From NCBI GenBank assembly GCA_016931935.1, contig JAFGDW010000237.1, forward strand, positions 35,745 to 99,744: a stretch of 64,000 nucleotides of DNA. The letters are read 5' to 3'. A model generated the notes under the pieces. It did not search any database. It was given only the letters and a program-made list of their open reading frames with translations, and was not told the DNA's origin. The translations under genes were made by a program, and so were the position numbers. The DNA comes from Candidatus Zhuqueibacterota bacterium (GTDB lineage: Bacteria > Zhuqueibacterota > Zhuqueibacteria > Thermofontimicrobiales > Thiofontviventaceae). Each line of letters begins with the position of its first letter. Position 1 is the first letter of the stretch. Positions 1 through 64,000 of the stretch are shown here, piece after piece.

Positions 1-1
1 G

Positions 2-661
2 AACCGTTGCGAGCGTTATGTTCAGGCCGCGGTATGGTTCACGCTGTTCGAACGCTTATGGATGCTGCGTGGGTTTGAAAACCTGCTCATGGATCCTTAC
101 GCCAATGAACATGAATTCTATTTACTGAGAGACAGGATCGTCGAATACAATCTGCAAATTATCGACCTGTGGCTTGAACGGGGTGTAAATGCAGTCTTCT
201 TTTCTGACGATTGGGGCAGTCAGCATGGCTTGTTAATCAATCCTGATGATTGGCGCAGATTCTACAAACCATCATACAAACGGATGTTTGAACGTGTGCA
301 TTCTGGTAACGCCCATGTCTGGATGCACCTCTGCGGCAATATTACAGCGATTCTGCCGGATCTTATCGATATCGGATTAAATGTCTTGAATCCCGTCCAG
401 CCGCAAGCCATGGATGTAAAGGAGCTTTCCCGGGAATTTGGTGGTAAGGTATGTTTCAATGGCGGCGTCGATGTACAGGGTACCCTGATTCTCGGACGCC
501 CTGATGATGTCAAACGAGAAGTACATCAACTAGTCAATTTGTTTGGCAGATTCAACGGAGGGTACATCGGAGAAACCAGCCATTCCATTATGCCCGAAAC
601 GCCTTTGGATAATATAATTGCAGTGTACGAAGCGTTTTTAGAGTATCAAACTGATGCATAA
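2..661 (+). CDS. Uroporphyrinogen-decarboxylase (URO-D) family protein, MtaA/CmuA-like methyltransferase fold; C-terminal part, 5' end lies outside the window
   Basis: The open reading frame is open to the window edge. The C-terminal region (…HLCGNITAILPDLIDIGLNVLNPVQP…NGGYIGETSHSIMPETPLDNI…) is typical of the URO-D/MtaA family. It aligns with the 2785-3801 paralog. Confidence 0.65.
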   Translation, partial: NRCERYVQAAVWFTLFERLWMLRGFENLLMDPYANEHEFYLLRDRIVEYNLQIIDLWLERGVNAVFFSDDWGSQHGLLINPDDWRRFYKPSYKRMFERVHSGNAHVWMHLCGNITAILPDLIDIGLNVLNPVQPQAMDVKELSREFGGKVCFNGGVDVQGTLILGRPDDVKREVHQLVNLFGRFNGGYIGETSHSIMPETPLDNIIAVYEAFLEYQTDA

Positions 662-929
662 AAACTTCGTCCTGTTGATGATGGCAGTTATTTAAAATTT
701 AAAAATCTAAAATGAGAATCAAGTTAACCACTGAAGTCACGGAAAACACTGAAGACGATAGATATTTTAGTAAGTGATTTCTGTGTATTCCATAGTTTGA
801 AATAACTTAAACATTATTTAAATTTTATTGATGAAAATCTTACGTCCATTTTAGAAATTCAGGTAAAATATAAAACACCGATTATCGGGAATTGTTCAAA
901 ATCAAAACTAAACGAAACATACTAATCCT

Positions 930-2735
930 ATGAAATCTATCATAAAACGGACAATCTTTGCTCTTTTTTGCATGGCCACGTTAGCCCGTGCCCAGGGAAA
1001 ATATAAGAATACCTGGGATTACTACACCCAATTGGAACAGCGACGGCAGGTCATGCTTGCGGCGATTGCCGGTAAAACCTGGATGGAAGGACAAGATTAT
1101 CGCGATCGCATTTATTTGGGTGTTGTGAAATTGTATACTGGCATTGATGAAAAGGCCGGATTACAATATCTGATCGATGCAGTGGACGATTCTGTGCATT
1201 GGTGGTGTTTTGATGTCTATTCGTTCATGGATGCGGTGTTACGTGTCGGGGATAAAATGCCACCTGAACTAATTGAAACGGCAAAATTTCGCCTCGCAGA
1301 AAATTTCAAAGAGGATAAGGGATTCACACAAAATCATAAATTGTTATTCCGAACTGCACGCTACTTGTTTGGGCAAACCTGGCCGGATGGACCGAATTTA
1401 GCCGATGGCATGACACCGCAGCAAGCAAAAGCAGAGGCGGAAGAGTGGATTAATGGATTAATTGATCGCACCGTGACATTAGGTATGTATGAATTCGATT
1501 CGGTAAATTATTGTCAGCTTTATTTAATCTGTTTTACATCATTGTATGATTTTACGCATGATCCGCTGATGCGACAAAAAGCCTGGATGATGATGAACCT
1601 GCTGCTGGCCGATTGGGCGCCGGAATACCTGAGTGGCAACTGGATTGGCGCACACAGCCGTGAAAAATTCAATCAGGTGACCCACACAGTGTTGAACAGC
1701 GGCGTGGCGATGCCGTTTGGCTACATGTTTTTCGGAGATTCTCAATTTCATCCCGAATTACCGGAAGCGATTTTAGCAGGCATTGGTGCGGTGCAAGGTT
1801 TCAGACCGATGCCACTTGTCGGAAATATTGCCACCGACCGCTCTCAGCCGTATGTCCATCGCGAAACCAAATCACCACGCAGAGGACTGGGAATTTGCCA
1901 AGGTGAAATTCCCATCTGGAAATATGATTATGTGACAAAGAATTATGCCCTGGGTTCTTCATATGGGGATATTTCAGCCGTTGAAAATCATCGCTGGGAT
2001 CTGACATGGGTTTCTGAAAAGGATGGCTCAACCTGTTTCTTTATCAATCCATCGTACTCCGCAGAACGATTGCGTTATTTTTTTGATGTTGCGCCGGAGG
2101 GAATACTTCAGGAGATAACGCGGCAGCGTCCTTATTATAGCGATCCCAATAAATGGATCGAAGGCTCAGTTTATGAAGAACTGTGCCAATACAAAAACAC
2201 GATTATCGCACTTTATAATATCCCGGAAAACACCCGAAATGGTCATGTTAATGGATTTTTCCCGAAAATAATTGAAGAACGCAACGAAGACAGTGATGGC
2301 TGGATTTTCTGTAAATCGGATTCAATTTACTTCGCTGTAAAACTGCTGACGAAAGGCACATGGCACGAAGAACCGGATCATTTCCGGCTGACATTGAATG
2401 ACCGCCGGACAGGCGTCATTATGGAGGTGGCTCAGATTTCTGAATACCCGTCATTTGAGGCTTTTAAACAACAGATCGAAAGCAATGCTTTGAAAATCGA
2501 TCTGACAAATCTTCATATCACCTACACCAATTCTCACAGTGATAAGCTTAATTTTACCTATGGAAAAGAACGAATCATAAATGGGAAAAAAGTAAATTTT
2601 AAAGCGTGGCCTTTATTCAGTGGGCCGTTTGTAAATTCAAAAATGGGAAGTAAAATAATCAATATCCAATATGGTAAAGAGAAATTTATTTTAGATTTCA
2701 ATGATTTTAGTGTTCATCGCGAAATGGTTTATTGA
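930..2735 (+). CDS. Secreted hypothetical protein with alpha-helix-rich toroid-like N-terminal region; possibly a polysaccharide lyase/glycosidase-like fold
   Basis: It has a cleavable signal peptide (MKSIIKRTIFALFCMATLARAQG). The ORF is 601 aa and ATG-initiated. I recognised no diagnostic catalytic motif. Confidence 0.45.
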   Translation: MKSIIKRTIFALFCMATLARAQGKYKNTWDYYTQLEQRRQVMLAAIAGKTWMEGQDYRDRIYLGVVKLYTGIDEKAGLQYLIDAVDDSVHWWCFDVYSFMDAVLRVGDKMPPELIETAKFRLAENFKEDKGFTQNHKLLFRTARYLFGQTWPDGPNLADGMTPQQAKAEAEEWINGLIDRTVTLGMYEFDSVNYCQLYLICFTSLYDFTHDPLMRQKAWMMMNLLLADWAPEYLSGNWIGAHSREKFNQVTHTVLNSGVAMPFGYMFFGDSQFHPELPEAILAGIGAVQGFRPMPLVGNIATDRSQPYVHRETKSPRRGLGICQGEIPIWKYDYVTKNYALGSSYGDISAVENHRWDLTWVSEKDGSTCFFINPSYSAERLRYFFDVAPEGILQEITRQRPYYSDPNKWIEGSVYEELCQYKNTIIALYNIPENTRNGHVNGFFPKIIEERNEDSDGWIFCKSDSIYFAVKLLTKGTWHEEPDHFRLTLNDRRTGVIMEVAQISEYPSFEAFKQQIESNALKIDLTNLHITYTNSHSDKLNFTYGKERIINGKKVNFKAWPLFSGPFVNSKMGSKIINIQYGKEKFILDFNDFSVHREMVY

Positions 2736-2784
2736 TTTAAATAATGTTAGCCATCAGACACAAAGGTACGAAGAATACGTAAAT

Positions 2785-3801
2785 ATGACCACACGTGAAC
2801 GATTTAAAGCCGTCGTGAATTTTCAACATTTTGACAGATTGCCTATTATCGAGTGGGCTGAATGGTGGGATAAAACGATCGAGCGCTGGCATCAGGAAGG
2901 ATTACCAGCAACCATAACAGATCGTTATGATATCTGCCGGCACTTTGGCCTGGATATCTACAAGCAACACTGGTTCTCCCCACTGGGACACGGGTGTCCA
3001 GAGCCACCATCTCATGGCGCGGCAATTATTAATTCGATAGTCGAATATGAAGATATTACCGAATTTTTGTTTCCTGAAGCTGTAATTGATGATGATAAAT
3101 GGACACAATGGGCGAGAGAGCAACAACGCGGGGATGTTGTGTTATGGTTCACACTTGAAGGTTTTTTCTGGTTTCCCAGAACACTATTAGGCATTGAAAA
3201 ACATCTCTATGCATTTTATGAACAACCTGAACTTTTACATCGCATCAACAGCGATCTAGTTCAATGGATGATTAAAGTAGTTGAAGAACTCTGCACTATA
3301 TGTCAGCCGGATTTTATGACGTTCGCTGAAGATATGAGTTACAATAACGGGCCGATGCTGTCGAAAGAGCATTTTGATGTTTACATGCGGCCGTATTATG
3401 ATGCAATTATTCCGGTTCTGAAAAAATATGATATTATTCCAATTGTGGATTCGGATGGCGATATTTCGATGCCATTACAGTGGTTCGAAGACGCCGGCAT
3501 TAAAGGGATACTTCCACTTGAACGGCAAGCAGGTGTTGATATTGCGGAGTTGCGCCGACATTGCCCGAACACAATATTTATCGGTCATTTCAATAAAATG
3601 ACAATGGATAAGGGCGAATCATGCATGCGTTCAGAATTCGAACGTCTTCTACCCACAGCAGCACATGGCGGATTCATGGTCAGTTGCGACCATCAAACAC
3701 CTCCTGGTGTCTCGTATTGCGATTATCAACTTTATCTTCAGCTTTTCAGGGAATATGCAGAAAAAGCAGGGCAATTATCCCACTGTGAATTATTAAAATA
3801 G
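2785..3801 (+). CDS. URO-D family protein (MtaA/CmuA-like methyltransferase fold), paralog 2
   Basis: I moved the start to the first ATG after the upstream stop (MTTRERFKAVVNFQHFDRLPIIEW…). The URO-D-like core and the C-terminal HGGFMVSCDHQTPP motif parallel ORF 2-661. Confidence 0.7.
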   Translation: MTTRERFKAVVNFQHFDRLPIIEWAEWWDKTIERWHQEGLPATITDRYDICRHFGLDIYKQHWFSPLGHGCPEPPSHGAAIINSIVEYEDITEFLFPEAVIDDDKWTQWAREQQRGDVVLWFTLEGFFWFPRTLLGIEKHLYAFYEQPELLHRINSDLVQWMIKVVEELCTICQPDFMTFAEDMSYNNGPMLSKEHFDVYMRPYYDAIIPVLKKYDIIPIVDSDGDISMPLQWFEDAGIKGILPLERQAGVDIAELRRHCPNTIFIGHFNKMTMDKGESCMRSEFERLLPTAAHGGFMVSCDHQTPPGVSYCDYQLYLQLFREYAEKAGQLSHCELLK

Positions 3802-3813
3802 AGAAAGCATACA

Positions 3814-5007
3814 ATGGAAAAAATTTACGATATTACTGTCGCTGGTCACATCTGCCTGGATATTATTCCTGAATTTCCTGACACTGGTATACGGGAAATC
3901 AGTGCATTATTCAAACCCGGAAAGTTAATACGAGTCGAAGGCGCAAAAATAAGTACCGGTGGACCTGTATCGAATACAGGTATTGCACTTTCAAAATTAG
4001 GATTAAACGTCGCTTTTATGGCGCGAGTTGGTGATGATTATTTCGGTAAGTTAGTCATTGATTTGCTCAATCGTCAGGGGTATGCGGCAGGGATTTCGAT
4101 TGCCCAAAGTAATCGTACATCATATTCGGTGGCGATTGCGCCTCCGGGGATTGACCGGATTTTTCTACACGATTCCGGTGCTAACGATTTTTTTTCCAGC
4201 GCAAATTTAAATGAAGAAATTATTCATCAATCAAAAATATTCCATTTCGGCTATCCACCGATTATGGCAACATGTTATGAAAATGAAGGGGCAGAACTGT
4301 TTCAAATTTTCAAGATTGCGAAGTCTGCCGGTGTGGTCACGTCATTGGATATGGCGCTACCCGATCCCAACAGTGACAGCGGCAAAACGTCATGGCAGAA
4401 AATTCTGACAAAGGTGCTGCCATACGTTGATATTTTTTTACCGAGTATCGAAGAAGTCTATTTTATGCTTGATCAGCAAAAGTATTTTGAAATAAAAGAA
4501 CAGGCGGGTGATTCCGATATTATCGAATTTATTCATCCCAATGACTATCAGCGATTGGCGCAAAAGTGTTTGGATATGGGATGCAAAATTGTAGCGTTAA
4601 AAACAGCGTACCGTGGCTACTACATATTAACAAATAAAATTACCAGTAATGACATTCCGGTGCTCTCCGATTCTAAAAATTGGTCATACCGGGAACTTTG
4701 GTGTCCGGCGTTCCGGGTAGAACGAATCGCAAGTGCTACAGGATCTGGAGATTCATCAATTGCCGGCTTTTTAGCAGCGTTAGTTAAAGGATATCCTGTT
4801 GAAAAAGTACTGAAGTATGCCAATTGCGTGGGACATCAAAACCTGCATGAACTGGATGCCGTCAGTGGTATTAAAAACTGGGAGGAAACAACAGCCAGCC
4901 TGGAACAAAACAAATTGGAAATGATTGATATGCCGCTGGAAAAATTCGGTTGGCAATTGAACAACGATTTCAAAGTTTGGACAAGTTCGCGAAATAAACA
5001 TTTTTGA
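3814..5007 (+). CDS. PfkB-family carbohydrate kinase (ribokinase/fructokinase-like) with C-terminal extension
   Basis: It carries the N-terminal GG motif region (STGGPVSNTGIAL…) and a C-terminal anion-hole/ATP motif (SATGSGDSSIAGFLAAL). Confidence 0.8.
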   Translation: MEKIYDITVAGHICLDIIPEFPDTGIREISALFKPGKLIRVEGAKISTGGPVSNTGIALSKLGLNVAFMARVGDDYFGKLVIDLLNRQGYAAGISIAQSNRTSYSVAIAPPGIDRIFLHDSGANDFFSSANLNEEIIHQSKIFHFGYPPIMATCYENEGAELFQIFKIAKSAGVVTSLDMALPDPNSDSGKTSWQKILTKVLPYVDIFLPSIEEVYFMLDQQKYFEIKEQAGDSDIIEFIHPNDYQRLAQKCLDMGCKIVALKTAYRGYYILTNKITSNDIPVLSDSKNWSYRELWCPAFRVERIASATGSGDSSIAGFLAALVKGYPVEKVLKYANCVGHQNLHELDAVSGIKNWEETTASLEQNKLEMIDMPLEKFGWQLNNDFKVWTSSRNKHF

Positions 5008-5052
5008 TATTTGGTGATTATAAGTCGCTTATGAGATTTGAGAAAGTACTAT

Positions 5053-5949
5053 ATGGCATTCGGATTGGTACTGATTTTTTTGACTGGCATTTTATGGTGC
5101 GCAAACGGGATTGTTTTGAGTTACATTACCAGAAAGTCGATGGATTTTATTTCATATATCAGTGTTCAGGCAGCATTAAATATGGTAGGAGCATGGTTGT
5201 TCATCGGAGACATTCGGTTAGTAATGTGCGGAAATATTGATCGCTTGGCTCAACTTAATATCCTGATGTTAGGCTCCGGATTTACTGGCATTATTGGTAC
5301 AATTTTCATGCAGAAGGCGATGCGAACCGGGCATCATGGAATTATTTACACCATAGCGCAATCTGCGATGATTATCCCGTTCATCACCGGGGTTGTTTTA
5401 TTTAGCGAACGTTTTCAATTGCTTAACATGATCGGGATGGTATTAGTCGTTGTGAGCATTATGGCATTCGGTATGGAGCGAACAAATTCGAAACAGCAAT
5501 CACACGGCATGACATCAAATGCGTGGTTTTATCTGGCGTTGCTTTCATTGTTGGCTATCGGACTAACACAAACGCTTACAACCGTACCATCTTATTGGAT
5601 AAATTGGAGTGATGAAGCAAATTTACGAGTTCCCCTATTGATGACCGGTTCAGCCCTTGTGTTGTTCATAATTGCGATAATCCAAAAAACACAGTTTACC
5701 AAAAAATCGATCCTGATCGGAACATCATCATCATTCTTTGTTTTGCCTTCGACATTTATATTCTTTAAAGCGATGGATGTACTGGCCCAACACAATAAGG
5801 TTGCGCTTGCTTATCCATTGGCGGTGGGAATAAATATTTTATCGTTTGCCATTTACAGTATGTTCATGATAAAAGAAAAAACAACACTGATGCACATTTT
5901 AGGGATTGTTACCGGATTTACCGGATTGATGTTGATTTCGATTTACTAA
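5053..5949 (+). CDS. Polytopic membrane transporter, DMT/EamA-like (possible sugar uptake protein)
   Basis: There are about 10 predicted hydrophobic helices. I moved the start to the first in-frame ATG; the track start at 5038 is TTG. Confidence 0.45.
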   Translation: MAFGLVLIFLTGILWCANGIVLSYITRKSMDFISYISVQAALNMVGAWLFIGDIRLVMCGNIDRLAQLNILMLGSGFTGIIGTIFMQKAMRTGHHGIIYTIAQSAMIIPFITGVVLFSERFQLLNMIGMVLVVVSIMAFGMERTNSKQQSHGMTSNAWFYLALLSLLAIGLTQTLTTVPSYWINWSDEANLRVPLLMTGSALVLFIIAIIQKTQFTKKSILIGTSSSFFVLPSTFIFFKAMDVLAQHNKVALAYPLAVGINILSFAIYSMFMIKEKTTLMHILGIVTGFTGLMLISIY

Positions 5950-5970
5950 TCGTAGATGAGTGGAAAAAAA

Positions 5971-6121
5971 AAGGCGCAGGCTCAGCCGAAGGTAGAAATG
6001 GCATGGTGCTTTGCTCATGTCGGCGTTTCACAAGTATTTGTAGTGTTCGCTGCGAAACTTCTTGGATAATGCAAAAATTTATCAAATGGTATTCTTAGCC
6101 TTAGCCTTCAACTTCGCCTTT
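5971..6121. repeat. Intergenic GC-rich palindromic element of the GGCTNAGCC / GCCTTAGCC word family, long version
   Basis: AAGGCGCAGGCTCAGCCGAAGG and CTTAGCCTTAGCCTTCAACTTCGCCTT flank about 100 bp. The words are shared with the elements at 10433 and 25566. Confidence 0.4.
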
Positions 6122-6152
6122 CTTCAATCATCAACTATTGCAGGAGGAATAA

Positions 6153-7430
6153 ATGAAATTCAGAATGCTAATAATTCTAATGACGCTGTTTCTCTGCTGT
6201 GCAAAAAAGGATGATGTTCAAAAAGTTCAGTTCTGGGCGTTTGGCGGGATGCCAAATTATATGCAATGGACAAAAGACATGGTTACGAAATTCAATGCAG
6301 CCCATCCTGATATTAAAGTTATCCAAAGTCAAAAAAGCTGGCATATGATACGCGAGCTTTTATATACCAATTATAGCGCCGGCACTGGACCGGATGTGAT
6401 GCGGGTGCATGGAAATTACGCTGCTGAATTTGGTGAAGGCGGCTACTTTCTTCCGATTAACACGTTTCCGGATTTTGAAGAAGTAAAAAGGTGGTACTTG
6501 CCCATTTTATTTGAATCAACGCGTTATAAAGATAATTACTATGGATTGCCTGGCCCGTCCATTGCCTTCACGCTGGTATGTAATAAAAAATTGTTCGATG
6601 AAGCCGGTTTAACCTCACCGAAAACCTGGTCACAATTCAGGGAAGCTGCCCAAAAACTTACAAAGGATACAAATGGCGATGGCATTGTCGATCAGCATGG
6701 TCTGGTGTTATTAGGCGGTGAGAAAGGCGGATTTAGCTATCGGCTGGCAGCATTCATGTATAAAGCCGGAGTGAACTTCTTATCGGACGATTTATCAAAT
6801 GCAATCTTTAATTCACCGGAGGCAGTGGCGACTGTCAAATTATTTGCCGATATGTACCAGGTCGATAAATCTATCACGCCTGGGTTCCTGGCCTACACAA
6901 TATCGGAAATTAATGATCTGTTTTGCAGTGATAAAGTAGCGATGAGCATCGAAGGACCGTGGTTTGCCACTTCGGTGAATGATAAATTGCCGGGTAAGCA
7001 ATTTTACACAGTGCCAGTGCCGGTGCCCGATGATAAAATTGATCAGTACGATACAGCACCAACACTTCAAGACATGGTGATGCTGTCAATAAGTGCAAAT
7101 GCCAAACATCCGGAGGCGGCATGGGAATTTGTGAAATTCATGCGCGGCAATGAAGCGGATATTATCTGGCTCAAACAAGAAATGGGTGGTTTTCCCACGA
7201 CGTTAAATGCGTTGAATAGTCCTGAATCTTCGGATTACACCGATTTTGCTGTGTATCGGCACGAACTTGAACATGCGCGACCCTGGCCGTCACATCCCAA
7301 AATGATTGCCATAGTACGGAATATCATTTCAATCTACGGCCAGAAAGCCATTGTTGGAGAATTAAGCCCACAGGAGGCGATGGATAAAGCGGTCGTTGAA
7401 GCACAAAATATGATTGATGAAAATAAATAG
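6153..7430 (+). CDS. ABC transporter substrate-binding lipoprotein (family-1 sugar/oligosaccharide-binding protein)
   Basis: AGGAGG lies 5 nt upstream. It has a lipoprotein signal (…LFLCCAKKDD) and family-1 solute-binding-protein length and composition. Confidence 0.8.
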   Translation: MKFRMLIILMTLFLCCAKKDDVQKVQFWAFGGMPNYMQWTKDMVTKFNAAHPDIKVIQSQKSWHMIRELLYTNYSAGTGPDVMRVHGNYAAEFGEGGYFLPINTFPDFEEVKRWYLPILFESTRYKDNYYGLPGPSIAFTLVCNKKLFDEAGLTSPKTWSQFREAAQKLTKDTNGDGIVDQHGLVLLGGEKGGFSYRLAAFMYKAGVNFLSDDLSNAIFNSPEAVATVKLFADMYQVDKSITPGFLAYTISEINDLFCSDKVAMSIEGPWFATSVNDKLPGKQFYTVPVPVPDDKIDQYDTAPTLQDMVMLSISANAKHPEAAWEFVKFMRGNEADIIWLKQEMGGFPTTLNALNSPESSDYTDFAVYRHELEHARPWPSHPKMIAIVRNIISIYGQKAIVGELSPQEAMDKAVVEAQNMIDENK

Positions 7431-7570
7431 CTGTGCACAAGCGATTCCATCACTGTAAGAGAAAGTATCAATCAGCTTAATACTTTTAATGGAATTCATC
7501 ACATTTATTCATGTTGAAGTTATTAGAACTGATGAGGAATAAGTTTGAATTAAATTATGGATAATTAAAA

Positions 7571-10417
7571 ATGGAAAAAGTTTTTTTCAGCACCCGTTTA
7601 TTGTTCTGCTTCCTTTTTGCACTATCTCAAATTCAAGCGCAAGATAAGCAACCTTTGGATCACAGTGTCTATGATAACTGGAAAAATCTGAATGGCGCCA
7701 GTATTTCCAATAATGGCGAATACGTCTCGTTCGAAATTAATCCCCAGGATGGTGATGGCTGGTTGTATATTAAAAATCTATCCACCCAGAGCAGTGATTC
7801 CATTCGCAGGGGCTACAATGCAGCGTTTTCGCCACAATCGAATTTTATTGTATGTAATATCAAGGCGCCAAAAGACAGTACCCGCAATGCCAAACTTGCA
7901 AAAAAGAAGGATGATCAGCTTCCCAAAGATTCGTTGGGAATATGGTTACTTGAGAAAGATTCGCTGATAAAAGCGGCGAATTTAAAATCATATAAACTTT
8001 CCAAAGATACGTCTCCGTGGTTTGCTTATCATTTGGAAAAACAGGCGGAAAAAAAAGATACAGCAGAAGTTAAGGAAGAAGAAAAAATCAAAAGTGAGAA
8101 AAAGAGAACAGGCAAAAAGAAGGATGATGAAATAAAGACCGGTGATCTTTTTATATGTAATCCTGTCGCATCCAAAAAATATATATTTAATGATGTTTCG
8201 GATTATGCTGTGTCTGAAAATGGCGACCTGATAAGCTTTATTACAGCAAAAAGCGATTCAGTTGATTCCGCGGCGGTCTATGTTTTCAAACCCAGTATTG
8301 AACAGGCTGACAAAATTTTTGAAATGCAGGGACGCGCTAAAAATATTTCCGTTGATAAATTGGGACAGCAAGTCGCTTTTATTTCAACAACAGATACATC
8401 CAAAGCCAAAGTGTACAATTTGCTTTGCTGGATGACGAAATTAAATCAGGCAGAGATGATTATAGATACGCTCACACAAGGCATGCCGGGAAAATGGAGT
8501 GTGAGTGAACATGCCGGGATAACTTTTTCAGACGATTGTTCAAAACTCTATTTCAGAACAGCACCCAAACCGAAACCAGTTCCTAAAGACACGTTAACAG
8601 ATGATGATAAAGTAAAGGTGGATATCTGGAACTGGAAAGATACACGTTTGCAGTCGCAGCAATTAGTCGAGTGTGAAAACGATATGAAACGATCGTATCA
8701 GGCAATTTATCATATTCGGGAAAAAAGAATGGCGCAACTTGGCGATAACGTTGTCCATGACGTGACAATTTTAAAAGATAATCCCCGGATCGCTCTTGGT
8801 ATCGACACTAGGTCGTACGAAAAACTGATTTCCTGGGAATACCCTGAATACAGGGATGCATATGTAATTGATTGTAATAGTGGCGCAAATAAAATTATCC
8901 TTAAAAAGAAACAATTTGGCGTTTCTATTTCTCCATTCGGAAAATATGTGTTGTGGTTTGAAAATGCGGATAGTTTATGGTATGCATATTCCGTAAAAAA
9001 CAATCAGTACATACCTCTTACAAAAAATATCCCGGTTCAATTTTATAATGAGCAGCATGATGAACCTTGTCCGCCAACGCCTTATGGTATTGGCGGATGG
9101 GCAAAGAATGATGAATGTGTCATGATTTATGATCGTTTCGATATCTGGAAAATTGATCCCGAAGGCAGGAAAGCGCCGGTAAATCTCACACGAGCGTATG
9201 GGCGAAACCATAAGATCAGGCTGCGCGTGGTTGATCTGGATAAAGAACAAGAATATTTCGAATTAAAAGAGTCTTTGCTGTTGAGTGGTTTTAATGAAAC
9301 ATCCAAACAAGACGGATTTTATTCAACCCGATTGAGTTCAAAAAATGATCCCGCTATATTAATTGTAAAGGATAATCGGTTTGAACATGTGGTTAAGGCG
9401 AAACAGGCAAATAGACTCATTTGGACAAAAAGTTCGTTTATCGAATATCCTGATTTATGGGAAAGTAATCTGACATTTGAAAATCCTATCAGATTATCTG
9501 ATGCCAATCCGCAGCAACAGCATTATTTGTGGGGAAGTGTGGAGTTAATAAAGTGGAAAGATTATAACGGCAACGAGCTTGAAGGATTGGTGTATAAGCC
9601 GGAAAACTTCAATCCAAACAAAAAGTACCCGATGCTTGTGTATTTTTATGAGCGAAGTTCATTTATCAAATATTGGCATTTTGTTCCAAAGCCATCGCCT
9701 TCGACGATAAATTTTTCTTATTATGTTAGCAATGGCTATGTTGTTTTTGTTCCGGATATTGTTTACGGAACCGGCCACCCCGGCAACGATGCATATAACG
9801 CAGTCGTGAGTGGAACGATGAATTTGCTGAAAAGTGGCTATATTGATGAGAAGAAAATCGGTATACAGGGCCAAAGTTGGGGCGGATACCAGGTTGCATA
9901 TCTGGTCACTCGAACAAATCTGTATGCTGCAGCGATGGCCGGTGCACCGGTGAGTAACATGACCAGCGCTTATGGCGGCATCCGCTGGAAGAGCGGATTG
10001 AGTCGAATGTTTCAGTACGAACAAGACCAAAGCAGGATCGGTGCAAACCTATGGGAACGGCCAGAGCTCTATATTGAAAATTCCCCGGTATTTCATGCCC
10101 CGGAAGTTCAAACACCACTGCTGATTATGCATAATGATAACGATGGCGCTGTCCCCTGGTACCAGGGAATCGAATTATTCGTGGCATTACGTCGACTCAA
10201 TAAGCCAGTGTGGATGCTGACATATAACGGTGATGAGCACAATTTAAAACGGCGCGCCAATCAAAAAGATTTGAGTATTCGTATGCAACAGTTCTTTGAT
10301 CACTACTTAAAATATGCTCCTGCACCCGAGTGGATGGAGAACGGGATACCTGCAGTCGACAAAGGTGAAAAAATGGGATATGATTTGATAGAAGACACTG
10401 GTTTGGGTAGGAAATAA
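7571..10417 (+). CDS. S9 family serine peptidase (prolyl oligopeptidase / dipeptidyl-peptidase-like), secreted
   Basis: It has a signal peptide, an N-terminal beta-propeller-like region and a C-terminal alpha/beta hydrolase with GQSWGGYQ (GxSxGG). Downstream Asp and His motifs are NDNDGAVPW and DEHNL. Confidence 0.85.
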   Translation: MEKVFFSTRLLFCFLFALSQIQAQDKQPLDHSVYDNWKNLNGASISNNGEYVSFEINPQDGDGWLYIKNLSTQSSDSIRRGYNAAFSPQSNFIVCNIKAPKDSTRNAKLAKKKDDQLPKDSLGIWLLEKDSLIKAANLKSYKLSKDTSPWFAYHLEKQAEKKDTAEVKEEEKIKSEKKRTGKKKDDEIKTGDLFICNPVASKKYIFNDVSDYAVSENGDLISFITAKSDSVDSAAVYVFKPSIEQADKIFEMQGRAKNISVDKLGQQVAFISTTDTSKAKVYNLLCWMTKLNQAEMIIDTLTQGMPGKWSVSEHAGITFSDDCSKLYFRTAPKPKPVPKDTLTDDDKVKVDIWNWKDTRLQSQQLVECENDMKRSYQAIYHIREKRMAQLGDNVVHDVTILKDNPRIALGIDTRSYEKLISWEYPEYRDAYVIDCNSGANKIILKKKQFGVSISPFGKYVLWFENADSLWYAYSVKNNQYIPLTKNIPVQFYNEQHDEPCPPTPYGIGGWAKNDECVMIYDRFDIWKIDPEGRKAPVNLTRAYGRNHKIRLRVVDLDKEQEYFELKESLLLSGFNETSKQDGFYSTRLSSKNDPAILIVKDNRFEHVVKAKQANRLIWTKSSFIEYPDLWESNLTFENPIRLSDANPQQQHYLWGSVELIKWKDYNGNELEGLVYKPENFNPNKKYPMLVYFYERSSFIKYWHFVPKPSPSTINFSYYVSNGYVVFVPDIVYGTGHPGNDAYNAVVSGTMNLLKSGYIDEKKIGIQGQSWGGYQVAYLVTRTNLYAAAMAGAPVSNMTSAYGGIRWKSGLSRMFQYEQDQSRIGANLWERPELYIENSPVFHAPEVQTPLLIMHNDNDGAVPWYQGIELFVALRRLNKPVWMLTYNGDEHNLKRRANQKDLSIRMQQFFDHYLKYAPAPEWMENGIPAVDKGEKMGYDLIEDTGLGRK

Positions 10418-10432
10418 GTGTTTTAATAATTC

Positions 10433-10487
10433 AAGGCTGAGGCAAAGGCCAAGGAGATGTTTTTTGCTAAGCCTTCGCCTCAGCCTT
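10433..10487. repeat. Palindromic intergenic element: AAGGCTGAGGCAAAGGC - 21 nt - GCCTTCGCCTCAGCCTT
   Basis: It is a 17-bp inverted repeat with one mismatch, sitting directly after the peptidase stop codon. It is related to the elements at 5971 and 25566. Confidence 0.55.
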
Positions 10488-10580
10488 AGCCACAACCAAA
10501 TGATTAATTCGAAAATTAGTTCAACCACAACCTATAATCAGGATACACAACTATAACGAACAACAAGCAAAAAAGGTTAT

Positions 10581-11525
10581 ATGAGTAGCACAGCTTTAAT
10601 TTTTCACATCCAGCGATTTTCAATCCATGATGGTCCGGGAATTCGGACGACGGTTTTTTTTAAAGGTTGTTCATTAAGTTGTTTTTGGTGTCATAATCCG
10701 GAAGGCCGGCATGCTTATTCAGAAATTCAATTCGTCGCCTCCAATTGCATTGGCTGTGGTGAATGTGTCTACGTATGTGAGCATCATGCTCATCAGCTAA
10801 AAGATGGTGAACGATTTTACAGCCGTGCTCTCTGTGTAAATTGTGGTAAATGCGCCCAAAATTGTTTCTCCGGAACGCTTGAATTAATCGGCAAGCGAAT
10901 GACCGTGAAGCAGGTGATGGATGAAATACTCCGGGATAGCGCATTTTATGAATCATCGAATGGTGGTATTACGTTATCGGGTGGCGAGCCCTGTTTAAAA
11001 AGTGTATTCATCAGAACGCTGTTGGAACAATGTAAACAACAGAACATACATACAGCGCTTGAAACGTGTGGCAATTACAAATGGGATAAATTAAATTCAT
11101 TACTGCCGTTTACGGATTTGGTTATGATGGATATTAAATTAATGAATCCGGACAAGCACAAACAGGTGACCGGCGATTCTAACAAACGGATCATTACCAA
11201 TGCCCGACAACTGGTATTAACCGATAAACCGATTATTTTCCGCACGCCCATTGTCCCAACGGTTAATGACACGATTGAGGAATTTAGTGAGATTGTTGAC
11301 TTCATTGAAGAATTAATCGAATTACGCCTGAAACGGGGCAAAGCTTCAACAAATGATGCGAATATTCAACTGGAATTGCTGCCGTTTCATCAACTGGCAT
11401 CGGATAAGTACAAACATTTGGGACAGGACTACAAGGCAGCGCAACTGATCCCGCCGGCCAGTGAAAAGATGCATGAACTGGCTGAAATTGCTAAAAAGCA
11501 CGCAATTGATGTGAAAGTAAGGTGA
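10581..11525 (+). CDS. Glycyl-radical enzyme activating enzyme (radical SAM) with inserted two-cluster ferredoxin-like domain
   Basis: It has HDGPGIRTTVFFKGCSLSCFWCHNPE (CX3CX2C radical SAM) plus CIGCGECVYVCEHHA and CVNCGKCAQNC. This insertion is characteristic of non-PFL-type activases. Confidence 0.9.
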   Translation: MSSTALIFHIQRFSIHDGPGIRTTVFFKGCSLSCFWCHNPEGRHAYSEIQFVASNCIGCGECVYVCEHHAHQLKDGERFYSRALCVNCGKCAQNCFSGTLELIGKRMTVKQVMDEILRDSAFYESSNGGITLSGGEPCLKSVFIRTLLEQCKQQNIHTALETCGNYKWDKLNSLLPFTDLVMMDIKLMNPDKHKQVTGDSNKRIITNARQLVLTDKPIIFRTPIVPTVNDTIEEFSEIVDFIEELIELRLKRGKASTNDANIQLELLPFHQLASDKYKHLGQDYKAAQLIPPASEKMHELAEIAKKHAIDVKVR

Positions 11526-11544
11526 TCGTGAATTTGCTAAGACC

Positions 11545-11577
11545 ACCGATGCTATCGCTCGAAGCGCTGGCATCGGT
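11545..11577 (+). other. Branched hairpin with outer stem ACCGATGC/GCATCGGT enclosing a CGCTcgaAGCG mini-palindrome, between activase and GRE genes
   Basis: I read it directly from the sequence. The outer stem is identical to that of the hairpin at 15762-15796. Confidence 0.45.
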
Positions 11578-11618
11578 ACCTGGAAGCAAATAAACTTTAT
11601 TCATCTTAAAAATGAGAA

Positions 11619-13853
11619 ATGACTATGGAAAACAATACATACACATACCAACAGCGCATCGATGCACTACGCGCCACGAAACTGAAACATACGCAGGAAA
11701 AATGGGATTATATCGGAGTGTTAGATTATGACGATTACGCGCTCATCCTTCCCCCGGTTGAATATAGAGAGAAAAAGCATTTGGTCAGCGCCTCCGGCCT
11801 GGAAATAACAGATGTGTTGTATACGAAATTTGTACCGAAAACGAACCATCCCGGCGGTGGATTTTTTGGCGCGCGCATCTGTGGCGAGAATTTTGGAAAG
11901 ATGCTGGAAATACATCCTGTTTATATTGATCCCTTCAGTTCGTTAGCCGGATCATTTATGATGATTTTGCTATCATATCGCGATCCGTATTGGAATCCTG
12001 ATTTCAACTTTTCTCATTTGGAAAACGAACATAAAAAATATAAAATTACATTGCATGGAATTGGAGCAGCTCAACATTTTTGCCATGATATGACAATCGG
12101 TTTTGAACTTGGCTGGAAAGGCATTCTCGACAAGATTCGCCATTATCGCACACTAAACACCGATGAAGAGGCAACCGAATTATACGATGGCCTGGAAGAT
12201 ATAGTATCGGGATTCCAAAACTGGATCGGACGCCATGCTGTTGCAGCCCGGGAAATGGCGGCCGCGGAAAAGAATCGGTTACTAAAACAAAATCTGTTGG
12301 AGATTGCTGAAATTAACGAGAAGCTGGTTTCCGAACCCCCAACCACATTTCGGGAAGCCTGCCAATGGATGCTGTGGTACCAGATAGCAGGCAAAATGTA
12401 TAACGCAGGCGGCTCGCTTGGCAGAATCGATCAGTTTCTGCTTCCATTCTATGAACGCGATATTACTGCCGGAATCCTTACGGATGAAGAAGCTATTTTT
12501 CATATCGCGTGTCATTTCATTCATGATACAAGTTACATTCAACTGGGCGGGCCCGATGAAAACGGACATGATGCTACAAATAAATTGTCCTATCTTGTGC
12601 TTGAAGCTGCGCACCGGTTAAAAATTCCCATGAATGTAGGTGTCTGTGTCGGAGAGAAACTGGATACTCAATTGTTAAGGCGTGGTGTTGAAATTTTGTT
12701 TGAGGACAAAACCGGGATTCCAAAATTTCTTGGTATTGATGTAACAAGCAAGGATTTTACGAAAAACGGTTATCCGATTGAATTGGGACGAGACCGTGTA
12801 TATTGCGGCTGCAACTGGCATGCAATACCCGGACGGGAATATACAATGAATGATTGTGTTAAACTAAACCTTGGCGTCGTTTTTGAAGTTGCCTTCTATG
12901 ACATGATGGATGATAAGAATACCCATCCATCCGTCGCTGAATTATGGAAACGCTACGAATACCATATGTCGCGCGCTGTTGATATTATTGCGCAGAGTAT
13001 GGATTTTCATCTCGATCACATGTTTCAAGTATTCCCGGAACTCCATCTGGATTTGTTATGTCACGGCCCAATTGAAAGAGGGCGAGATGCATCACATGGC
13101 GGTGTTGAATTTTATAATCTGGGTTTGGATGCCGCAGGGCTGGCCACTGTCGCTGATTCATTTGCTGCGCTTGAGCAGCGTATCGAAATTGAAAAGCGTT
13201 TGACCTGGCAGGAATTAACGGATTACTTGAAGTCGGATTGGGCGGGCACCGATGGCGAGCGCGCCCGGCTAATGATGAAGAAAGCGCCTAAATTTGGCAG
13301 CGGCGGCAGTCTGGCCGATGATTACGCAATACGGGTATCACGTTTATTTACGAATTATGTCATCGAACATCCGACACCCAAAGGTTTCAAAATTCTTCCG
13401 GGTATCTTTTCGTGGGCGCTCACGGTTCAATTGGGAAAAGATGTAGGCGCAACACCCAATGGACGTCACGCCTACGCTTCAATTACACACGGCCCGAATC
13501 CCGAGCCTGGCTTTCGCAAAGATAGCGCGCCATCCGCATTGGCAGTGGCGGTCGCAAAAGTGCAACCAGGCTACGGCAACACTGCCCCAATGCAAATCGA
13601 ATTGGATCCCGGCCTTTCCAGAGATGAAGAAAACATTGAAAAATTAATGAGTCTGATAAAAACCCATTTCGAGTTGGGTGGCACACAAATTAATATGAAT
13701 ATTTTGGACAAGCAGAAAATAGTGGAAGCGCATGAAGATCCATCTCGACATCCGGATTTAGTGGTGCGTGTTACAGGATTCAGCGCCTATTTTGCCAGCC
13801 TGTCACCGGAACTGAGGCAGGTGGTGGTGGACAGGATAGTAACAAGTGAGTAA
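11619..13853 (+). CDS. Glycyl radical enzyme (PFL-fold), divergent; non-canonical Cys loop
   Basis: It carries the C-terminal glycyl radical motif RVTGFSAYF. It also has ATPNGR and REACQWMLWYQ…GGSLGRIDQF motifs that align with PFL landmarks. The Cys loop reads VYCGCNWH where PFL has CC and eliminases have GC[VI]E. Confidence 0.85.
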   Translation: MTMENNTYTYQQRIDALRATKLKHTQEKWDYIGVLDYDDYALILPPVEYREKKHLVSASGLEITDVLYTKFVPKTNHPGGGFFGARICGENFGKMLEIHPVYIDPFSSLAGSFMMILLSYRDPYWNPDFNFSHLENEHKKYKITLHGIGAAQHFCHDMTIGFELGWKGILDKIRHYRTLNTDEEATELYDGLEDIVSGFQNWIGRHAVAAREMAAAEKNRLLKQNLLEIAEINEKLVSEPPTTFREACQWMLWYQIAGKMYNAGGSLGRIDQFLLPFYERDITAGILTDEEAIFHIACHFIHDTSYIQLGGPDENGHDATNKLSYLVLEAAHRLKIPMNVGVCVGEKLDTQLLRRGVEILFEDKTGIPKFLGIDVTSKDFTKNGYPIELGRDRVYCGCNWHAIPGREYTMNDCVKLNLGVVFEVAFYDMMDDKNTHPSVAELWKRYEYHMSRAVDIIAQSMDFHLDHMFQVFPELHLDLLCHGPIERGRDASHGGVEFYNLGLDAAGLATVADSFAALEQRIEIEKRLTWQELTDYLKSDWAGTDGERARLMMKKAPKFGSGGSLADDYAIRVSRLFTNYVIEHPTPKGFKILPGIFSWALTVQLGKDVGATPNGRHAYASITHGPNPEPGFRKDSAPSALAVAVAKVQPGYGNTAPMQIELDPGLSRDEENIEKLMSLIKTHFELGGTQINMNILDKQKIVEAHEDPSRHPDLVVRVTGFSAYFASLSPELRQVVVDRIVTSE

Positions 13854-14064
13854 TTAAATGGTAGTAAAATGTTTTGTAATTACATCGTTCCGCCAGTCAT
13901 CTGGCGGAATGCAGTCTCGTCGCTCTGCGACGACTCCGCAAACAATATGGCACATATTCGTTTTTGATTAAAAATACAAGTGGAAACAGGGTCCGCACTG
14001 AATTCCGCTCCCACAAGGGGACCGGCGGAACTATGTAATAATAGTCTTTCATCAAAGGAAATAC

Positions 14065-14934
14065 ATGAAAAAGTATACACCATACATACTGCTCTTTCCG
14101 GCATTGGCGCTCACCATTTTTGTGCTTGTTTATCCACTCATCCAAAATCTGATCAACAGTTTTATGGATGTGAGCTTAATTAAAGGATGTAAGGGATGGA
14201 ACGGTTTTCGGAATTATTTTAACATAATTCATGATGGTGTGTTCTGGCTTGCGTTCAAAAATACATGCATATATGCGGTATTGGGTACCATTCTATCGTT
14301 GATAACAGGACTTGGAATCGCATTATTGCTCAATCAGGAACTTGGGAAAATAAACAGTGTGTTGAAGTTTTTGTACACGATTCCCTGGGTGATTTCACCA
14401 GTGGTTGCCGGATTTGCCTGGAAATGGTTACTCAACGATAACTTTGGTATCATCAATCATTGGTTGCAAAGCGCGGGTATAATTAAAGAAGGCATTACAT
14501 GGCTGGGAAGCGCGGACACAGCGCTGATATGCGTGATTCTAGCCCGGGTTTGGCAATTTTACCCATTCGCCATGGTGATGTTTCTTGCCGGACTCCAGGC
14601 AATTCCACAGGAGCAATACGAGGCCGCATCCATTGATGGCGCGAATTGCATCCGGAAATTTTTCCACATTACTTTGCCCAATTTAGGCTCGGTTATCAAC
14701 GTCCTGTTACTGCTGGGACTGATTTGGAGTTTTAACGATTTTAATATGGTGTTCGTTATGACTCGCGGGGGTCCCATTAACTCATCCATGGTGTTGCCGG
14801 TTTTGGTTCGCGAATATTCATTCGTGCACTTCGATCTTGGCAAAGGTTCGGCATTATCGATTTTAATTTTTAGCTTGCTACTCACCCTGTCATTCATTTA
14901 TCTGAAAGTAATTTCCCAGCGGGAAAGTATATGA
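14065..14934 (+). CDS. ABC transporter permease (MalF/UgpA-like, sugar)
   Basis: It has 6 TM helices and the EAA-loop region (…EAASIDGANCIRKFFHITLP…). Confidence 0.85.
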   Translation: MKKYTPYILLFPALALTIFVLVYPLIQNLINSFMDVSLIKGCKGWNGFRNYFNIIHDGVFWLAFKNTCIYAVLGTILSLITGLGIALLLNQELGKINSVLKFLYTIPWVISPVVAGFAWKWLLNDNFGIINHWLQSAGIIKEGITWLGSADTALICVILARVWQFYPFAMVMFLAGLQAIPQEQYEAASIDGANCIRKFFHITLPNLGSVINVLLLLGLIWSFNDFNMVFVMTRGGPINSSMVLPVLVREYSFVHFDLGKGSALSILIFSLLLTLSFIYLKVISQRESI

Positions 14935-15743
14935 GAAAGCTGCTGCTAAACATTATCACGTTCTCTCTGATTCTGATTATCCTCATTCCATTCTTTTGGA
15001 TGTTTTCCACTTCGCTAAAGCCATTGCCGGAAGTGAATAAAATACCACCACAGTGGACGTGCAAGGGTATGAGTTTCAAATCGTACTGCGATATGTTCAT
15101 GTATCTTCCGTTTACGACCTATGCTATAAACAGTTTTATCATTGCGCTGTCAACAACATTCCTGACACTTCTCATCGGGAGTCTGGCAGGTTTTGCATTT
15201 GCCCGTTGTCAGTTTAAGGGAAAAGAATTTATCCTGATCGTGTTCCTGCTTTCCCAAATGTTGCCTGGCGCATCGATTATCATTCCACTGTTTCAGCTAA
15301 TTCGCAAAGCTGGGATTTATGATACTCCTGTCGGCTTGATCCTTGTGCATACGTCAGTTTTACTGCCATTTGTAATTTGGCTACTGTATGGTTTCTTCAA
15401 AACAATACCCCAGGAAGTAGAAGACGCTGCGCTAATCGATGGCTGCTCCAAACTTGATGTCCTGCTGAAAGTACTGCTGCCGCTTTCTTTGCCAGGATTG
15501 GGGGCCACAGCTCTGTTTGCCTTTCTCGGCTCATGGAATGAATTTTTCTTTGCATTAATTCTTACAGAATCTGATACATCACGAACTATACCGGTGGGAA
15601 TCGGACTTTTTGTTGGCGAATATCGCGACGTATGGAATCAGATGTCCGCAGCCGCTGTTCTTTTCAGCATTCCACCATTGGTGCTGTTTTTAATGCTACA
15701 AAAAACGTTTGTGAAAGGATTGACAGCAGGGGCATTAAAATAG
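14931..15743 (+). CDS. ABC transporter permease (MalG/UgpE-like, sugar)
   Basis: Its start overlaps the previous stop by 4 bp. It has the EAA motif (…EDAALIDGCSKLDVLLKVLLP…). Confidence 0.85.
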   Translation: MRKLLLNIITFSLILIILIPFFWMFSTSLKPLPEVNKIPPQWTCKGMSFKSYCDMFMYLPFTTYAINSFIIALSTTFLTLLIGSLAGFAFARCQFKGKEFILIVFLLSQMLPGASIIIPLFQLIRKAGIYDTPVGLILVHTSVLLPFVIWLLYGFFKTIPQEVEDAALIDGCSKLDVLLKVLLPLSLPGLGATALFAFLGSWNEFFFALILTESDTSRTIPVGIGLFVGEYRDVWNQMSAAAVLFSIPPLVLFLMLQKTFVKGLTAGALK

Positions 15744-15761
15744 TTTGTCATTTGTTACGAG

Positions 15762-15796
15762 ACCGATGCCATCTCTTAGAGAGATGGCATCGGTGG
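15762..15796 (+). terminator. Perfect 14-15 bp hairpin ACCGATGCCATCTCT-tag-AGAGATGGCATCGGT (putative terminator/processing site; no U-tract)
   Basis: I read it directly from the sequence. It lies 19 nt after the permease stop. Confidence 0.4.
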
Positions 15797-15837
15797 CTAT
15801 GAATAGGAGCGGCTAATAAAATTTTGAAAGGAAATAT

Positions 15838-16518
15838 ATGAACCGTTCGGAGATTAATCAGCTTCAACGGGAAGCTGTGGAATTTTTCAAACAACAAAAA
15901 TTTTATCTCCCCCACTGGCTCTATTGGCAAAAACACGATTGGTTGAAAAATAAAAAAAATACAACGGAAATTATCGAGAATAAACTTGGCTGGGATTTAA
16001 CGGATTTTGGTTCAGGATATTTTTATCAACAAGGTTTACTTTTAATCACATTGCGAAACGGAAAACCGGGCGTTAAATCCGGGAAAAATTATGCTGAAAA
16101 AATAATGATTGTCCGTGAGAATCAGGTAACGCCCTGGCATTTTCATTGGAGTAAAATGGAAGACATTATCAATCGCGGCGGCGGTAATCTGGTGATCGAA
16201 TTGTGCAATTCAACAGCAGATGAAACACTTGCGGATACTCAAGTTTCCGTGCAGATTGATGGCATTACTCACACTGTTGATGCGTATGGTACAATTGTGC
16301 TTAAACCGGGTGAAAGCATTACATTTCCGTCGTATTTATATCATCAGTTTTATGGCGAAACCGGCAAGGGTCAGGTGCTTGTTGGTGAAGTATCCCAGGT
16401 GAATGATGATGAACGTGATAATCGTTTTCTAAATCCGGTTGGACGATTTCCTGAAATAATTGAAGACGAAGCGCCATTGTACTACTTGTGCAATGAATAT
16501 CCGGTATCGACAGTTTAA
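15838..16518 (+). CDS. Cupin-type D-lyxose/D-mannose ketol-isomerase (YdaE-like)
   Basis: It is about 226 aa. The cupin core contains …VTPWHFHWSKMEDIINRGGG…YHQFYGE…, resembling the D-lyxose isomerase family. Confidence 0.55.
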   Translation: MNRSEINQLQREAVEFFKQQKFYLPHWLYWQKHDWLKNKKNTTEIIENKLGWDLTDFGSGYFYQQGLLLITLRNGKPGVKSGKNYAEKIMIVRENQVTPWHFHWSKMEDIINRGGGNLVIELCNSTADETLADTQVSVQIDGITHTVDAYGTIVLKPGESITFPSYLYHQFYGETGKGQVLVGEVSQVNDDERDNRFLNPVGRFPEIIEDEAPLYYLCNEYPVSTV

Positions 16519-16539
16519 TGCGTTGATGTTTAACTTGTT

Positions 16540-17158
16540 CCGTCACGACAGGTCGCGGACGATTTATATTTCGGTTTTGCCACCGGATGGGAAGATATTT
16601 GTTGCAAAAACGAACCGTTGGTTCCCATGGATTTTTTCAAGAGTGTGGTCGTACCGCGTTATAGACGAATTCGTGTCCGTCCCGAAATGGTTCGAAATCA
16701 TCTTGATTGCAAGTTAAATATTTAAATTATATAAGAAAGTATGACAAGCTGGAAGCTTATCGTACTTTACCGGACAGACACGAATTAGCATGAAACTTCA
16801 CACTGCCGGAATTGACAAATGGTATACCGGTTGCAATTGCGATGTCCGGCTGCTGTTGCCGCATTTCCTGGAAGCCGGTATTAATTGCCTGTTTCCGCAT
16901 GAAGTCAATAGTTGTATTCATCCCGCGCAGTTGCTAAATGAATACGGCAAAGACCTGAGAATAATGGGGGGTTTCGATAAATTGGAAATGATTAAGGGCA
17001 AAGAAGCGATTTAAAAATACATGGAAAGCCTGGCGCCATTGGTCGAGTGTGGGGGATATATTCCATTTTGCAACCACCGGTGCCCGCCGGATGTAAAGCC
17101 GGAGAATTTTTTGTATTATCTGAATTTGAAAGAGCAGATGTTCGGGGTAAAAATGTAA
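16540..17158 (+). pseudogene. Decayed third URO-D/MtaA-like paralog (N-terminal third missing, in-frame stops)
   Basis: Pieces in one frame (16460-16717, 16790-17014, 17021-17158) align with the C-terminal two-thirds of the 2-661 and 2785-3801 paralogs (…NRWFPWIFSRV… / …GGYIPFCNHRCPPDVKPENF…). They are interrupted by TAA at 16718 and 17012, and by TGA. Confidence 0.55.
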
Positions 17159-17203
17159 TTTTTAATAATGGATAACAAAATTACGGTCACCAAAGGAGAA
17201 TAA

Positions 17204-17980
17204 GTGAATATCAACACCGGAAAAACGATTCGGTTGAGCGATTTTATTCATCCAAAGGATAAACGCTGTTTAATGGTAGATACAACAATCACATCTACGC
17301 TGGGCGCAATCACAGGATTGGAAGATTTCGGTACTGTACTGAAAAGTATTAATGAGTTGGTGGATGGAATAATAATTAATCCGGGACAACTTGAACATCA
17401 GGCGGAGCAACTCGGCGGCAAACGTCGCGCAACTCCGATTGTGCGCGTCGACTGGACGAATGCCTATCGTCACAACGATTTCTGCCTGCCCGTTTCTAAT
17501 GTGAAACGATTGATGATTTCAAACGGCGATGACGCATTCCAGCTTGGCGCTTCTGCAGTAATCGCCAGTCTACTGCTGGGATTTAACGACGAGTTCGAAG
17601 CCAATAATATCAAGGAGCTTTCGCTATTGGCCAGAGAATGTCATCCGATTTCCATGCCTGTTATCATCGATATTCGCCCGATTGGTCCCAAAGTATCACT
17701 CGGTAATTTTAGTGAAAGTATTAAACTGGGAGTGTCGTTCATGCTGGAGCTTGGCGCTGATGCCTTAATTATTCCCACCTGCGATTCGGAGACATATCAA
17801 ACAATTGCCCGGTGGATAAGTGTGCCTGTACTGCTCAGACTAAACGAATTTCCGCCCGAAAGTAACATGAAGCAAATGTTTGACGCCGGTGTTGCCGGGA
17901 TCGTTTTAGCGGAAGATATTTTTGCTGTATCCGATTATGCACAAAAAATTGAAAATCTGAAAACAATCATACATCAGTAA
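17204..17980 (+). CDS. DhnA-type class I aldolase paralog (archaeal FBA / ADH-synthase / LsrF family), apparently lacking the Schiff-base lysine
   Basis: It has a GTG start with AAGGAG 8 nt upstream. It aligns along its length with the N-terminal domain of the next gene. It has …DTTITS… where the paralog has AADHG, and GADALIIPT where the paralog has GADALKIPY. Confidence 0.65.
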   Translation: MNINTGKTIRLSDFIHPKDKRCLMVDTTITSTLGAITGLEDFGTVLKSINELVDGIIINPGQLEHQAEQLGGKRRATPIVRVDWTNAYRHNDFCLPVSNVKRLMISNGDDAFQLGASAVIASLLLGFNDEFEANNIKELSLLARECHPISMPVIIDIRPIGPKVSLGNFSESIKLGVSFMLELGADALIIPTCDSETYQTIARWISVPVLLRLNEFPPESNMKQMFDAGVAGIVLAEDIFAVSDYAQKIENLKTIIHQ

Positions 17981-17989
17981 AGGAATACA

Positions 17990-19276
17990 ATGTCAGTATC
18001 AGCAGGTAAATCAGTCAGATTAAATCGGTTATTCAATCCGAAAGATGGCAAAGCTGTATGTGTGGCAGCAGATCATGGCTGGATGTCCGACCCGACTGCA
18101 AATGTCATGGAACTGGAGAGCATTTTACATAAAGTCGTGCAAGGTGGCGCGGATGGTATTCTCATCAGCTTCGGCACAGCGCTGCGGCTTGGCCACATTA
18201 TACAGGGGAAAAATTCACCGGCCATGTTGATCCGTGCCGATTGGATGAATTTGCCACGGTTAGGCGGCGCCAATGTTAGCAATATCCTGCCGGTTGTTAA
18301 TTTTAAAAAAATGGCAACTTCGTTTGCCAAAGATGCGCTGTTGGTTGGCGCATCGGCAATTACTATTTATTACTTTATTGGCTATAATGATGAATTTGAA
18401 ACCATAAATATAGAACAATCTGCAATGTTTGCCCGCGAATGCCGCAAAATTGGCTTGCCGTTAATCATAGAGCCGATGGCAATCGGTGGCATGGTTTCCG
18501 GTGTCAACATTGCTGAAATCTTGATTGCTTCAGCGCGTATTGCGGTGGAAATTGGCGCCGATGCCTTAAAGATACCCTACACCGGTGATGTCAAAACGTT
18601 CAAACTGTTAGTAGATCAATCGAGAGTCCCTGTGTTAGTTCTCGGTGGTGCAAAATCGGATGTGCCGCGCGATGCACTGGAACTGGTGGATGAAGCGTTG
18701 CAGGCAGGCGCTAGCGGCACTGTCTTCGGACGCAATGTCACCAAGGCCACAGATCCGCAAAAGATGGTTGCCGACCTGTGTGCTTTGGTTCATGAAAATA
18801 AATCGCTCGATGAAATTTTTGGAGAAACAAGCAAATCAGGTTACCGGCTGAAAGCCATTCCTGAAAATTGTACCGGCTGCCAATTATGTGAAATTGTCTG
18901 TACACAATTCCATGAAAAAAACTATGGCATAAAAAGCGCGCGAATTAAAATCCACGCAAAAGGAAGTGAACCGGCTTTCAAACCATCCGTTTGTACACTT
19001 TGCGGGAAATGTGTCAACGCATGTGAACCGGGCGCGCTGACAATAGGAGATAAAGGCTATCTTGTGCTTGATAAATCACGTTGCAACGGCTGCGCCCATT
19101 GTATGGTAGCCTGTCCGTTTGGCGTTATTACCATGAATGCGGAAACGAATACACCAATCTTTTGTGATTTGTGTTTGGGCGATCCGCAATGTGTAAAATG
19201 GTGCAAACGTGATGCGTTAACGTTGGTGAAACGAAAAGAAAATGATGTAGCTAACAAGCTTGGGAATGAGAATTAA
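17990..19276 (+). CDS. DhnA-type class I aldolase fused to C-terminal four-[4Fe-4S] ferredoxin domain (AorA/YdhY-like)
   Basis: The N-terminal domain has GKSVRLNRLFNPKDGKAV…AADHG…GADALKIPYTG…GGAKSD…GRNV. The C-terminal 150 aa carry CTGCQLCEIVC, CTLCGKCVNAC, CNGCAHCMVAC and CDLCLGDPQCVKWC. Confidence 0.8.
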   Translation: MSVSAGKSVRLNRLFNPKDGKAVCVAADHGWMSDPTANVMELESILHKVVQGGADGILISFGTALRLGHIIQGKNSPAMLIRADWMNLPRLGGANVSNILPVVNFKKMATSFAKDALLVGASAITIYYFIGYNDEFETINIEQSAMFARECRKIGLPLIIEPMAIGGMVSGVNIAEILIASARIAVEIGADALKIPYTGDVKTFKLLVDQSRVPVLVLGGAKSDVPRDALELVDEALQAGASGTVFGRNVTKATDPQKMVADLCALVHENKSLDEIFGETSKSGYRLKAIPENCTGCQLCEIVCTQFHEKNYGIKSARIKIHAKGSEPAFKPSVCTLCGKCVNACEPGALTIGDKGYLVLDKSRCNGCAHCMVACPFGVITMNAETNTPIFCDLCLGDPQCVKWCKRDALTLVKRKENDVANKLGNEN

Positions 19277-19370
19277 ATAACACCGTCTGTGTTCATGAAT
19301 ATCTCTTAATTATGATAACGTTACATAGGCCTGGCCGTGTGTTGATTATTAGTGAGCTTAAACTTTGTTT

Positions 19371-19417
19371 GACATCCCCCTGAATCCGCCTTTGAAAGGG
19401 CGGCAAAGGGGGATGTC
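19371..19417 (+). promoter_or_regulatory. Long bulged hairpin GACATCCCCC…GGGGGATGTC with inner CCGCCTTT-gaa-AGGGCGG stem, in the 226-bp spacer before AOR
   Basis: I read it directly from the sequence. There is no flanking U-tract on either strand. Confidence 0.35.
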
Positions 19418-19502
19418 AAAAGTTGAACAAGTTATTTAATTCAGAAATTTAAATAATTCATCATCAAAGATACTCTCTCTACAATTATAAGGAGCAACTT
19501 GC

Positions 19503-21311
19503 ATGTTACTTGAACAGCGAGGATATAAAAATAAAATTTTGTACGTTGATTTAACGACCGAAAAAATTTGGACAGAAACGCTTGATGAAAAAGTGATGCG
19601 ACTTCTGCTCGGAGGGAAAGGATTGGGCTCATGGCTCTTATACAAGCATATGAAACCCAAAATCGATCCACTCTCACCGGAAAACGTTCTCATCTTTGTC
19701 GTTGGTCCATTGACTGGTACAACGGCGCCAACTTCCAGCCGGTTTGGTATTGTTTCGAAAAGTCCGGCATCGCATACATTTCTTGATTCTTATTGCGGCG
19801 GTTTCTTCGGTCAAATGATCAAGTACGCCGGTTATGATGCAATCGTTATTAACGGCGCTGCAAATAGTCCAAAAGTCCTCGTCATTAATGATGATGACAT
19901 CAGCATCGACGATGGCAGTGAAGTCTGGAACAAAAATACACATGAATCTACCGAGTATCTGACATCAAAATATGGCGCTGATATGAAGACGGCCGTAATT
20001 GGCCCCCCGGGTGAGCGATGCGTGCCGATTGCGGGCATTTTTTGCGATGTGAGAACGCTTGGACGAGGCGGCGCCGGCGCTGTCATGGGTTCCAAAAAAT
20101 TGAAAGCGATAGCCATTAAAGGCAGCGGCACTGTTGAAATAACGAACCAGAAAGAATTTGAGAATGCTGTTTGGGTGACTCATCGAATGTTGCGTATGAG
20201 TTCGCAGGTAACTCGTCTATCGAACGATGGCACCGTGAATATTCTGGATTTGGTAAATGCATCCGGAGCCTTGCCCACGCGAAATTTTCAATCCGGTGAA
20301 TTTGAAGAAGCCGATAAACTGACCAGCAAGAACTGGAAAAAAGACTACTGGATAAAAAGCGCGGCTTGCTTCGGTTGCCCGATGGCCTGTACGAAAATAT
20401 CACGGTCGAAAAAACATGGTATCGTTCTGGATGGCCCTGAATATGAAACCATTTTTGCAATGGGCTCCAACTGCGGCGTGACCGATCATGAAGCGATTAT
20501 TTATGCCAATTATTTGTGCGATCTATATGGTATTGATACGATGAGCACCGGAGCTATTATTGCCTTTGTCATGGAACTGTATCAGAAAAAAATGATCTCC
20601 ACAGATGATTTGAGCGGCATTAAAGCGACGTGGGGGAGTGGCGATACACTAATACGCCTGACGGAAATAATTGCGACCGGTGAAGGTATCGGTGAACTGC
20701 TGAGCAAAGGCGTCAGAGAAATATCCAAACATTTTCCGGGCAGTGAAGAATTTTCGATGCATGTTAAAGGCCTGGAAATGCCTGGCTATCTTGCTCGCGC
20801 TGCCAAGGGGATCGGATTAAGCTACGCGATTTCTGAACGGGGGGCATGCCATTTGAAAGGCTCACCATTGACAGAAATTCTTGGCGGCGCTGATCCGTTA
20901 ACGGCTGACGGCAAAGCCGCCCTGTTCAAATCAAATCAGTTAGATGTTGCTGTTGTTGACTCAGCGATTTTATGCTACTTTGTAAAATTCGGCATCACAT
21001 TAAAAGAAATTTTTCAGATAATAAATCCATGCACCGGATTCGAATATAAAAACCCCAAAGAATTGGAAGAAGTGGGCGAACGAATAATTACACTGACCCG
21101 ATTGTTTAATACACGCGAAGGATTCTCCAAAAAGGATGATATCCTTCCCAAACGCTCGCTTGCAGAACCAATACCATCCGGCAATGCGAAGGGACATGTT
21201 GTTGAACTGGATACGCTGCGGTCAGAATATTATAATTTGATGGGATGGAATGACGACGGTATTCCCACTGAGGCTACCATTCAGAGATTGGCTTTAAACG
21301 ACATTTTGTAG
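19503..21311 (+). CDS. Aldehyde:ferredoxin oxidoreductase family (tungsten/molybdopterin AOR)
   Basis: AAGGAG lies upstream. It has the AOR N-terminal domain (KILYVDLTTEKIW…) and the EYETIFAMGSNCGV cluster-binding region. At 602 aa it is typical AOR length. Confidence 0.9.
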   Translation: MLLEQRGYKNKILYVDLTTEKIWTETLDEKVMRLLLGGKGLGSWLLYKHMKPKIDPLSPENVLIFVVGPLTGTTAPTSSRFGIVSKSPASHTFLDSYCGGFFGQMIKYAGYDAIVINGAANSPKVLVINDDDISIDDGSEVWNKNTHESTEYLTSKYGADMKTAVIGPPGERCVPIAGIFCDVRTLGRGGAGAVMGSKKLKAIAIKGSGTVEITNQKEFENAVWVTHRMLRMSSQVTRLSNDGTVNILDLVNASGALPTRNFQSGEFEEADKLTSKNWKKDYWIKSAACFGCPMACTKISRSKKHGIVLDGPEYETIFAMGSNCGVTDHEAIIYANYLCDLYGIDTMSTGAIIAFVMELYQKKMISTDDLSGIKATWGSGDTLIRLTEIIATGEGIGELLSKGVREISKHFPGSEEFSMHVKGLEMPGYLARAAKGIGLSYAISERGACHLKGSPLTEILGGADPLTADGKAALFKSNQLDVAVVDSAILCYFVKFGITLKEIFQIINPCTGFEYKNPKELEEVGERIITLTRLFNTREGFSKKDDILPKRSLAEPIPSGNAKGHVVELDTLRSEYYNLMGWNDDGIPTEATIQRLALNDIL

Positions 21312-21321
21312 AAAGGTAATT

Positions 21322-22326
21322 ATGCCAAAAATTCAATTTATAAAGCACAAACTGAATCCGATTATTCCACGCACTCCCAATACATTCTATTCAAAATATT
21401 CGGCAAATCCTGATCTGCTTGAATTCCAGGGAAAGTATTTCTTCTATTTCAGAGGTCAGAATGAAAAAGGCGCCGATCAAATTGGTGTTGGCTATACGCA
21501 TATCGACAAATTTGATGGCATAAACTGGATAGTTCCTGATGAAAACCCAATTATTCCCATCTCATCCGATCCGTCAGCATTCGATTCCGGTTATATTCTT
21601 GATCCTGCTGCCATTGTCATAAACGGCAAGGTGCATCTCTACTATACTGCCCATCGCAGCGATTGGCAAAGCTGGAACATTCCATCGCACATCGGGCTTG
21701 CAATTTCCGACGATGGTTTCCATTTTAAAAAGAGCACTCACAATCCATTAATCGTAGGAATGGCTCCGGAAATTGTCTTCCATAATAACCGTTTTTACCT
21801 CTTTTTTCAGAAATTTGAGTCTGACGGTCGGCTGCATATTTTTTGTTGTCCCAGTGATGATGGATTGCATTTCAACGAAAAAAATCAGCAGAAAGTTTTC
21901 AGTCCATTTGTTGTTCCGAACTCCTTTGATTGCTATAGCATTTCGACAGTACGGATTTGGAGAGAAAAAGATAGGTATTTTATGACCTACGGTGGCTGTA
22001 ACCGCTACATTGATTACCCTATTGCGTTTGGATTGGCCAGATCGAAAGATTTAATGCATTGGGAGCGTTACCCGCATAATCCAATTTTGGAACGCGGTAC
22101 TGCGGGAGAATGGGATGAAGGCGCCATTTGGTTTGCCACGGTATTTAAAAAAGATGATGTACATTATCTCTGGTATGAGGGTAATGGTACTGGCCTGGGT
22201 GTATCGGATGAACATGCTCGTCAAGCTTCGAGTGAATGCCGGGATCAGGATTACGGAGGCTATGGAATTAATTCATTCTCGCAAATAGGACTGGCAACTT
22301 TTATGGGCGATATATGTCAATGGTAA
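21322..22326 (+). CDS. Five-bladed beta-propeller glycosylase-like protein (GH130 / GH43-like; possible mannoside phosphorylase)
   Basis: It has repeated hydrophobic-NPI(I/L) blade motifs (NPIIPR, NPIIPIS, NPLIVG, NPILERG). It is about 334 aa and has no signal peptide. Confidence 0.4.
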   Translation: MPKIQFIKHKLNPIIPRTPNTFYSKYSANPDLLEFQGKYFFYFRGQNEKGADQIGVGYTHIDKFDGINWIVPDENPIIPISSDPSAFDSGYILDPAAIVINGKVHLYYTAHRSDWQSWNIPSHIGLAISDDGFHFKKSTHNPLIVGMAPEIVFHNNRFYLFFQKFESDGRLHIFCCPSDDGLHFNEKNQQKVFSPFVVPNSFDCYSISTVRIWREKDRYFMTYGGCNRYIDYPIAFGLARSKDLMHWERYPHNPILERGTAGEWDEGAIWFATVFKKDDVHYLWYEGNGTGLGVSDEHARQASSECRDQDYGGYGINSFSQIGLATFMGDICQW

Positions 22327-22409
22327 TTGTAAATCAGTTAGCTTAATTTTCATTGAATCATTCACATTGTACAAACTATTCCTGAAATAACTAAAATGCG
22401 GAGGAATAA

Positions 22410-24467
22410 ATGCGTGATCGAATACTTGTTTTTATAACGTTCATTGTCGTTTTCTCATCAATTTTGTCTTCAAAAGGAATGGGACAGGGTGATCCTGCCT
22501 TTAATGGTGAATGGGTAATGATTCCCGAACAGAGCAGTGAAATTAGTATGATGGGAAAGTTTTCGATTGAAATCAAAATGAATGGTGCGGATGTGAAGAT
22601 ACTTCAGCCCAGATTTAAAGATGAACTCGTCTTAAGGACAGGCGGAGAAGAAAATAAAATTCCCATCACAAATCGTATTTTTCCAACAAATGTATTTATG
22701 GGACTCTCGATGCCGGTTGGCGAAGATCGTAAAATTAAAGCATATTGGGAACGTAATGGCATGGAACTGCGGCTTGAAGAATCATACGACATATTATGCT
22801 CGCAGGGACGATCTCCAATTTCAGCCACTCACATATTAGCAGTTTCTGATGGTAAGGAAATTATGACATACCAGATTCAACGTTCCACACGCTCAACTGG
22901 TCCTGAAATAAAATATATCCTGAAAAAAGCTGGTGTCCGAAATGCGTATTACATGGAACTTGAAGACGGCTGGGAAATTGATGGTAAGTTGCCGGAGAAG
23001 GCGTTACTAATTAGTTTGCAGGGTGTTGTTGATATGGCTGGGCCTAATTTATATTTCATTTATCAGGAGAGCTATCCATTTACCTATACCCGATCCGTAT
23101 TCGAATTTTACAAAAAACGATATTATACATTTGAAAAATTGGAAACAGCCAAACAGGCAGTGGAAACGTTTAAGGAGTACGTAAATGGCTACGTTGTCTG
23201 GGATAAAGATGTACGCACGTCGTTGATTGTAGCATTTACCGTATGCGGGCTGGAAAAAGCCATTGCTGTGACCGAAGACATGATTCCGATGATGGAAAAT
23301 GCTGGACTAAAAAAGATTGCCGATTTTCGCGGCCAATTCGCCGGACAAAACGACGCGGAGATTTATGACTGGGCGTATAATGAATATTGGGATCGATGCA
23401 GTCGGGATTTCATTATCTGGATGGGCGGCCCGCATGGCAACGTCATGCAACCCGGTGTTGCCGATTGGGGGATTTACAAAAAAGCGTTCTTTAGTGATTT
23501 ATCCACCGTTCCCAGCGATACTGCAGAATATGCGCTCGCCAACAAATTACTCAGTCAGATGAATCCCATGTCCATGGTCATGGGTTGGCATTCGTATGTA
23601 AAAGACAAGGAGCGTGATCATGTAAAACTGGTATCGAGCTATGGATTGCGGGTGGAAGGATTGCACACGCTTCCTAATGTCAGTTTCAGCCACCAGATAA
23701 TTCCCACACCCGGATTTGAATTTAAAAATCATCATAATTTAGTTGTCGGCAAAGATTACACACCGAAGAAGAAAGTCTATATTGCGTGTGTTCAAACCGA
23801 TGGATTAGGGATTGGCGCCTGGTTAAAACCGGGGCGAGGCGAAATCCCTTATGCCTGGGAGGTGATTATGAATCTGTCGTGGATGATGCCATCAATGCAG
23901 GAATATTTTTACAGTATGGCAACGCCAAATGACTATTTCATTGGATGTCTATCCGGTCCCGGTTATATCTATCCCAAAGCTGTACCGCATGACAAGCTAC
24001 CCGGTCTGATTAATATGGCAAAATGCTTTATGGAGAACCTTGATTTGAATGTATTTGAAATCATGGACTATTCTGAAGGAGCAACGATAGACGGAAACAC
24101 CGAACTTACGAAAGAAGTTGTTGATGCTTATTATGAAAACATGCCCAATGCCATTGGTTTTCTGAACGGTTATGCGCCTGCCTTCACATTCACATCACGG
24201 AATGGCCGGCCGCTTATTTCGTATGATTACTATCTGTCACCAACTCGAACCGAGGATGATGCGGTTGCTGATTTGCAGGAATTGGCAACGATTAATTCAA
24301 AACGTCCGTATTTTCTGCTGATGCATGTGCGTGAATCGAGTGATGTGAAACGTGTAAAGGGTATTATTGATAGGCTGGAATCGCAGTTTGAGCTGGTGCC
24401 GCTGGATGTGTTTATCACGATGGCTGGTAAAAATCCAACGTTTAAGGAGCGCTATTTACAAAAGTAA
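22410..24467 (+). CDS. Secreted hypothetical protein (685 aa)
   Basis: GGAGG is upstream and it has a signal peptide. I recognised no motif. Confidence 0.5.
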   Translation: MRDRILVFITFIVVFSSILSSKGMGQGDPAFNGEWVMIPEQSSEISMMGKFSIEIKMNGADVKILQPRFKDELVLRTGGEENKIPITNRIFPTNVFMGLSMPVGEDRKIKAYWERNGMELRLEESYDILCSQGRSPISATHILAVSDGKEIMTYQIQRSTRSTGPEIKYILKKAGVRNAYYMELEDGWEIDGKLPEKALLISLQGVVDMAGPNLYFIYQESYPFTYTRSVFEFYKKRYYTFEKLETAKQAVETFKEYVNGYVVWDKDVRTSLIVAFTVCGLEKAIAVTEDMIPMMENAGLKKIADFRGQFAGQNDAEIYDWAYNEYWDRCSRDFIIWMGGPHGNVMQPGVADWGIYKKAFFSDLSTVPSDTAEYALANKLLSQMNPMSMVMGWHSYVKDKERDHVKLVSSYGLRVEGLHTLPNVSFSHQIIPTPGFEFKNHHNLVVGKDYTPKKKVYIACVQTDGLGIGAWLKPGRGEIPYAWEVIMNLSWMMPSMQEYFYSMATPNDYFIGCLSGPGYIYPKAVPHDKLPGLINMAKCFMENLDLNVFEIMDYSEGATIDGNTELTKEVVDAYYENMPNAIGFLNGYAPAFTFTSRNGRPLISYDYYLSPTRTEDDAVADLQELATINSKRPYFLLMHVRESSDVKRVKGIIDRLESQFELVPLDVFITMAGKNPTFKERYLQK

Positions 24468-24500
24468 TAGAGTGGAGATTGAAATTCATAAGGGTACTAA

Positions 24501-25553
24501 ATGCACATATACGGTCGAAACTGGAAACGGCGTGAGCTTGAAGCGCGTGTTGGTAAAATAGAAACGATTGGTGGCGTTCGCAGATTCAGGATTGAAGATG
24601 GTCCCGAACATGGCGTGGAATTGATCCAGGTACGCAACGGCGCAGGGTTAACCTATTATTTGAACGCGTCCCGGGCGTTGGATATTTCACTGGCCGAGTA
24701 TCGAGGTGTTCCGCTTAGCTGGCATTCGGTTAATGGCGATGTCCACCCGGCATACTACAATCCCGATGGTACGGAATGGTCGCGAACCGCCGCCGGTGGC
24801 TTGTTGATGACCTGTGGGTTGACGCAGGTTGGTTCGCCATGTCAAGATGGTGAAGATAAGTTGGGGATTCATGGCAGAATTCATCATACACCGACGCGGG
24901 ATGTTTCAGCATACGGTTTTTGGGATGGCGACGACTATCATATGCAAATACGCGGAATAATGCAGGAATCCAGAATCTTTGCTGAAAATATGCAATTAAC
25001 GCGGGAGATCAAAACCCGGTTGGGCGAAAATAAAATTGTAATTCACGATACGGTTGAAAATATCGGATTTCAAACTACACCCTTCATGATATTATACCAT
25101 TTCAATTTTGGCTTCCCGCTTATGACCGAAAATACAATAATCGAATTCCCGTCGCATCAAGTTATTCCACGCGATCAGCATATTCCGGTCGACGGATTTG
25201 ATCGATGGCAAACACCGGAAGTGAACTATCAGGAACGGGTATATTATCATCAAATCGATCAGGCAAAAGTAAACGACAATTTGGCAACGGTTTATATTCG
25301 AAATTCCAGCTTCCCAATTGAGGCTGGAAATGGTAAAATACCTGTAACCGTACGTCTGGCTTGGAATATCGATAACCTGCCAAATCTGATTCAATGGAAA
25401 ATGCCTGCTGCCGGTGTGTACGCCTTGGGAATTGAACCGGCAAACTGTCATGTTGAAGGCCGTGTTGCAGAGCGTAATAATAAAACATTGATTATGCTTG
25501 AGCCGGGTGAAAGTAAGCATTATTATTTGGAGTTGGAAATTGTTGAAGAATAG
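24501..25553 (+). CDS. DUF4432-like / aldose-1-epimerase (galactose-mutarotase fold) family protein
   Basis: It is about 350 aa with a beta-rich composition. …GIHGRIHHTPTRDV… is reminiscent of the mutarotase family. The assignment is tentative. Confidence 0.35.
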   Translation: MHIYGRNWKRRELEARVGKIETIGGVRRFRIEDGPEHGVELIQVRNGAGLTYYLNASRALDISLAEYRGVPLSWHSVNGDVHPAYYNPDGTEWSRTAAGGLLMTCGLTQVGSPCQDGEDKLGIHGRIHHTPTRDVSAYGFWDGDDYHMQIRGIMQESRIFAENMQLTREIKTRLGENKIVIHDTVENIGFQTTPFMILYHFNFGFPLMTENTIIEFPSHQVIPRDQHIPVDGFDRWQTPEVNYQERVYYHQIDQAKVNDNLATVYIRNSSFPIEAGNGKIPVTVRLAWNIDNLPNLIQWKMPAAGVYALGIEPANCHVEGRVAERNNKTLIMLEPGESKHYYLELEIVEE

Positions 25554-25565
25554 TGAGGGTTGATA

Positions 25566-25623
25566 AAGGCTAAGACTCAGGCTTAGGCGAAGGAAAAAGC
25601 TTATACACAGCCTTAGCCTTCGC
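25566..25623. repeat. Palindromic intergenic element AAGGCTAAG…CTTAGCCTT with internal GGCTTAGGCGAAGG
   Basis: I read it directly from the sequence. It is a member of the same word family as 10433-10487. Confidence 0.5.
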
Positions 25624-25694
25624 ATCTGCATCCAGAGAGCAATCAATCGGAAGTTAAAACGGTACTTGATTCATTATCAAAGGGAAAAAATTGA

Positions 25695-27800
25695 ATGCAC
25701 ATTTTGGGGCTTCACATTATTGACTTTAGTATCATTCTAATTTATATAGTCTTCATTCTCTGGCTGGGAAAACGTGCAGCAGATAAAACGAAAGATACCA
25801 GTGATTTTTATCTTGCCGGCCGTAAGCTGGGTAAATTCTATCAATTTTTTCTCAATTTTGGAAATTCCACCAATGCCGACCAGGCCATGGCAGTTTCTCG
25901 TGAGATTTATCGCCAGGGCATCGGTGGCATGTGGATTCAGTATTTGGTACTATTCCTGACACCGTTTTATTGGTTCACAACTATGCTTTTCCGCCGATCG
26001 CGGCTTGTTACCATCGGCGATTTTTTTACCGAACGATTCCACAGCAAATTTCTCGGCGGCGCGTATGCTGTGTTCACGTTGTTAATGGCTTTTCTTGGTG
26101 GCGGAGTTGGATTTATGGTCGCTGGAAAAACAATGATGGTGCTTTCACCGAAACCTGCAATACAGTATACGGTTGAAGAAGCTCAAAGCGTCGCGATGTT
26201 TGAAGAATATCAGCTATTAAAAAAGAAAGCAGATCTGGGATTAACGAATGAAGAACAGGCACGTTATGATGAGTTAGTTGAGCGCAATAAAAAAGGTGAA
26301 TTATGCGCTGTCATTTCCTATACGAATGAAATTGCATTTTATTTTATCTACGCGGTAATCGTAGGAGTTTATACGATGTTGGGAGGTTTTCTCGCCGCAG
26401 CAATCACTGACGCTATTCAGGGAGTGCTCATTATTACGTTCTCAATGTTGCTTATCCCGATCGGATTGAATAAAATTGGTGGCTTTGCCGGACTTCACGC
26501 CTCGGTGCCGGATTATATGTTTGAGCTGTTCGGATCGGCATCGATGAGTGAGTATGCCTGGTATACTATTCTCGCAATGGTGATTGCCAATCTGGTTTCA
26601 ATAGTTGCCAGCGCGCCGATGATGGCAACCGCCGGTTCAGCCAAAGACGAAAATACCGCTCGCTTTGGCATGATCGGCGGTATGTTCTTCAAACGTTTTT
26701 TAATGATTTTGTGGGCACTTACAGGACTTTTAGCAATTGGCCTCTATACAGGCAAGCTTCATGATCCGGATTTGATTTGGGGATTTATGACCAATGATTT
26801 ACTTTTCCCTGGCGCAATTGGATTAATGCTATCCGGAATTTTAGCAGCGAATATGTCATCGCTGGATGCCGCTTCAGTCACAAATTCCGCTTTATTTATA
26901 AAAAACATCTACCAACCATTTGTAACGAACAAATCAGAAACGCATTATATTAACGTGGGGCGAATTGTTATCGCCGTTACTCTGCTTGGCGGTATTTGGG
27001 CAGCTGTTTTCATTGGCAATCTGCTTGATTTATTTAAATATTTTATTTCCATACCGGCTATTTTCGGTGCGCCTATCTGGCTTGCATTTCTGTGGCGCCG
27101 TCTCACAAAAACGGCAGTTATTATTCAGGTGTTCGTCTGTTTCACTATTTATGCTATTATTCCCAATGTATTTCAGAGCATCGATGCCATTAAATCAAAT
27201 GAACATTTTCTGCTTCAGACAAAGCCGAAAACAGTCACTATTTCGACTGGCGCTTTGAAGGAAGATGTTGAAGCGGGACGGGCGCAAAAAGTTGGTGACA
27301 GTATAAAAAAAGAGCATACGATTCAACCTGCAGGCATATTTTTTGACAAGGTAGCGTTATCTAATCCGGAAGATAGCAATTCCCCCCAACTTGGTCTCGG
27401 GCGATTTCACGCAGAAATCTGGATTTTAAGCTGGTTTGGCATCGATTTTACAGAATTCACCAAAGCACAGCTTGTTACGACGCGCTTTCTATTCGATGCA
27501 TTATTTCCATTTTTACTGCTTTTCATATTAAGCTATCTAACGCGACCAACTCCCATTGAAAATCTCAATCGATTTTATGGAAAATTACATACACCTGTGA
27601 AACCGAACGCGGAAGAGGAAAATAAAGCTCTGGAATATGCATTTAGTCATCCCGATTTGTTTGAACATGAGAAAATATTTCCCCGTTCACAGTGGGAAAT
27701 TTTGAAACCCTCAAAGCAGGACTTATATGGATTCGGGGGAAGCTGGTTGTTGGTTTTCTTTATTTTATTTTTATTATGGCTGATGATATCGATAAAATAG
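25695..27800 (+). CDS. Sodium:solute symporter (SSF) family transporter with long C-terminal extension
   Basis: It has at least 13 TM segments. The N-terminus is typical of the solute:sodium symporter (SSS) family (…ILWLGKRAADKTKDTSDFYLAGRKLG…). Confidence 0.8.
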   Translation: MHILGLHIIDFSIILIYIVFILWLGKRAADKTKDTSDFYLAGRKLGKFYQFFLNFGNSTNADQAMAVSREIYRQGIGGMWIQYLVLFLTPFYWFTTMLFRRSRLVTIGDFFTERFHSKFLGGAYAVFTLLMAFLGGGVGFMVAGKTMMVLSPKPAIQYTVEEAQSVAMFEEYQLLKKKADLGLTNEEQARYDELVERNKKGELCAVISYTNEIAFYFIYAVIVGVYTMLGGFLAAAITDAIQGVLIITFSMLLIPIGLNKIGGFAGLHASVPDYMFELFGSASMSEYAWYTILAMVIANLVSIVASAPMMATAGSAKDENTARFGMIGGMFFKRFLMILWALTGLLAIGLYTGKLHDPDLIWGFMTNDLLFPGAIGLMLSGILAANMSSLDAASVTNSALFIKNIYQPFVTNKSETHYINVGRIVIAVTLLGGIWAAVFIGNLLDLFKYFISIPAIFGAPIWLAFLWRRLTKTAVIIQVFVCFTIYAIIPNVFQSIDAIKSNEHFLLQTKPKTVTISTGALKEDVEAGRAQKVGDSIKKEHTIQPAGIFFDKVALSNPEDSNSPQLGLGRFHAEIWILSWFGIDFTEFTKAQLVTTRFLFDALFPFLLLFILSYLTRPTPIENLNRFYGKLHTPVKPNAEEENKALEYAFSHPDLFEHEKIFPRSQWEILKPSKQDLYGFGGSWLLVFFILFLLWLMISIK

Positions 27801-27826
27801 ATTTTCTGAACAAGAAAGAATTAATC

Positions 27827-28858
27827 ATGGAATATAGTGGAAAGTATTCAATATTCAATTCCAATACGATCAAAACATATCCGCTTCGCACGCGGCAGAA
27901 CAAAGTCAAGAAAGATCAGCTTATTTTTCCTGAACAGATAAAGCAGTGGAATTTGAGTCTCTCTGAGCATATTACTTCTAAAATAAATTTATTGGCAAAA
28001 TCAGTTGTTGATTGTCGGCAAACCAACAAACCAGTCGTTTTATTTTCAGGCGCGCATTTAATAAAAAGTGGAATGGGACCGTTGATTATTGACCTTGCTA
28101 AACATCAATTACTAACACTTGTGGCAGGAAATGGCGCCACAGCCATTCATGATTTTGAGCTGGCATTAATAGGGGAGACAAGCGAATATGTGCCTGACGC
28201 TTTGGGTAAAGGACAATTTGGCATGGCATACGAATTTGCCTATATTAATGAAGCGTTATCGTTAGGTAATAAGTACAAACTCGGCTATGGTGAATTATTG
28301 GGTAAAATGATTTGTGATGCAGGATTTAGATCAGACATTTTGTGGGAAGTAGTACGTGATTCCTCCCCCGGGAATTTCAGCTGTCGGGAAATCAGTGTAC
28401 TTGCAGCGTGTTATGAAAACAGTGTACCGTTTACTGTACATGCGGGAATTGGCGTGGATGTTATCGATCAACATCCGTCTTTCGATGGTCAGGCTAAAGG
28501 TGGTTGTTCCGGTCGTGATTTCCTTATTTTCACGAATGAAATTTGCAAATTCACAAATGGCGGTGTAGTGATAAATATCGGCAGTGCGGTTCAGGGCCCT
28601 GAGGTACTTCTCAAAGCGATATCAATGGCAGCTAACGCTGGAAACACTCCACATGATATTTTAACCGCTGATTTTGATTTGCGGAATTACGATTCGGAAA
28701 AGATGACAGATGAGTCTTTCCATGGTTATTATTTTCGTGATCAAAAAAGTATTGTAACACGAATTCCACTGGCGTTTAACGGTAATGGTTTGTATATTCA
28801 GGGAGACATTAAGCAGACAGTGCCATTGCTGTATAAAACGATTATGGAATTGATCTGA
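27827..28858 (+). CDS. Deoxyhypusine-synthase-like (DHS-like NAD/FAD-binding domain) protein
   Basis: I moved the start to the first ATG after the upstream stop. The core …VVLFSGAHLIKSGMGPLIIDLAKHQLLTLVAGNGATAIHDFE… matches the DHS pattern (SNLISSG…VDVLVTTAGG..ED). The assignment is tentative. Confidence 0.4.
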   Translation: MEYSGKYSIFNSNTIKTYPLRTRQNKVKKDQLIFPEQIKQWNLSLSEHITSKINLLAKSVVDCRQTNKPVVLFSGAHLIKSGMGPLIIDLAKHQLLTLVAGNGATAIHDFELALIGETSEYVPDALGKGQFGMAYEFAYINEALSLGNKYKLGYGELLGKMICDAGFRSDILWEVVRDSSPGNFSCREISVLAACYENSVPFTVHAGIGVDVIDQHPSFDGQAKGGCSGRDFLIFTNEICKFTNGGVVINIGSAVQGPEVLLKAISMAANAGNTPHDILTADFDLRNYDSEKMTDESFHGYYFRDQKSIVTRIPLAFNGNGLYIQGDIKQTVPLLYKTIMELI

Positions 28859-28898
28859 TTCCACGCCCCCTTTCCAACTCAAATCAACGGAGGACATT

Positions 28899-29887
28899 AT
28901 GAAGATACGTAATATCGGAATTTCTTTCGGTATGTATTTGGTGATAGTGCTCGGATTTGTCGTATTAGCCAATGGAGCTGACCCCTGTGATCGTGCTTGT
29001 CTTGAAAAACTTATTGACGACCTACTCGAAGCAATGATCGCGCATAATCCCAGTCAACTCATGCTTGCCAGAGATGTCCGCTATACTGAAAACGGCGTGG
29101 AGTTGCGGCTTGGCGATGGCATGTGGGGCACACTCAGCACACGCGGAAAATACAGTATTTATGTGTCCGATCCTGAGACCGGACAGGTTGGATTCTATGG
29201 AACGGTCGACGAGAACGGTGGGATGAATTATATTGCACTCCGGCTGAAAGTATTTGAGTTGTTGATTGAAGAAATCGAGGCAATTGTTGTACGGCCCAGC
29301 GGAATGAATATTACACCGGATCAAAAACCGGCACGACCAACCGGACAAGTTATGGATGAGAAGAAACACCGGCCTCAGTTTTTACAGACAGTACCGTCGA
29401 CAGAGCAGATGACTCGGACACGTTTGACCGAAATCGCCAACTCCTATTTTACCGGTTTAGCCAATCAAACAGGCAACTTTACGGCGCCGTTTGCCAAAAC
29501 ATGTGAGCGCTGGGAAAATGGTTATCCACGACAAACCAGAAACCGAATCCCGATACTCCCAAAAACATGCCCGATATTCTCTGCATGAATTGTGAACAGC
29601 AACAAAAAAGTGGCTGGTTTGCATTCGTGACAGATATTCGGAACCGACGCTTTCCGATTGTCGATATAGAGCGCGGGTTGGTGATGTCATTCGGATTTTT
29701 CGATCATAATGCTGCCGTCCGTGAATATACGTTCCCGGATGGTACAATGACTCCAAACATTCTGACATATCCACAAACTATCGAAATCTCGGAGCTTTTC
29801 CAGATCAGGGATGGTAAGATCGATCAGATTGAAGCAGTGATAAATTCAATACCGTATCGCATGAAATCGGATGTTTGGGACGATTAG
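28899..29887 (+). CDS. Hypothetical secreted protein, reading frame interrupted (pieces 28899-29588 and 29567-29887)
   Basis: The two ORFs overlap by 22 nt in different frames at CCCAAAAAC (an A5 run at 29561-29565). GGAGG is upstream and it has a signal peptide. Confidence 0.4.
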
Positions 29888-30010
29888 TTCGGAGTATATC
29901 AGCTCTCGTTTCATATGACTATTAACACTCGAATCATGCAATTGACACTGCAAGAGACGGTTCATACTGTAATTCTACGGCGATTGCACCTATTAGACAG
30001 GCAATGAAAA

Positions 30011-31909
30011 ATGAAAATTGAACGGATAAAGGTGATTCTGGAAAAAATTAAGAGAGTGAAAATAGCAGTTTTGGGTGATTTCTGCCTTGATGCCTATTGG
30101 ATGTTGGATTCATGGGGATCTGAAATTTCACTGGAAACAGGGCTAAGAGGTGAAGCAGTAGAAAAACAAAAATATTCACTTGGAGGTGCATCAAATATTG
30201 CCGCGAACCTGGCAGCATTAAATCCAGCAAGTATTCAGGCAATCGGCGTGATCGGAGATGACCTGTTTGGCAATGAACTCGTTCGTCAATTAATAGATTT
30301 GGGTGTCAATACCGACGGATTAATTATTCAAAAAGAGAACTTCAATACGGTTACTTATTGTAAACAAATTAAAGATGGCGTTGAACAACCACGTATTGAT
30401 TTCGGTATTTTTAATCGACGGACGAATGCTACGGATAAAATTCTGCTTCAAACATTGCGGACTGCGCTTGCAAGAACAGATGTTCTCATTATCAATCAGC
30501 AAGTGCCAGGCAGTATCACAAATGATATGTTTTTAGACGGTATCAACGATTTGATCAATGAATTTCCGGATAAAACAGTTTTGGTTGATTCGCGGCATTA
30601 TAGCCATTGTTTCAAGAATGTCTATCTAAAAGTTAATGAATTCGAAGCAGCGCGAATGAATAATGTGGATATTGCAGTTAATGATAAGCTATCATTAAAG
30701 GACGTTCATAATTATGCAGATCAGCTCTTTGAAAAATATCATAAACCAGTGTTTCTTACCAGAGGGTTTAGAGGTATCTTTGTTCGTGACAGCAATAGTT
30801 CCTTTGAAATCCCGGGAATTCAACTGATCAAAGAAATTGACTCAGTTGGAGCCGGGGATACAACAGTGAGTGCACTATCGTGTTGTTTGGGTGCAGGTGT
30901 TTCTCCACTTGAAGCTGCTAAATTCGCAAATTTTGCTGCGGCAGTCACTGTACAGAAATTATATCAAACAGGTACCGCTTCAGCGCAAGAAATATTGGAA
31001 ATTGCTGCAGATCCAGACTATATCTATCAATCGGAATTAGCAGAAGATATCCGCCAAGTGAGGTATTATAATTTCTCGGAAATAGAAATTTGCTATGAAC
31101 TGCAATCGATTGCTTTAGGGAAAATTCAACATATTGTTTTTGATCATGACGGGACGATCAGTACGCTAAGGCAGGGATGGGAAGCAATTATGGAGCTGGT
31201 TATGATTAAAGCCATTCTTGATCAGCAATATGAGAACGCTGATGAAACACTCTATCATAGAGTGCGAAATCGTGTCCGTGAATATATAGATAAGTCCACC
31301 GGAATTCAAACAATACTCCAGATGGAAGCTCTCGTTGGAATAGTGAAAGAGTTTGGAATTGTACCAGTCGAAAATGTTTTGGATAAATTTGCCTATAAAG
31401 AGATCTTCAATAATGCACTGATGGAAATGGTTAATAAGCGAAGAAAAAAAATAGAGCGCGGGGAACTCGATGTCACGGATTATACTATGAAAGGCGCCGT
31501 GATATTTTTAAAGCAATTAAGAGAGATGGGGAAAACACTTTATCTCGCTAGTGGTACAGATGAAAATGATGTTATTGCTGAAGCTAAAATATTGGGTTAT
31601 GACTTTCTATTTAATGGCGGCATTTACGGAGCAACCGGTGATGTTAAGAAATATTCAAAGAAAATTGTCATCGAGAAAATTCTAAAAGAGAACAATTTGA
31701 ACGGTGCGGAATTGGCTTGTTTTGGTGATGGGCCAGTGGAAATACGCGAATGCCGAAAAAAAAATGGAATTGCAATCGGAATTGCCAGCGATGAAATTAG
31801 AAGGCATGGGATAAATATTGATAAGCGTGCTCGATTAATCAAAGCAGGTGCCCATTTGATAATTCCGGATTTTTCTCAGATGAATAACCTGTTGGAAATA
31901 CTATTTTGA
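30011..31909 (+). CDS. Bifunctional PfkB-family sugar kinase (RfaE/HldE domain-I-like) / HAD-superfamily phosphatase fusion
   Basis: The N-terminal domain has KIAVLGDFCLDAYWM…GGASNIAANLAALN…DSVGAGDT. The C-terminal domain has HAD motif I, IVFDHDGTIS, and GDG near the end. Confidence 0.7.
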   Translation: MKIERIKVILEKIKRVKIAVLGDFCLDAYWMLDSWGSEISLETGLRGEAVEKQKYSLGGASNIAANLAALNPASIQAIGVIGDDLFGNELVRQLIDLGVNTDGLIIQKENFNTVTYCKQIKDGVEQPRIDFGIFNRRTNATDKILLQTLRTALARTDVLIINQQVPGSITNDMFLDGINDLINEFPDKTVLVDSRHYSHCFKNVYLKVNEFEAARMNNVDIAVNDKLSLKDVHNYADQLFEKYHKPVFLTRGFRGIFVRDSNSSFEIPGIQLIKEIDSVGAGDTTVSALSCCLGAGVSPLEAAKFANFAAAVTVQKLYQTGTASAQEILEIAADPDYIYQSELAEDIRQVRYYNFSEIEICYELQSIALGKIQHIVFDHDGTISTLRQGWEAIMELVMIKAILDQQYENADETLYHRVRNRVREYIDKSTGIQTILQMEALVGIVKEFGIVPVENVLDKFAYKEIFNNALMEMVNKRRKKIERGELDVTDYTMKGAVIFLKQLREMGKTLYLASGTDENDVIAEAKILGYDFLFNGGIYGATGDVKKYSKKIVIEKILKENNLNGAELACFGDGPVEIRECRKKNGIAIGIASDEIRRHGINIDKRARLIKAGAHLIIPDFSQMNNLLEILF

Positions 31910-31930
31910 AATTTTGTTTATACGGTACTA

Positions 31931-34294
31931 CTAACGATGTTGATTGATGCTTTCTACGCGAAGGACTTCAGCTTTTCCGGATAATACATTTCGTATTGTT
32001 TCACCAATTTTATGAGAAACCAATGGTTTCAGAATAATCGCATCCACATTATATTTATTTTTAAATTCTGGTCCATCCACATCCCCAAACCCAGTAATTA
32101 AAATAACTGGAATATCAGCCCGGATTTCCTTTACTTTTTTAGCAATTTGCAATCCATTCATTTTAGGCATCGTCAAATCAGTGATGATGATGTCGTAATC
32201 CAGCGAATTGTTTTGAAACAAGTCAAATGCTTCGACACTATCTGATATAATCGTAATTTGATAGCCAAGTCGGGTCAACATGCGTTCTGCCATTTTAATG
32301 ATTGCTGTTTCATCATCGATGAACAAAATTCGTTCGGAGTTTCCCTTTAAAGTTGTTACTTCTTCTGTCAGTTCATCCTGGCAGGAATCATGCACTGGTA
32401 AGTAAACATTGAAAATTGTCCCCCTTCCATTTGTACTTGAAACCGTAATTTCGCCGCCATGATTACGTACGATTCCATGTACCACTGAAAGTCCAAGACC
32501 TGTCCCTTCACCAACTTTTTTTGTGGTAAAGAATGGTTCAAATATGCGATGAATATCGGTGGATTTAATTCCAATTCCTGTATCTTTTATCGATAACCGT
32601 ACAAGTTGTTTGTGATGTAAATGTGCAAAATGATGTAATAGCTTTTTCGTTACTTTAAATGGTTTTAATTTAATCTCCAAAATCCCGTCAATACCGCGCA
32701 TCGAGTGAAAAGCATTGGTACAGAGATTGAGCAAAATTTGTTGCATTTGAGTTGGATCGGCAAGTACGGGACCACAGTTGGGATCAAGCGACAACTTCAT
32801 CTCAATGGTTGATGGTAACGATGAACGCAGCAGGTTAATGGTTTCTTGATAAATCTCCTGAAGCTTGACTGGTTTTCGTTCCTGTTCAATTTGTCGACTG
32901 AATGTTAGAATTTGTTTGATTAAATCTTTTGCTCGTTCAGCACCTTTAATAATTCGGTTTAAATCTTCACGTGCATATCCTTCTGTTGTTAGAGAGTCTT
33001 TCATCATTCCCGCGTAGCCAAGAATCGGCGTCAAAATGTTATTGAAATCATGTGCAATTCCACCAGCAAGCGTTCCGATGGCTTCCATTTTTTGTGCCTG
33101 TCGTAGCTGCTGTTCCAGTTTTTCTTTCTCCCGTTCATCCTGTTTACGTTTTGTGATGTCCTTCGTAATGTGAACGGCGCCTTCATAATTATGATCATCA
33201 TCAAATAACGGGTCGAGAATGACTTCAAAATATTTATCCATGCTTTGAAATTCATATACGACACGCTTTTTTATTTGGTGTAATCGCTTTAACGGACATT
33301 TTTCTTTGCTTTCGATAGAATGGTGGATTATGTCGTGACAATGTTTGCCAGCCATTTGATTATTATTCTTTCCTGTCATATCCATCATTGCACGGTTGCC
33401 ACAAACGATCAAATTGTGGTCGTCCAGAACACAAATGGCTTCTTCCACACTATCAAATGTCGATTGCCAGTGATTTGCTGCGCTGCGTAAATTCTCTTCT
33501 GCCAATCTATTTTTTGTAACATCATTAAACACAACGGCAAATTGCCCTTTTTGCGGACTATACGCCGTTACTTCATAATATTTGTTAAGTTCGCCGGAAT
33601 AATTTTCGAAATGAAGGGGTTCACCCGTTAATGCAACCCGACCATAATTTTCGATCCAATGTTTTTCCGTACCAGGCATAACATTCAAAACTGTTTTGCC
33701 AACGAGCTGTTCTTTTTTAAGGCCGGTTAATTTTTCGAAAGCCGGATTTACATCAAGAAAACGATAGTCAACGGGAGTCCCGTTTTCATTACAAATTATT
33801 TCATGCAACGCTACACCCGACGTCATTTCCGAAAACAATAGACGGAATTCTTTCTCTCGTTTTTTGAGGGCCTGTTCCGCATAAATTCGTTCAGTGATAT
33901 TATCAAATACAACAGCAACGCAATTATTGGGCAGTGGAATTGCCTTAACACTGAAATCGCTATTCCTAATTCTATCGTCAGCATAACTGATATGTTCAAT
34001 TTCTATGGATTTCCCGGTCCTTATAACTTCTGCATATTTTTGTGGAATACCAAGCTCACGCAAACCTGGAAAATTTTCATCGAGTGTCCGTCCGATCATG
34101 GATTCGATTGATACACCAGTATATTGGGATGCAGCGTCGTTTGCAGCGGTCATGCGCAGTGTCCGATCATTGTTCACATCTTCAAGGTGGTAGACATGCA
34201 AACCAACCGGCATGGCGTTAATAATTTTCTTATAGAGCTCTGGTGGAGTTTCACTAAGCTTCATTATGAATTTCCTGGTATTGGTCCTGGTCAT
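31931..34294 (-). CDS. Soluble multi-PAS hybrid sensor histidine kinase with C-terminal receiver domain
   Basis: It has the H-box IAHDFNNILTPILGY, HATPase G-boxes (GTGLGLSVV) and a REC domain with …DIIITDLTMPKMNG…. There is no TM segment. Confidence 0.9.
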   Translation of the reverse strand: MTRTNTRKFIMKLSETPPELYKKIINAMPVGLHVYHLEDVNNDRTLRMTAANDAASQYTGVSIESMIGRTLDENFPGLRELGIPQKYAEVIRTGKSIEIEHISYADDRIRNSDFSVKAIPLPNNCVAVVFDNITERIYAEQALKKREKEFRLLFSEMTSGVALHEIICNENGTPVDYRFLDVNPAFEKLTGLKKEQLVGKTVLNVMPGTEKHWIENYGRVALTGEPLHFENYSGELNKYYEVTAYSPQKGQFAVVFNDVTKNRLAEENLRSAANHWQSTFDSVEEAICVLDDHNLIVCGNRAMMDMTGKNNNQMAGKHCHDIIHHSIESKEKCPLKRLHQIKKRVVYEFQSMDKYFEVILDPLFDDDHNYEGAVHITKDITKRKQDEREKEKLEQQLRQAQKMEAIGTLAGGIAHDFNNILTPILGYAGMMKDSLTTEGYAREDLNRIIKGAERAKDLIKQILTFSRQIEQERKPVKLQEIYQETINLLRSSLPSTIEMKLSLDPNCGPVLADPTQMQQILLNLCTNAFHSMRGIDGILEIKLKPFKVTKKLLHHFAHLHHKQLVRLSIKDTGIGIKSTDIHRIFEPFFTTKKVGEGTGLGLSVVHGIVRNHGGEITVSSTNGRGTIFNVYLPVHDSCQDELTEEVTTLKGNSERILFIDDETAIIKMAERMLTRLGYQITIISDSVEAFDLFQNNSLDYDIIITDLTMPKMNGLQIAKKVKEIRADIPVILITGFGDVDGPEFKNKYNVDAIILKPLVSHKIGETIRNVLSGKAEVLRVESINQHR

Positions 34295-34604
34295 AAGATA
34301 GGCAGTTATGTGTATTCAATAATTGTCAGAATTATTTTAGTTATCGGCTGTATAAGTTATTAAATAATTATCTAAACGGATTATCTGTAAATTTTCAATT
34401 AAAAATATGCATCGCTCCGATGTGTATATTCGTTGTTCCGCAATCGTGTAAGATCGATTTTGATGTTCAAATAGTTTTAACGTTGGCCCATACAATTGCT
34501 TGTTCATTACTATCTAATGCTTGATTTTTTGTGCTAATTATTCTATATTTAACAGTCCGATTAATGGTTTTATTTAAAATAACGTCCAGTGACTAAATTA
34601 TAAT

Positions 34605-35252
34605 ATGAATCGTACAGCAGTAATTATTCTAATAATTCTATTCATTTTTTCCAATCGATCAACGGCTCAGCCTAAATATGCTATTGATTTTTTATTCGGT
34701 GATGCAAGGTGCCTGCCGTCATTTTTAAAAATAGAGCAAGCCGGGTTTGATAATATCCAGCTTACGGCACATTATAAGACAAATTCATTTCAACAGCCAT
34801 ATTATTATAGTTTTCGAGTTTCATACCGGGCGAACAAAATGGCCTGGGAAATCGAAATGGTGCATTTAAAAATTGAATTACTTAATAATCCTTCTCCAGT
34901 GCAGCATTTCGAAATTTCCCATGGTTACAATCTTATAACCCTAAATCGGATTCATAAAGTACAACAGTTTGCTGTGAGAATCGGTGGGGGAATAGTGCTT
35001 GCTCATCCGGAAAACAGTGTTAGAAAACAAACATTAGATGAAACCAACGGATTGATTGGGCTCGGATATTATATTGCCGGCCCCACCGCGCAATTCTGTA
35101 TTGAAAAATGTATCGGAAAAGCCAAAAATTTTGAATTTTCCGTTGAAGGGAAGTGTTCAGCATCGTATGCATCTGTTCCGGTTGTTGATGGGAGGGCACA
35201 CGTGCCTTTATTTGTATTGCATGGTCTACTTGGGATTCGCTATTGTTTTTAA
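34605..35252 (+). CDS. Small secreted protein, probable outer-membrane beta-barrel
   Basis: It has a signal peptide, alternating hydrophobic beta-strand pattern and a C-terminal aromatic (…IRYCF). Confidence 0.4.
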   Translation: MNRTAVIILIILFIFSNRSTAQPKYAIDFLFGDARCLPSFLKIEQAGFDNIQLTAHYKTNSFQQPYYYSFRVSYRANKMAWEIEMVHLKIELLNNPSPVQHFEISHGYNLITLNRIHKVQQFAVRIGGGIVLAHPENSVRKQTLDETNGLIGLGYYIAGPTAQFCIEKCIGKAKNFEFSVEGKCSASYASVPVVDGRAHVPLFVLHGLLGIRYCF

Positions 35253-35332
35253 GGTTGTACGAATTTCGTATTCTGAAAAGTCTTTCAATGAATAATAGAA
35301 GTTGTGTTTGAGCCAAAAGTGCGAGCGTTAAC

Positions 35333-36988
35333 ATGAAAGTTACCAAGTTTCAGCTATCAAATCTATTCCAATTGCACAAAATCCGACGTTTTTCCCAGAT
35401 CGTCTTTTTTTTACTATTTCTTTATCTGATTATTCTTTCAGTAACACCACAGGATGCCATATTACCAATTGATTTTTTCATCCGGATGGATTTTCTTGCG
35501 GCGATATCAACGTCGCTCGCTGCACGTTCATTGGATATGATTTTCACAACCTTTATTCCTGCTTGCATAATTGTTGTAATGACGATTGTCTTAGGACGCG
35601 TCTTTTGTGGCTGGATCTGTCCGATGGGGACAGTGCTCGACTTATGGGATCGTGTAATTCGTGGACGTAAAAAGCATGTACGTAATTCAAGATTGCCGCA
35701 CAGTGTATCGATGAGAAATATCAAATATTATTTGTTGGGATTTTTTCTGGTAGCAGCAATGTTCAGTACTCAGCTTTCCTGGCTTATGGACCCGATCCCA
35801 ATAGTGACACGAAGCGTAGCTCTGCCCATTTATTCCTATTTTACTTACGTAACAACATCGATTCTCGCACCACTCTGGCAAGTACCAATTATTCATCATG
35901 TTTCGGAGCCATTGTACTCATTTTTGAAAGCACACATTTTTTTGAATAATCCGAATATCGGTTACCAGGCGATGTCGATGTACCATTATCTTATATTTTT
36001 AGTGTTCATAGGAATTCTCGCATTGTCTGTATTTCAAGCGCGATTTTGGTGCCGGTATCTGTGTCCCCTCGGCGCGCTCTATGGACTGATTTCCAAATTA
36101 AGCATTTTACGTTGGATCGTCGATCCTGAACTGTGCAACGCATGCAATCGCTGCGTCCGACAATGCAAAACAGCAGCCATTATTGATAAGGGAACTGGTT
36201 ATTATGTACAGGAATGTGTCGATTGTTTTTCATGTCAATATGAATGCCCGCAACAGGCAATTCGTTTCGTTTTTCAATCACCTTTAAAAAGTATTCGCGT
36301 TGAGCAGACCGTGTTACATGAGGGTCTGGCACTGTCGCGACGAACATTTTTAAAATCAGCCATCGCTGCCGGTGTTGTCGTCCCGATGATAAAATTAAAA
36401 ACCAGTGAACGGAATCCCAATCCATGGCTGATTCGACCGCCAGGAGCAGTTGCGGAAGAAGAATTTCTCGATAAATGTATTCGCTGTGGCGAGTGTGTGG
36501 AGGTCTGTCTGACGAATGCCTTGCATCCGGCACTATTTGAAGCCGACATTGAAGGCATCTGGACACCGCGACTTATTCCGATGCTCGGCTATTGTGATTA
36601 TGAATGCAATGCATGCTCCCAGGTATGCTCTACCGGAGCTATCCGAAACATTTCGTTGCCGGATAAAAAACAACTAAAAATCGGCCTTGCCTATTTTAAT
36701 AAAAATAAATGCATTCCGTGGAATGAAAATAAAAATTGTCTGGTATGTGAAGAACATTGTCCGGTACCGGATAAAGCTATAAAATTCGTAGATGAACAAG
36801 TGCCTGAACAACGAACAAATAGATTAGTAACGGTCAAGCGTCCATATGTGGTTACGGAATTATGTATCGGCTGCGGCATCTGTGAATACAAATGTCCATT
36901 AAAGGATGAACCCGGCATTCGCGTAACTGCACGTAACGAAGCGCGCCACCCGCAACGTTATTCAGGTAGCGGAGAAAATACATTATAG
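35333..36988 (+). CDS. Fused NapH/MauN-like membrane ferredoxin + NapG/MauM-like polyferredoxin (internal twin-arginine motif)
   Basis: The N-terminal half has TM helices with two CX3CP motifs (CGWICPMG, CRYLCPLG) and two 4Fe-4S motifs. The mid-protein SRRTFLKSAIAAGVVVP is followed by IRPPGAVAEEEFLDKCIRCGECVEVC and three further Cys clusters. Confidence 0.7.
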   Translation: MKVTKFQLSNLFQLHKIRRFSQIVFFLLFLYLIILSVTPQDAILPIDFFIRMDFLAAISTSLAARSLDMIFTTFIPACIIVVMTIVLGRVFCGWICPMGTVLDLWDRVIRGRKKHVRNSRLPHSVSMRNIKYYLLGFFLVAAMFSTQLSWLMDPIPIVTRSVALPIYSYFTYVTTSILAPLWQVPIIHHVSEPLYSFLKAHIFLNNPNIGYQAMSMYHYLIFLVFIGILALSVFQARFWCRYLCPLGALYGLISKLSILRWIVDPELCNACNRCVRQCKTAAIIDKGTGYYVQECVDCFSCQYECPQQAIRFVFQSPLKSIRVEQTVLHEGLALSRRTFLKSAIAAGVVVPMIKLKTSERNPNPWLIRPPGAVAEEEFLDKCIRCGECVEVCLTNALHPALFEADIEGIWTPRLIPMLGYCDYECNACSQVCSTGAIRNISLPDKKQLKIGLAYFNKNKCIPWNENKNCLVCEEHCPVPDKAIKFVDEQVPEQRTNRLVTVKRPYVVTELCIGCGICEYKCPLKDEPGIRVTARNEARHPQRYSGSGENTL

Positions 36989-37007
36989 ATTTAATTCAGG
37001 ATTTTTT

Positions 37008-37967
37008 ATGAAAGAACAGTCTTTATTCCTACGAATGGCCATTATTATAATTATCTGCATTTTAGCAGGATTAAATTGTAATTCAACCGGGCCTGACAAT
37101 TCAGTCAAATTGCTGTTTCCCCAGCCGAAGGAAATTGGCTCCGATTATAAACAGACAAAAATGAAAATTTATCGTGACAAAGGATTATATGAATTTCTGA
37201 ATGGTGGAGCGGAAATTTATTTCGATTATGGTATTGTTCAAGTTGTTTCGACTGAATACCAGGTAAATTCCGATCTTGGCATTGAAGTCAGTGTCTATGA
37301 TATGGGCGATTCATCAGGTGCATTTGGCATATACAGTTCAAAACGCTATCCGGCAGCGGATTTTATCGATATTGGCAATAACGGATTTCGGACTTCAGCT
37401 TCACTTGAGTTCTGGAAAGGGCAATATTATTGCAAATTGATTAATTATGAAACCAGCGCGGAATCGGATAATGCAATGCTAAAAATTGGAAAATTTATTG
37501 CTGAACGAATAAAAGAAACCGGACAGCCCCCGGCAATTGTATCGTTACTTGCCCAAAATGATGGTATTAAAAACACTGAAAAATATTTTCGTACCCAACT
37601 GGGTTTAAATAACATCCACTACATCAGTCATGATAATGTCCTGATGTTATCTGATTCAACACAAGGAGCTGTGGTTGGATATGGCGATACAAATCCTATA
37701 GCTCTGGATTTTGTAATTCAATATTGTGATTCAGTACATTCAAAATCTGCAATTGAATCATACATCCAATTTTTAAAAGAGCAGGGGAGAGTAGACTCCA
37801 GCGGAAATTTCTATAAATCCATTGGGAAAAATCACAAATGGACATGGATTGGTTCGGAGAAGCAATACCTATTTGGTTTGTGGAACGCCGAAGATGAATC
37901 AGAGTCTCTTGAGATAATGACAATGATTTCAAAAAATATCCAAAACAAAATTAAGTGCAAATACTGA
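37008..37967 (+). CDS. Hypothetical exported/lipoprotein
   Basis: It has an N-terminal hydrophobic signal with Cys (…ILAGLNCNS). I saw no motifs. Confidence 0.45.
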   Translation: MKEQSLFLRMAIIIIICILAGLNCNSTGPDNSVKLLFPQPKEIGSDYKQTKMKIYRDKGLYEFLNGGAEIYFDYGIVQVVSTEYQVNSDLGIEVSVYDMGDSSGAFGIYSSKRYPAADFIDIGNNGFRTSASLEFWKGQYYCKLINYETSAESDNAMLKIGKFIAERIKETGQPPAIVSLLAQNDGIKNTEKYFRTQLGLNNIHYISHDNVLMLSDSTQGAVVGYGDTNPIALDFVIQYCDSVHSKSAIESYIQFLKEQGRVDSSGNFYKSIGKNHKWTWIGSEKQYLFGLWNAEDESESLEIMTMISKNIQNKIKCKY

Positions 37968-38010
37968 AAGTTTCTCAACCTTTTCAGAATTATAAATGTG
38001 GAGCAATATC

Positions 38011-38976
38011 ATGAGCTGCCAACACTATAATCGTCGTCAATTTTTAAAGCAGGCAGTAGTAACAGGACTATCTGCGACTGTACTGCCATGGATTGATTGC
38101 ATTAAAACACAAACTAAAGAAATGCAGATGAAAGGAAGTGTTCCAACAATTACAGGGTTAGCAATAGCTCGAGGTGCTGATGATCCCACGTTGCTTGTAC
38201 GCGAAGCAATAAAGGCTGCCGGTGGAATTCAGAAATTCATCAGTAAGGGAGATATTGTCATAATCAAACCCAATATCGGCTGGAGCCGAACTCCGGAACA
38301 GGCCGCGAACACCAACCCGGAAATCGTTGAGACTGTTATTGAGCTGTGTATGGAAGCTGGCGCCAAAAAGGTGAAGGTGTTTGATTTGCCTTGCAATCCT
38401 ACGCCGCGCGCATATCGAATGAGCGGGATTGAAACAACGGCCAAAAAAGCCGGCGCGGATATTTATTTTATGGATGATCGTAAATTTCGTGACATTACTA
38501 TCCCTATGGGTGAAGCCGTAAAAAGCTGGCGTATGTACACAGAAATTTTTGAAGCGGATAAATTGATCAATATTCCAATCTTGAAACATCATAGCATGGC
38601 GCGCCTGACCATGGGGATGAAAAATAACATGGGATTGATTGGTGGCAACCGCGAAAGTATTCACACACAATTCGATCAGAAACTGGTGGATTTATGTACG
38701 GTTATTAAACCACATTTGACAATTATGGATGCCTATCGGGTGTTAACAGCCAATGGCCCGAATTCCGGTACACCGGATGATGTGGTTTTAGCTAAACACG
38801 TTATTGTCGGAACAGATCCAATAGCGGTCGATTCCTATGGTGTGCAATTGTTTGGAACAATAACGAATCAGCCACTCACCGCTCATGATATTGAATATAT
38901 CCGCCTGGGAAATCTGGCAGGTCTTGGAGAAATTGACCTTTCAAAAATTTCAGTAAATGAAATTGATTTATCATAA
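38011..38976 (+). CDS. Tat-exported DUF362-like protein
   Basis: GGAG lies 8 nt upstream of the ATG at 38011. The twin-arginine signal is MSCQHYNRRQFLKQAVVTGLSA. It is about 320 aa. Confidence 0.45.
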   Translation: MSCQHYNRRQFLKQAVVTGLSATVLPWIDCIKTQTKEMQMKGSVPTITGLAIARGADDPTLLVREAIKAAGGIQKFISKGDIVIIKPNIGWSRTPEQAANTNPEIVETVIELCMEAGAKKVKVFDLPCNPTPRAYRMSGIETTAKKAGADIYFMDDRKFRDITIPMGEAVKSWRMYTEIFEADKLINIPILKHHSMARLTMGMKNNMGLIGGNRESIHTQFDQKLVDLCTVIKPHLTIMDAYRVLTANGPNSGTPDDVVLAKHVIVGTDPIAVDSYGVQLFGTITNQPLTAHDIEYIRLGNLAGLGEIDLSKISVNEIDLS

Positions 38977-38995
38977 TAGTGATAGGTTATTGTAA

Positions 38996-39855
38996 ATGAT
39001 GCTGAAACTTAGACAATATGGACTCCTAATTTTGGCTTTGTTGGGAATTACTGTATCCGCAGCTTCCCAGGAATTGAACTATCCATGGATCAACTTCTCC
39101 AATAATCAGATTAATCGACATATAGCCGATATTTCCACTCCCGAAGGTTACAAACGTATTGAATTAGGAGAAAATTCGTTTGGAAACTGGTTGCAGCATC
39201 TTCCCTTATTGCATAATGGAAGTCCGATGCGATTGTTCAATGGACAATTAAAGCAAAATCAAAATGCCCATCATGCTATTGTTGATATTGATGTCGGTAC
39301 CACTGATCTACAGCAATGCGCCGATGCAGTTATCCGTTTATATGCAGAATATCTTTACTCCTGCAATTTGCAGGACAAGATTGCATTTCATTTTACGAAT
39401 GGCGATCTGGCATCCTATTCAAACTGGCTTTCAGGGTGCCGTCCGAAAGTAAATGGCAATCGAGTCGCATGGATTCATGGCGATTCGGTAAACGATTCAC
39501 ATAACGTTTTCCGGCAATATTTGAATATGATTTTCACGTACGCCGGAAGTTTTCGCTGGCGAGCGAACTGCAACCGATCTCAATTTCGGACGTCAAAATA
39601 GGAGACGTGTTTATTCAGGGCGGATTTCCCGGGCATGCCATAATTGTAGTCGATCAGGCTATAAATACACGAACTAACGAAATCGCCCTTTTGCTGGCGC
39701 AAAGTTATATGCCAGCTCAACAAATACATGTTCTTCGAAATAACCACAATTACGATTTGAGTCCCTGGTTTGTTGTCAAAGCAACTGATAAATTTTATAC
39801 TCCGGAGTGGACATTTGAGTGGTCCGACATCCGTAGATTTAGACAGCAGCCGTAA
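38996..39855 (+). CDS. DUF4846-like exported protein, frame interrupted (pieces 38996-39601 and 39607-39855)
   Basis: It has a signal peptide. Frame switching within GTTTTC (39549-39554) restores a continuous reading …IFTYAGS/FSLASELQPISISDVKIGDVFIQGGFPGHAIIVVD. Confidence 0.5.
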
Positions 39856-39958
39856 TAACAGGGTGGAAACCGATTTAATGAACTGTTAAGAAGATGGATT
39901 ATCTCATGCATTCATCCACACTGAAAAATAAACCAAAGAACCAATTCGCAGGAAGGGC

Positions 39959-41367
39959 ATGAAAAATACCCAGCAATTTATACAGAAACCACCCAGAGGT
40001 CTCGCAATTTTGGCGATTGTCGGACTATCTTTTATTTGGTGCGCCGAATATATCGGATCCGGTGAAGTCATTCTGGCAACACGCACCGGGGCAATTTTAG
40101 GAACGTCTGTTATTTGGGCGGTTGTATTCGGAATTTTCCTAAAATACTGGATCGGCATGAGCGGCGCTCGCTATACTGCCTGTACGGGCGAAGGTATGGT
40201 TGATATGTTCTCCCGTATGCCCGGACCCAAAAATTGGGCGGTTTGGTTAGTCTTGGTTGCTCAGCTAATTGCCGGGGCAATATCGATTAGATCGATTGCT
40301 TCAGCAGCAGGTGTGTTTATCAACAATATTGTTCCGATTTCATCGTATATTGCGGGATGGCTTATTACAATCTTTGCGGTGTTCGTAGTCTGGTCCGGTA
40401 CGTTTGAGTGGCTAAAGATCGTGATGAGTATTTTCGTTGTGATTAACATTATTGGTGTCGCGTATGTTGCCGCTCGTGTTTTCCCGGGAATTACGGCTTT
40501 TCTAAATGGCTTAATACCACGAACGATTGAGGTTCCCGCATGGGCACGGTTAGTTGGCGTTAGCAATAATCCCTGGCAGGAAATTTTGCCATTGCTTGGT
40601 TGGGGCGCAGGTGGTTTTGCCAGTCAAGTATGGTATACTTATTAGGTACAGGGAGCTGGATATGGCGCGGCAAACGGCAAAAAATATGGTGTGGCGGCTG
40701 ATGAAGTAACGCTAAAAAAGCTTTCAAAACTAGAAGCACTGCACATTAAAGGCTGGTTTCGTGTTGTTTATACGGATGCAACCATTGCCATGCTTATTGG
40801 TATTATTGTTACGGTCAGTTTTTTAATCGCTGGCGCCGATGTGCTTGGGCCTCAACACTTAGCGCCCAGGGAACCCGATGTCGCTATTACACTCTCAACA
40901 CTGTTTTCTTCACACTGGGGGAAATTCAGTGGGATATTATTTATGATTGGTGGCGCTGCAGCGCTGATATCAACACAAATCGGACAGCTTGCCGGCTGGC
41001 CGCGTTTATTGGCGGATTCATTTCGTATATGTTTGCCGGGTTTTAAAGAACGCTTTGTATGGAAAACTCAATTACTCAATTTCGCATGTTTTTAATATTC
41101 TTTTTATTTACGAATATGATCATTGTATTTACGCTTGGTTTGAAACCAGTTGTGCTAGTGAAAATTGGAGCGATTCTTGATGGATTGTTACTCACACCGT
41201 TTCAGGCTTTATGGGTTGGAATTGGCCTCTATTGGGTAATACCGAAATTATTTCAACCGGATATTGCCAAACTGTTTCGACCACACTGGATATTTGCTGT
41301 CGGTTTATTTATTGCTTTTATTGTGTTTGGATATTTTTGTCTTGTTCAGATTTCAAGTGTCTTATAG
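39959..41367 (+). pseudogene. NRAMP-related polytopic transporter, disrupted (in-frame TAG at 40646 and frameshift at T5 run 41089-41093)
   Basis: Three collinear ORF pieces are present. TM1 reads AEYIGSGEVILATRTGA where canonical NRAMP has DPGN. Confidence 0.45.
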
Positions 41368-41553
41368 CCATTTAAAAGCATTCTTTTGCTTATCGAAAAA
41401 AGAATTGGTATTCAGGATGACAATTCCATAACTTGCGGATAAATCTGGATAATATAAATGATTTCCAGCTAGTATTATATTTTGTGTTGCATTTAAACAG
41501 ATTATTTCGTACATTTGAGACAATATTTTTCAAAATTTAATCTGATTTCCATT

Positions 41554-43281
41554 ATGAAAACATACTCATACATTAATTTTTTCATTTTACTATTGTTATC
41601 TGCCAGTATCAATGTTTCTGCCCAGCCGGAGCAAACTGTTCCGAGCATACCTGGAACGGACGGTCCCGTTCTTGTTCAACCTGCCGCCAGAAGTTTACTC
41701 CATACAAAAACACCCGAGTTTAAATGGAAACCCCTTAATAAGAAAGATATCGAATATCGTCTGCGAATTGCCGAATGGAATGGTAAAATTGTTTTTGACG
41801 AATGGGTGGGTACAAATACGCATTTTGTTATGCCAAGGACAGATCTGTTCGATGACTTGAAAATTTATCTCTGGAGTGTGTTCGCATACCAGGGGCAGGA
41901 TGTCTGGCAAAGTGATACGTATTCATTTTGTGTAGATTTGGATGTAAGCGTTGATTTGGAAGTATTGCAAATACGGCAAATTGATCCAACAGTAAACTAT
42001 TCTGCAGGCCAATTGATCAATTTTGAAGCGGACGTCCTAAATTGCGGCCCTGTGCAATGCAGAGATATCCATGTGCTGTTAAGTAATGGAAATCCGAACA
42101 TCAATTATAAAATTACCCATCGTCAGAGCGTCGAACAGGATTCGGTAATTATTGAGAAACTTAATCCGAATGAAGTGGTGACAGTTCATCTTAAAGGACA
42201 ATTGCGAGATGGCTTAAATCACTTTTTTGCCCAAATTAAAACCAGAGGAAATTTCTCCGATATTTATTTAGCCAACAACGTGAAAAACGGACCGTTACTG
42301 CAAACTTACGATGATCGGATTCAATTAAAAGGACTATTTGTTTTTTATCCCGCTACTTCCTGGGTTGATGACCAAAGATTTATATTAAGCAAAGAGGCAA
42401 AAGATCAACTCTTTGATAATATTCAACAATTAGATTCGTTTTTATGGGAACATACGCACCTGTTGACACTAAAAATCGATACCGTTTATGCAAGCAGTAA
42501 TTTAGTACCTACTGATTTTACTCTGCTCGATGAGAAATCCGGTTATCTACTTTCACCGGCTCATTTGGACAGGATTAAACAATCGCAGAACGTTAATCCG
42601 GCAATGTACGATTTTATTTTCACATATTACCCATGGAATAATTCGCTAAAACACTGGGTTGGTTATCACGGCTATGTTTTTCAGGAAAGTAGAAATTCAT
42701 CGACGGACCGTCCCCTCGCAGCACAGCCTGTCGCTGGAAACATTACCTTAGGATTTCAGGTTACAGTGCATGAATTTATGCACATTATCGAGTCGCTCGT
42801 TCCTGATAACAGTGAATCCACATGGCCATCGCCGGATGAAATGGAAATGAATACCACGTTTGTAAACGAGTTGGATTATTATGCGTGGATGTTGGAATCA
42901 TGGCCAGCGAATCGCTGGTTCGATATGAAATCAGCAAACACGACAACTGTGTACGCTCAACCCAATCTTGTAGATAGTGACGTACCAGGCGAATTTATGC
43001 TTATGCAAAACTATCCGAACCCATTTAATTCATCGACGATTATTCAATATCGAATCCCTGATCGGTTAAATAGTGATCAACATCAAGTATCGCTTAAAAT
43101 TTACAGTTTACTCGGTGAATGTGTTAAAACGCTGGTATTTGAATCTCAGGCAGCGGGGGAATATGCGGTACGCTGGGATGGTACAAATGAAGAAAATTAT
43201 GCAGTGCCAACAGGAATGTACTTCTATCGGCTGAGTTTTTATAATCAAAATCAAGTACGAAAGCTTTTATTCCTGAAATAA
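41554..43281 (+). CDS. T9SS-secreted putative zinc metallopeptidase (HExxH) with CARDB-like domain and type-A C-terminal sorting domain
   Basis: I moved the start to the ATG (MKTYSYINFFILLLLSASINVSAQ), giving a signal peptide. It has HEFMHIIE. The last 85 aa read …LMQNYPNPFNSSTIIQYRIP…YFYRL…. Confidence 0.7.
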   Translation: MKTYSYINFFILLLLSASINVSAQPEQTVPSIPGTDGPVLVQPAARSLLHTKTPEFKWKPLNKKDIEYRLRIAEWNGKIVFDEWVGTNTHFVMPRTDLFDDLKIYLWSVFAYQGQDVWQSDTYSFCVDLDVSVDLEVLQIRQIDPTVNYSAGQLINFEADVLNCGPVQCRDIHVLLSNGNPNINYKITHRQSVEQDSVIIEKLNPNEVVTVHLKGQLRDGLNHFFAQIKTRGNFSDIYLANNVKNGPLLQTYDDRIQLKGLFVFYPATSWVDDQRFILSKEAKDQLFDNIQQLDSFLWEHTHLLTLKIDTVYASSNLVPTDFTLLDEKSGYLLSPAHLDRIKQSQNVNPAMYDFIFTYYPWNNSLKHWVGYHGYVFQESRNSSTDRPLAAQPVAGNITLGFQVTVHEFMHIIESLVPDNSESTWPSPDEMEMNTTFVNELDYYAWMLESWPANRWFDMKSANTTTVYAQPNLVDSDVPGEFMLMQNYPNPFNSSTIIQYRIPDRLNSDQHQVSLKIYSLLGECVKTLVFESQAAGEYAVRWDGTNEENYAVPTGMYFYRLSFYNQNQVRKLLFLK

Positions 43282-43299
43282 ATCGGAAAGAATATTGGA

Positions 43300-43656
43300 A
43301 TGGAACCGAAATTATATCAATACAATGCGTATGTAACAGAAGTTTATGATGGGGACACATGTACTGTGGACATTGATTTGGGCCTACATACATGGTTGAA
43401 AGATGAGAAAATTCGGCTTGCCCGAATTAATGCTCCCGAACTGCGCGGAGATGAACGTGACGCCGGCTTTGTATCACGGGATTTCTTGCGCAGCTTAATT
43501 TTGAAAAAATCTGTTATCCTCGAGACCATCAAAGATCAAAAAGGTAAGTATGGACGTTATCTCGGTGAGTTGTGGATAATTGATGACAATGGCAACTATT
43601 TCAACATTAACGATCACCTGGTCGATAATGGATATGCCGTTTATCAATCCTACTAG
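43300..43656 (+). CDS. Staphylococcal-nuclease-like (thermonuclease fold) protein, no signal peptide
   Basis: …VYDGDTCTVDIDLG…IRLARINAPE… matches the SNase catalytic region. Confidence 0.65.
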   Translation: MEPKLYQYNAYVTEVYDGDTCTVDIDLGLHTWLKDEKIRLARINAPELRGDERDAGFVSRDFLRSLILKKSVILETIKDQKGKYGRYLGELWIIDDNGNYFNINDHLVDNGYAVYQSY

Positions 43657-43673
43657 ATTTTCCGATGTATCTC

Positions 43674-44528
43674 TCAGTGATTCAAATCCTTTAAAAACTG
43701 ACGTAAATTATCAACAACAAGTGAGCTGTGGGTATTAGAATTCGTCTCCATATCCACATATTTGGCATTCGGCATTTGTGAGACTATCTTCTGCAAATTA
43801 TCCGGTTCATGGAGTGTGTCAGATTTTCCGCCAACTATCAGCGTTGGTGTTTGAATTGTTGGTAGCCGTTCCCATATTTCGTATTTGGATAGTTTTAACA
43901 TCGCCTTTTTAAGTTTCCAGGGATCAGCTGCATCCAATGCATTTGCGTATTTTTTATATTGTGCCACGTCTTTGTCAAGCTTCATCCGAAATGTGCGCAA
44001 ATACCATTTAACAATTTCTTTTACGACGATATAAAGGGCGGGATGGGTTAACCAGACCATTAATTTTCCCAGGAAGGGAACCCGAAAGACGGCATTTGGC
44101 CCAACGAGTAACTGGCAGCATGGGATGGCAGAAAGTAAGTGGTTGGCTTCCAAAATGGCGCTGGCCCCAAGAGAGCTGCCGAATAAAATATAATTCCCGG
44201 CTTCCAGGTGCAAGTGCTGCACCAGTACTGTCAAATCTTTCGCCAAATCTTCGACACCATATTCTACATTTCCTTTAACACGAGATGATTTTTTCTCCCG
44301 TGTTTCGAGATAATAGATAACGAAGTCCTTGCACATATCCGACAAAACATATTGCCAACTTTCAATTTGCGATATCCAGCCAGCGACAAATAAAACCGGT
44401 GGATTCGATGTAGGTATTTTGGGGCGAAATGTACGAAGCAAAAGTGTCACATTCGAATTAATTGGAACGAATTCGATTTGCTCAGTTGTATTCGGAAAAA
44501 TAAGATAAACTGGTTCGTCCTGCTTCAT
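43674..44528 (-). CDS. Alpha/beta-hydrolase fold protein
   Basis: It has the GxSxG nucleophile elbow (FGSSLGASA) and a downstream His. Confidence 0.7.
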   Translation of the reverse strand: MKQDEPVYLIFPNTTEQIEFVPINSNVTLLLRTFRPKIPTSNPPVLFVAGWISQIESWQYVLSDMCKDFVIYYLETREKKSSRVKGNVEYGVEDLAKDLTVLVQHLHLEAGNYILFGSSLGASAILEANHLLSAIPCCQLLVGPNAVFRVPFLGKLMVWLTHPALYIVVKEIVKWYLRTFRMKLDKDVAQYKKYANALDAADPWKLKKAMLKLSKYEIWERLPTIQTPTLIVGGKSDTLHEPDNLQKIVSQMPNAKYVDMETNSNTHSSLVVDNLRQFLKDLNH

Positions 44529-44535
44529 GCTGTTC

Positions 44536-46128
44536 CTATTCGTTTTGCGTTCCGGTGTTCTTGTTCATCCGTTTATACCAGGTTTTATTCTGGCGATAAA
44601 TATTTTTAAATTCCTGAAATAATCGATCATATAAAGCACGATGTTCAGGATTTGGATGATATGTTTGTTTTATTTGAATGTAGGTTTTAATGTCATCAAA
44701 GGTCGGAATAAAACCCAATGCGACACTGGCAAGCAATGCCATCCCTTTTGCTCCTGCTAATTGTGGATGTTCAATTTGATGAATTGTGCGATCCATGACA
44801 TCTGCCATAATTTGGCACCAAATAGCACTCTTTGCACCGCCGCCAATTATACTTAGTTCCTTAACATTCTGATATAGATTTTCGAGCGTATTCATTGCCC
44901 AGCGTGTATTAAAAGCAATACCTTCAAAAACTGCTCGAAGTAAATGTGCCTGCGTATGCCTTAAGCTTAGGTTATGAAATCCGGACCGAACATAATCGTC
45001 ATCCAATGGACAGCGTTCACCGAATAGCCAGGGAGTAAAAACCATTCCGTCAGCGCCTGCTGGTACTTTAGCTACCATCTCATCAAATACTTTAAACATA
45101 TAGTCTGCATCATCATCAGCGTCGGAGGTAGTATCTGAATTAATAAGCAATTTCCGAATCCATTCGAGACATGCGCCCGCAGTTTCCTGATGCGCCATTC
45201 CCATATATAGCTGTTCAGGGTGAGCGCTGCCGATACAGCCAGTATAGTGAGGAATATCAATTTTACGTTTGCTAAAATGGCCGGCGACCCATCCGCTTGT
45301 TCCGATACTGATATGTAATTCCCCTTCGTGAATAGCTCCGGAGCCGATACCTGCTGAACTTAAATCACCAGCGCCGTTAATAACGGACGTACCCGGAGCG
45401 AGCCCGATCTCTGAAGCGGCAGATGGATTGATTTTTCCGGCAATTGCATTGCTTAGATCGATTTTTGCAAGTTTTTCAGGGGTAACTCCCGCCAGCTTGC
45501 AAAGCCCGGGATGCCATTGGTTTCGGTTATTACGAGTGTCGCACAGCCACCATACGACAGCAATATCAACAGACGTGGTGAAATTGCCGGTTAGCCGATG
45601 AATGAGATAATCTTTGATGTCGAGAAATTTATGCGTCTGTTCGAAAACATCAGGAAGGTTTTCCTTGATCCACAGAAGTTTACCAATAATGTCTTTGCCA
45701 GCCTGCCCGGGGCTGCCACCTGTAAATCGTAGAAATTTAAGGAGGTTGAAAATATTATAGCCGAGAATACGTGGTGGTTTCCAGAGAGTCTTGTGAATGA
45801 TTTCGGAACCTCGAGAGTCGAGCCATGTAATACCGCGCATCAAAGGTTGCCCCTTGTGATCAACAGCGACAAGTCCTTGCATTTGAGCTGAAAATGTTAG
45901 TCCGACAACATCTTCTGGATTTACGCCCGTTCGTTTGATTACATCGCGTGTTGTCGTGCAGATGGCACACCACCAGTCTTCAGGATCCTGTTCTGCAAAT
46001 CCGGGATTAGGATGATAAATAGGGTAGGATTGTTTAGAAACACCAATAACGTTACCAAAAACACTCACGAGAACAGCTTTGTTGCTGCTTGTACCTAAGT
46101 CATGGGCAACAATGTACTTATCAGTCAT
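44536..46128 (-). CDS. FGGY-family carbohydrate kinase (xylulokinase/rhamnulokinase-like)
   Basis: The N-terminus is …IVAHDLGTSSNKAVL…FAEQDPEDWW… and it is 530 aa. Confidence 0.85.
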   Translation of the reverse strand: MTDKYIVAHDLGTSSNKAVLVSVFGNVIGVSKQSYPIYHPNPGFAEQDPEDWWCAICTTTRDVIKRTGVNPEDVVGLTFSAQMQGLVAVDHKGQPLMRGITWLDSRGSEIIHKTLWKPPRILGYNIFNLLKFLRFTGGSPGQAGKDIIGKLLWIKENLPDVFEQTHKFLDIKDYLIHRLTGNFTTSVDIAVVWWLCDTRNNRNQWHPGLCKLAGVTPEKLAKIDLSNAIAGKINPSAASEIGLAPGTSVINGAGDLSSAGIGSGAIHEGELHISIGTSGWVAGHFSKRKIDIPHYTGCIGSAHPEQLYMGMAHQETAGACLEWIRKLLINSDTTSDADDDADYMFKVFDEMVAKVPAGADGMVFTPWLFGERCPLDDDYVRSGFHNLSLRHTQAHLLRAVFEGIAFNTRWAMNTLENLYQNVKELSIIGGGAKSAIWCQIMADVMDRTIHQIEHPQLAGAKGMALLASVALGFIPTFDDIKTYIQIKQTYHPNPEHRALYDRLFQEFKNIYRQNKTWYKRMNKNTGTQNE

Positions 46129-46372
46129 GAGTACCCCAAATTGTTAAGGATGTGTAATGTAATAGACAATTTAAAAAAAATTAACAAATGTGCAAGTTGA
46201 TTTTTAAAAATTTATAAAATTGATAAAAAAATTGTCCTGATCGGATAATTTCTACTTTGATTCTATTTCCAAATAGTATATATTTACATAAAGTTCCACT
46301 ATATTTTTCGGAAAAAAATGTTGCATAAAAAAAAAATAATGCTTATCTTGTATTCCCATAATTTAAACTAGT

Positions 46373-47038
46373 ATGCGCTTAGGTATTATAATTCCGGCGT
46401 TTAATGCCGGTTCTCGATTGCACTCAGTATTAACCGGTGTAAAAAAATACACGAAAAATATTGTTGTTATCAATGATGGATCTACTGATAATACCCAAAA
46501 AATAGCACTTAATGACAAAGTGCCTGTTCTTTCTCACTTACAAAATCTTGGTAAGGGTGGCGCGTTAAAAAGTGGTTTTGCTTACGCATTAAATGCCAAG
46601 TGGGAACTCGTAATTACACTGGATGCTGATGGTCAACACGATCCATCGTTTATCCCATACTTTATAGATGCTTATCGGATAACAAATGATGCGATTATTA
46701 TTGGCTCGCGAATGACATCACTTGAATCGATGCCTTTTCACAGGATTTTAAGCAATAAAATAACATCCGGATTAGTCGGTCTGCTATCAGGAATACGTGT
46801 TCTGGACAGCCAATCGGGGTATCGATTGATTCACTCGGATGTTTTGAAAACAATTAAATTGCATACTTCACGCTATGAAACCGAAACCGAAATTTTAATA
46901 AAGAGTGGTTTAAAAGGTTTTCGCTGTAGTGCAATCAATATCAGTACGATATATAACGGTGAGCCAAGCTCAATGCACCTTGTAAAAGATACATTGAGAT
47001 TTATCAAGCTTTACTTTAAATGCTTATATGAGTACTAA
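46373..47038 (+). CDS. GT2-family glycosyltransferase (polyprenol-phosphate sugar transferase-like)
   Basis: It has IIIPAFNAGSRL…INDGSTDNT…DADGQHDP. Confidence 0.8.
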   Translation: MRLGIIIPAFNAGSRLHSVLTGVKKYTKNIVVINDGSTDNTQKIALNDKVPVLSHLQNLGKGGALKSGFAYALNAKWELVITLDADGQHDPSFIPYFIDAYRITNDAIIIGSRMTSLESMPFHRILSNKITSGLVGLLSGIRVLDSQSGYRLIHSDVLKTIKLHTSRYETETEILIKSGLKGFRCSAINISTIYNGEPSSMHLVKDTLRFIKLYFKCLYEY

Positions 47039-47040
47039 TC

Positions 47041-47691
47041 ATGATCGATTTCCAGGAAGCACGTATCCGTATGGTGCGTGAACAGTTGGTTGCTCGTGGA
47101 ATTAGAGATCAGAGTGTTCTCATGGCTATGCAGAAAGTTGAGCGCCATCGTTTTGTATCGTGTGAGAATCAGTCACGTGCATATGATGATATGCCGTTAC
47201 CAATACCGTCATACCAGACAATTTCGCAGCCTTACATTGTTGCACTTATGACGGAGCTTCTTAAACTAAAACCAGATGATTGTGTTCTGGAAATTGGTAC
47301 TGGTTCCGGTTATCAAACAGCTATCCTGGCAGAGTTAAGTCGGCTGGTCTATTCAATTGAACGTAATCCCGTGTTGGCAGCATTAGCTCAAGATTTATTG
47401 ATTGATCAGTTGGAATATTCGAATATTCAAATACAGGTTGGTGACGGTACAATCGGATGGATTGAAAAATCACCCTTTCAAGCGATAATTATTACCGCCG
47501 GCGCACCTGCAATTCCTGAAAATTTAGTTGATTCACTGGCGAATTATGGTAATATGGTAGTACCAGTCGGTAGCCATGACTATCAGGAACTTATGGTAGT
47601 ATCAAAACGCGGCGATTCTTATATATCAAAAAAGATATGCAATTGTGTTTTTGTTCCACTCATCGGTAAAGAAGGATGGCCTGAAGAATGA
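47041..47691 (+). CDS. pcm: Protein-L-isoaspartate O-methyltransferase
   Basis: It has VLEIGTGSGYQTAILAEL and flanking PIMT motifs. Confidence 0.9.
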   Translation: MIDFQEARIRMVREQLVARGIRDQSVLMAMQKVERHRFVSCENQSRAYDDMPLPIPSYQTISQPYIVALMTELLKLKPDDCVLEIGTGSGYQTAILAELSRLVYSIERNPVLAALAQDLLIDQLEYSNIQIQVGDGTIGWIEKSPFQAIIITAGAPAIPENLVDSLANYGNMVVPVGSHDYQELMVVSKRGDSYISKKICNCVFVPLIGKEGWPEE

Positions 47692-48323
47692 ATAACAACA
47701 ATAGCGCTGCAGCAATCGACACAAAAATTGTAAAGAAAAATATTATTCGTAGCACCTATGATTGGGTGCTTCACTGGGCAGAAACTCCATATGGAACGAT
47801 TGCCCTGGTTATACTTGCGTTTGCTGAATCGTCGTTCTTTCCAGTTCCACCGGATGTTCTTTTAATTGCCTTGGCAATTTCAATTCCCAAACGATCGTTT
47901 TTCTTTGCGCTTATGGCATCAATTGCATCGGTAACCGGAGGTATGCTTGGGTACTATATTGGTGTTGGTCTTATGGATGTCATCGGCTGGAAAATAATTA
48001 ATTTTTATCATGCCGAGCAGCTTTTTCGACAGCTTTTTGAAACGTTTAACAAATACAATTTCTGGGCAGTACTTACTGCAGCAGTAACACCAATACCATA
48101 TAAAGTTTTTACAATCTCCGCAGGTGCTGCAAAAGCAAATTTTTTAACATTTATGGCAGCTTCGATTATTGGCCGTAGTTTGCGGTTCTTTGCAGTGAGT
48201 GGCTTAATTTTCTTTTTCGGAGAAAAAATTAAGGGATTTATTGAAAAGTATTTTAATCTTCTTTCTATTGTTTTTATTATCCTCCTTATTGGCGGATTTA
48301 TTCTGATAAAATATGTGTTCTAA
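47688..48323 (+). CDS. DedA/YqaA-family membrane protein
   Basis: Its start overlaps the previous stop. It has …ESSFFPVPPDVLLIALA… and 4-5 TM helices. Confidence 0.6.
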   Translation: MNNNNSAAAIDTKIVKKNIIRSTYDWVLHWAETPYGTIALVILAFAESSFFPVPPDVLLIALAISIPKRSFFFALMASIASVTGGMLGYYIGVGLMDVIGWKIINFYHAEQLFRQLFETFNKYNFWAVLTAAVTPIPYKVFTISAGAAKANFLTFMAASIIGRSLRFFAVSGLIFFFGEKIKGFIEKYFNLLSIVFIILLIGGFILIKYVF

Positions 48324-48332
48324 AAATTATGT

Positions 48333-48409
<77 letters not shown>

Positions 48410-48534
48410 ATGAATTTCAAATCCAAACCATATGAATCAGATCAATCGTAACACACCCAAATTGCACACCCATCGTTTTACCCCATATCAGTTTATACCC
48501 CATATTTTCTACATATTGATTAAGGAGAGCGTAT

Positions 48535-50166
48535 ATGAACAATGGAATGGTAAATGTTCCGATTCCAGCTAATGAGCCTATACTTGAATATAGGCCAGGG
48601 AGTCAGGAGCGAAAGCGGATCAAGTCAAGATTATCCGAACTTAAAGGACAACAACTTGATATCCCCATTATTATTGGCGGCCGTGAAGTAAGAAATGGTG
48701 AGCTTGCGGAATGCTGCATGCCCCATAATCACAAGCACGTCCTGGCGCATTATCACAAAGCCGGTCAAAAAGAAGTTAACATGGCCATAGATGCTGCGCT
48801 GGCAGCACGTCCTGAATGGGCGGCAATGTCCTGGGATGCACGGGCAGCAGTATTTCTGAAAGCTGCAGAATTACTATCCACGACGTACCGCGACACGTTA
48901 AATGCCGCTACAATGCTTGGCCAAAGTAAAACCATTCACCAAGCTGAAATTGACTCAGCGTGTGAATTGATTGATTTTTGGCGTTTTAATCCGCACTATA
49001 TGCAGATGATTTATCATCAACAACCTCAATCATCTCGCGGCTGTTGGAATATGGTTGAACATCGGTCACTTGAAGGATTCGTTTTTGCAGTGACGCCATT
49101 TAATTTTACGTCCATCGCTGGCAATTTACCTACATCCCCGGCAATGATGGGGAATGTTGTGATTTGGAAGCCAGCATCTTCAGCGGTATACTCAGCATAT
49201 CATATAATGGAAGTCTTAAAAATTGCTGGCTTACCCGATGGAGTTATAAATATGGTTCCCGGGCCGGGAGGCGCTGTTGGTAATCCGGTGATGGCCAGTC
49301 CACATCTTGCCGGAATACATTTTACTGGCTCTACTCCCGTCTTCCAGAATATGTGGCGTACTGTTGGTAATAACATTGAAAAATATAAAACCTATCCACG
49401 AATTGTTGGCGAAACAGGTGGTAAGGATTTTGTTTTTGTTCATCCTTCTGCGAACAGTGAAGAGGTCATAACTGCACTTGTTCGTGGGGCCTTTGAATAT
49501 CAAGGACAAAAATGTTCGGCTGCTTCACGCGGTTATATACCTGAAAGTTTGTGGTCGACTATGCGGGAAAGTTTGGTTGAGACATTGAAACGCGTCAAAA
49601 TGGGCGACCCGGAAGATTTTACCAATTTTATGGGTGCGATTATTGACAGGTCGGCTTACAATACAATTACCGATTATATAAAATTCGCTGCGGACTCGCC
49701 TGAAGCAGAAATTGTCGCTGGCGGCAATTATAGCGATAGCAAAGGCTTCTTCATTGAACCAACGATTATCCTTACAAATAATCCGCGCTTCAAAACAATG
49801 AAAGAAGAAATATTTGGACCAGTTCTGACAATTTATATTTATGCAGATAAGGAGTACGAGCAGGCACTGACACTCTGTGATAGTACATCGCCGTACGCAT
49901 TGACCGGTTCCATCTTTGCGCAAGATCGTAATGCGATTAATAAAGCACGGCAAATTTTAGTCAATGCTGCGGGAAATTTTTATATTAATGACAAACCGAC
50001 GGGAGCCGTTGTCGGACAACAGCCGTTCGGTGGGTCCCGTGCTTCAGGAACAAATGATAAGGCCGGTAGCATGATTAACTTACAACGCTGGGTTTCACCT
50101 CGGACAATAAAGGAGAAATTTGTACCGCCGACGGATTTTACTTATCCTTTTATGTCAGAGAAATAA
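48535..50166 (+). CDS. L-glutamate gamma-semialdehyde (delta-1-pyrroline-5-carboxylate) dehydrogenase, ALDH superfamily
   Basis: AAGGAGA is upstream. It has EYQGQKCSAASR and EIFGPV ALDH motifs. At 543 aa it is typical of RocA/PruA-type P5CDH. Confidence 0.8.
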   Translation: MNNGMVNVPIPANEPILEYRPGSQERKRIKSRLSELKGQQLDIPIIIGGREVRNGELAECCMPHNHKHVLAHYHKAGQKEVNMAIDAALAARPEWAAMSWDARAAVFLKAAELLSTTYRDTLNAATMLGQSKTIHQAEIDSACELIDFWRFNPHYMQMIYHQQPQSSRGCWNMVEHRSLEGFVFAVTPFNFTSIAGNLPTSPAMMGNVVIWKPASSAVYSAYHIMEVLKIAGLPDGVINMVPGPGGAVGNPVMASPHLAGIHFTGSTPVFQNMWRTVGNNIEKYKTYPRIVGETGGKDFVFVHPSANSEEVITALVRGAFEYQGQKCSAASRGYIPESLWSTMRESLVETLKRVKMGDPEDFTNFMGAIIDRSAYNTITDYIKFAADSPEAEIVAGGNYSDSKGFFIEPTIILTNNPRFKTMKEEIFGPVLTIYIYADKEYEQALTLCDSTSPYALTGSIFAQDRNAINKARQILVNAAGNFYINDKPTGAVVGQQPFGGSRASGTNDKAGSMINLQRWVSPRTIKEKFVPPTDFTYPFMSEK

Positions 50167-50251
50167 CTCAGCCATGTTGAGCGATCGCATTACTTGAAGT
50201 AATGCGGTTACAGCGCAAAGGTAATAAAACGTTAACGATTTAGTTTAATTG

Positions 50252-50285
50252 AAAAAGGGTCTACCAATATTGGAAGACCCTTTTT
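50252..50285. terminator. Bidirectional intrinsic terminator between convergent genes
   Basis: It reads AAAAAGGGTCTACCAATATTGGAAGACCCTTTTT: an A-tract, a GC stem with one mismatch, and a T-tract. An additional 8-bp hairpin lies at 50186-50206. Confidence 0.7.
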
Positions 50286-50321
50286 ATTTAAGTTCATTTA
50301 TATTCGAGACGTAAAGAAAAA

Positions 50322-50873
50322 TTACACGGGACGTAATTTTTCCAAAAGCAGATTTATCTTTTGATAGAATTCATCAATCGTTCCATCATTGTATAGATGG
50401 TAATCCGCCATTTTCATGCATTCACTCAAATTTTGGGCAGTCGAAACCTGACTTTTTTCCAAATCCTCAATTCGCCGAAAACTCTCAAGATCAACAGCAT
50501 TTTCATTTCTGCCTCTCTGGTTCGCACGTTTAAATCGTTCTTCTATGGGTGCATCAATTGAAATCAGGTTAAAATTCTCCAGTGCGCGTAATGAATTCAC
50601 TTCGTAAACATTACGAATACTATCAATTACGACATCCGAATTTGCAGGTAGGTTCTCTTTAATCCTGTCAGCCAGTACTGATGCGCCGAATGTTTCCCGT
50701 AGATCGTTTCCGATCAATCTAAGATTTTCCCTGCTATGCTCCATGCCACGGCGAGTTAATTCATCGCGAATGCTGTCAGATAGCGAGAAATAAGAAAAGC
50801 CGGTATCTTTTAATAATCGCACGACACACGTTTTTCCAGATGCATTCGTTCCAGTCAATCCTAAAATTAGCAT
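50322..50873 (-). CDS. P-loop nucleotide kinase (dephospho-CoA-kinase / NMP-kinase-like)
   Basis: It has the Walker A motif GLTGTNASGKT near the N-terminus and is 183 aa. Confidence 0.4.
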   Translation of the reverse strand: MLILGLTGTNASGKTCVVRLLKDTGFSYFSLSDSIRDELTRRGMEHSRENLRLIGNDLRETFGASVLADRIKENLPANSDVVIDSIRNVYEVNSLRALENFNLISIDAPIEERFKRANQRGRNENAVDLESFRRIEDLEKSQVSTAQNLSECMKMADYHLYNDGTIDEFYQKINLLLEKLRPV

Positions 50874-51292
50874 GGCCTAAACATAAGAAAAAAAAATCGT
50901 GCAGTCAAGTAAAATATCGATCAGCAGCAATAAAGATGTTTCAAAATATTTATGAAGGTTTTAATAATTTAATAACATGTGGCTTACTGCGTATTTACTT
51001 AGCATCCTTTAAAAATAACGGATTATACTAACCTGTAACTATCTAATCATTTGATATTTAGTAATCTTATGTCCATTTATTTGGAATAATATTTGCAAAT
51101 AACAAATTCTTTCGAATCCTATTTTTATTATTTTTAGCGCAATTTGTCAGAAATTGTCCGATGTAAATGGATTAACACTATTAAAAACAATGTTTGATAC
51201 TAATGTGGAAACTTCATGTGTTACAGTGAACCATCCACAATATGCTGTTCCATTTCCAGCCACCCCTATGTATCAGAAAGGATATTCAAGTG

Positions 51293-52636
51293 ATGTACAG
51301 ATTTAGCCTCATTATCAGCGTACTTTTTTGCATCGTGGTACATGCATATGCTGCAAGCAAGTACGATCTTGCTGACAGCTATCTGCGTAATGGCGATTAT
51401 GAAATGGCGGTCGAGGAATATCAGAAAATATTAGAATCTGAGGGACCAGCCGCTTTATCCAACGATGTTCGCGCAATGGTCGGAAAAATAATTGGTCTTC
51501 ACCAATTGAAAAATTACACCCAATCATTTGCAATTTGTAAGCGTGTATTGAAACTGGACAAATTTAATAGTACAGCTATTTTTTACGCTGGACGCAATCT
51601 GGAATCCCTGCAAAATGATGAGCTGGCTTTGAAATTGTATCAATACTATGAACAAATTAAACCAAGTGATCCATATCGCTTCTATATCCGTGCCCGCTAC
51701 ACTTATCTGCAGGAGAAAGCAATTCAAACCCGAGTCAATAATGCCATTCAAGTTGAGGGGACATTAACAAATCAAAAATTACCTGATAATGCCGTTGCTG
51801 TTCTTTATCCGGTAAACGTCGGCATGGATGCTTCGTGGGATGTTCTGTCAAAAGGATTAACACAACTGATAATTACAGATATGGATAATATCCGCGCGCT
51901 ATCGGTAACCAGTCGAATTGAACTGCAACTTCTCATTGAAAAACTAAAATTCAATCCGATTGAATTAAGAAATGAAAATATTATTCCACGTTTTGGCAGG
52001 CTATTAAATGCAAAATATATTGTAAACGGAACATTTGAAGTTCAAAATAACAATCATATCAATTTACAGCTCGGAATACTAAATTTAAGTCAGCCGGATA
52101 TGATTCAAACTGTAGAATTTAAAGGTGATTTGAAAGACATATTTTCACTTGAAAAGCAGATTGCACAACATGTTTGGGAGCATATGGGCATAACTCCTCG
52201 CTCAAGCGAGCTAAACAAAATTCAGAATTACCAAACTAAAAATTTTGATGCTTTTATGTCCTATTGTCGCGGCCTTGATCTTTTGGATTACGGCAATCCT
52301 GATGGTGCGTATTCAAGTTTTACATTAGCTAGTCGTCAGGATGGCCATTTCATGTTGGCAGTAGACATGAAAGAAACTATCGATGCAATGATTACCATGC
52401 AAACAACCGATCTGGCTCTAAAGCATTTTGATATTATAAAACGTTCCGGCAGAAGTGCTTTTGCCGGCGGACAATTATCACTAAAGCGAACACGATTAAA
52501 CAGTGTGCTTTATAATTTGGATTTGGGTTATTTACCTGGTAATGAATCCCGCAAAGGACCGGTAGGATTTGATCCGATTGATGTAATTACTATCGAGCGA
52601 AAACTTCCGGAACCTCCAACACCACCATCAAACTAA
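51293..52636 (+). CDS. Secreted TPR-containing protein with Pro-rich C-terminus
   Basis: The ATG at 51293 (GTG at 51290) gives the signal peptide MYRFSLIISVLFCIVVHAYA. It has TPR-like helices (…YLRNGDYEMAVEEYQKILE…). Confidence 0.55.
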   Translation: MYRFSLIISVLFCIVVHAYAASKYDLADSYLRNGDYEMAVEEYQKILESEGPAALSNDVRAMVGKIIGLHQLKNYTQSFAICKRVLKLDKFNSTAIFYAGRNLESLQNDELALKLYQYYEQIKPSDPYRFYIRARYTYLQEKAIQTRVNNAIQVEGTLTNQKLPDNAVAVLYPVNVGMDASWDVLSKGLTQLIITDMDNIRALSVTSRIELQLLIEKLKFNPIELRNENIIPRFGRLLNAKYIVNGTFEVQNNNHINLQLGILNLSQPDMIQTVEFKGDLKDIFSLEKQIAQHVWEHMGITPRSSELNKIQNYQTKNFDAFMSYCRGLDLLDYGNPDGAYSSFTLASRQDGHFMLAVDMKETIDAMITMQTTDLALKHFDIIKRSGRSAFAGGQLSLKRTRLNSVLYNLDLGYLPGNESRKGPVGFDPIDVITIERKLPEPPTPPSN

Positions 52637-52661
52637 TGATTTGAATCAGCGGAGAATAAAA

Positions 52662-55600
52662 ATGAAATATCGCTTCTTATTTATAGCTTTAATGCTGTGT
52701 TTTATAATTAATCCGGCTTTCGGACAAGCGCCAGTAATCAGCAATATCTCAGTGCAGCAACGAGGCGGAGAAGATATCGTCGACATTTCCTATGATTTAT
52801 CTGCGTCATCGGAGATAATTGTCCGAGTCTCGATTTTTAATGACAATGAGGATATAAACGCAAATAGTATTACCGGTAACGGGAAAGGCTTCGTTTCGCC
52901 AGGTGAAGAAAAAACGTTGGTATGGAATGCAGGCGAAGATTTTCCAAATCAATATAGTGAAGAAATGACAGTAAAATTTGAAGCAATTGATGTGGATTAT
53001 AATGTCGTTTTCACTAGTGAACTGTTCACAGTTGATACACGTGTGAATAAGCCGCCGGTAGATGGTTGGCAAACAATTTCCAATAATGGAAATACCTTTA
53101 ATGAACAAATACTTATAGATAATAAAGGGAAAATTTGGTGCTTCTATCTAAAATCGACTGGCACTCGCCCCGATTACTGCCTGAAAGTGCTTGATGAAGA
53201 AGGATATATTTATAAAACCGAACGCGTTGTTGCTCATGGATCGGCGCTTGTTACAGGCAAACATCAGACAATTCGGGCTGCAGTAAACAAATTGACAGGC
53301 AATGTATGGGCAGTATTTCAGGGAAGCCATGCTGAAAATCAAACCGGCTTTTTTGTGATTTTTAATGATACAGCGGGAATTAAGCAGGATTCAACGGCAC
53401 TTACTTCAACCACAGATGCAGTAAACGCTCCGAAAGTCGCCGCTGCTCTCAATGGTGACATGTGGTTTAGTTGGCATGGTGGTATTCCTCGAACTGCCAA
53501 TGCAATCGGTGAATATATTCGCTATACCAACTATGGCGAACCAGTGGGATCCACGAGCACTTTTCTGAATGATGCTGATAACGGATTGTTCAATACTGAC
53601 ATTGCCGTCGATAAAAACAATCGCATTTGGTTGCTTGTTGAACGTTCCGAAGATGATTATAAATCACAGTATTATATTTCCAATACTGAAAAAGTGATTA
53701 TCAGCTCCGGAGATATCTCATCCGATAATTTTTATTTTGATCCTCGAATGTCAATCTATGCTGATACATATAACGATCGGATTTGGGTTCTGCAAAAGAA
53801 TATTGACTCCACCTACTATCGAATAAATGGCTATTATTTAGTCGATGAAGCTGTGAACACGACCACCCCGATTTTATCGACGGGTATTTGTTCCTTTATA
53901 ATGAATGAAAACAGAAATCTTGAAGTTGTACGATATAATCCAACGAATCAACGATACCAATTTCGCGAATATAATGGAACTACGGGAGCCATTATCGGAA
54001 TTGATCAGTGGCAAACTCTGTTTTCAGGATTACCTAATCCCGGGCCAGTAGATAATTATGTTGCTTATAACGAGAAGTACTCAACGCGGAAAGTATATCT
54101 GGCTCATACAGACACTGAATTACTTAAAGTAAAACTAAAAGATGCTGTCCTTCGAACTGCCGCAATCGCTGCAATTCCGGATACGATCCGATTTGGTAGT
54201 GTCGGAACTGATACTATCAAGACATCAACATTTCGTATTAAAAATATTGGCACCGAGATAGTTAATATTCAAAATATTTCATCTTCAAACGCACGCTTCA
54301 CCGTAAATAAAACAGAAATAGAATTGAATCCAGGTGATTCGACAACCGTTACTGTAACATTCTCGCCAAATGCAGTCGGGGATATAAGTGGTATAATCAC
54401 AATTACAAGTAATGCGGATAGCGGAACTGAAACAGTATATGCTACCGGTTCCGGATACATTCGTACCTGGTCTCTCACGACAAATCCCACCGCTTTGAAT
54501 TTCGGGGAAGTATCCACAATCTCTGTTAAACGGGATTCATTCTATGTGCGAAATATTGGGAATCAGCGATTAACAATCACAAATATTACATCCAGCAATG
54601 ATCGCTTCACGATTCTGCAACAGGATCGAAATTTCTCGTTAAGCGTAGGCGATTCTCATATTGTCCGCATTGATTTCACTCCGAACGCTGAATCAATTTT
54701 CAACGGAACAGCTAATATTTACAGCAATGCCGGCGTGGAACCGCATCAAGTAAGTTTAACCGGCCGTGGATACGTTTATACTGCCGCTAATTTTTTCCTT
54801 GAACCGACCTCCATTGATTTTGATAGTGTTCTGGTTGGTGAATCCAGTACAGATTCTTTCATTGTAAAAAATACAGGCAATCTGAAACTCGAAGTACGAA
54901 GTGTTGTTTCTAATGACGCACGATTTGCTGTTTTAAAAGAAGATTCTGTATTTAATGTCAGCCCGGGTGATTCACATACCGTGGAAATTGTTTTTACGCC
55001 GACTTCAACCAAAACGTATGAGGGCACGATCACATTTATAAATAATGATCCGGAAACCCCGGAAATATTCGCAACAGTTACAGGACGGGGTTTTTCATAT
55101 GGAACGCCACATATCGTTGTAAGTAAGCAATCGGTGACATTTCAAGATGTGATTGTCGGTCAATCAGATACTAATTTTGTAGACATAATAAATACTGGAA
55201 CCAATGTACTTAAAATAGAGAGCATATCACTAAAGGATTCCTTCTATATAGCCTACTTTGATACTGCAAAATGGGGCACAAAACCAGAATTACACCCAAA
55301 CGATAGTGAAAAACCATTTATGAGAGTTAACGTTATTTTTACTCCAACACGTTTGGGAGATATGGATGCTACATTATATATCCTAAGCAATGATCCGGAG
55401 TTTCCACAAAAATCAATTTCAGTTGTCGGTTCTTCAAGGAATGCAGCACCTCCTGAAATATCTCTTCCACCATCGCTTGCATTTGAAAATGCCATTGTCA
55501 GCCGTAAATATTCGACACAATTTTATATGGGTAATACAGGTGAACAAAATTTAATGATTTCAGGCTATCGTTTAAATTCTTCACAATTTAGTTTAAGCGG

Positions 55601-58600
55601 TGATTCAACCAGAACCTTAGCGCCTAAACAGTATTTAGAGTATACTCTGAAATTCAATCCGACGCAAACAGGTACGATTCAGGATACATTAACATTTTTA
55701 ACTAATGATCCCAATAATCCACAGGCAAAAATATCATTGATCGCTAATAATGTGCGTGAATTGTACGATCAAAAGATTTATGTAAATCTCTTATCATTGG
55801 AATTTGAAACTACTGCATTGGGCAAATCAACGTATAAATATATCAGGATTTACAATCAGGGTGAAAAAAACCTGAAAGTGACCAGTCTGTCCACAAACGA
55901 ATCTCAATTTATTGTCGACCTTGATAGTTTTACAGTATACCCTGGCAGCTATAAACCGGTCCCGATTCGATTTGAACCAATCAACGCAACGGAAATTTCC
56001 GGACAACTAACGATTTTAAGCAATGATCCTAAAAATGGAGAGGTAAATGTTTCATTAAGCGGGATGGGCAGAAATCTTGGTCCGGCTAATATCACTTCAA
56101 ATTTGACAACATTAAACTTCCAGACGGTTGCTGTCAATCATTCTGTGTCAAAATATATTCAAATAAAAAACACAGGTGAGAGTATTTTATCAGTTAGTAA
56201 CATCGAACTTATTAATGATAACTCAAATGTGTTTACCGTTAGTCCGAAATCGTTTCAACTCAATCCAGGATCATATCGGTGGGTAAATGTTATTTATACA
56301 CCGGTTGCAGTCGAAGTTTCGCAGGCCCAAATGGTTGTAAAAAGTAATGATGATGATCTTTCGATAAATCTGGTGGGTATTGGCCGGGAATTATTGGCTG
56401 CAGATATTTCAGTCAGTCATGAATTGTATAATTTTGAAGATGTGGGACTAAATCAGCAATCATCCTTCTATCTACAAATTCGAAACTATGGGGAGACAAC
56501 ATTAAGTGGAGCCATTGCTCTCTCTGATACTACGAATTACACCATATCTGCTTCAAGTTTTACTATAAATGGCGGTCAGTACAGAAATATTCTTGTGATA
56601 TTCCAACCAACAACAATTGGTCAATTAAATTGTCAGCTTAATATTTCTTCAAATGATCCGGAAACTCCAAAATATACAGTTAATTTAAATGGGCAGGGAC
56701 GCGAGCTGCAGCTACAAAATATTGTAATCCAGCCAACATCGATCGACTTCGGATCAGTCGCGATCGAGCGATCAGTCGTCCATTATTTTTTGGTGAACAA
56801 TTCGGGTGAAGCTGATTTACTAATCAATGGAATAACGAGTACAAATGCAAATATTTTTCAGGTTAAAAATGAATCCTTTACAGTAATGGCCGGGCGGTCA
56901 CGATATATTGCTGTTACATTTGAACCCGTCGAAAAAAGGGTTTATGAAGCTGCTATTCAAATTTCAAGCAACGATCCGGACCGACCATATTATGAATTGC
57001 CTGTTCAGGGCGAAGGCCGTGAATTGCTGGGTCCGATAGCGACGCTTAATCCCGATAGCCTTAATTTTGGTGGCGTTGCAGTAAACGATACGCTCAGTCT
57101 GCCCGTGATCATCCAAAATACTGGCGAAGAAGTGTTACAGATAAGTTCTGTTAATCGTGGTGAAACAGATAATTATTGGGTGAGCAAAGACAATTTCGAA
57201 ATTGAGCCGGGCCATTATGATATGTATTATGTCACGTTCAATCCAACTTCTTTGGACACATTTCCTGCACTGATTGAATTTGTAGATAATAGTGATAGTG
57301 CAACAATCCTGAAAGTAACCGGTTTTGGCCGTGATTCAATAGCTGCTCAACTGGTTTATAATGATGATGGAGTAAATTTCGGTAAAGTTGCGATCGGCAA
57401 TTCTTTCGTCAGAGAATTTACTGTTTCCAATGGTGGAGAGCTCCCGTTATCAATCCAACAAATCTCGATTGATAGTAGTGCGTTCACCGTAGATACAACA
57501 TCCTTCACATTATTGAAGCATCAACAAGAAACATTGGAAATTCAGTTTCAACCTGTAAAGGAAGATACTATTATCGCCAGTCTAAAATTCATAGCAAACG
57601 GTGAAATGGTGAGCGTACCATTGTATGCGCGAGGCAGAGAATTCGTCGCACAAACAATTGGTGTGCTTGCTGACACCTTGAGTTTTGGAAAGACAAAAAT
57701 TGCCTCAGCCAAGTCGTTACCTGTTACTGTTTACAATTATGGCGATGCAACATTACAGGTTTCCAATGTACTGACCAGTGATACCCAATTCACGCCGAAT
57801 ACGGATGGATTCAGCGTAGCACCGGGTCTGAGTTATTCCTTTAACGTGAGTTTTGTTCCTCAACAGGCAGACAGTATTTCCGCATTTCTCTATATTCAGA
57901 GTAATGATCCTGTACGATCCACCTATTCTATTTTCCTGAGTGGAACAGGCGTAGAGCCAGATATTCAGAAAATTGATGTTACACCGAATCCTGTGAAATT
58001 TCCACTCGTCTCCGTTAATGCCACCGGGCGACAATCTTTATGGATAAGCAATATTGGAGAAGACACGTTGAAAGTTACTAATATTATTAGTAATAATTCT
58101 GTATTTTCAACGTCGTTTTCAACGCCATTCAATATTTTGGCCGGTGAATACGAACAGGTGTATATTTATTTTTCACCAACTGAGGTAAAAACGTATGAGG
58201 CGAATATTCAAATAATAAATAATGATCCTTTGAATGATACATTGGCTGTGAGAGTTGAAGGAACAGCAAGGGTACTTGGCCCGCCACAAATAGCCATCGC
58301 TACGGATACTTTAAAATTTGAAGCAACACCAGTATCAAATTTGTACCAGCGCAATATATTAATTCAAAACATCGGTGAATCCACGCTTCACGTAAAGAAT
58401 GTTTCCACCTCAACAAATAGTCGTTTTTCAGCACAGGTAAATGAGTTTTCTGTTTTATCGCAAAACAGCTATTATTTATCAATTGGCTTTAAGCCGGATA
58501 GCATCGGAACTTTTTATGATTCACTGAAAATATCAAGCGATGATCCGACAGATAGTACTGTAACAATATATCTATATGGTATTGGTCGGAAGAATTATCC

Positions 58601-61600
58601 ACAAAAAATCGAAGTTTCAACAACAGAACTAAATTTTGGCACAACTGTTATCAATCGTCCTGTCACAAAATCATTCAGGATTTCTAACACAGGCGAGAGC
58701 AAGCTTACTGTGCTAAATATTGGCTTACAGGAATCATTTGCAAAAGAATTTCAATTCAGCTCTTCCTGGATGGTGCTTGAACCCGGTACGTATCAGGATA
58801 TTAATGTGACATACAATCCGACTACTAAAGATACGATTGGAATTGAATTTGAAATAAGAAGCAATGATCCTGACCATCCCAATAATTATGTAAAATTAAC
58901 TGCGAGGTGTTTGAATTACTTTGGCCCACAGTTAAGCATTTCACATTCATTCCTTAACTTTGGTTCGCTTATCGTTGGCGGACATAAAGAACAACGGTTT
59001 TACATTTCAAATTTGTCGTCTCAACAGGCGTTACAAATTGATAGTATTAGCGTCAATGCTCAATACCGCACCATTTATCAAATTTCACCTGCTTCATTTT
59101 CAGTGCCGCCACTTGGGCAAAGAGAAGTTATTGTTGAATTTTCTCCGGAGTTAGCTCAATATTATAATGCAAATCTTACAGTACATCATAATGACCAGTA
59201 TCCGGGCAGGGAAACTATTGACATTTATGCTCGCGGAACTCAATCGAGCGGAAGCTATGTGCTTAATCAGATTAGTGGTTGGACTGTAAATACACCACCA
59301 TATCCTTATACTAATATTTTTTCCAGTACTACCGGTACAGTGTATTTCGTCAAAGATATTTATATTACCGACATTATTTCATCGGCGCACTTATTTCTAT
59401 TTTTTGCCGATTCAATTGACTTTTACATAAATGGTTCATTAGTACTTTCCGCAAAAACAACGCGGGCGGATACAAGTTTCGTTTATGATATTCAAGATTA
59501 TGATGTATCTCCCTATCTTTTGTATGGTCGGAATAGAGTTGCTGCCAAGGTCTATTACAATGGCGGGTACGGCGCGTTCGATTGTGCGTTATTGGTAAAT
59601 GGCGAACCTGTAATTAAACACGGTCATAATTATTCTAGTGAACAATTATCATGGTGGAACTATTTCAATTATACGGGAAGTGGTTCAACGTCACCTATTA
59701 CTTTTGAAACCAGATATTGGTTTGATTTCGAATATGGCTGGTCCGGCGCGGATACGTTATTGACATCGTTTGAGTTTGAACCTGGTATTAATCCTTACTC
59801 AGTGTGGGATGCATCCTCATATGGACGACAGGCTACATTTAGTAATTTGACGTGGAAACGGGGAATTCGTGGTCAGGCACTTGAATTTACAGGAAATACA
59901 AATTCACATGTGTCATTTCAAGCGAGTTTAAACGGATTTCCACGCACATTTCAATTATGGTTCAACAATTATGGGAAACAATCCCATATTCAAACGATCT
60001 TAAGTAACAGTATGAACAATAGCAATGGCCGAGGTATGTATCTTGACACGAATAATATTTTGTATGTTTATTCGCGTAACGGGGCAATTTCTACTGGTTA
60101 TACGATTCTGCCTAACCGTTGGTATTTTGTGGCGCTACAATATCTTTCCGGACAAATTCGTGTTATTGTCGACCGAACAGTGGTAGCAACTTTTACCATA
60201 ACAGGGCAGGAAATAGGTGGTTCTGTAAATACATATCTAGGTGGCAATCCAATGCTTGACAGCGTTGAAAACGGCTTTTATGGTATGATAGATGATCTGG
60301 TTATTACGAATACTGCACCTGTAAACGTTCAAATACCGAATGTTATGACAGTCAGCTCGGCAGATACGATTACAAGCGCATCTGCCACAAATATTCCTGT
60401 TTCGTTGATTGTAAAACCAGCGCCGTTTGAAATGCAATCTGCCGAATTTCAATATGCAATTGGTGGAGAAAACAATTTTAAAACTATAAATGCGACTGTT
60501 ACCGATACGACGTCGGTGGATAGCATGCTTACATTCACCATTCCTGCCGTAGATGTGAATATTCGTGGTTTACGTTACAAATTACAACTTGAGACGAATT
60601 ATGGAACAATGCAATTCCCTGATGACGGCTCAAGTATTTGGGTACCAGTCTCAACAGTACAAGAAAGTGCACACGTCGTTCTGCGGGATACAATTTATCA
60701 GATGGTTTCAATTCCATACAATTTGGATAGTACATCCATTACCAGTATTTTCCAGGATAATTTTGGAGAATATGATCCCTATAATTGGCGGCTTTTCCGT
60801 TGGTTACCCAATCAAAAAATGTACGAAGAATATAATGATTCGAGTAGTGCAGGCTGGGAAAACATTGGCAGGGGAGAGGCTGTCTGGTTAGTAACAAAAG
60901 AACGGCCTTCTTTTAACGCAGGCGCAGGCTGGTCTGCATTAGATAATAATGATGTTCGCATTGAGTTGCAGCCAGGGTGGAATCAGATCGCAAATCCATT
61001 CCCATTTCCGGTACGTTGGACAGACATTCAATTAACCGCAAATGATGATCAGGTCTCCGACCCATTTTATTATCAAACCGCAGGTACAAGTATCGGATTC
61101 TTGAATTGGAGTGATTATAACCTGGAACCCTGGAAAGGCTATTTTGTAGAGAATCTTGATTCAACCTCGTCATTCCTGATTATTCCACCCGTTGCGGCGA
61201 CAAGTACTTCATTGGATAAGCAACAGGGATTGGTCAATATTCCGTCCAAATATCAGGATGCTGCGTTGCTGATTTCCTTAGATATTACTCGTGATAACTA
61301 TTCAGACAGGAATAATTTTATTGGTATAATCCATGGTGCCAGTGATAATCTCGATCGCTTTGATAATCATGAACCACCGCATATTAAAGATGGAATTTAT
61401 CTAAGCCTGCAAAACAATGTTGAAAAAAGCAAAAAATTTAGCGCAGATTTCCGATCATGGAATAATGATGGTCAGATCTGGATAGTCAATATTGAAAATG
61501 CAAAGCTGAAAAGGACAAGTTCAACATTTAATGTGAATCTTCACACCGAGCTACCTGCAGGCTGGTTATGCTATCTGTTTGATCTTAAGTCGGATGTCGC

Positions 61601-62003
61601 CTACAATCTATTAGAAAAAAATAGCTTCGTTCTCAACGATGGGAAAAAAGTTCATAATTACAAATTGATTGCAGGAACCGAATCATTCGTAAATTCCAAT
61701 AACGGTGGCATCCCATTAATTCCGTTGAGTTTTGAACTATTTAATAATTACCCGAATCCGTTCAATCCATCAACGACAATCAGTTTCAATATTTCTCAGC
61801 GAACACATGTTGAAATTCAATTGTACAACATTCTAGGTCAGCGCATACGAACACTTATAGATCAAACGATGCGTGGTGGCCATCATCAACTGGTATGGGA
61901 TGGGACAAATGAACGAGGCATTTCTGTTGCATCAGGCCTCTATTTTGTGCATTTGAAAGCAGAAGGTAAACACTCAGTTAAGAAAATGATGATCATTAAA
62001 TAA
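52662..62003 (+). CDS. Giant (3,113 aa) T9SS cargo protein: beta-propeller-like N-terminal region, ~16 tandem Ig-like (ASH / choice-of-anchor-D type) repeats, jelly-roll and LamG-like domains, type-A CTD
   Basis: GGAG is upstream of the ATG at 52662. It has a signal peptide. About 105-aa units recur, each ending I-x-SNDP-x-x-P…L-x-G-x-G. The LamG-like segment is …LTWKRGIRGQALEFTGNTNSHVSFQ…GMIDDLVITN. The last 85 aa read LFNNYPNPFNPSTTISFNI…YFVHL. Confidence 0.85.
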   Translation: MKYRFLFIALMLCFIINPAFGQAPVISNISVQQRGGEDIVDISYDLSASSEIIVRVSIFNDNEDINANSITGNGKGFVSPGEEKTLVWNAGEDFPNQYSEEMTVKFEAIDVDYNVVFTSELFTVDTRVNKPPVDGWQTISNNGNTFNEQILIDNKGKIWCFYLKSTGTRPDYCLKVLDEEGYIYKTERVVAHGSALVTGKHQTIRAAVNKLTGNVWAVFQGSHAENQTGFFVIFNDTAGIKQDSTALTSTTDAVNAPKVAAALNGDMWFSWHGGIPRTANAIGEYIRYTNYGEPVGSTSTFLNDADNGLFNTDIAVDKNNRIWLLVERSEDDYKSQYYISNTEKVIISSGDISSDNFYFDPRMSIYADTYNDRIWVLQKNIDSTYYRINGYYLVDEAVNTTTPILSTGICSFIMNENRNLEVVRYNPTNQRYQFREYNGTTGAIIGIDQWQTLFSGLPNPGPVDNYVAYNEKYSTRKVYLAHTDTELLKVKLKDAVLRTAAIAAIPDTIRFGSVGTDTIKTSTFRIKNIGTEIVNIQNISSSNARFTVNKTEIELNPGDSTTVTVTFSPNAVGDISGIITITSNADSGTETVYATGSGYIRTWSLTTNPTALNFGEVSTISVKRDSFYVRNIGNQRLTITNITSSNDRFTILQQDRNFSLSVGDSHIVRIDFTPNAESIFNGTANIYSNAGVEPHQVSLTGRGYVYTAANFFLEPTSIDFDSVLVGESSTDSFIVKNTGNLKLEVRSVVSNDARFAVLKEDSVFNVSPGDSHTVEIVFTPTSTKTYEGTITFINNDPETPEIFATVTGRGFSYGTPHIVVSKQSVTFQDVIVGQSDTNFVDIINTGTNVLKIESISLKDSFYIAYFDTAKWGTKPELHPNDSEKPFMRVNVIFTPTRLGDMDATLYILSNDPEFPQKSISVVGSSRNAAPPEISLPPSLAFENAIVSRKYSTQFYMGNTGEQNLMISGYRLNSSQFSLSGDSTRTLAPKQYLEYTLKFNPTQTGTIQDTLTFLTNDPNNPQAKISLIANNVRELYDQKIYVNLLSLEFETTALGKSTYKYIRIYNQGEKNLKVTSLSTNESQFIVDLDSFTVYPGSYKPVPIRFEPINATEISGQLTILSNDPKNGEVNVSLSGMGRNLGPANITSNLTTLNFQTVAVNHSVSKYIQIKNTGESILSVSNIELINDNSNVFTVSPKSFQLNPGSYRWVNVIYTPVAVEVSQAQMVVKSNDDDLSINLVGIGRELLAADISVSHELYNFEDVGLNQQSSFYLQIRNYGETTLSGAIALSDTTNYTISASSFTINGGQYRNILVIFQPTTIGQLNCQLNISSNDPETPKYTVNLNGQGRELQLQNIVIQPTSIDFGSVAIERSVVHYFLVNNSGEADLLINGITSTNANIFQVKNESFTVMAGRSRYIAVTFEPVEKRVYEAAIQISSNDPDRPYYELPVQGEGRELLGPIATLNPDSLNFGGVAVNDTLSLPVIIQNTGEEVLQISSVNRGETDNYWVSKDNFEIEPGHYDMYYVTFNPTSLDTFPALIEFVDNSDSATILKVTGFGRDSIAAQLVYNDDGVNFGKVAIGNSFVREFTVSNGGELPLSIQQISIDSSAFTVDTTSFTLLKHQQETLEIQFQPVKEDTIIASLKFIANGEMVSVPLYARGREFVAQTIGVLADTLSFGKTKIASAKSLPVTVYNYGDATLQVSNVLTSDTQFTPNTDGFSVAPGLSYSFNVSFVPQQADSISAFLYIQSNDPVRSTYSIFLSGTGVEPDIQKIDVTPNPVKFPLVSVNATGRQSLWISNIGEDTLKVTNIISNNSVFSTSFSTPFNILAGEYEQVYIYFSPTEVKTYEANIQIINNDPLNDTLAVRVEGTARVLGPPQIAIATDTLKFEATPVSNLYQRNILIQNIGESTLHVKNVSTSTNSRFSAQVNEFSVLSQNSYYLSIGFKPDSIGTFYDSLKISSDDPTDSTVTIYLYGIGRKNYPQKIEVSTTELNFGTTVINRPVTKSFRISNTGESKLTVLNIGLQESFAKEFQFSSSWMVLEPGTYQDINVTYNPTTKDTIGIEFEIRSNDPDHPNNYVKLTARCLNYFGPQLSISHSFLNFGSLIVGGHKEQRFYISNLSSQQALQIDSISVNAQYRTIYQISPASFSVPPLGQREVIVEFSPELAQYYNANLTVHHNDQYPGRETIDIYARGTQSSGSYVLNQISGWTVNTPPYPYTNIFSSTTGTVYFVKDIYITDIISSAHLFLFFADSIDFYINGSLVLSAKTTRADTSFVYDIQDYDVSPYLLYGRNRVAAKVYYNGGYGAFDCALLVNGEPVIKHGHNYSSEQLSWWNYFNYTGSGSTSPITFETRYWFDFEYGWSGADTLLTSFEFEPGINPYSVWDASSYGRQATFSNLTWKRGIRGQALEFTGNTNSHVSFQASLNGFPRTFQLWFNNYGKQSHIQTILSNSMNNSNGRGMYLDTNNILYVYSRNGAISTGYTILPNRWYFVALQYLSGQIRVIVDRTVVATFTITGQEIGGSVNTYLGGNPMLDSVENGFYGMIDDLVITNTAPVNVQIPNVMTVSSADTITSASATNIPVSLIVKPAPFEMQSAEFQYAIGGENNFKTINATVTDTTSVDSMLTFTIPAVDVNIRGLRYKLQLETNYGTMQFPDDGSSIWVPVSTVQESAHVVLRDTIYQMVSIPYNLDSTSITSIFQDNFGEYDPYNWRLFRWLPNQKMYEEYNDSSSAGWENIGRGEAVWLVTKERPSFNAGAGWSALDNNDVRIELQPGWNQIANPFPFPVRWTDIQLTANDDQVSDPFYYQTAGTSIGFLNWSDYNLEPWKGYFVENLDSTSSFLIIPPVAATSTSLDKQQGLVNIPSKYQDAALLISLDITRDNYSDRNNFIGIIHGASDNLDRFDNHEPPHIKDGIYLSLQNNVEKSKKFSADFRSWNNDGQIWIVNIENAKLKRTSSTFNVNLHTELPAGWLCYLFDLKSDVAYNLLEKNSFVLNDGKKVHNYKLIAGTESFVNSNNGGIPLIPLSFELFNNYPNPFNPSTTISFNISQRTHVEIQLYNILGQRIRTLIDQTMRGGHHQLVWDGTNERGISVASGLYFVHLKAEGKHSVKKMMIIK
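54160..59240 (+). repeat. Tandem in-frame array of ~16 diverged ~318-nt domain repeats inside the giant gene
   Basis: The recurring motif positions in the translation are ITSNADSGT, IYSNAGVEP, FINNDPETP, ILSNDPEFP, FLTNDPNNP, ILSNDPKNG, ISSNDPETP, ISSNDPDRP, IQSNDPVRS, IINNDPLND, ISSDDPTDS, IRSNDPDHP and VHHNDQYPG. Confidence 0.7.
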
Positions 62004-62027
62004 TATATAATCGCGGAGTAATTTCAC

Positions 62028-63146
62028 ATGAATAAATTGCTTATTGCCATTGTTACATTTACACTTGTCGGAAGTTGCTTTGGTCAAACAGAGTACTGGC
62101 CGTCACAACAACAAACGCGAACATTTCGCACTTCAATTGTAATTCAAAATTGGGGAATTGATGGTATTGATGAACGAATCGCTGAAGGCACATTTCCACT
62201 CAATCTATACTGGCCTGTCAACAATAAACTTAATCTTCAATTGACACATTCACCTGCAATGTCCCGGTTCGGTGATTTGCAATTAAGTGGCATGTCAGAT
62301 ACATGGATTAACGGATCCTACGCATTGTCTGATGATAAATACATTATATCAATGGGGATGGGATTGCCGACGGGAAAATCGAAATTAACGACTGAAGAAT
62401 ATGAACTTCAATCGAGTTTGAGCAATAATATGTTCCATTTTCGGCTTCCAGTGTATGGTCAGGGATTCACGCTGAATATGGGATTTGCTTCTGTTTATTC
62501 CATTAATGAGAAAACAGTTTTGGGTGGTGGCGCTAATTTTGTTTTTAAAGCGCCTTACCAAATAAGTGAGTCACTTGATAAGAGTTATGATCCGGGAAAT
62601 CAGCTTGGCTTGAATGCAGGAATAGATCATCAATTTTCGGATCAATTAAAATTGACGGTGGATTTATTGTACACTTATTATACGAACGATACTTTTGATG
62701 GTGCGGAAGTTTTCCATGCTGGTGGAAAAACAGGAGCCAAGCTCGGATTTACATACACAACAAATAAATATATTGCATGGGCAGTGGCTCGATATCGGTC
62801 ATCCGGAAAAAATGAAACATGGGATGGTCAAACGCGTGCGTTAATAACCGAACCTTTAAACACCAATATTACAGAACGAGAATTGAATGCTATATTTTGC
62901 TATATTTTGTCGGAGCTGTTTTCGATTGATGTACTATTTGAAGCGCGGTCTTATGTAGAAAACGAATACGGTGTCGGGCAGGCAGATGTTTTTGGTGGGG
63001 GAGTAGGAAATCACATTCAGCTACGTCCCAATATTTCATTAAAATCGTCATTTAAAATCTTTACGGGGGACGGCTACATTACAAATATGGGCGTCCCCGG
63101 AATTTCAGGTATTGAATTTACAATAGGAACTTCAGTCAAATTCTAA
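62028..63146 (+). CDS. Outer-membrane beta-barrel protein (possibly a T9SS/cargo-associated partner)
   Basis: GCGGAG is upstream. It has a signal peptide, amphipathic beta-strand periodicity and a C-terminal …TIGTSVKF. Confidence 0.45.
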   Translation: MNKLLIAIVTFTLVGSCFGQTEYWPSQQQTRTFRTSIVIQNWGIDGIDERIAEGTFPLNLYWPVNNKLNLQLTHSPAMSRFGDLQLSGMSDTWINGSYALSDDKYIISMGMGLPTGKSKLTTEEYELQSSLSNNMFHFRLPVYGQGFTLNMGFASVYSINEKTVLGGGANFVFKAPYQISESLDKSYDPGNQLGLNAGIDHQFSDQLKLTVDLLYTYYTNDTFDGAEVFHAGGKTGAKLGFTYTTNKYIAWAVARYRSSGKNETWDGQTRALITEPLNTNITERELNAIFCYILSELFSIDVLFEARSYVENEYGVGQADVFGGGVGNHIQLRPNISLKSSFKIFTGDGYITNMGVPGISGIEFTIGTSVKF

Positions 63147-63147
63147 A

Positions 63148-63375
63148 TTATTTGGCAATTGCTAATTGCATCCCATCCATGGACATTTGAAAATCAGTTT
63201 CACGAACCAGTGAGCCAACTGTAAAATAGCTGACAAGACTACGACCACAGTTATTTTCACAAACAAATTTATCCAAAATCCCGTCACAATCATTTTGAGA
63301 TTGGACCTGGAATCGTTTTACATTACCACAAGCTTCACAAGTAATAATCATTTCATCGATGTGGATGCTGCTCAT
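63148..63375 (-). CDS. Small Cys-rich (zinc-ribbon-like) hypothetical protein
   Basis: It has CEAC…CDG…CENNC spacing. It is 75 aa and ATG-initiated. Confidence 0.3.
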   Translation of the reverse strand: MSSIHIDEMIITCEACGNVKRFQVQSQNDCDGILDKFVCENNCGRSLVSYFTVGSLVRETDFQMSMDGMQLAIAK

Positions 63376-63553
63376 TTGGGCCTCAACTTTTATTATAGGT
63401 TCGTATAGAATTGCCTAAAGCTTTGCAACTTTTATACCATCTATTGAGATAATTTGTTATTATGGAAGTTAGCCAAAATGTAGGCGGTATAGCAATTACA
63501 CTCTTGTCTCAAAATGGACAATTTGTGAATTGAAACAAGACACAAAAAAACTC

Positions 63554-63582
63554 TTGACAATTTCATAATTTTTAAATATATT
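63554..63582 (+). promoter_or_regulatory. Consensus sigma-70-like promoter TTGACA-17 nt-TATATT
   Basis: It is an exact match to both hexamers with a 17-nt spacer. An ATG at 63588 opens a 43-codon ORF. A second, weaker TTGCAT-16-TTTATT pair lies at 63757-63784 just before tRNA-Gly. Confidence 0.35.
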
Positions 63583-63793
63583 GTGCCATGTTAAAATTGA
63601 CTATCATATGTATTTTGGTTGTGATAGCTTTTATTAGCAGTCGCATTTCGAGAAAACAAATAAAACGAGTCCGGCAGTACAGAGCAGCTGTCCTATCACG
63701 TTTAAAACATTACGAATAACACACCAAATTTGTCTAAAAATTTTTTAAAAAATACTTGCATAATTATAATTTTTTATTTATATTCCAAAGTCC

Positions 63794-63865
63794 GCGGGAG
63801 TAGTTCAGTGGTAGAACACCACCTTGCCAAGGTGGTTGTCGCGAGTTCAAGTCTCGTCTCCCGCT
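63794..63865 (+). tRNA. tRNA-Gly (anticodon GCC)
   Basis: It has GCGGGAG…CTTGCCAAG…CTCCCGC-T. The cloverleaf is near-identical to bacterial tRNA-Gly(GCC). Confidence 0.9.
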
Positions 63866-63877
63866 TTTTTTATTTGT

Positions 63878-63950
63878 GGCGGCGTAGCCAAGTGGCTAAG
63901 GCGGAGGTCTGCAAAACCTCTATTCATCGGTTCGACTCCGATCGCCGCCT
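63878..63950 (+). tRNA. tRNA-Cys (anticodon GCA)
   Basis: It has GGCGGCG…anticodon loop CTGCAAA…GGTTCGACTCCG…CGCCGCC-T. Confidence 0.9.
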
Positions 63951-63961
63951 TAACTATGTGC

Positions 63962-64000
63962 GCCGGGGTGGCGGAATTGGGAGACGCAAGGGACTTAAAA
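63962..64000 (+). tRNA. tRNA-Leu (anticodon TAA), 5' part only; runs off window end
   Basis: It begins GCCGGGGTGGCGGAATTGGGAGACGC… with anticodon loop CTTAAAA. Confidence 0.55.

Follow-up and report, generated by a model that had tools for sequence, protein, structure and literature searches.

The E. coli proteins PflD and YbiW are glycyl radical enzyme (GRE) isomerases that act as 1,5-anhydromannitol-6-phosphate and 1,5-anhydroglucitol-6-phosphate C-O lyases, and both their chemistry and the aldolase follow-up have been described (PMC13450708). In characterised GREs that cleave C-O, C-N, or C-S bonds, the Glu of a C-x-E motif hydrogen-bonds to or deprotonates a substrate hydroxyl (PMC13450708). 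This residue is kept by all characterised GRE 1,2-eliminases, including glycerol and propanediol dehydratases, CutC, HypD, and IslA/IseG/HpsG (PMC13450708).

The window, which is the whole stretch of 64,000 nucleotides analysed here, carries a GRE gene that compares with these systems in several respects. Like PflD and YbiW, its product has the GRE fold, a Gly loop, a catalytic Cys that aligns with theirs, an activase with a ferredoxin insert, and a carbohydrate context with a transporter. With the 1,2-eliminases it shares the fold (TM ~0.7), a G-C at the Cys loop, an Asp that aligns with D447 of glycerol dehydratase (GDH), and a TIGR02494-type activase. However, where the eliminases keep Glu, its clade has an invariant Trp.

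A glycyl radical enzyme with an altered Cys loop

Features described here up to position 31909 are all encoded on the + strand. The first gene of the pair (10581-11525; Pfam Radical_SAM and Fer4) is an ORF for a radical-SAM GRE-activating enzyme of 314 amino acids, and the second (11619-13853) encodes the GRE itself, of 744 amino acids, which is publicly annotated as 'formate acetyltransferase'. Both genes are full length and intact, and their family membership is clear. The Pfam matches of the GRE to PFL-like (E = 1.6e-92) and Gly_radical (E = 4.7e-14) exclude a chance match. The activase has a radical-SAM cluster motif (C30-x3-C34-x2-C37) followed by two ferredoxin-type CxxCxxCxxxC motifs (C56..C66 and C85..C95), and it scores 337 bits against NCBIfam TIGR02494 (cut-off 174). 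Its best equivalog-type match is the HypD activase model, at 330 bits with a cut-off of 425. An earlier note on this DNA had credited the activase with two extra ferredoxin-like clusters, which is borne out by the translation, the Fer4 matches, and the best matches to non-PFL activase models.

Translation of the GRE also places each motif read in that note: R717-V-T-G720-F (13767-13781), in which G720 is the predicted radical site, A611-T-P-N-G-R616, G264-G-S-L-G-R-I-D-Q-F273, V394-Y-C-G-C-N-W-H401, and V342-C-V-G-E-K347. The RVTGF sequence is present in all 120 of the closest homologs. Read from the alignment, the protein fits the glycyl-radical-domain fingerprint quoted in PMC13450708 save for a Gln that is replaced by R733.

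The catalytic register was established with HMMER, by aligning the GRE with PflD of E. coli and GDH of C. butyricum. These alignments place C398 at the catalytic Cys (GDH C433), W400 at the Glu of C-x-E (GDH E435), and D412 at GDH D447, all within or shortly after the Cys loop C396-G-C398-N-W400-H (12804-12821). None of G397, C398, and W400 varies among 24 close homologs, and the loop consensus for the 120 closest homologs is [S/A]-G-C-[H/N/Q]-W. The C-G-C loop emphasized by the earlier note is present but is peculiar to this sequence. Only one of the 120 has Cys at the C396 position and the other 119 have Ser or Ala, so the dyad is not a feature of the family. What defines the family is instead the replacement of Glu by Trp at Cys+2 (W400). 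Similarly, the upstream C-x-G-E noted before (VCVGEK, 55 residues ahead of C398) exists but is not conserved, the family consensus being VGVSVGxxVD. The loop of this GRE is atypical within its family at C396, N399 (mostly His in the closest homologs), and H401. The predicted structure has a pLDDT of 68, which falls below 50 over residues 396-409.

Residues conserved in the clade but rare elsewhere are W166, W400, Y408, E407, D412, E474, P100, P241, P404, and P657. These are aromatic, acidic, or proline residues, and none is basic. In addition, this GRE has lost, by deletion or substitution, the basic residues that PflD and YbiW, which act on phosphosugars, have in common.

A distinct branch of PFL-like enzymes

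Scores against NCBIfam equivalog models are all far below cut-off: 237 versus 1109 for the PflD type, 214 versus 1100 for HypD, 191 versus 1050 for CutC, and 92 versus 994 for pyruvate formate-lyase (PFL, TIGR01255). For the 1,2-eliminases this amounts to 15-25% of the equivalog cut-offs, and the TIGR01774 subfamily model gives 274 versus 678. The closest solved GRE is only ~26% identical. These values agree with the earlier suggestion of a GRE family unlike those with characterised Cys-loop chemistries. Compared with PflD and YbiW (24-26% identity), the loop before GRxDQ is two residues shorter and the N-terminal ~145 residues differ.

A neighbour-joining (NJ) tree was computed on corrected p-distances from 90 sequences, comprising the query and 89 full-length representatives of 50% clusters. 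The C-x-W sequence occurs in 24 of the 90, and all 24 form one clade without other members (NJ bootstrap 78/80), separate from the characterised GREs. The close family within this clade is recovered in 80/80 replicates. C-x-W sequences are at most 30% identical to any C-x-E enzyme, and a search for a curated model, a solved structure, or a paper on the clade found none. Relatives occur in 221 GTDB species, and the 80 loci among the matches listed are all from MAGs. On sequence grounds, the GRE is a member of an uncharacterised, widespread, and monophyletic Cys-x-Trp branch of PFL-like GREs.

Conserved association with sugar transport and a URO-D-fold protein

The activase-GRE pair is flanked, as the earlier note described, by a gene for a 948-amino-acid protein with a C-terminal Peptidase_S9 (alpha/beta-hydrolase) domain (7571-10417) and by two ABC permease genes (14065-14934 and 14931-15743; BPD_transp_1, UgpA/MalG/GlcU-like) that overlap by 4 nt. 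The gene for a CUT1-type sugar ABC substrate-binding protein (SBP_bac_1; 6153-7430) is located upstream, and no ABC ATPase is present among annotated ORFs of at least 150 amino acids at positions 1-32000, both again as previously reported. A PfkB-family sugar kinase (3814-5007) and a DhnA-type aldolase, an aldolase-ferredoxin fusion, and an aldehyde:ferredoxin oxidoreductase (17204-21311) are lineage-specific, and the latter group is a candidate for downstream steps. A cupin-type D-lyxose/D-mannose isomerase gene (15838-16518) adjoins the permeases and is found in this context in 2 of 87 sources, which are the 86 related loci plus the window used in clustering of neighbouring genes.

In close relatives, defined as GRE loci with at least 63.5% identity, the sugar ABC genes are kept beside the GRE. 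An activase homolog is encoded at 29 of 33 loci with enough upstream sequence, the substrate-binding protein at 29 of 30, each permease at 27 of 30, and a URO-D-like protein also at 27 of 30. A PfkB kinase-HAD fusion is encoded at 11 of the 22 loci with at least 8 kb of downstream sequence, and its cluster (18 of the 87 sources) includes the window, where a 632-amino-acid version (Pfam; 30011-31909) lies 16 kb downstream. This kinase is RfaE-domain-I-like, and among PDB entries it best matches heptose-7-phosphate kinase (4e84). The conserved cassette of close relatives consists of the activase, the GRE, the MtaA-like URO-D-fold protein, the substrate-binding protein, and two permeases, often with PfkB-HAD. 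The URO-D-fold partner and the fusion kinase, displaced in the window, had been overlooked in the earlier reading.

The URO-D-like gene is immediately downstream of the GRE gene in most close relatives, and of 47 metagenome loci found in a reverse search with its product, 37 have the GRE directly upstream. The partner belongs to a small family of 557 detectable homologs, all unnamed, and it is only 13-17% identical to solved members. A profile search of PDB sequences yielded nothing better than E = 0.014. Its structural model (pLDDT 88.9) has a URO-D-type TIM-barrel fold, for which Foldseek ranks MtaA (4ay7) first, then UROD, then MetE. Residues H254-x-C256, E277, and C301 are invariant, and from this pattern the protein probably binds zinc. 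It carries an H-x-C-G motif, which is typical of zinc methyltransferases (MtaA, MetE). Unlike the MtaA/UroD superfamily, the partner is encoded in sugar operons and has no corrinoid protein nearby.

No URO-D-like gene directly follows the GRE gene in the window, and only divergent paralogs and a decayed fragment remain. The first is the C-terminal part of a URO-D-family protein truncated by the window edge (2-661), which has an H-L-C-G motif. The second (2701-3801; 366 amino acids) has D-S-D in place of H-x-C. The fragment, detected by tblastn and ORF listing (16781-17158), covers only the C-terminal third and has an in-frame stop at 17012-17014. The lack of this gene directly after the GRE, together with the atypical loop, means that the function of this copy could have changed or weakened.

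More distant members of the clade show related but variable contexts. One C-x-W GRE with 30% identity (L087) has an activase, two URO-D genes (one 37% identical to the truncated protein encoded at 2-661), a SIS protein, and a sugar ABC system nearby. Another (L089) is accompanied by a sugar ABC system and beta-helix proteins. In Chloroflexota relatives the neighbours include sugar kinases and enolase-superfamily, DapA-type, GH20, and GH116 genes, and the URO-D-like and substrate-binding proteins are each found at 2 of 26 loci. Because these contexts differ, a single substrate for the whole family may be doubtful.

Proposed function and alternatives

Given its place in sugar-uptake operons, the GRE probably performs oxygen-free radical chemistry on a carbohydrate. 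The earlier note had offered a transported sugar derivative as a hypothesis, and the retention of transport genes in close relatives supports it. We consider the chances about even that the enzyme catalyses the radical reaction in the breakdown of a carbohydrate derivative, probably a neutral one, that the flanking CUT1 ABC system brings into the cell. An uncharged substrate is probable from the conservation patterns, namely the lack of basic clade-specific residues and the loss of those in PflD and YbiW.

In the scheme that follows, we infer the type of substrate, the cleavage of a C-O bond, and what W400, E407, D412, and E474 do. The activase, using SAM, would form the radical on G720, which would be transferred to C398, and the resulting thiyl radical would take a hydrogen from a sugar C-H. 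W400, replacing the substrate-binding Glu, may pack on the sugar ring, while D412 and the clade-specific acidic residues E407 and E474 may hold or deprotonate hydroxyls. Because the deprotonating Glu is absent, a ketyl-type elimination would need a relocated base. The substrate radical would then rearrange, most plausibly by C-O cleavage to a deoxy-keto sugar, and regain hydrogen from C398. The PfkB and PfkB-HAD kinases and, in this genome, the aldolases and aldehyde:ferredoxin oxidoreductase would channel the product into central metabolism. The URO-D-fold protein of close relatives would have to belong to the same pathway.

That partner is the basis of an unlikely alternative, in which the GRE abstracts hydrogen from an O-methylated or ether-linked sugar for anaerobic removal of the methyl ether or other ether cleavage, and the MtaA-like zinc protein handles the methyl/C1 fragment or transfers the methyl group. 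The nearest fold of the partner is a methyltransferase, the H-x-C...E...C pattern is kept, and weak MtaA/CmuA matches exist (E ~1e-9, far below cut-off). Moreover, the UroD superfamily takes in O-, S-, and halogen-demethylases (PMC10418091), and PMC6292453 describes sugar demethylation as an energetically demanding reaction, for which a cytochrome P450 monooxygenase is its solution. Carbohydrate esterase-like genes also occur near some C-x-W GREs (CE15, and the S9/BD-FAE-like gene in the window). If true, the GRE and its partner would do without oxygen what the P450 sugar demethylases do with it. However, the Pfam-annotated neighbourhoods include no corrinoid protein, pterin-binding methyltransferase, or corrinoid activase, the putative zinc ligands are read from the motif only, and neither the window GRE nor the L089 GRE has an adjacent URO-D-like partner.

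A non-phosphorylated version of the PflD/YbiW pathway, or 'anhydroglycolysis', is decidedly unlikely. Here the cell would take up an anhydro-sugar, for instance 1,5-anhydroglucitol, 1,5-anhydromannitol, or levoglucosan, and the GRE would ring-open it to a deoxy-ketose for a kinase and aldolase. PflD is the top solved sequence match (2e-60), and the window has a co-directional cluster with two PfkB-type kinases, two DhnA-type aldolases, and the mannose/lyxose isomerase. Uptake through an ABC transporter, in place of the PTS of PflD and YbiW, would imply an unphosphorylated substrate, consistent with the absence of conserved basic residues. Yet PflD, YbiW, and HplG keep the C-x-E whose Glu serves in deprotonation (PMC13450708), and Trp is found here. 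The 26% identity to PflD is not above that to other eliminases, and the fold search likewise fails to discriminate. Furthermore, the aldolases and isomerase are not conserved neighbours, and no role is left for the URO-D-like partner.

It is speculative and highly improbable that the GRE turns a uronic acid or another sugar acid into a pentose by radical (Kolbe-type) decarboxylation, for example D-mannuronate into D-lyxose, with isomerase and kinase steps to follow. GRE decarboxylases are an established class (PMC13450708), the D-lyxose/mannose isomerase gene adjoins the permeases, FGGY kinase, enolase-superfamily, and DapA-type genes sit beside Chloroflexota relatives, and the superfamily of the partner bears a decarboxylase name. 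Against this, the clade-specific residues include no Arg or Lys to hold a carboxylate, the isomerase is as rare as noted above, and the partner is at least as MtaA-like as UROD-like.

There is very little likelihood that the GRE acts in hydroxyproline or proline metabolism, as the earlier note had proposed from the S9 peptidase, a P5C dehydrogenase, and tRNA-Pro. The S9-domain gene is indeed adjacent and the HypD activase model is the best equivalog-type match of the activase, although below cut-off, but the GRE falls far short of the HypD model and lacks C-x-E. The S9 gene is lineage-specific, a singleton cluster with no counterpart in the 86 related loci, and tRNA-Pro (48333-48408) and the Aldedh-family gene (48535-50166) lie at a distance of over 34 kb, with an opposite-strand histidine kinase in between. 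None of these is a conserved partner, which leaves the idea unsupported; what is conserved around the GRE is genes for sugar transport and kinases. Equally improbable is a PFL-like C-C cleavage of pyruvate or another 2-ketoacid by C396 and C398, which would fit the public label, the domains shared with PFL/TdcE, and the two loop Cys residues, since PFL requires adjacent Cys residues (PMC13450708) and here a Gly separates two positions of which the first is almost always Ser or Ala, identity to E. coli PflB is 21%, the TIGR01255 score is low, and the activase has the extra ferredoxin insert of non-PFL models.

A predicted activase and glycyl radical enzyme pair

The genes for the activase and the glycyl radical enzyme (GRE) belong to a series of co-directional + strand genes that extends over about 30 kb of the window. 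The activase gene (10581-11525, +) encodes a radical-SAM protein of 314 aa whose translation contains a CX3CX2C motif (C30, C34 and C37) and two additional ferredoxin-type CX2CX2CX3C motifs (C56-C66 and C85-C95). This protein passes TIGR02494, the NCBIfam model for ferredoxin-insert GRE-activating enzymes, at 337 bits against a cut-off of 174, and the eliminase-type activase proposed in an earlier note made from the sequence alone is therefore borne out. None of the substrate-specific activase models in NCBIfam is reached, with all scores falling below cut-off.

The adjoining GRE gene (11619-13853, +) encodes 744 aa with a PFL-like barrel domain (Pfam PF02901, E = 1.6e-92) and a C-terminal glycyl radical domain (Gly_radical, PF01228, E = 4.7e-14), the two features that place a protein in superfamily IPR004184. 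The motifs quoted previously, namely RVTGF (with G720), ATPNGR, GGSLGRIDQF, VYCGCNWH and VCVGEK, are all present in the translation. The published glycyl radical fingerprint RVxG[FWY]x6-8[FL]x4Qx2[IV]x2R (PMC13450708) agrees with R717-V-T-G-F...L728...V736..R739. Its sole deviation is at the Q position, which is occupied by R733 throughout the family with Q734 adjoining. Absence of the glycyl loop on careful alignment, which would have spoken against a GRE, was not observed, as RVTGF is found in 120/120 homologs. An aminoacyl radical enzyme (AARE), in which the radical-site glycine is expected to be replaced by Ala, Ser or Thr, was rejected as a candidate because G720 is retained. The features of the two genes show an intact activase and GRE pair. 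The databases also contain an identical protein from a MAG of candidate division KSB1, under the name 'formate acetyltransferase'.

Tryptophan replaces glutamate in the Cys loop

HMMER was used to align the GRE with PflD of E. coli and with glycerol dehydratase (GDH) of C. butyricum, and the two alignments agree on the register of the Cys loop. In these alignments, the catalytic cysteine (GDH C433) corresponds to C398, which is invariant across all 93 aligned sequences, the glutamate of the C-x-E loop (GDH E435 and its PflD counterpart) corresponds to W400, and GDH D447 corresponds to D412. The GRE therefore has the usual G-C without the glutamate. Tryptophan occupies the W400 position in 24/24 representatives of the clade described below and in 120/120 close homologs. 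A set of 24 homologs (65-72% identity) shows no variation at G397, C398 or W400, whereas the positions of C396 and N399 are Ser and His, respectively, each in at least 90% of the sequences.

The earlier note was right that the Cys loop is divergent, since the C-x-E glutamate is replaced, but its emphasis on a C-G-C sequence does not hold. In 95 of the 120 closest homologs the loop is SGCHWC, in another 12 it is SGCHWS, and CGCNWH occurs once, in the GRE of the window itself. This conservation marks C-G-C as an idiosyncrasy, and the dyad was rejected as a catalytic feature because it is peculiar to one sequence. VCVGEK, which had been pointed out as a further C-x-G-E and was considered as an alternative Cys loop, is neither conserved nor aligned to the Cys loop. 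As judged from these homologs, the family signature is [S/A]-G-C-[H/N/Q]-W. The finding is real and more general than was first thought, and the feature that matters is the clade-wide change of Glu to Trp in the Cys loop together with a conserved sugar-operon context.

A review of June 2026 distinguishes seven GRE classes (PMC13450708). Characterised C-O eliminases, the C-N lyase CutC, C-S lyases and isomerases all keep C-x-E, every characterised GRE that cleaves C-O, C-N or C-S bonds relies on this glutamate, and two loop cysteines are found only in PFL and TdcE (PMC13450708). Replacement of the glutamate by tryptophan with retention of the radical machinery suggests either a different route of elimination or a different reaction altogether.

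Residues that are conserved among GREs with a C-x-W loop and rare elsewhere are P100, W166, P241, W400, P404, E407, Y408, D412, E474 and P657. They comprise aromatic and acidic residues and prolines, with no basic residue among them, a pattern typical of binding sites for uncharged sugars. By alignment, E407, Y408 and D412 fall on the strand after the Cys loop that holds D447 in GDH. An AlphaFold model of the GRE built from 24 close homologs has a pLDDT of 68, with values <50 across residues 396-409, and Foldseek matches it at a TM of ~0.7 to many GRE structures, which reflects the generic fold and does not discriminate between classes.

A separate clade of C-x-W enzymes

A search of 1.84 billion 50%-identity representatives with the GRE protein as query returned matches in three shells: a close family with full-length matches at 40-55% identity, a second shell at 24-34%, and generic GREs below these. 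The Cys-loop column was read in 89 full-length representatives. Every member of the close family and the second shell is C-x-W, where x is H, N, Q, F, G or P, and almost all other full-length representatives are C-x-E. The C-x-W sequences also share a loop before GRxDQ that is two residues shorter, and they are ~680-775 aa in length with the exception of one protein of 1052 aa.

Phylogenetic placement with a neighbour-joining tree, calculated from capped distances with E. coli PflD and YbiW added and PflB as the outgroup, recovers the 24 C-x-W sequences as one clade that has no other members (bootstrap 78/80). The close family within it is supported in 80/80 replicates. The query shares no more than 30% identity with any representative that is not C-x-W, and its identities to PflD, YbiW and PflB are 26%, 24% and 21%, respectively. 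These comparisons place the GRE, at the level of sequence, in a coherent clade of uncharacterised C-x-W enzymes. A literature search found no paper on this clade or on the GRE/URO-D pairing described below, and the AARE paper makes no mention of uroporphyrinogen, transporters, carbohydrates or tryptophan.

The proposal that this GRE stands outside the families with characterised Cys loops agrees with the separate clade and with its scores of 15-25% of the cut-offs across all NCBIfam equivalog models. Unlike the GRE 1,2-eliminases and isomerases, it has W400 at the position of their C-x-E glutamate, and it remains below the cut-off of their subfamily model TIGR01774 (274 vs 678). Scores are likewise far from the cut-offs of the equivalogs for PflD-type enzymes (237 vs 1109), HpsG (223 vs 1000) and CutC (191 vs 1050). 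The PflD/YbiW anhydrohexitol-6-phosphate isomerases differ in having a glutamate at the substrate C2-OH that is missing here. Basic residues that are common to PflD and YbiW and rare in other GREs are also deleted or replaced in the window GRE, although these residues are a heuristic proxy for phosphate binding that does not use the true phosphate ligands. Pyruvate and ketobutyrate formate-lyases have an adjacent Cys pair, whereas C396 and C398 are separated by Gly. A PFL-like function is further disfavoured by the score against the pyruvate formate-lyase model TIGR01255 (92 vs a cut-off of 994), by the low identity to PflB and by the uniqueness of C396 among 120 homologs, which speaks against a known PFL ortholog, an outcome that the earlier note had allowed for. 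Metabolic reconstructions of MAGs that carry C-x-W GREs would be led astray by the current labels 'formate acetyltransferase' and 'pyruvate formate-lyase'.

Conserved gene neighbourhood and distribution

Relatives of the GRE number 221 in a genome collection with one genome per GTDB species, and the 80 loci returned from this collection are all from MAGs. Their bins are labelled Bacteroidota/Ignavibacteria, KSB1, Opitutaceae, Anaerolineae and other Chloroflexota, Armatimonadota and Latescibacterota, with one Bathyarchaeia bin. For 86 related loci from genomes and metagenomes, ORFs were clustered together with those of the window. Among relatives of at least 63.5% identity that have enough flanking DNA, the neighbours include the activase (29/33 loci), a URO-D-family protein of ~365 aa encoded directly downstream of the GRE (27/30), a substrate-binding protein (29/30), each of two permeases (27/30) and a PfkB-HAD fusion of ~630 aa (11/22). 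The earlier suggestion of a transported sugar derivative is strengthened by the conservation of the binding protein and permeases.

The pairing with the URO-D-like protein was also examined in reverse. Of 80 metagenome loci fetched by means of this protein, 47 include upstream sequence, and in 37 of these the GRE is directly upstream. Those without it have the most divergent URO-D-like copies and represent other sugar contexts, with GatZ-like, GH4, enolase-superfamily and SIS genes. More distant C-x-W GREs retain related contexts. One at 30% identity (locus L087) adjoins an activase, two URO-D genes, a SIS protein and a sugar ABC system, and another (L089) adjoins beta-helix proteins and a sugar ABC system; the contigs of three further distant representatives (P0147, P0149 and P0164) are too short to give a context. 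In Chloroflexota, the URO-D and ABC genes are mostly missing, and the neighbours are FGGY or fructosamine-type kinases and enolase-superfamily, DapA-type, GH20-like and GH116 proteins. Taken together, the loci show a conserved link of the clade to sugar import, to sugar kinases and, in close relatives, to an MtaA-like protein.

Four Chloroflexota loci (L040, L045, L060 and L069) represent a second, different context of the same GRE family. In these, the GRE occurs with a fructosamine-kinase-like kinase, an MBL-fold protein and DUF362, some also have MFS, GH20-like and GH116 genes, and ORF clustering detected no activase. L060 and three other Chloroflexota loci have an enolase-superfamily gene immediately upstream of the GRE. 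Separately, two of the first six loci examined (L002 and L003) have an ArsP_1-type permease upstream of the GRE and within 10 kb of the cassette, accompanied in L002 by ArsR-like, thioredoxin and DsbD-like genes. This association is probably coincidental.

The URO-D-like partner belongs to a small family with 557 detectable homologs, all unnamed. Its matches to the MtaA/CmuA models are weak (1e-9) and far below cut-off, and a profile search of PDB sequences gave a best E of 0.014. An AlphaFold model (pLDDT 88.9) ranks MtaA (methylcobalamin:CoM methyltransferase, 4ay7) as the nearest fold, followed by uroporphyrinogen decarboxylases and then MetE. Invariant residues include H162-P-H164, H254-x-C256-G, E277, C301, K303, H335 and D341, in which the H-x-C...E...C pattern is presumably similar to that at the zinc site in MtaA and MetE. 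No corrinoid protein is present in any of the Pfam-annotated neighbourhoods. The near-obligate pairing brings in a second unstudied enzyme and defines a two-gene unit.

Proposed function

The substrate of the GRE is probably an imported, uncharged carbohydrate derivative, as the residue pattern and gene context suggest. In the proposed mechanism, the radical would be transferred from G720 to C398, which would then abstract hydrogen from the substrate. The most plausible chemistry would be C-O cleavage or rearrangement to a deoxy-keto sugar, which might then be phosphorylated and subjected to aldol cleavage. W400 could stack on the sugar, and D412, E407 or E474 may serve in place of the missing glutamate. 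A convenient starting point for experiments is the substrate-binding protein. Because members of the clade are linked to genes for sugar uptake in uncultured anaerobes of peat, sediments, soils and digesters, the substrate is likely to be a carbohydrate of environmental relevance.

Among other explanations, cleavage of a sugar ether or methyl ether with the MtaA-like partner seems rather unlikely. Ring opening of an unphosphorylated anhydro-sugar is a slightly fainter prospect, although the loss of the basic residues common to PflD and YbiW fits a substrate without phosphate. Uronate decarboxylation is quite improbable.

A more far-reaching reading is that the C-x-W enzymes constitute a new functional GRE class, with an undescribed radical transformation of uncharged carbohydrates (e.g. 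a novel ring opening or rearrangement, or the breaking of methyl ethers and other ether bonds of sugars without oxygen), a Trp Cys loop with a relocated acid/base, and an obligate pairing with a new MtaA-like zinc TIM-barrel enzyme. We regard this as a speculative proposal with a fairly low chance of being correct. If true, bacteria of at least eight phyla from peat, sediment, soil and digesters would have an anaerobic route of sugar metabolism that has so far gone unrecognised.

A substrate related to hydroxyproline or proline, suggested earlier, finds no support, given a HypD score (NF043068) of 214 against 1100, the absence of the glutamate and an S9 gene that is not conserved. The P5C-dehydrogenase and tRNA-Pro genes that had been linked to it (the former an Aldedh gene) are >34 kb from the GRE.

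The locus in the window

As previously described, the pair in the window is accompanied by a substrate-binding protein of the sugar type (6153-7430), a protein of 948 aa whose C-terminal domain is an S9 hydrolase (7571-10417), encoded between the binding-protein gene and the activase, and two permeases (14065-15743). No ABC ATPase was found among the annotated ORFs of at least 150 aa between positions 1 and 32000. The S9 gene clusters with no gene from any of the other 86 loci. The URO-D-like partner is missing after the GRE, and the window holds no true ortholog of it elsewhere, only distant paralogs and a fragment. Two divergent paralogs lie upstream, one (2-661, +) 37% identical to a URO-D gene of L087 and the other (2701-3801, +) with D-S-D-G where relatives have H-x-C-G. 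The latter is probably without zinc, if this motif binds zinc in relatives. A PDB sequence search with the window's URO-D paralog gave 0 matches. The decayed fragment (16781-17158, +) retains only the C-terminal third, has an in-frame stop at 17012-17014 and most resembles the window's divergent paralogs. Its location between the lyxose isomerase and an aldolase suggests that a URO-D-family gene decayed inside this cluster.

Another KSB1 MAG (L015) has the same URO-D paralogs upstream of its GRE and also keeps the canonical partner. Between the two paralogs in the window is an unannotated 601-aa protein (930-2735, +) that has no Pfam, NCBIfam or PDB match, the PDB search having returned noise. 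A homolog with 35% identity is encoded directly upstream of the GRE in L015 (7700-9199), and this protein is a recurring partner in KSB1.

Downstream of the permeases are genes for a D-lyxose/mannose isomerase, two DhnA-type aldolases and an aldehyde:ferredoxin oxidoreductase, and beyond these are GH-like genes and a sodium:solute symporter. The whole set is carbohydrate-related and lineage-specific. One DhnA-type class I aldolase is fused to a C-terminal two-[4Fe-4S] ferredoxin domain (17990-19276, +) and is immediately followed by the aldehyde:ferredoxin oxidoreductase (19503-21311, +). This unusual fusion suggests a direct coupling between aldol cleavage and the ferredoxin-dependent oxidation of aldehydes. 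The PfkB-HAD gene, a frequent cassette member in relatives, is 16 kb away here (30011-31909, +). Its kinase is related to the heptose-7-phosphate kinase RfaE/HldA and is fused to a HAD phosphatase- or mutase-like domain.

Two + strand ORFs, encoding a sodium:solute symporter-family protein (25695-27800) and a GSU2086-family protein (27692-28858), overlap by 109 nt, and the start of the latter is probably called too early. Elsewhere in the window, a 3120-aa protein (52641-62003, +) contains at least 15 Ig-like repeats of the HYDIN/ASH/Cep192 type, together with a Laminin_G_3 domain and a type IX secretion C-terminal sorting domain.

Follow-up and report, generated by a model that had tools for sequence, protein, structure and literature searches.

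The 64,000-nucleotide stretch of DNA analysed here (the window) carries a forward-strand cassette of three genes (Table 1). The first encodes a Lys-less paralogue of DhnA-type aldolases, termed the pseudo-aldolase; the second, at positions 17990–19276, encodes a 428-residue fusion of an active-type DhnA aldolase with a polyferredoxin domain; and the third encodes a tungsten aldehyde:ferredoxin oxidoreductase (AOR). The first two genes lie in the same frame, 9 nt apart, and no terminator-like site was found between them in the window. A scan for promoters and terminators returned counts close to the shuffled expectation and was uninformative, and a gene remnant upstream of the cassette had no Pfam match.

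Table 1 Coordinates of the cassette genes and of the features discussed in the text
Feature	Position	Strand	Remarks
Shine–Dalgarno-like GGAG	17195..17198	+	5 nt before the GTG start; from sequence
Lys-less DhnA-type paralogue (pseudo-aldolase)	17204..17980	+	258 aa, GTG start
R81-x-D83-W84-T-N86-x-x-R89...L95-P96, start of the long β3–α3 loop	17444..17491	+	Conserved in both paralogues; predicted intra-ring interface by LsrF homology
ATT codon, Ile189, at the Schiff-base Lys position on strand β6	17768..17770	+	From alignments
Active-type DhnA aldolase domain of the fusion (residues 1–277)	17990..18820	+	AADHG, K194, LGG and FGRN invariant
AAG codon, Lys194, predicted Schiff-base Lys of the active paralogue	18569..18571	+	
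WorS/AorA-like polyferredoxin domain, 4 x CxxCxxCxxxC	18842..19276	+	16 invariant Cys; AF2 model
WorL-type tungsten aldehyde:ferredoxin oxidoreductase	19503..21311	+	602 aa; PF02730 + PF01314

The pseudo-aldolase is modelled by AF2 (pLDDT 94.5, pTM 0.92) as a (β/α)8 TIM barrel, which Foldseek superimposes on MJ0400 (2qji; TM score 0.84–0.85), LsrF (0.79–0.80) and the T. tenax FBPA (TtFBPA; 0.76–0.79). It only just clears the PF01791 (DeoC/LacD) threshold of 23.8 bits, scoring 24.3, and lies far under all NCBIfam equivalog cut-offs, with 79 bits for PRK07226 (cut-off 241) and 63.5 bits for TIGR01949 (cut-off 299). Its residues 1–258 align with residues 1–269 of the fusion product at 31% identity (BLASTP, E = 4e-36), which bears out the end-to-end similarity proposed in a first-pass annotation of this DNA. 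The common strings cited there, RLSDFIHPKDKRCL / RLNRLFNPKDGKAV, GFNDEFE / GYNDEFE and ARECHPISMPVIID / ARECRKIGLPLIIE, are all found, as is the pairing of ELGADALIIPT in the pseudo-aldolase with EIGADALKIPYTG in the paralogue.

The best PDB matches of the polyferredoxin domain are 9mqx_E (WorS), 8c0z_C (AorA) and 6x6u_B (WOR5-S). The product of the third gene matches AFOR_N (PF02730, 2e-74) and AFOR_C (PF01314, 6.5e-125), as well as the structures 1aor (441 bits), 9mqx_D (437 bits) and 8c0z_A (390 bits). It is nearest to P. furiosus AOR and the WorL clade-87-type enzymes (PMC12318220, PMC13328260), and its match to the GAPOR model is weak and partial (49.5 bits, cut-off 1300). By homology, the third gene is a WorL and its small subunit is a domain of the fusion, not a separate subunit; tungsten content and ferredoxin-linked aldehyde oxidation are predicted for this WorL. 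The cassette aldolase stays under the NCBIfam thresholds of the class I FBA and ADH synthase models. A glycolytic role as GAPOR or FBP aldolase gains no support from these scores, though it may still apply.

Loss of the class I aldolase active site

Ile189 of the pseudo-aldolase falls in the column of K184 of MJ0400 (‘GADIVKTSY’) and of the Lys of TtFBPA (‘GADAMKIKY’), the LsrF counterpart being K203. Across the Lys-less family this column is filled by I, V, L, A, S, F, C or G. Lys is found there in none of the 27 unique locus sequences, 4 further loci and 49 full-length representatives, the last taken at the 50% identity level after 1.84 billion proteins had been searched exhaustively with a profile. 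The loss of the Schiff-base Lys, claimed earlier from the window alone, thus extends to every sequence in these sets. A relocated Schiff-base Lys is unlikely: K7, in α0, also occurs in active relatives, and K174, in the middle of helix α5, is conserved in less than 80% of the family.

The replacement of AADHG by DTTITS, also claimed at first pass, is present. In DhnA-type aldolases the D-H-G segment, which follows β1, provides the general-base Asp and a His in contact with phosphate. In a MAFFT alignment, Thr28-Ile29-Thr30 of the pseudo-aldolase lie under Asp28-His29-Gly30 of the live paralogue, and the Thr28/Asp28 pairing agrees with strand β1 spanning residues 22–26 in both AF2 models. The near-invariant Asp26 is situated two residues before the Thr28 column and comes under the catalytic Asp only in the pairwise BLAST alignment, by way of a 2-residue gap. 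At the phosphate-binding GG site on β7 the pseudo-aldolase has a 3-residue deletion and ‘RLN’, and at the GRN site on β8 it has ‘AED’; these two losses do not appear in the first-pass list. The Tyr proton donor of TtFBPA and MJ0400 is missing in both paralogues, and in the fusion an invariant Glu161 lies near its place.

The same positions are depleted throughout the family. Counted over 45 Lys-less and 62 Lys-containing representatives, respectively, the MJ0400 residues are retained in 11 versus 52 (D33), 3 versus 56 (H34), 0 versus 61 (G209), 1 versus 59 (G210) and 7 versus 59 (R238). What remains of the old site differs by lineage, one Lys-less protein (P0253) retaining both DHG and GR, and this lineage-specific pattern points to decay after loss of function. 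The sequences thus support the proposal that the paralogue is catalytically inactive for Schiff-base aldol chemistry, the β6 Lys being absent from every sequence and the phosphate site being lost as well.

Origin, spread and conservation of the Lys-less family

Homologues of the pseudo-aldolase form more than 100 clusters, at 45–66% identity. The gene is present in at least seven phyla, and the 36 sources in which its neighbourhood was examined belong to KSB1, Ignavibacteriota/Bacteroidota, Zhuqueibacterota, Aminicenantes, Chloroflexota and Planctomycetota, together with one archaeon. In a neighbour-joining tree built on Poisson distances, the Lys-less proteins, archaeal copy included, group as a single clade in 295 of 300 bootstrap replicates, a value that long-branch attraction may have raised, since these sequences evolve fast. 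The tree supports a single origin of the clade, and the pseudo-aldolase is best explained as the descendant of a DhnA-type class I aldolase that was duplicated long ago. Its dN/dS is 0.06–0.17; over the same pairs of genomes the live aldolase domain has 0.02–0.07. The Lys-less proteins have a mean pairwise identity of 0.44 versus 0.70 in the live aldolases, and 27 versus 95 columns, respectively, are at least 95% conserved. Each of the three catalytic modules of the cassette evolves more slowly than the pseudo-aldolase.

A decaying pseudogene or untranslated ORF, that is, a recent dead duplicate without function, would account for the GTG start, the loss of every catalytic motif and the NCBI label ‘hypothetical protein’. 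Conservation and dN/dS refute this reading, to which we give practically no credence: the ORF is intact, a ribosome-binding site precedes it, its homologues are widespread and keep the same N-terminal start position (MNIN/VNIN...), and its fold is predicted with confidence. The refuting case named at first pass, an untranslated GTG-start ORF lacking conservation in relatives, is countered by the same homologues. Between a stable pseudo-enzyme and recent decay, the dN/dS range, the single clade and the invariant cross-phylum synteny decide for the stable one.

The family is therefore a sizeable, phylum-spanning set of class I pseudo-aldolases. In public annotations its members go by ‘hypothetical protein’ or, wrongly, by ‘DhnA family fructose-bisphosphate aldolase class Ia’. 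When the metabolism of KSB1, Ignavibacteriota, Aminicenantes and similar groups is reconstructed, a dead enzyme may therefore be entered as an FBP aldolase.

Only 25 positions are at least 80% conserved in 72 Lys-less sequences, and all of these but Leu175 carry the residue of the Lys-containing relatives. Eight conserved residues, Asp26, Asn59, Gln62, Arg81, Asp83, Trp84, Asn86 and Asp156, lie where strands end on their C-terminal side. TIM barrels typically bind their ligands on that face, so a binding pocket may have been retained. Some ‘accessory’ proteins of the GatZ family were later found to be epimerases. On that precedent, the barrel may have been neo-functionalised, its old pocket binding a ligand or running another step of the same pathway, such as isomerization, epimerization or the regulatory or hand-over binding of an aldehyde or acid product. 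The low dN/dS fits such a role, as do the R-x-D-W-x-N-x-x-R motif common to both paralogues and the near-invariant polar residues found at strand C-termini in KSB1/Bacteroidota-type lineages (D26, N59, Q62, E64, H65, R81, D83, W84, N86, R89, D156, R158 and E237).

However, E64, H65, R158, R212 and E237 vary in the Chloroflexota, Planctomycetota and archaeal copies and across the 45 representatives, and the 72 sequences contain no family-specific polar residue conserved throughout. The 25 positions include no replacement catalytic constellation, only P208 and G232 are kept in the C-terminal third, which in active enzymes makes up one half of the pocket, and the common β3-loop motif doubles as an LsrF interface element. 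A new function other than Schiff-base chemistry, which the first-pass annotation had offered as an alternative, is consequently the weaker branch, and we regard it as unlikely.

Assembly and function of a putative hetero-oligomeric complex

The Lys-less gene lies immediately upstream of the aldolase::4x[4Fe-4S] fusion in 36 of 36 sources (35 loci and the window), and an AOR gene follows wherever the contig reaches. Seven of the 35 loci had been picked through the fusion instead of the Lys-less gene, and all seven have the same arrangement. Of the 32 tabulated sources, 26 have a spacing of −20 to +15 nt between the Lys-less gene and the fusion, the genes often overlapping, and four later loci show overlaps of −4 or −1 nt, or a 16-nt gap.

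LsrF, like TtFBPA and MJ0400, is a D5 decamer, in whose rings α1a, α2, α3 and the β3–α3 loop are set against α4–α6, with α0 and the loops after α2 and α3 as further elements (PMC2728841). When these elements are mapped onto the pseudo-aldolase by homology to LsrF, which is about 20% identical, they comprise 110 of its 258 residues and hold 30 of the 49 conserved positions, a moderate enrichment (Fisher p = 0.003); none of the 49 is located in α1, α7 or α8. Lys-containing relatives that stand alone have the R81...P96 loop motif too, and in the monomer model of the fusion the β3–α3 loop is the only low-confidence part of the barrel.

From the translational coupling, the obligate co-occurrence and the enrichment of conservation in LsrF-type interface elements, we infer that the pseudo-aldolase heteromerizes with the active fusion, as suggested at first pass. 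The reading that we favour, with moderate assurance, is that it is a structural component of a hetero-oligomeric aldolase–WorS–WorL complex. It has kept the TIM barrel and the putative oligomerization surfaces, whereas the Schiff-base Lys, the general base of DHG and the GG/GRN loops are gone. It would be produced together with the fusion and would most likely combine with the fusion aldolase in a mixed DhnA-type ring or stack. Two subunit types cannot alternate in a pentameric ring.

The WorS domain would dock WorL, the tungsten AOR that the third gene specifies. The live aldolase would cleave a ketose 1-phosphate to DHAP and an unphosphorylated hydroxy-aldehyde, which WorL would oxidize at once, and homology suggests that the fused polyferredoxin passes the electrons on to ferredoxin. 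The dead subunit would supply assembly, stability or spacing, and no chemistry.

The co-occurrence and coupling would also fit a transient assembly or maturation factor, which would act non-stoichiometrically, in a chaperone-like manner, on folding or stability of the fusion or on WorL loading. WOR operons do carry non-subunit helper genes, such as WorX (PMC13328260), and the faster evolution of the pseudo-aldolase relative to the three catalytic modules is in keeping with such a role. Even so, we think a helper of this kind quite improbable: a full barrel with both ring-interface sides and the α0 stacking element has been kept, beyond what a helper needs, and the overlap of stop and start codons speaks for synthesis in equal amounts.

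The constant gene order points to an enzyme complex not described so far, which probably cleaves a sugar phosphate and oxidizes the aldehyde as soon as it is released. Neither an aldolase–WorS fusion nor a Lys-less DhnA paralogue was found described in full-text searches of the literature, in a review of tungsten enzymes from 2025 or in the WOR classification of 2026 with its supplement. The word ‘aldolase’ is absent from the text of that classification, and its supplement has no DeoC-type neighbour. The cassette is a testable candidate for physically coupling C–C cleavage to ferredoxin-dependent aldehyde oxidation. The pseudo-aldolase and its partner would offer a clean natural example of how a homo-oligomeric ring enzyme turns hetero-oligomeric once its gene is duplicated and one of the copies is inactivated, with the ancestral live copy adjacent for comparison.

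Comparison with known aldolases and tungsten oxidoreductases

The pseudo-aldolase shares with the DhnA-type (archaeal-type, class IA) aldolases MJ0400 (2qjg), TtFBPA (1ojx) and LsrF (3gkf) the same TIM barrel (TM score 0.76–0.85), the N-terminal α0 ‘GKxxR’ helix, the E-x-G-A-D segment before β6 and the large β3–α3 loop. Unlike them, it lacks the Schiff-base Lys, the DHG motif and the GG/GRN phosphate site, and in the 36 sources it is never found alone, always preceding a live paralogue.

The redox part of the cassette resembles the class II tungsten oxidoreductases, namely P. furiosus WOR5/ASOR (6x6u), C. bescii GOR and the nanowire-forming AorAB/WorSL (8c0z, 9mqx), in combining a WorL with a four-[4Fe-4S] WorS/AorA homologue (PMC13328260, PMC12318220). 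It differs from them in that its WorS forms one protein with an aldolase and has a dead aldolase paralogue at its side. The combination of an aldolase::WorS fusion with WorL is not described by the five classes into which tungsten oxidoreductases are at present divided. Nanowire formation in WorS/AorA is driven by a C-terminal helix, which in the fusion is short, poorly conserved and modelled with low confidence.

A bolder proposal, which we put forward tentatively and hold to be somewhat doubtful, is that the cassette represents a new architectural class of tungsten oxidoreductase. In it, a ring of live and dead DhnA subunits would replace the C-terminal-helix ‘nanowire’ as the oligomerization device and hold several WorS–WorL units, forming a metabolon that splits ketose 1-phosphate and hands free hydroxy-aldehyde (glycolaldehyde, lactaldehyde or glyceraldehyde) to tungsten. 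If so, many uncultured anaerobic phyla would possess a ferredoxin-linked shortcut in sugar catabolism, and the dead subunit would be essential to the geometry of the complex.

For the pseudo-aldolase itself, the best functional analogy may be GatZ/KbaZ, the non-catalytic partners of the class II tagatose-1,6-bisphosphate aldolases GatY/KbaY, which are needed for the stability or full activity of the catalytic subunit. These partners are likewise aldolase-related, have no aldolase activity of their own and are encoded beside their catalytic partner. They belong, however, to an unrelated, metal-dependent class II family with no redox link, whereas the cassette contains a class I paralogue pair.

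DmpG/DmpF is a channelling complex of 4-hydroxy-2-oxovalerate aldolase and acylating acetaldehyde dehydrogenase. It pairs a class II pyruvate aldolase with an NAD/CoA-dependent dehydrogenase and has no tungsten, ferredoxin or pseudo-subunit, but it offers a possible parallel in coupling an aldolase to the oxidizer of its own aldehyde product without release of the reactive aldehyde, and comparable channelling may take place in the cassette.

Fold and catalytic residues of the upstream paralogue

The upstream ORF aligns over its full length with the N-terminal ~270 residues of the downstream 428-residue aldolase–ferredoxin fusion (31% identity, E = 4e-36), as the first-pass annotation had proposed, and all sequence strings quoted there are present. 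The ORF barely passes the Pfam DeoC/LacD cut-off (PF01791; 24.3 bits against 23.8), whereas the fusion scores 75.6 bits and also matches 4Fe-4S domains; the nearest NCBIfam group for both is the ADH-synthase/DhnA subfamily, with both under all curated cut-offs. The AF2 model of the ORF, obtained from an input of 108 homologues, is a confident (β/α)8 barrel (pLDDT 94.5, pTM 0.92), the top structural matches of which are the ADH synthase MJ0400 (TM 0.84–0.85), followed by LsrF and TtFBPA. An identical protein on record, from a candidate division KSB1 bacterium, is labelled hypothetical.

Alignment to solved structures places Ile189 of the ORF (GADALIIPT) and Lys194 of the fusion (GADALKIPY) at the Schiff-base lysine of MJ0400 (GADIVKTSY) and T. 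tenax FBPA (GADAMKIKY), confirming the reported absence of this lysine. The replacement of AADHG by DTTITS also holds: DTT stands where the fusion has ADH, and in multiple alignments catalytic Asp28 of the fusion corresponds to Thr28 of the ORF (β1 comprises residues 22–26 in both AF2 models), two residues downstream of the near-invariant Asp26 of the ORF. The loss is broader than the lysine and DHG motif first noted, because the phosphate-binding GG (β7) and GRN (β8) residues are missing too; the protein is very probably dead for Schiff-base aldol chemistry. Many lysine-less homologues (P0002, P0013, P0021 and others) carry the JGI label ‘DhnA family fructose-bisphosphate aldolase class Ia’ and are hypothetical proteins at NCBI; the JGI label is likely a misannotation, which could raise glycolysis calls in MAG reconstructions.

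A conserved cassette with a tungsten oxidoreductase

A further 35 loci span KSB1, Bacteroidota/Ignavibacteriota, Zhuqueibacterota, Aminicenantes, Chloroflexota, Planctomycetota and one archaeon; they were gathered through exact-protein look-ups of ORF homologues, look-ups of fusion homologues and a survey covering one genome per species. In all 36 sources, the window included, the lysine-less paralogue is followed by the fusion, with the AOR next wherever the contig reaches far enough, and the flanks are otherwise unrelated (TCA-cycle genes, peptidases, POR/PTA/ACK and others). Paralogue and fusion genes overlap or are separated by ≤15 nt in 26 of the 32 tabulated sources, and in four later loci show overlaps (−4 or −1 nt) or a 16-nt gap.

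The C-terminal domain of the fusion contains 16 invariant cysteines, arranged in four CxxCxxCxxxC motifs, and best matches WorS of A. mobile WorABCSL (9mqx_E), AorA (8c0z_C) and WOR5-S (6x6u_B). The third gene encodes a WorL, the nearest matches of which are P. furiosus AOR (441 bits), A. mobile WorL and A. aromaticum AorB, with no GAPOR likeness in the NCBIfam comparison. Aldolase domains of the fusion are unusually well conserved, being 76–84% identical among KSB1/Bacteroidota-type, Zhuqueibacterota and Aminicenantes copies and 45–64% in deeper lineages; at the same loci AOR (56–67%) and the ferredoxin domain (44–59%) both fall below the aldolase domain. The missing tyrosine proton donor is no sign that the fusion is inactive, since family members may have Glu, Tyr or Asp at this position and Glu161 is invariant. 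Formally, the cassette is a Class II WOR (WorL plus WorS) under the 2026 scheme (PMC13328260); neither an aldolase-fused WorS nor a lysine-less DhnA paralogue is mentioned in that paper, its available supplement, a 2025 review or the literature returned by full-text searches.

The fusion and AOR genes overlap or lie <75 nt apart in most other loci. Inserts of 537–1357 nt in L003/L004/L021, L020, L027 and L016 show that this junction tolerates insertions, whereas the pseudo-aldolase–fusion junction does not; the insert in L003 carries an 81-residue gene of the 23S_rRNA_IVP family. The 816-nt insert of L016 may be an artefact, as its AOR match is in two pieces, the first of which starts at 8055 and overlaps the end of the fusion gene. 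The AOR of L007 is broken, beside an intact pseudo-aldolase and fusion; either the cassette is decaying there or the contig is misassembled. The stem-loop in the window's own spacer (folding z-score −3.5) occurs once in the window and, lacking a T-run after the stem, may act in processing or stability or may simply be a small repeat that was inserted.

Coordinates of the cassette, its neighbours and features of other cassette-bearing loci (L handles)
Feature	Location	Strand	Remarks
Pseudo-aldolase ORF	window 17204–17980	+	258 aa; GTG start; GGAG 5 nt before GTG
Aldolase–ferredoxin fusion	window 17990–19276		
Fusion–AOR spacer	window 19277–19502		226 nt
Nested perfect stem-loop in spacer	window 19371–19417		GACATCCCCCT...AGGGGGATGTC; inner CCGCCC...GGGCGG stem
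AOR (WorL)	window 19503–21311	+	
Gene remnant, apparent C-terminal part	window 16790–17157		~120 codons in one frame; in-frame TAA at 17012–17014; directly upstream of cassette
D-lyxose/D-mannose-isomerase-type cupin	window 15838–16518		PF07385, 307 bits; just upstream of cassette
Weaker cupin relative	L032 2518–3123; L019 ~5600–5950		same cassette-relative position
DUF4432 protein	window 24501–25553		few kb downstream of cassette
DUF4432 protein	L001 12790–13851		also L010, L011, L015, L028, L032, L035
PfkB sugar kinase	window 3814–5007		also L032, L035, there alongside DUF4432
Glycyl-radical enzyme (PFL-like + Gly_radical) and radical-SAM activase	window 10581–13853		744 aa and 314 aa; upstream of two ABC sugar-permease genes
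Very large ORF	window 52641–62003		3120 aa; TTG start
GlcD-like FAD oxidase	L008 4881–6257		stop overlaps pseudo-aldolase start
Lactate racemase LarA	L034 1807–3078		directly upstream of cassette
Four-subunit 2-oxoacid:ferredoxin oxidoreductase, PTA, two acetate/butyrate kinases	L009 1–6201		directly upstream of cassette
AOR in several frames	L007 8281–10130		Anaerolineae MAG; tblastn pieces 8312–8569, 8560–9534, 9533–9607, 9603–10106
Complete cassette on archaeal contig	L031 5203–9077		‘Nitrososphaerota archaeon’ MAG

Age of the lysine loss and remaining constraint

The Schiff-base column of the upstream paralogue, searched in the orthologues for a lysine, is occupied by I, V, L, A or S and never by K at all 35 loci, where GG and GRN are missing as well; AADHG, K, LGG and FGRN are intact in the downstream fusion without exception. 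A profile search over 1.84 billion representative proteins gave 635 hits, of which the best 150 were taken and 126 were long enough for alignment; the full-length proteins from these best 150 comprised 62 with the lysine and 49 without (A15, I13, V8, S5, L4, F2, C1, G1 at that column). The lysine-less proteins form a single clade in 295 of 300 neighbour-joining bootstraps, which indicates one old duplication, long-branch attraction being a possible alternative cause. The archaeal copy (L031), which keeps the remnants SHG, PYAG and GR, groups within this otherwise bacterial clade, suggesting that the whole module moved between domains after the lysine was lost.

The ORF evolves under purifying selection, with dN/dS of 0.06–0.17 in closely related genome pairs, against 0.02–0.07 for the fusion aldolase domain. 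An untranslated or decaying ORF is refuted by this ratio, the confident barrel model and 110 homologue clusters (38–66% identity), and the constant absence of lysine likewise favours a stable pseudo-enzyme over recent decay. The old catalytic residues survive patchily and differ by lineage (D33 in 11/45 lysine-less against 52/62 lysine-containing representatives, H34 in 3/45 against 56/62, G209 in 0/45 against 61/62 and R238 in 7/45 against 59/62), with DHG or GR still present in some representatives, the pattern of relaxed decay that follows loss of function. Columns at least 95% conserved number 27 in the lysine-less paralogue, against 95 in the live aldolase domain.

A new ligand-binding or catalytic role is unlikely: E64, H65, R158, R212 and E237 are striking within the KSB1/Bacteroidota group but vary in deeper lineages, and no universal family-specific polar residue occurs among 72 lysine-less sequences. 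Only 25 positions are at least 80% conserved across these, 24 of them matching the residue of lysine-containing relatives, with Leu175 the sole exception.

LsrF, TtFBPA and MJ0400 share a D5 decamer; within the LsrF ring, α1a, α2, α3 and the large β3–α3 loop pack against α4–α6 of the next subunit, and rings stack through α0 and the loops after α2 and α3 (PMC2728841). The corresponding elements, transferred by homology onto the AF2 secondary structure, span 110 of 258 residues and hold 30 of 49 conserved lysine-less positions, a moderate enrichment (Fisher p = 0.003) that supports retention of the oligomerization surfaces. None of the conserved positions lies in α1, α7, α8a or α8, and only P208 and G232 are conserved in the C-terminal third, the phosphate site of active enzymes. 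The R-x-D-W-x-N-x-x-R...L-P motif opening the β3–α3 loop is a subfamily trait, as stand-alone lysine-containing relatives have it as well as both paralogues. This loop is the sole poorly predicted barrel part of the fusion monomer model (pLDDT 51–69), as would be expected of a segment ordered by its neighbour.

Lost catalytic residues, purifying selection, constant synteny and conservation at interface elements thus support the pseudo-enzyme or structural-subunit reading put forward at first pass. The ORF protein probably heteromerizes with the active fusion, and we favour, with moderate confidence, a structural subunit of an aldolase–WorS–WorL complex; a transient assembly helper seems unlikely.

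Genomic neighbours and a proposed route

DUF4432 proteins recur within a few kb downstream of the cassette, both in the window and at seven further distinct loci (full-length matches, 39–59% identity to the window copy), and, together with the recurring PfkB kinase, hint that the cassette serves a sugar-catabolic route. Lineage-specific neighbours in L008, L034 and L009 suggest the fate of an acid product or of carbon flow. The glycyl-radical pair shows no synteny with the cassette in other genomes. The remnant upstream of the cassette, with no N-terminal part present and no Pfam match, is possibly a rearrangement scar.

The single phosphate site that serves DHAP is retained in the live aldolase, and the AOR appears to be of the type oxidizing unphosphorylated aldehydes. 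Together with the recurrent neighbours (DUF4432 proteins, PfkB kinases, the cupins, the GlcD-like oxidase of L008 and LarA of L034), these features fit a route in which a ketose 1-phosphate would be split into DHAP and glycolaldehyde, lactaldehyde or glyceraldehyde, the released aldehyde being oxidized immediately by AOR. This widely distributed and apparently undescribed aldolase–tungsten module is a more valuable lead than the pseudo-subunit alone. GatZ and KbaZ, partners of class II tagatose-bisphosphate aldolases, are the closest analogy to the pseudo-aldolase as a dead partner. For the whole cassette the closest analogies are Class II WORs and DmpFG; if the proposed route holds, it would parallel the aldolase–dehydrogenase idea embodied in DmpFG, but on the basis of ferredoxin and tungsten.

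Follow-up and report, generated by a model that had tools for sequence, protein, structure and literature searches.

A WorS/AorA-type four-cluster domain fused to a DhnA-type aldolase and encoded beside an AOR-family oxidoreductase in a Candidatus Zhuqueibacterota genome

Introduction

The archaeal non-phosphorylative Entner-Doudoroff branch runs through an aldolase and then an AOR-family glyceraldehyde:ferredoxin oxidoreductase. There, nothing links the KD(P)G aldolase to the AOR, and each is a protein of its own.

WorL-WorS (9mqx) consists of a large tungstopterin subunit with one [4Fe-4S] cluster and an adjacent small part with four [4Fe-4S] clusters. WorS contacts WorL in WorSL through its N-terminal half, and the distance between clusters is 10.8 A (PMC12318220). 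Ferredoxin is the expected acceptor for this type, and WOR Class II is defined by WorL with a four-cluster IPR017896 protein next to it and by the absence of an FAD subunit, WorABC, a Tat signal and a membrane anchor (PMC13328260). AorABC of Aromatoleum aromaticum (8C0Z) possesses an AorC-type FAD/NAD subunit and a free-standing, polymerising AorA. On the aldolase side, the nearest described proteins are MJ0400, T. tenax FBPA and E. coli LsrF, a P-HPD thiolase of the DhnA family.

In the window, the whole 64-kb stretch of DNA that was analysed, the counterpart of WorS is the C-terminal domain of a longer protein that begins with a DhnA barrel (Table 1). No published description of an aldolase-WorS/AorA fusion was found, the WOR classification texts of 2025 and 2026 included; these make no mention of an aldolase. 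The initial annotation, made from the sequence alone, had likewise regarded the architecture as undescribed.

Table 1. Features of the locus (positions in the window).
Feature	Positions	Strand	Remarks
DhnA-like short paralogue (pseudo-aldolase)	17204..17980	+	258 aa, GTG start; first gene of the conserved cassette
Fusion ORF	17990..19276	+	428 aa; DhnA-type class I aldolase domain and four-[4Fe-4S] domain in one polypeptide
Aldolase domain, N-terminal, DhnA-type class I	17990..18829	+	fusion residues 1-280
Subfamily-specific loop R82-A-D84-W85-M86-N87...R90...G92...P101	18233..18292	+	absent from MJ0400
E161-P162-M163	18470..18478	+	strand with W-x-Y (catalytic Tyr) in classical DhnA aldolases
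Lys194 codon, predicted Schiff-base lysine	18569..18571	+	aligned to MJ0400 Lys184 in 'GADIVKTSYTGD'
WorS/AorA-type domain, C-terminal, predicted four [4Fe-4S] clusters	18857..19240	+	residues 290-417
Fusion-AOR spacer, nested inverted repeats (strong hairpin)	19277..19502	+	226 nt
AOR-family (WorL) tungsto/molybdopterin aldehyde:ferredoxin oxidoreductase	19503..21311	+	602 aa

Aldolase domain of the fusion

The N-terminal half is a DeoC/DhnA-superfamily TIM barrel. Residues 4-278 match the family above gathering score (Pfam PF01791, 75.6 bits, cut-off 23.8); PRK07226 of NCBIfam gives 180 bits, under its cut-off of 241. MJ0400 ADH synthase (PDB 2qjg) is the top PDB match (2e-37) and the top fold match. 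Foldseek TM scores are 0.86 to MJ0400, 0.82 to archaeal FBA and 0.80 to LsrF. ADH synthase models are the top NCBIfam matches, with all equivalog scores below cut-off: ADH synthase TIGR01949 154 (cut-off 299), archaeal FBA class IA NF040816 124 (cut-off 430), LsrF NF006081 106 bits (cut-off 297; the lowest of the three main relatives), and BagB. No reaction is therefore transferable by homology.

K194 occupies the position of the strand 6 Schiff-base lysine (MJ0400 K184, T. tenax K177) and is invariant in the fusion family. D28 is aligned to MJ0400 Asp33. Phosphate-site motifs are GGAKS (219-223) and GRN (247-249). Invariant residues include D28, H29, G30, K194, G219, G220, S223, G247, R248 and N249. 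In fold, Schiff-base Lys, Asp, GG and G-R-N the barrel resembles MJ0400 and T. tenax FBPA; unlike them it carries Met, Leu or Ile for Tyr and an extra invariant R-A-D-W-M-N loop, misses both equivalog cut-offs, is fused to an Fe-S domain and is accompanied by a dead paralogue.

The pair of catalytic residues expected in the initial annotation is present in part: the Lys is in place, and the catalytic Tyr (proton shuttle; MJ0400 Y153, T. tenax Y146) is absent from the fusion, with Met163 instead. Alignment partners of this strand are 'VVWSYPRGG' in T. tenax FBA and 'IAMMYPRG' in MJ0400. Position 163 is L, M or I across 69 fused sequences; E161, two residues upstream, and P162 are invariant. Tyr occurs at this position in only 16 of 136 relatives, its absence being a trait of the wider subfamily, most unfused relatives included. 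The phmmer alignment places no LsrF residue at the Tyr position; LsrF is a thiolase rather than an aldolase. It shares the fold and the Schiff-base Lys with the fusion barrel; unlike the lsr system, the present locus has no lsr genes and no CoA link.

The R82-P101 loop is invariant in 31 diverse fusions. Residues 86-98 are the sole internal segment of the AF2 model with pLDDT <50. Unfused relatives that are 30-45% identical also carry an R-x-D-W-x-N/S motif. An R-x-D-W-x-N loop and a (V/I)E(P/A) strand mark the large, uncharacterised DhnA subfamily of which the barrel is a member.

Pseudo-aldolase

The gene ahead of the fusion, a third component missing from the initial annotation, matches the DhnA family weakly but over its full length (PRK07226 79 bits, DeoC 24 bits). 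Among 58 orthologues, the position of MJ0400 Asp33 is S or T, that of Lys184 is I, A, V or L, and the GG and GRN phosphate motifs are gone. It is termed a pseudo-aldolase because Schiff-base Lys, Asp and both phosphate-binding motifs are lost. Its stop lies 9 nt ahead of the fusion start in the window. In 78 of the 79 informative loci it precedes the aldolase, with a median gap of 27 nt.

Iron-sulfur domain of the fusion

The 16 Cys of the C-terminal half fall into four motifs and are conserved throughout the fusion family. Three motifs are CxxCxxCxxxC, starting at C294, C335 and C365. The fourth, also read as CxxCxxCxxxC in the initial annotation, is spaced C392-x2-C395-x5-C401-x3-C405. Pfam matches are Fer4_7, Fer4_21 and Fer4_11. 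The four best PDB matches are 9mqx_E (7e-20), 8c0z_C (7.5e-19), 6x6u_B (8e-18) and 4z3w_E (8e-12), every one an AOR-family small subunit; the closest solved relatives are the AOR-complex small subunits WorS, AorA and WOR5-S. WorS (9mqx_E) is the best match in both sequence and fold, with a Foldseek TM of 0.79-0.81 (9mqx_E/G). In length (~130-150 residues), Cys content and homology the domain agrees with known small subunits. Its sequence appears to place it specifically among the domains that dock on large AOR subunits, and the early reading of the fused half as a four-cluster subunit of the AorA type is supported. The conserved C-terminal 'nanowire' helix of WorS/AorA is not evident in the fusion alignment, because C-termini past the last Cys motif are short and unconserved.

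AOR and spacer

The AOR is full length, as first annotated (AFOR_N 250 bits, AFOR_C 418 bits). PDB scores are 441 bits to 1aor (P. furiosus AOR), 437 to WorL (9mqx_D, second-best), 431 to 9g7j and 390 to AorB (8c0z_A). Thr243, Glu313, Tyr427 and His448 are kept, and the [4Fe-4S] ligands Cys288/291/295/494 are conserved (PfAOR numbering; residue list from PMC13328260). Judged by these residues, the ORF encodes a catalytically intact AOR. The epithet 'tungsten-type', with W rather than Mo, is assumed from homology to W-containing AORs. A GAPOR/GOR identity was rejected: the GAPOR equivalog gives 49.5 bits (cut-off 1300), and the N-terminus alone matches.

The AOR is the next gene after the fusion, but not immediately so, as had been stated, the spacer being unusually long (median 28 nt in 68 loci). 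The spacer has nested inverted repeats of 14 nt (19368-19381/19407-19420) and 12 nt (19270-19281/19431-19442). The predicted RNA fold has -64.7 kcal/mol (z = -3.97). The element is unique within the window, and the spacer matches no Rfam family and no Moco riboswitch.

Conservation of the cassette and relation to described systems

The order pseudo-aldolase, fusion, AOR is strictly conserved. A total of 81 distinct loci was found, 76 of them fused; all are from MAGs of KSB1, Chloroflexota, Planctomycetota, Aminicenantes and other phyla, at least seven in number. In all 68 informative loci the AOR is encoded downstream of the fusion and in the same orientation; the survey of other genomes that the initial annotation had called for finds such fusions beside AOR genes. 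The only unfused aldolases make up one clade (7 clusters), which lies 12 nodes deep within 109 fused sequences; none of its 4 loci has an AOR. Fe-S domain and AOR were lost together in this clade. The Fisher p for their association is 1e-6, a value that overstates independence since the co-loss is a single evolutionary event. In the AOR-less clade the aldolase pair lies in a sugar operon with ROK, PfkB, cupin isomerase, DUF4432 and GH38, resembling the isomerase-kinase-aldolase type. Such a setting speaks for the barrel as a functional sugar-phosphate lyase in its own right.

Genes flanking the fused cassette are mainly carbohydrate genes and vary by lineage: DUF4432, PfkB, FGGY, a fucose-isomerase-like gene, xylose-isomerase-like TIM barrels and glycoside hydrolases, or, in some lineages, hydroxy-acid genes (LarA-like, GlcD/GlcF-like) or pyruvate:ferredoxin oxidoreductase with PTA and ACK. 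The commonest flanking family occurs in 13 of ~78 loci, and none exceeds that. The PfkB kinase (~390 aa), cupin isomerase and DUF4432 recur beside the aldolase pair in some lineages. The rare- or deoxy-sugar route first suggested is supported only in part, since flanking genes vary between lineages; the FGGY kinase at 44536, which had been counted as a member, is unrelated, lying 23 kb off on the opposite strand behind unrelated genes. None of the partner sugar genes is found throughout, and the substrate may therefore vary from lineage to lineage or be some common central metabolite.

By gene content the cassette agrees with WOR Class II; it is without genes for Bfu (WorABC) or an FAD subunit and without Tat features. 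The published description of Class II (PMC13328260) makes no provision for a WorS that carries a fused enzyme domain. The likeness to WorL-WorS extends to both the large subunit and the four-cluster part. Unlike WorL-WorS, the cassette joins the latter to the barrel, includes a pseudo-aldolase gene and has no evident conserved nanowire helix. AorA and AorB are homologous to the Fe-S half and the AOR, respectively; unlike AorABC, the cassette lacks an AorC-type subunit, and the counterpart of AorA is not free-standing. With the archaeal branch it would share the logic of an aldolase that frees a non-phosphorylated aldehyde and an AOR-family enzyme that oxidises it with ferredoxin, but here the link is built into polypeptide and operon.

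Proposed function and alternative explanations

The somewhat favoured explanation is that genes 17204-21311 form one system: an AOR of the WorL-WorS type, whose WorS is fused to the catalytic subunit of a heteromeric DhnA aldolase, oxidises the aldehyde from a ketose phosphate. The aldolase most likely has one live subunit (the fusion) and one dead subunit (the pseudo-aldolase). The live TIM barrel would bind a phosphorylated ketose via the Lys194 Schiff base and the phosphate-binding loops and split it, giving a non-phosphorylated aldehyde and a triose phosphate that is probably DHAP. In a physical complex, with the AOR docked on the Fe-S domain of the fusion, this aldehyde would be channelled to the AOR and converted to a carboxylic acid at the tungstopterin. 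Two electrons would then travel from the [4Fe-4S] of the AOR along the four clusters and on to a soluble ferredoxin. The oxidation, very exergonic, would pull the unfavourable aldol cleavage, and the reactive aldehyde would be kept from building up. The pseudo-aldolase may be a structural partner in a hetero-oligomer of the ring type usual in the DhnA family. Points against this explanation are the replaced Tyr, the equivalog scores below cut-off, the want of a universal sugar gene, the single event behind the co-loss, the long structured spacer and contig L085.

In L085, a related contig, the aldolase and Fe-S halves are called as separate genes, which is what would be expected if the fusion were an artefact of assembly or gene calling, either a chimeric join or two genes run together over an overlooked stop or frameshift. 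L085 is itself frameshifted, as the other reading frame runs straight through the junction; its next ORF is no AOR, but the contig ends 400 nt later. The fused architecture (415-430 aa) recurs in >120 clusters at 90% identity, in independent NCBI, JGI, ENA and Logan assemblies and at the 76 fused loci of different species. The AF2 model of the fusion has pLDDT 85 and pTM 0.72, and the linker between the two domains is short and confidently modelled (pLDDT ~80). The fusion is a genuine conserved protein family, free of the chimeric join that the initial annotation had wished to exclude, and the artefact, already refuted by conservation across assemblies, has practically no chance of being real. 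A fairly unlikely alternative is that the pair of TIM barrels supplies no substrate and is an oligomerisation scaffold or metabolite sensor for a broad-specificity, aldehyde-detoxifying AOR, the barrels replacing the C-terminal helix behind WorS/AorA polymerisation. One barrel is clearly dead and the other lacks the catalytic Tyr, the nanowire helix is not evident, flanking genes vary, and a wide range of aldehydes is accepted by AORs of this clade (PMC12318220). Yet across 48-82% identity the fused barrel never varies at the Schiff-base Lys, the Asp or either phosphate motif, whereas the same positions have drifted freely in the pseudo-aldolase paralogue, a difference which indicates that catalysis, or ligand binding at the least, is under selection. 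The orthologue without the fusion, moreover, persists in a sugar operon that has no AOR.

The barrel could also be active in another way. Operation of the same three-protein complex in the reductive, biosynthetic direction is unlikely: the AOR would use reduced ferredoxin to convert an acid to an aldehyde, which the aldolase would condense with a ketose or triose phosphate, as ADH synthase or GriI condenses aspartate semialdehyde, the condensation pulling a very unfavourable acid reduction. AORs can run in either direction in vitro, the named enzymes to which the barrel is most closely related carry out condensations, and a tether would be most useful with a scarce intermediate. The surroundings are nonetheless catabolic (glycoside hydrolases, sugar kinases and isomerases, transporters, POR/PTA/ACK), the neighbourhoods hold no recurring genes of amino-acid or secondary-metabolite biosynthesis, and the ADH synthase score falls well short of its cut-off. 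Distinctly unlikely is some other Schiff-base chemistry in place of simple aldol cleavage, such as an LsrF-like retro-Claisen/thiolase reaction, a transaldolase-type transfer, decarboxylation or deamination, from which the aldehyde or acid handled by the AOR would stem. The missing Tyr general acid/base appears to parallel LsrF, the fold is LsrF-like, and the subfamily is large, uncharacterised and provided with its own loop. Against this, the LsrF model scores lowest among the main relatives, neighbourhoods are without CoA-related or AI-2 genes, and the isomerase-kinase context suits an aldolase step.

With the fused barrel as the presumed source of the AOR's aldehyde, candidate aldehydes are glyceraldehyde, lactaldehyde, glycolaldehyde and malonate semialdehyde. 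The tie between aldolase and AOR is a rare direct clue to the in-cell substrate of a poorly understood, presumed tungsten enzyme.

Fusion protein

The protein consists of an aldolase-family barrel joined to a four-cluster ferredoxin domain, as the initial annotation had read it, and each half is matched separately. Residues 4–278 belong to the DeoC/DhnA class I aldolase family (Pfam PF01791, 75.6 bits, cut-off 23.8; NCBIfam PRK07226, 180 bits for this half). Residues 290–417 match 4Fe-4S dicluster models in profile searches. The solved structure nearest to the N-terminal half is M. jannaschii ADH synthase MJ0400 (2e-37), next T. tenax FBA, next LsrF. Those nearest to the C-terminal half are small Fe-S subunits of the AOR family: WorS 9mqx_E (7e-20), AorA 8c0z_C, WOR5-S 6x6u_B and BamC 4z3w_E. 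Four Cys motifs are present, but the fourth is C-x2-C-x5-C-x3-C and not the CxxCxxCxxxC reported for all four. Three Chloroflexota proteins in alignment A1 (P0097, P0099, P0112) carry His in place of the second Cys of the third motif (C-x2-H-x2-C), a substitution that suggests a His-ligated or otherwise altered cluster.

The AlphaFold2 model (pLDDT 85.4, pTM 0.72) superposes on MJ0400 (TM 0.86) and on WorS (TM 0.79–0.81). The linker between barrel and Fe-S domain is short, with pLDDT of ~80. The sole disordered internal segment of the model is the invariant loop R82–P101, a candidate interface or active-site lid. Beyond the last Cys motif the family has short C-termini with no conservation; the C-terminal 'nanowire' helix of WorS/AorA is therefore not evident, and oligomerisation would proceed more plausibly through the barrels than through such a helix. 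Solved DhnA-family entries contain 10–20 chains each.

Features of the cassette and its surroundings in the window
Feature	Position	Strand	Description
URO-D-like gene	2701-3801		Intact
Radical-SAM activase, then short glycyl radical enzyme	10581-13853		314 aa and 744 aa
URO-D/MtaA-like remnant (apparent)	16790-17158		C-terminal quarter; in-frame stop
Short DhnA-family paralogue	17204-17980	+	258 aa; ends 9 nt before fusion
Fusion protein	17990-19276	+	428 aa (ORF list)
Fusion–AOR spacer	19277-19502		226 nt, structured
AOR	19503-21311	+	602 aa, full length; AFOR_N and AFOR_C
GSU2086-family protein	27692-28858		305 bits, above cut-off
PfkB-HAD fusion	30011-31909		632 aa
Single ORF	52641-62003	+	3,120 aa

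AOR gene and spacer

The following gene encodes an intact AOR-family enzyme, in agreement with the first description. It scores 441 bits with PfAOR, 437 with WorL and 390 with AorB. Thr243, Glu313, Tyr427 and His448, which are conserved in aldehyde-oxidising members according to the 2026 WOR classification (PMC13328260), are all present, as are the four cluster Cys. Coupling of a glycolytic FBA to a GAPOR-type enzyme is ruled out, the AOR being of PfAOR/WorL type.

The AOR is the next gene, though not an immediate neighbour as had been stated: the spacer is far longer than in 68 related loci, where the median is 28 nt. It contains nested perfect inverted repeats of 14 nt (19368-81/19407-20) and 12 nt (19270-81/19431-42), and its RNA fold has z = −3.97. 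No known RNA, tungstopterin/Moco riboswitch or Rfam match was found in the spacer or the upstream region. The spacer is not terminator-like (T-tract absent) and has no second copy in the window. Such a structure could be a hairpin for mRNA processing or stability, or else a short insertion.

Pseudo-aldolase

Upstream of the fusion lies a short paralogue, missing from the initial annotation, with a weak yet full-length match to the DhnA family. Its 58 orthologues were aligned with 69 fused proteins and MJ0400. In MJ0400 numbering, the fused barrel retains Asp33 and Lys184, and it also has both phosphate loops, GG and GRN. In the short paralogue Asp is replaced by S/T and the Schiff-base Lys by I/A/V/L, and both phosphate motifs are absent; it is thus a pseudo-aldolase. 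A conserved live/dead paralogue pair is now documented in the DhnA family.

Distribution

At 90% identity, over 120 clusters from NCBI, JGI, ENA and Logan assemblies share the fused architecture, with identity down to 48%. A protein on a contig of candidate division KSB1 is 100% identical to the fusion of the window. The family is compact: both halves occur together in only ~6–9 clusters at 50% identity in an exhaustive HMMER scan of 1.84 billion representatives. Scanning GTDB at one genome per species yields 76 loci, all in MAGs, labelled KSB1, Zhuqueibacterota, Bacteroidota/Ignavibacteriota (bin labels), Aminicenantes, Planctomycetota, Thermotogaceae, Neomarinimicrobiota and, in many cases, Chloroflexota. 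Directly looked-up contigs bring the total to 81 distinct loci, of which 76 have the fusion. Where the sequence extends far enough, the AOR is always downstream on the strand of the fusion (68/68 loci; median gap 28 nt). The pseudo-aldolase lies upstream of the aldolase in 78 of 79 loci (median gap 27 nt). The survey of other genomes called for by the initial annotation thus finds the fusion beside an AOR wherever the locus is informative. An assembly chimera is ruled out by retention of the same architecture in many independent assemblies.

An apparent natural split of the fusion (P0101, locus L085) is a frameshift, the other frame reading across the junction. Some loci look degraded: L085, where a small membrane-protein ORF stands in place of the AOR; L001/L076 (Anaerolineae MAG), with the AOR in three pieces at 11312-13106; and L047, with an undetectable pseudo-aldolase and a truncated AOR match. 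In public databases the fusion proteins go under '4Fe-4S dicluster domain-containing protein' or 'class I fructose-bisphosphate aldolase'. The cassette is known only from uncultured MAGs, and biochemistry has therefore overlooked it.

Active site and loss of the Fe-S domain

Classical DhnA aldolases have a catalytic Tyr, which the initial annotation named as a test of the barrel; by alignment the fusion lacks it. The strand that bears it reads 'VVWSYPRGG' in T. tenax FBA, 'IAMMYPRG' in MJ0400 and 'IIEPMAIGG' in the fusion, where Glu161 and Pro162 are invariant across the family. At first sight this sequence difference would count against aldolase chemistry, and a Schiff-base reaction other than aldol cleavage is kept as an alternative. 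LsrF, a thiolase of the DhnA family, likewise has no residue aligned at the Tyr position (phmmer). Unfused relatives of ~270 aa (30–45% identity) mostly share the Tyr-less strand and an R-x-D-W-x-N loop, with Tyr in only 16/136; the absence of Tyr therefore marks what looks like a large DhnA subfamily, as yet uncharacterised, with Glu161 as a possible general base. The strand of these relatives (P0140–P0280) has the form '(V/I)E(P/A)-hydrophobic'. No characterised member of the subfamily was found. 'Cgl0159-like' (Pfam) was rejected as its identity: the score is marginal (26.7 against 27), relatives match inconsistently and no literature on Cgl0159 was found. Mainly because the Tyr is absent, and also because all NCBIfam equivalog scores of the barrel fall below cut-off, the reaction is not transferable by homology.

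Cleavage of a sugar phosphate is favoured by the setting of the orthologues that lack the Fe-S domain. These form a single clade of seven clusters, 12 nodes deep among 109 fused sequences (crude NJ tree rooted with MJ0400). Gene order in their conserved operon is ROK, unknown 614-aa protein, URO-D-like, PfkB of ~390 aa, cupin (Lyx_isomer-like), DUF4432, live/dead pair, URO-D-like, GH38 alpha-mannosidase. Such a sugar context, of the isomerase–kinase–aldolase type, speaks for a barrel that works as a sugar-phosphate lyase independently of the AOR. The AOR is absent from 4/4 loci of the clade. Joint loss of Fe-S domain and AOR is the expectation if the former serves the latter; as a single evolutionary event it is suggestive, not statistically strong.

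URO-D/MtaA-like genes flank the unfused pair in L081 (5419-6423, 10833-12068, 18324-20822) and L082, also in L063 and L083. A B12-binding protein, CobW and a further URO-D-like gene occur nearby, beside GH38 and alpha-amylase-family genes. The set resembles a corrinoid methyltransferase system embedded in a glycan locus and may serve to demethylate O-methyl sugars.

Neighbouring genes

Neither the clustering of 1,091 flanking ORFs nor a pooled Pfam census revealed a partner gene common to all loci from which the substrate could be named. Besides the three cassette genes, no flank family occurs in more than 13 of ~78 loci. DUF4432 is present in 9 loci (KSB1-type and Chloroflexota). PfkB and FGGY kinases, fucose-isomerase-like, class II aldolase and LacI occur in one Chloroflexota subset; LarA-like, GlcD-like FAD oxidase, GlcF-like and UPF0261 in a different one. 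A GlcD-like FAD oxidase lies directly upstream in Planctomycetota (L002, L027). Pyruvate/2-oxoacid:ferredoxin oxidoreductase, PTA and acetate kinases accompany the cassette in one metagenome lineage (L003). The census took in 114 ORFs around 26 non-Chloroflexota loci, and its carbohydrate signal is diffuse: xylose-isomerase-like TIM barrels, DUF4432, melibiase, GHL10, 3-keto-disaccharide hydrolase, KDPG aldolase, PfkB.

The cassette of the window sits in a long + strand gene run with the URO-D-like gene, a PfkB of 397 aa (42% identity to that of the unfused operon), an ABC sugar transporter, a glycyl radical enzyme with its activase, D-lyxose/mannose isomerase, GH-like and GxGYxYP proteins, and a DUF4432 protein (53% identity to that of the unfused operon). 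A role of the cassette in sugar catabolism is a reasonable conclusion. Of the rare- or deoxy-sugar route proposed from these neighbours the carbohydrate context stands; the particular sugar is not nameable, as neighbours vary and partner kinases score far under every equivalog cut-off. The FGGY kinase at 44536 does not belong to the proposed pathway: it lies 23 kb off on the other strand, beyond a sensor kinase and unrelated genes.

No NCBIfam equivalog model comes near its cut-off with the glycyl radical enzyme (the best, PFL2-3, gives 274 against 678). The enzyme and its activase are absent from 80/80 related loci, hence specific to this window and ruled out as part of the cassette unit. The remnant upstream of the pseudo-aldolase has 24% identity (E = 3e-4) to the URO-D-like gene after the aldolase pair in L063. 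The GSU2086-family and PfkB-HAD pair recurs near the cassette in L006 (61–62% identity) and, more weakly, in L018.

Proposed function and relation to known systems

Conservation, homology and co-loss support an AorA/WorS-type subunit fused to an aldolase-family enzyme and serving the adjacent AOR. The best-supported model is a WorL–WorS enzyme in which WorS is tied to a heteromeric aldolase. At Lys194 a phosphoketose would be cleaved through a Schiff base into triose phosphate and a free aldehyde; the AOR would oxidise the latter, and electrons would exit through five [4Fe-4S] clusters to ferredoxin. Complex, channelling, direction, acceptor, metal and substrate are putative, and channelled oxidation of a particular sugar-derived aldehyde, as first proposed, is hypothetical. 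WorS of the WorABCSL structure contacts WorL through its N-terminal half, and 10.8 Å separate the clusters (PMC12318220). The fusion has the corresponding domain after the barrel and a short linker.

The enzyme would file as Class II under the operational rule of June 2026, WorL with an adjoining IPR017896 four-cluster protein (PMC13328260). The text of that paper does not mention aldolase, DhnA, DeoC or domain fusion, its sole 'fused' being an unrelated ModBC transporter. The 2025 structural paper (PMC12318220) gives the PfAOR/AorB/WorL clade types BF, N, M and U only. An enzyme domain fused to WorS is in neither description. Full-text literature searches returned nothing relevant, in line with the initial annotation, which knew of no described aldolase–AorA fusion; the supplementary neighbourhood tables of PMC13328260 might hold the arrangement unremarked.

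Tentatively, the cassette might specify a previously unrecognised tungsten oxidoreductase type, in effect a sixth architectural class. It would be a substrate-channelling metabolon, with a hetero-oligomeric aldolase/pseudo-aldolase core carrying the WorS wire and AOR on its surface, and phosphoketose C–C cleavage and ferredoxin-linked aldehyde oxidation in one machine.

Most AORs are described as broad 'aldehyde detoxifiers'. Fusion of an AOR electron-transfer subunit to a specific C–C lyase is a 'Rosetta stone' link for the origin of the aldehyde, and makes that question testable with three genes and ketose phosphates. It is a clean functional link, confined to uncultured lineages, in an enzyme family with mostly unknown physiological substrates. 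It suggests that fermentative KSB1, Anaerolineae, Planctomycetota, Aminicenantes and others could draw low-potential reducing equivalents from non-phosphorylated sugar fragments. If the metabolon is real, several uncultured phyla would have a branch of sugar fermentation that reduces ferredoxin and does without NAD, and the physiological substrate of a WOR clade would be readable from its own polypeptide.
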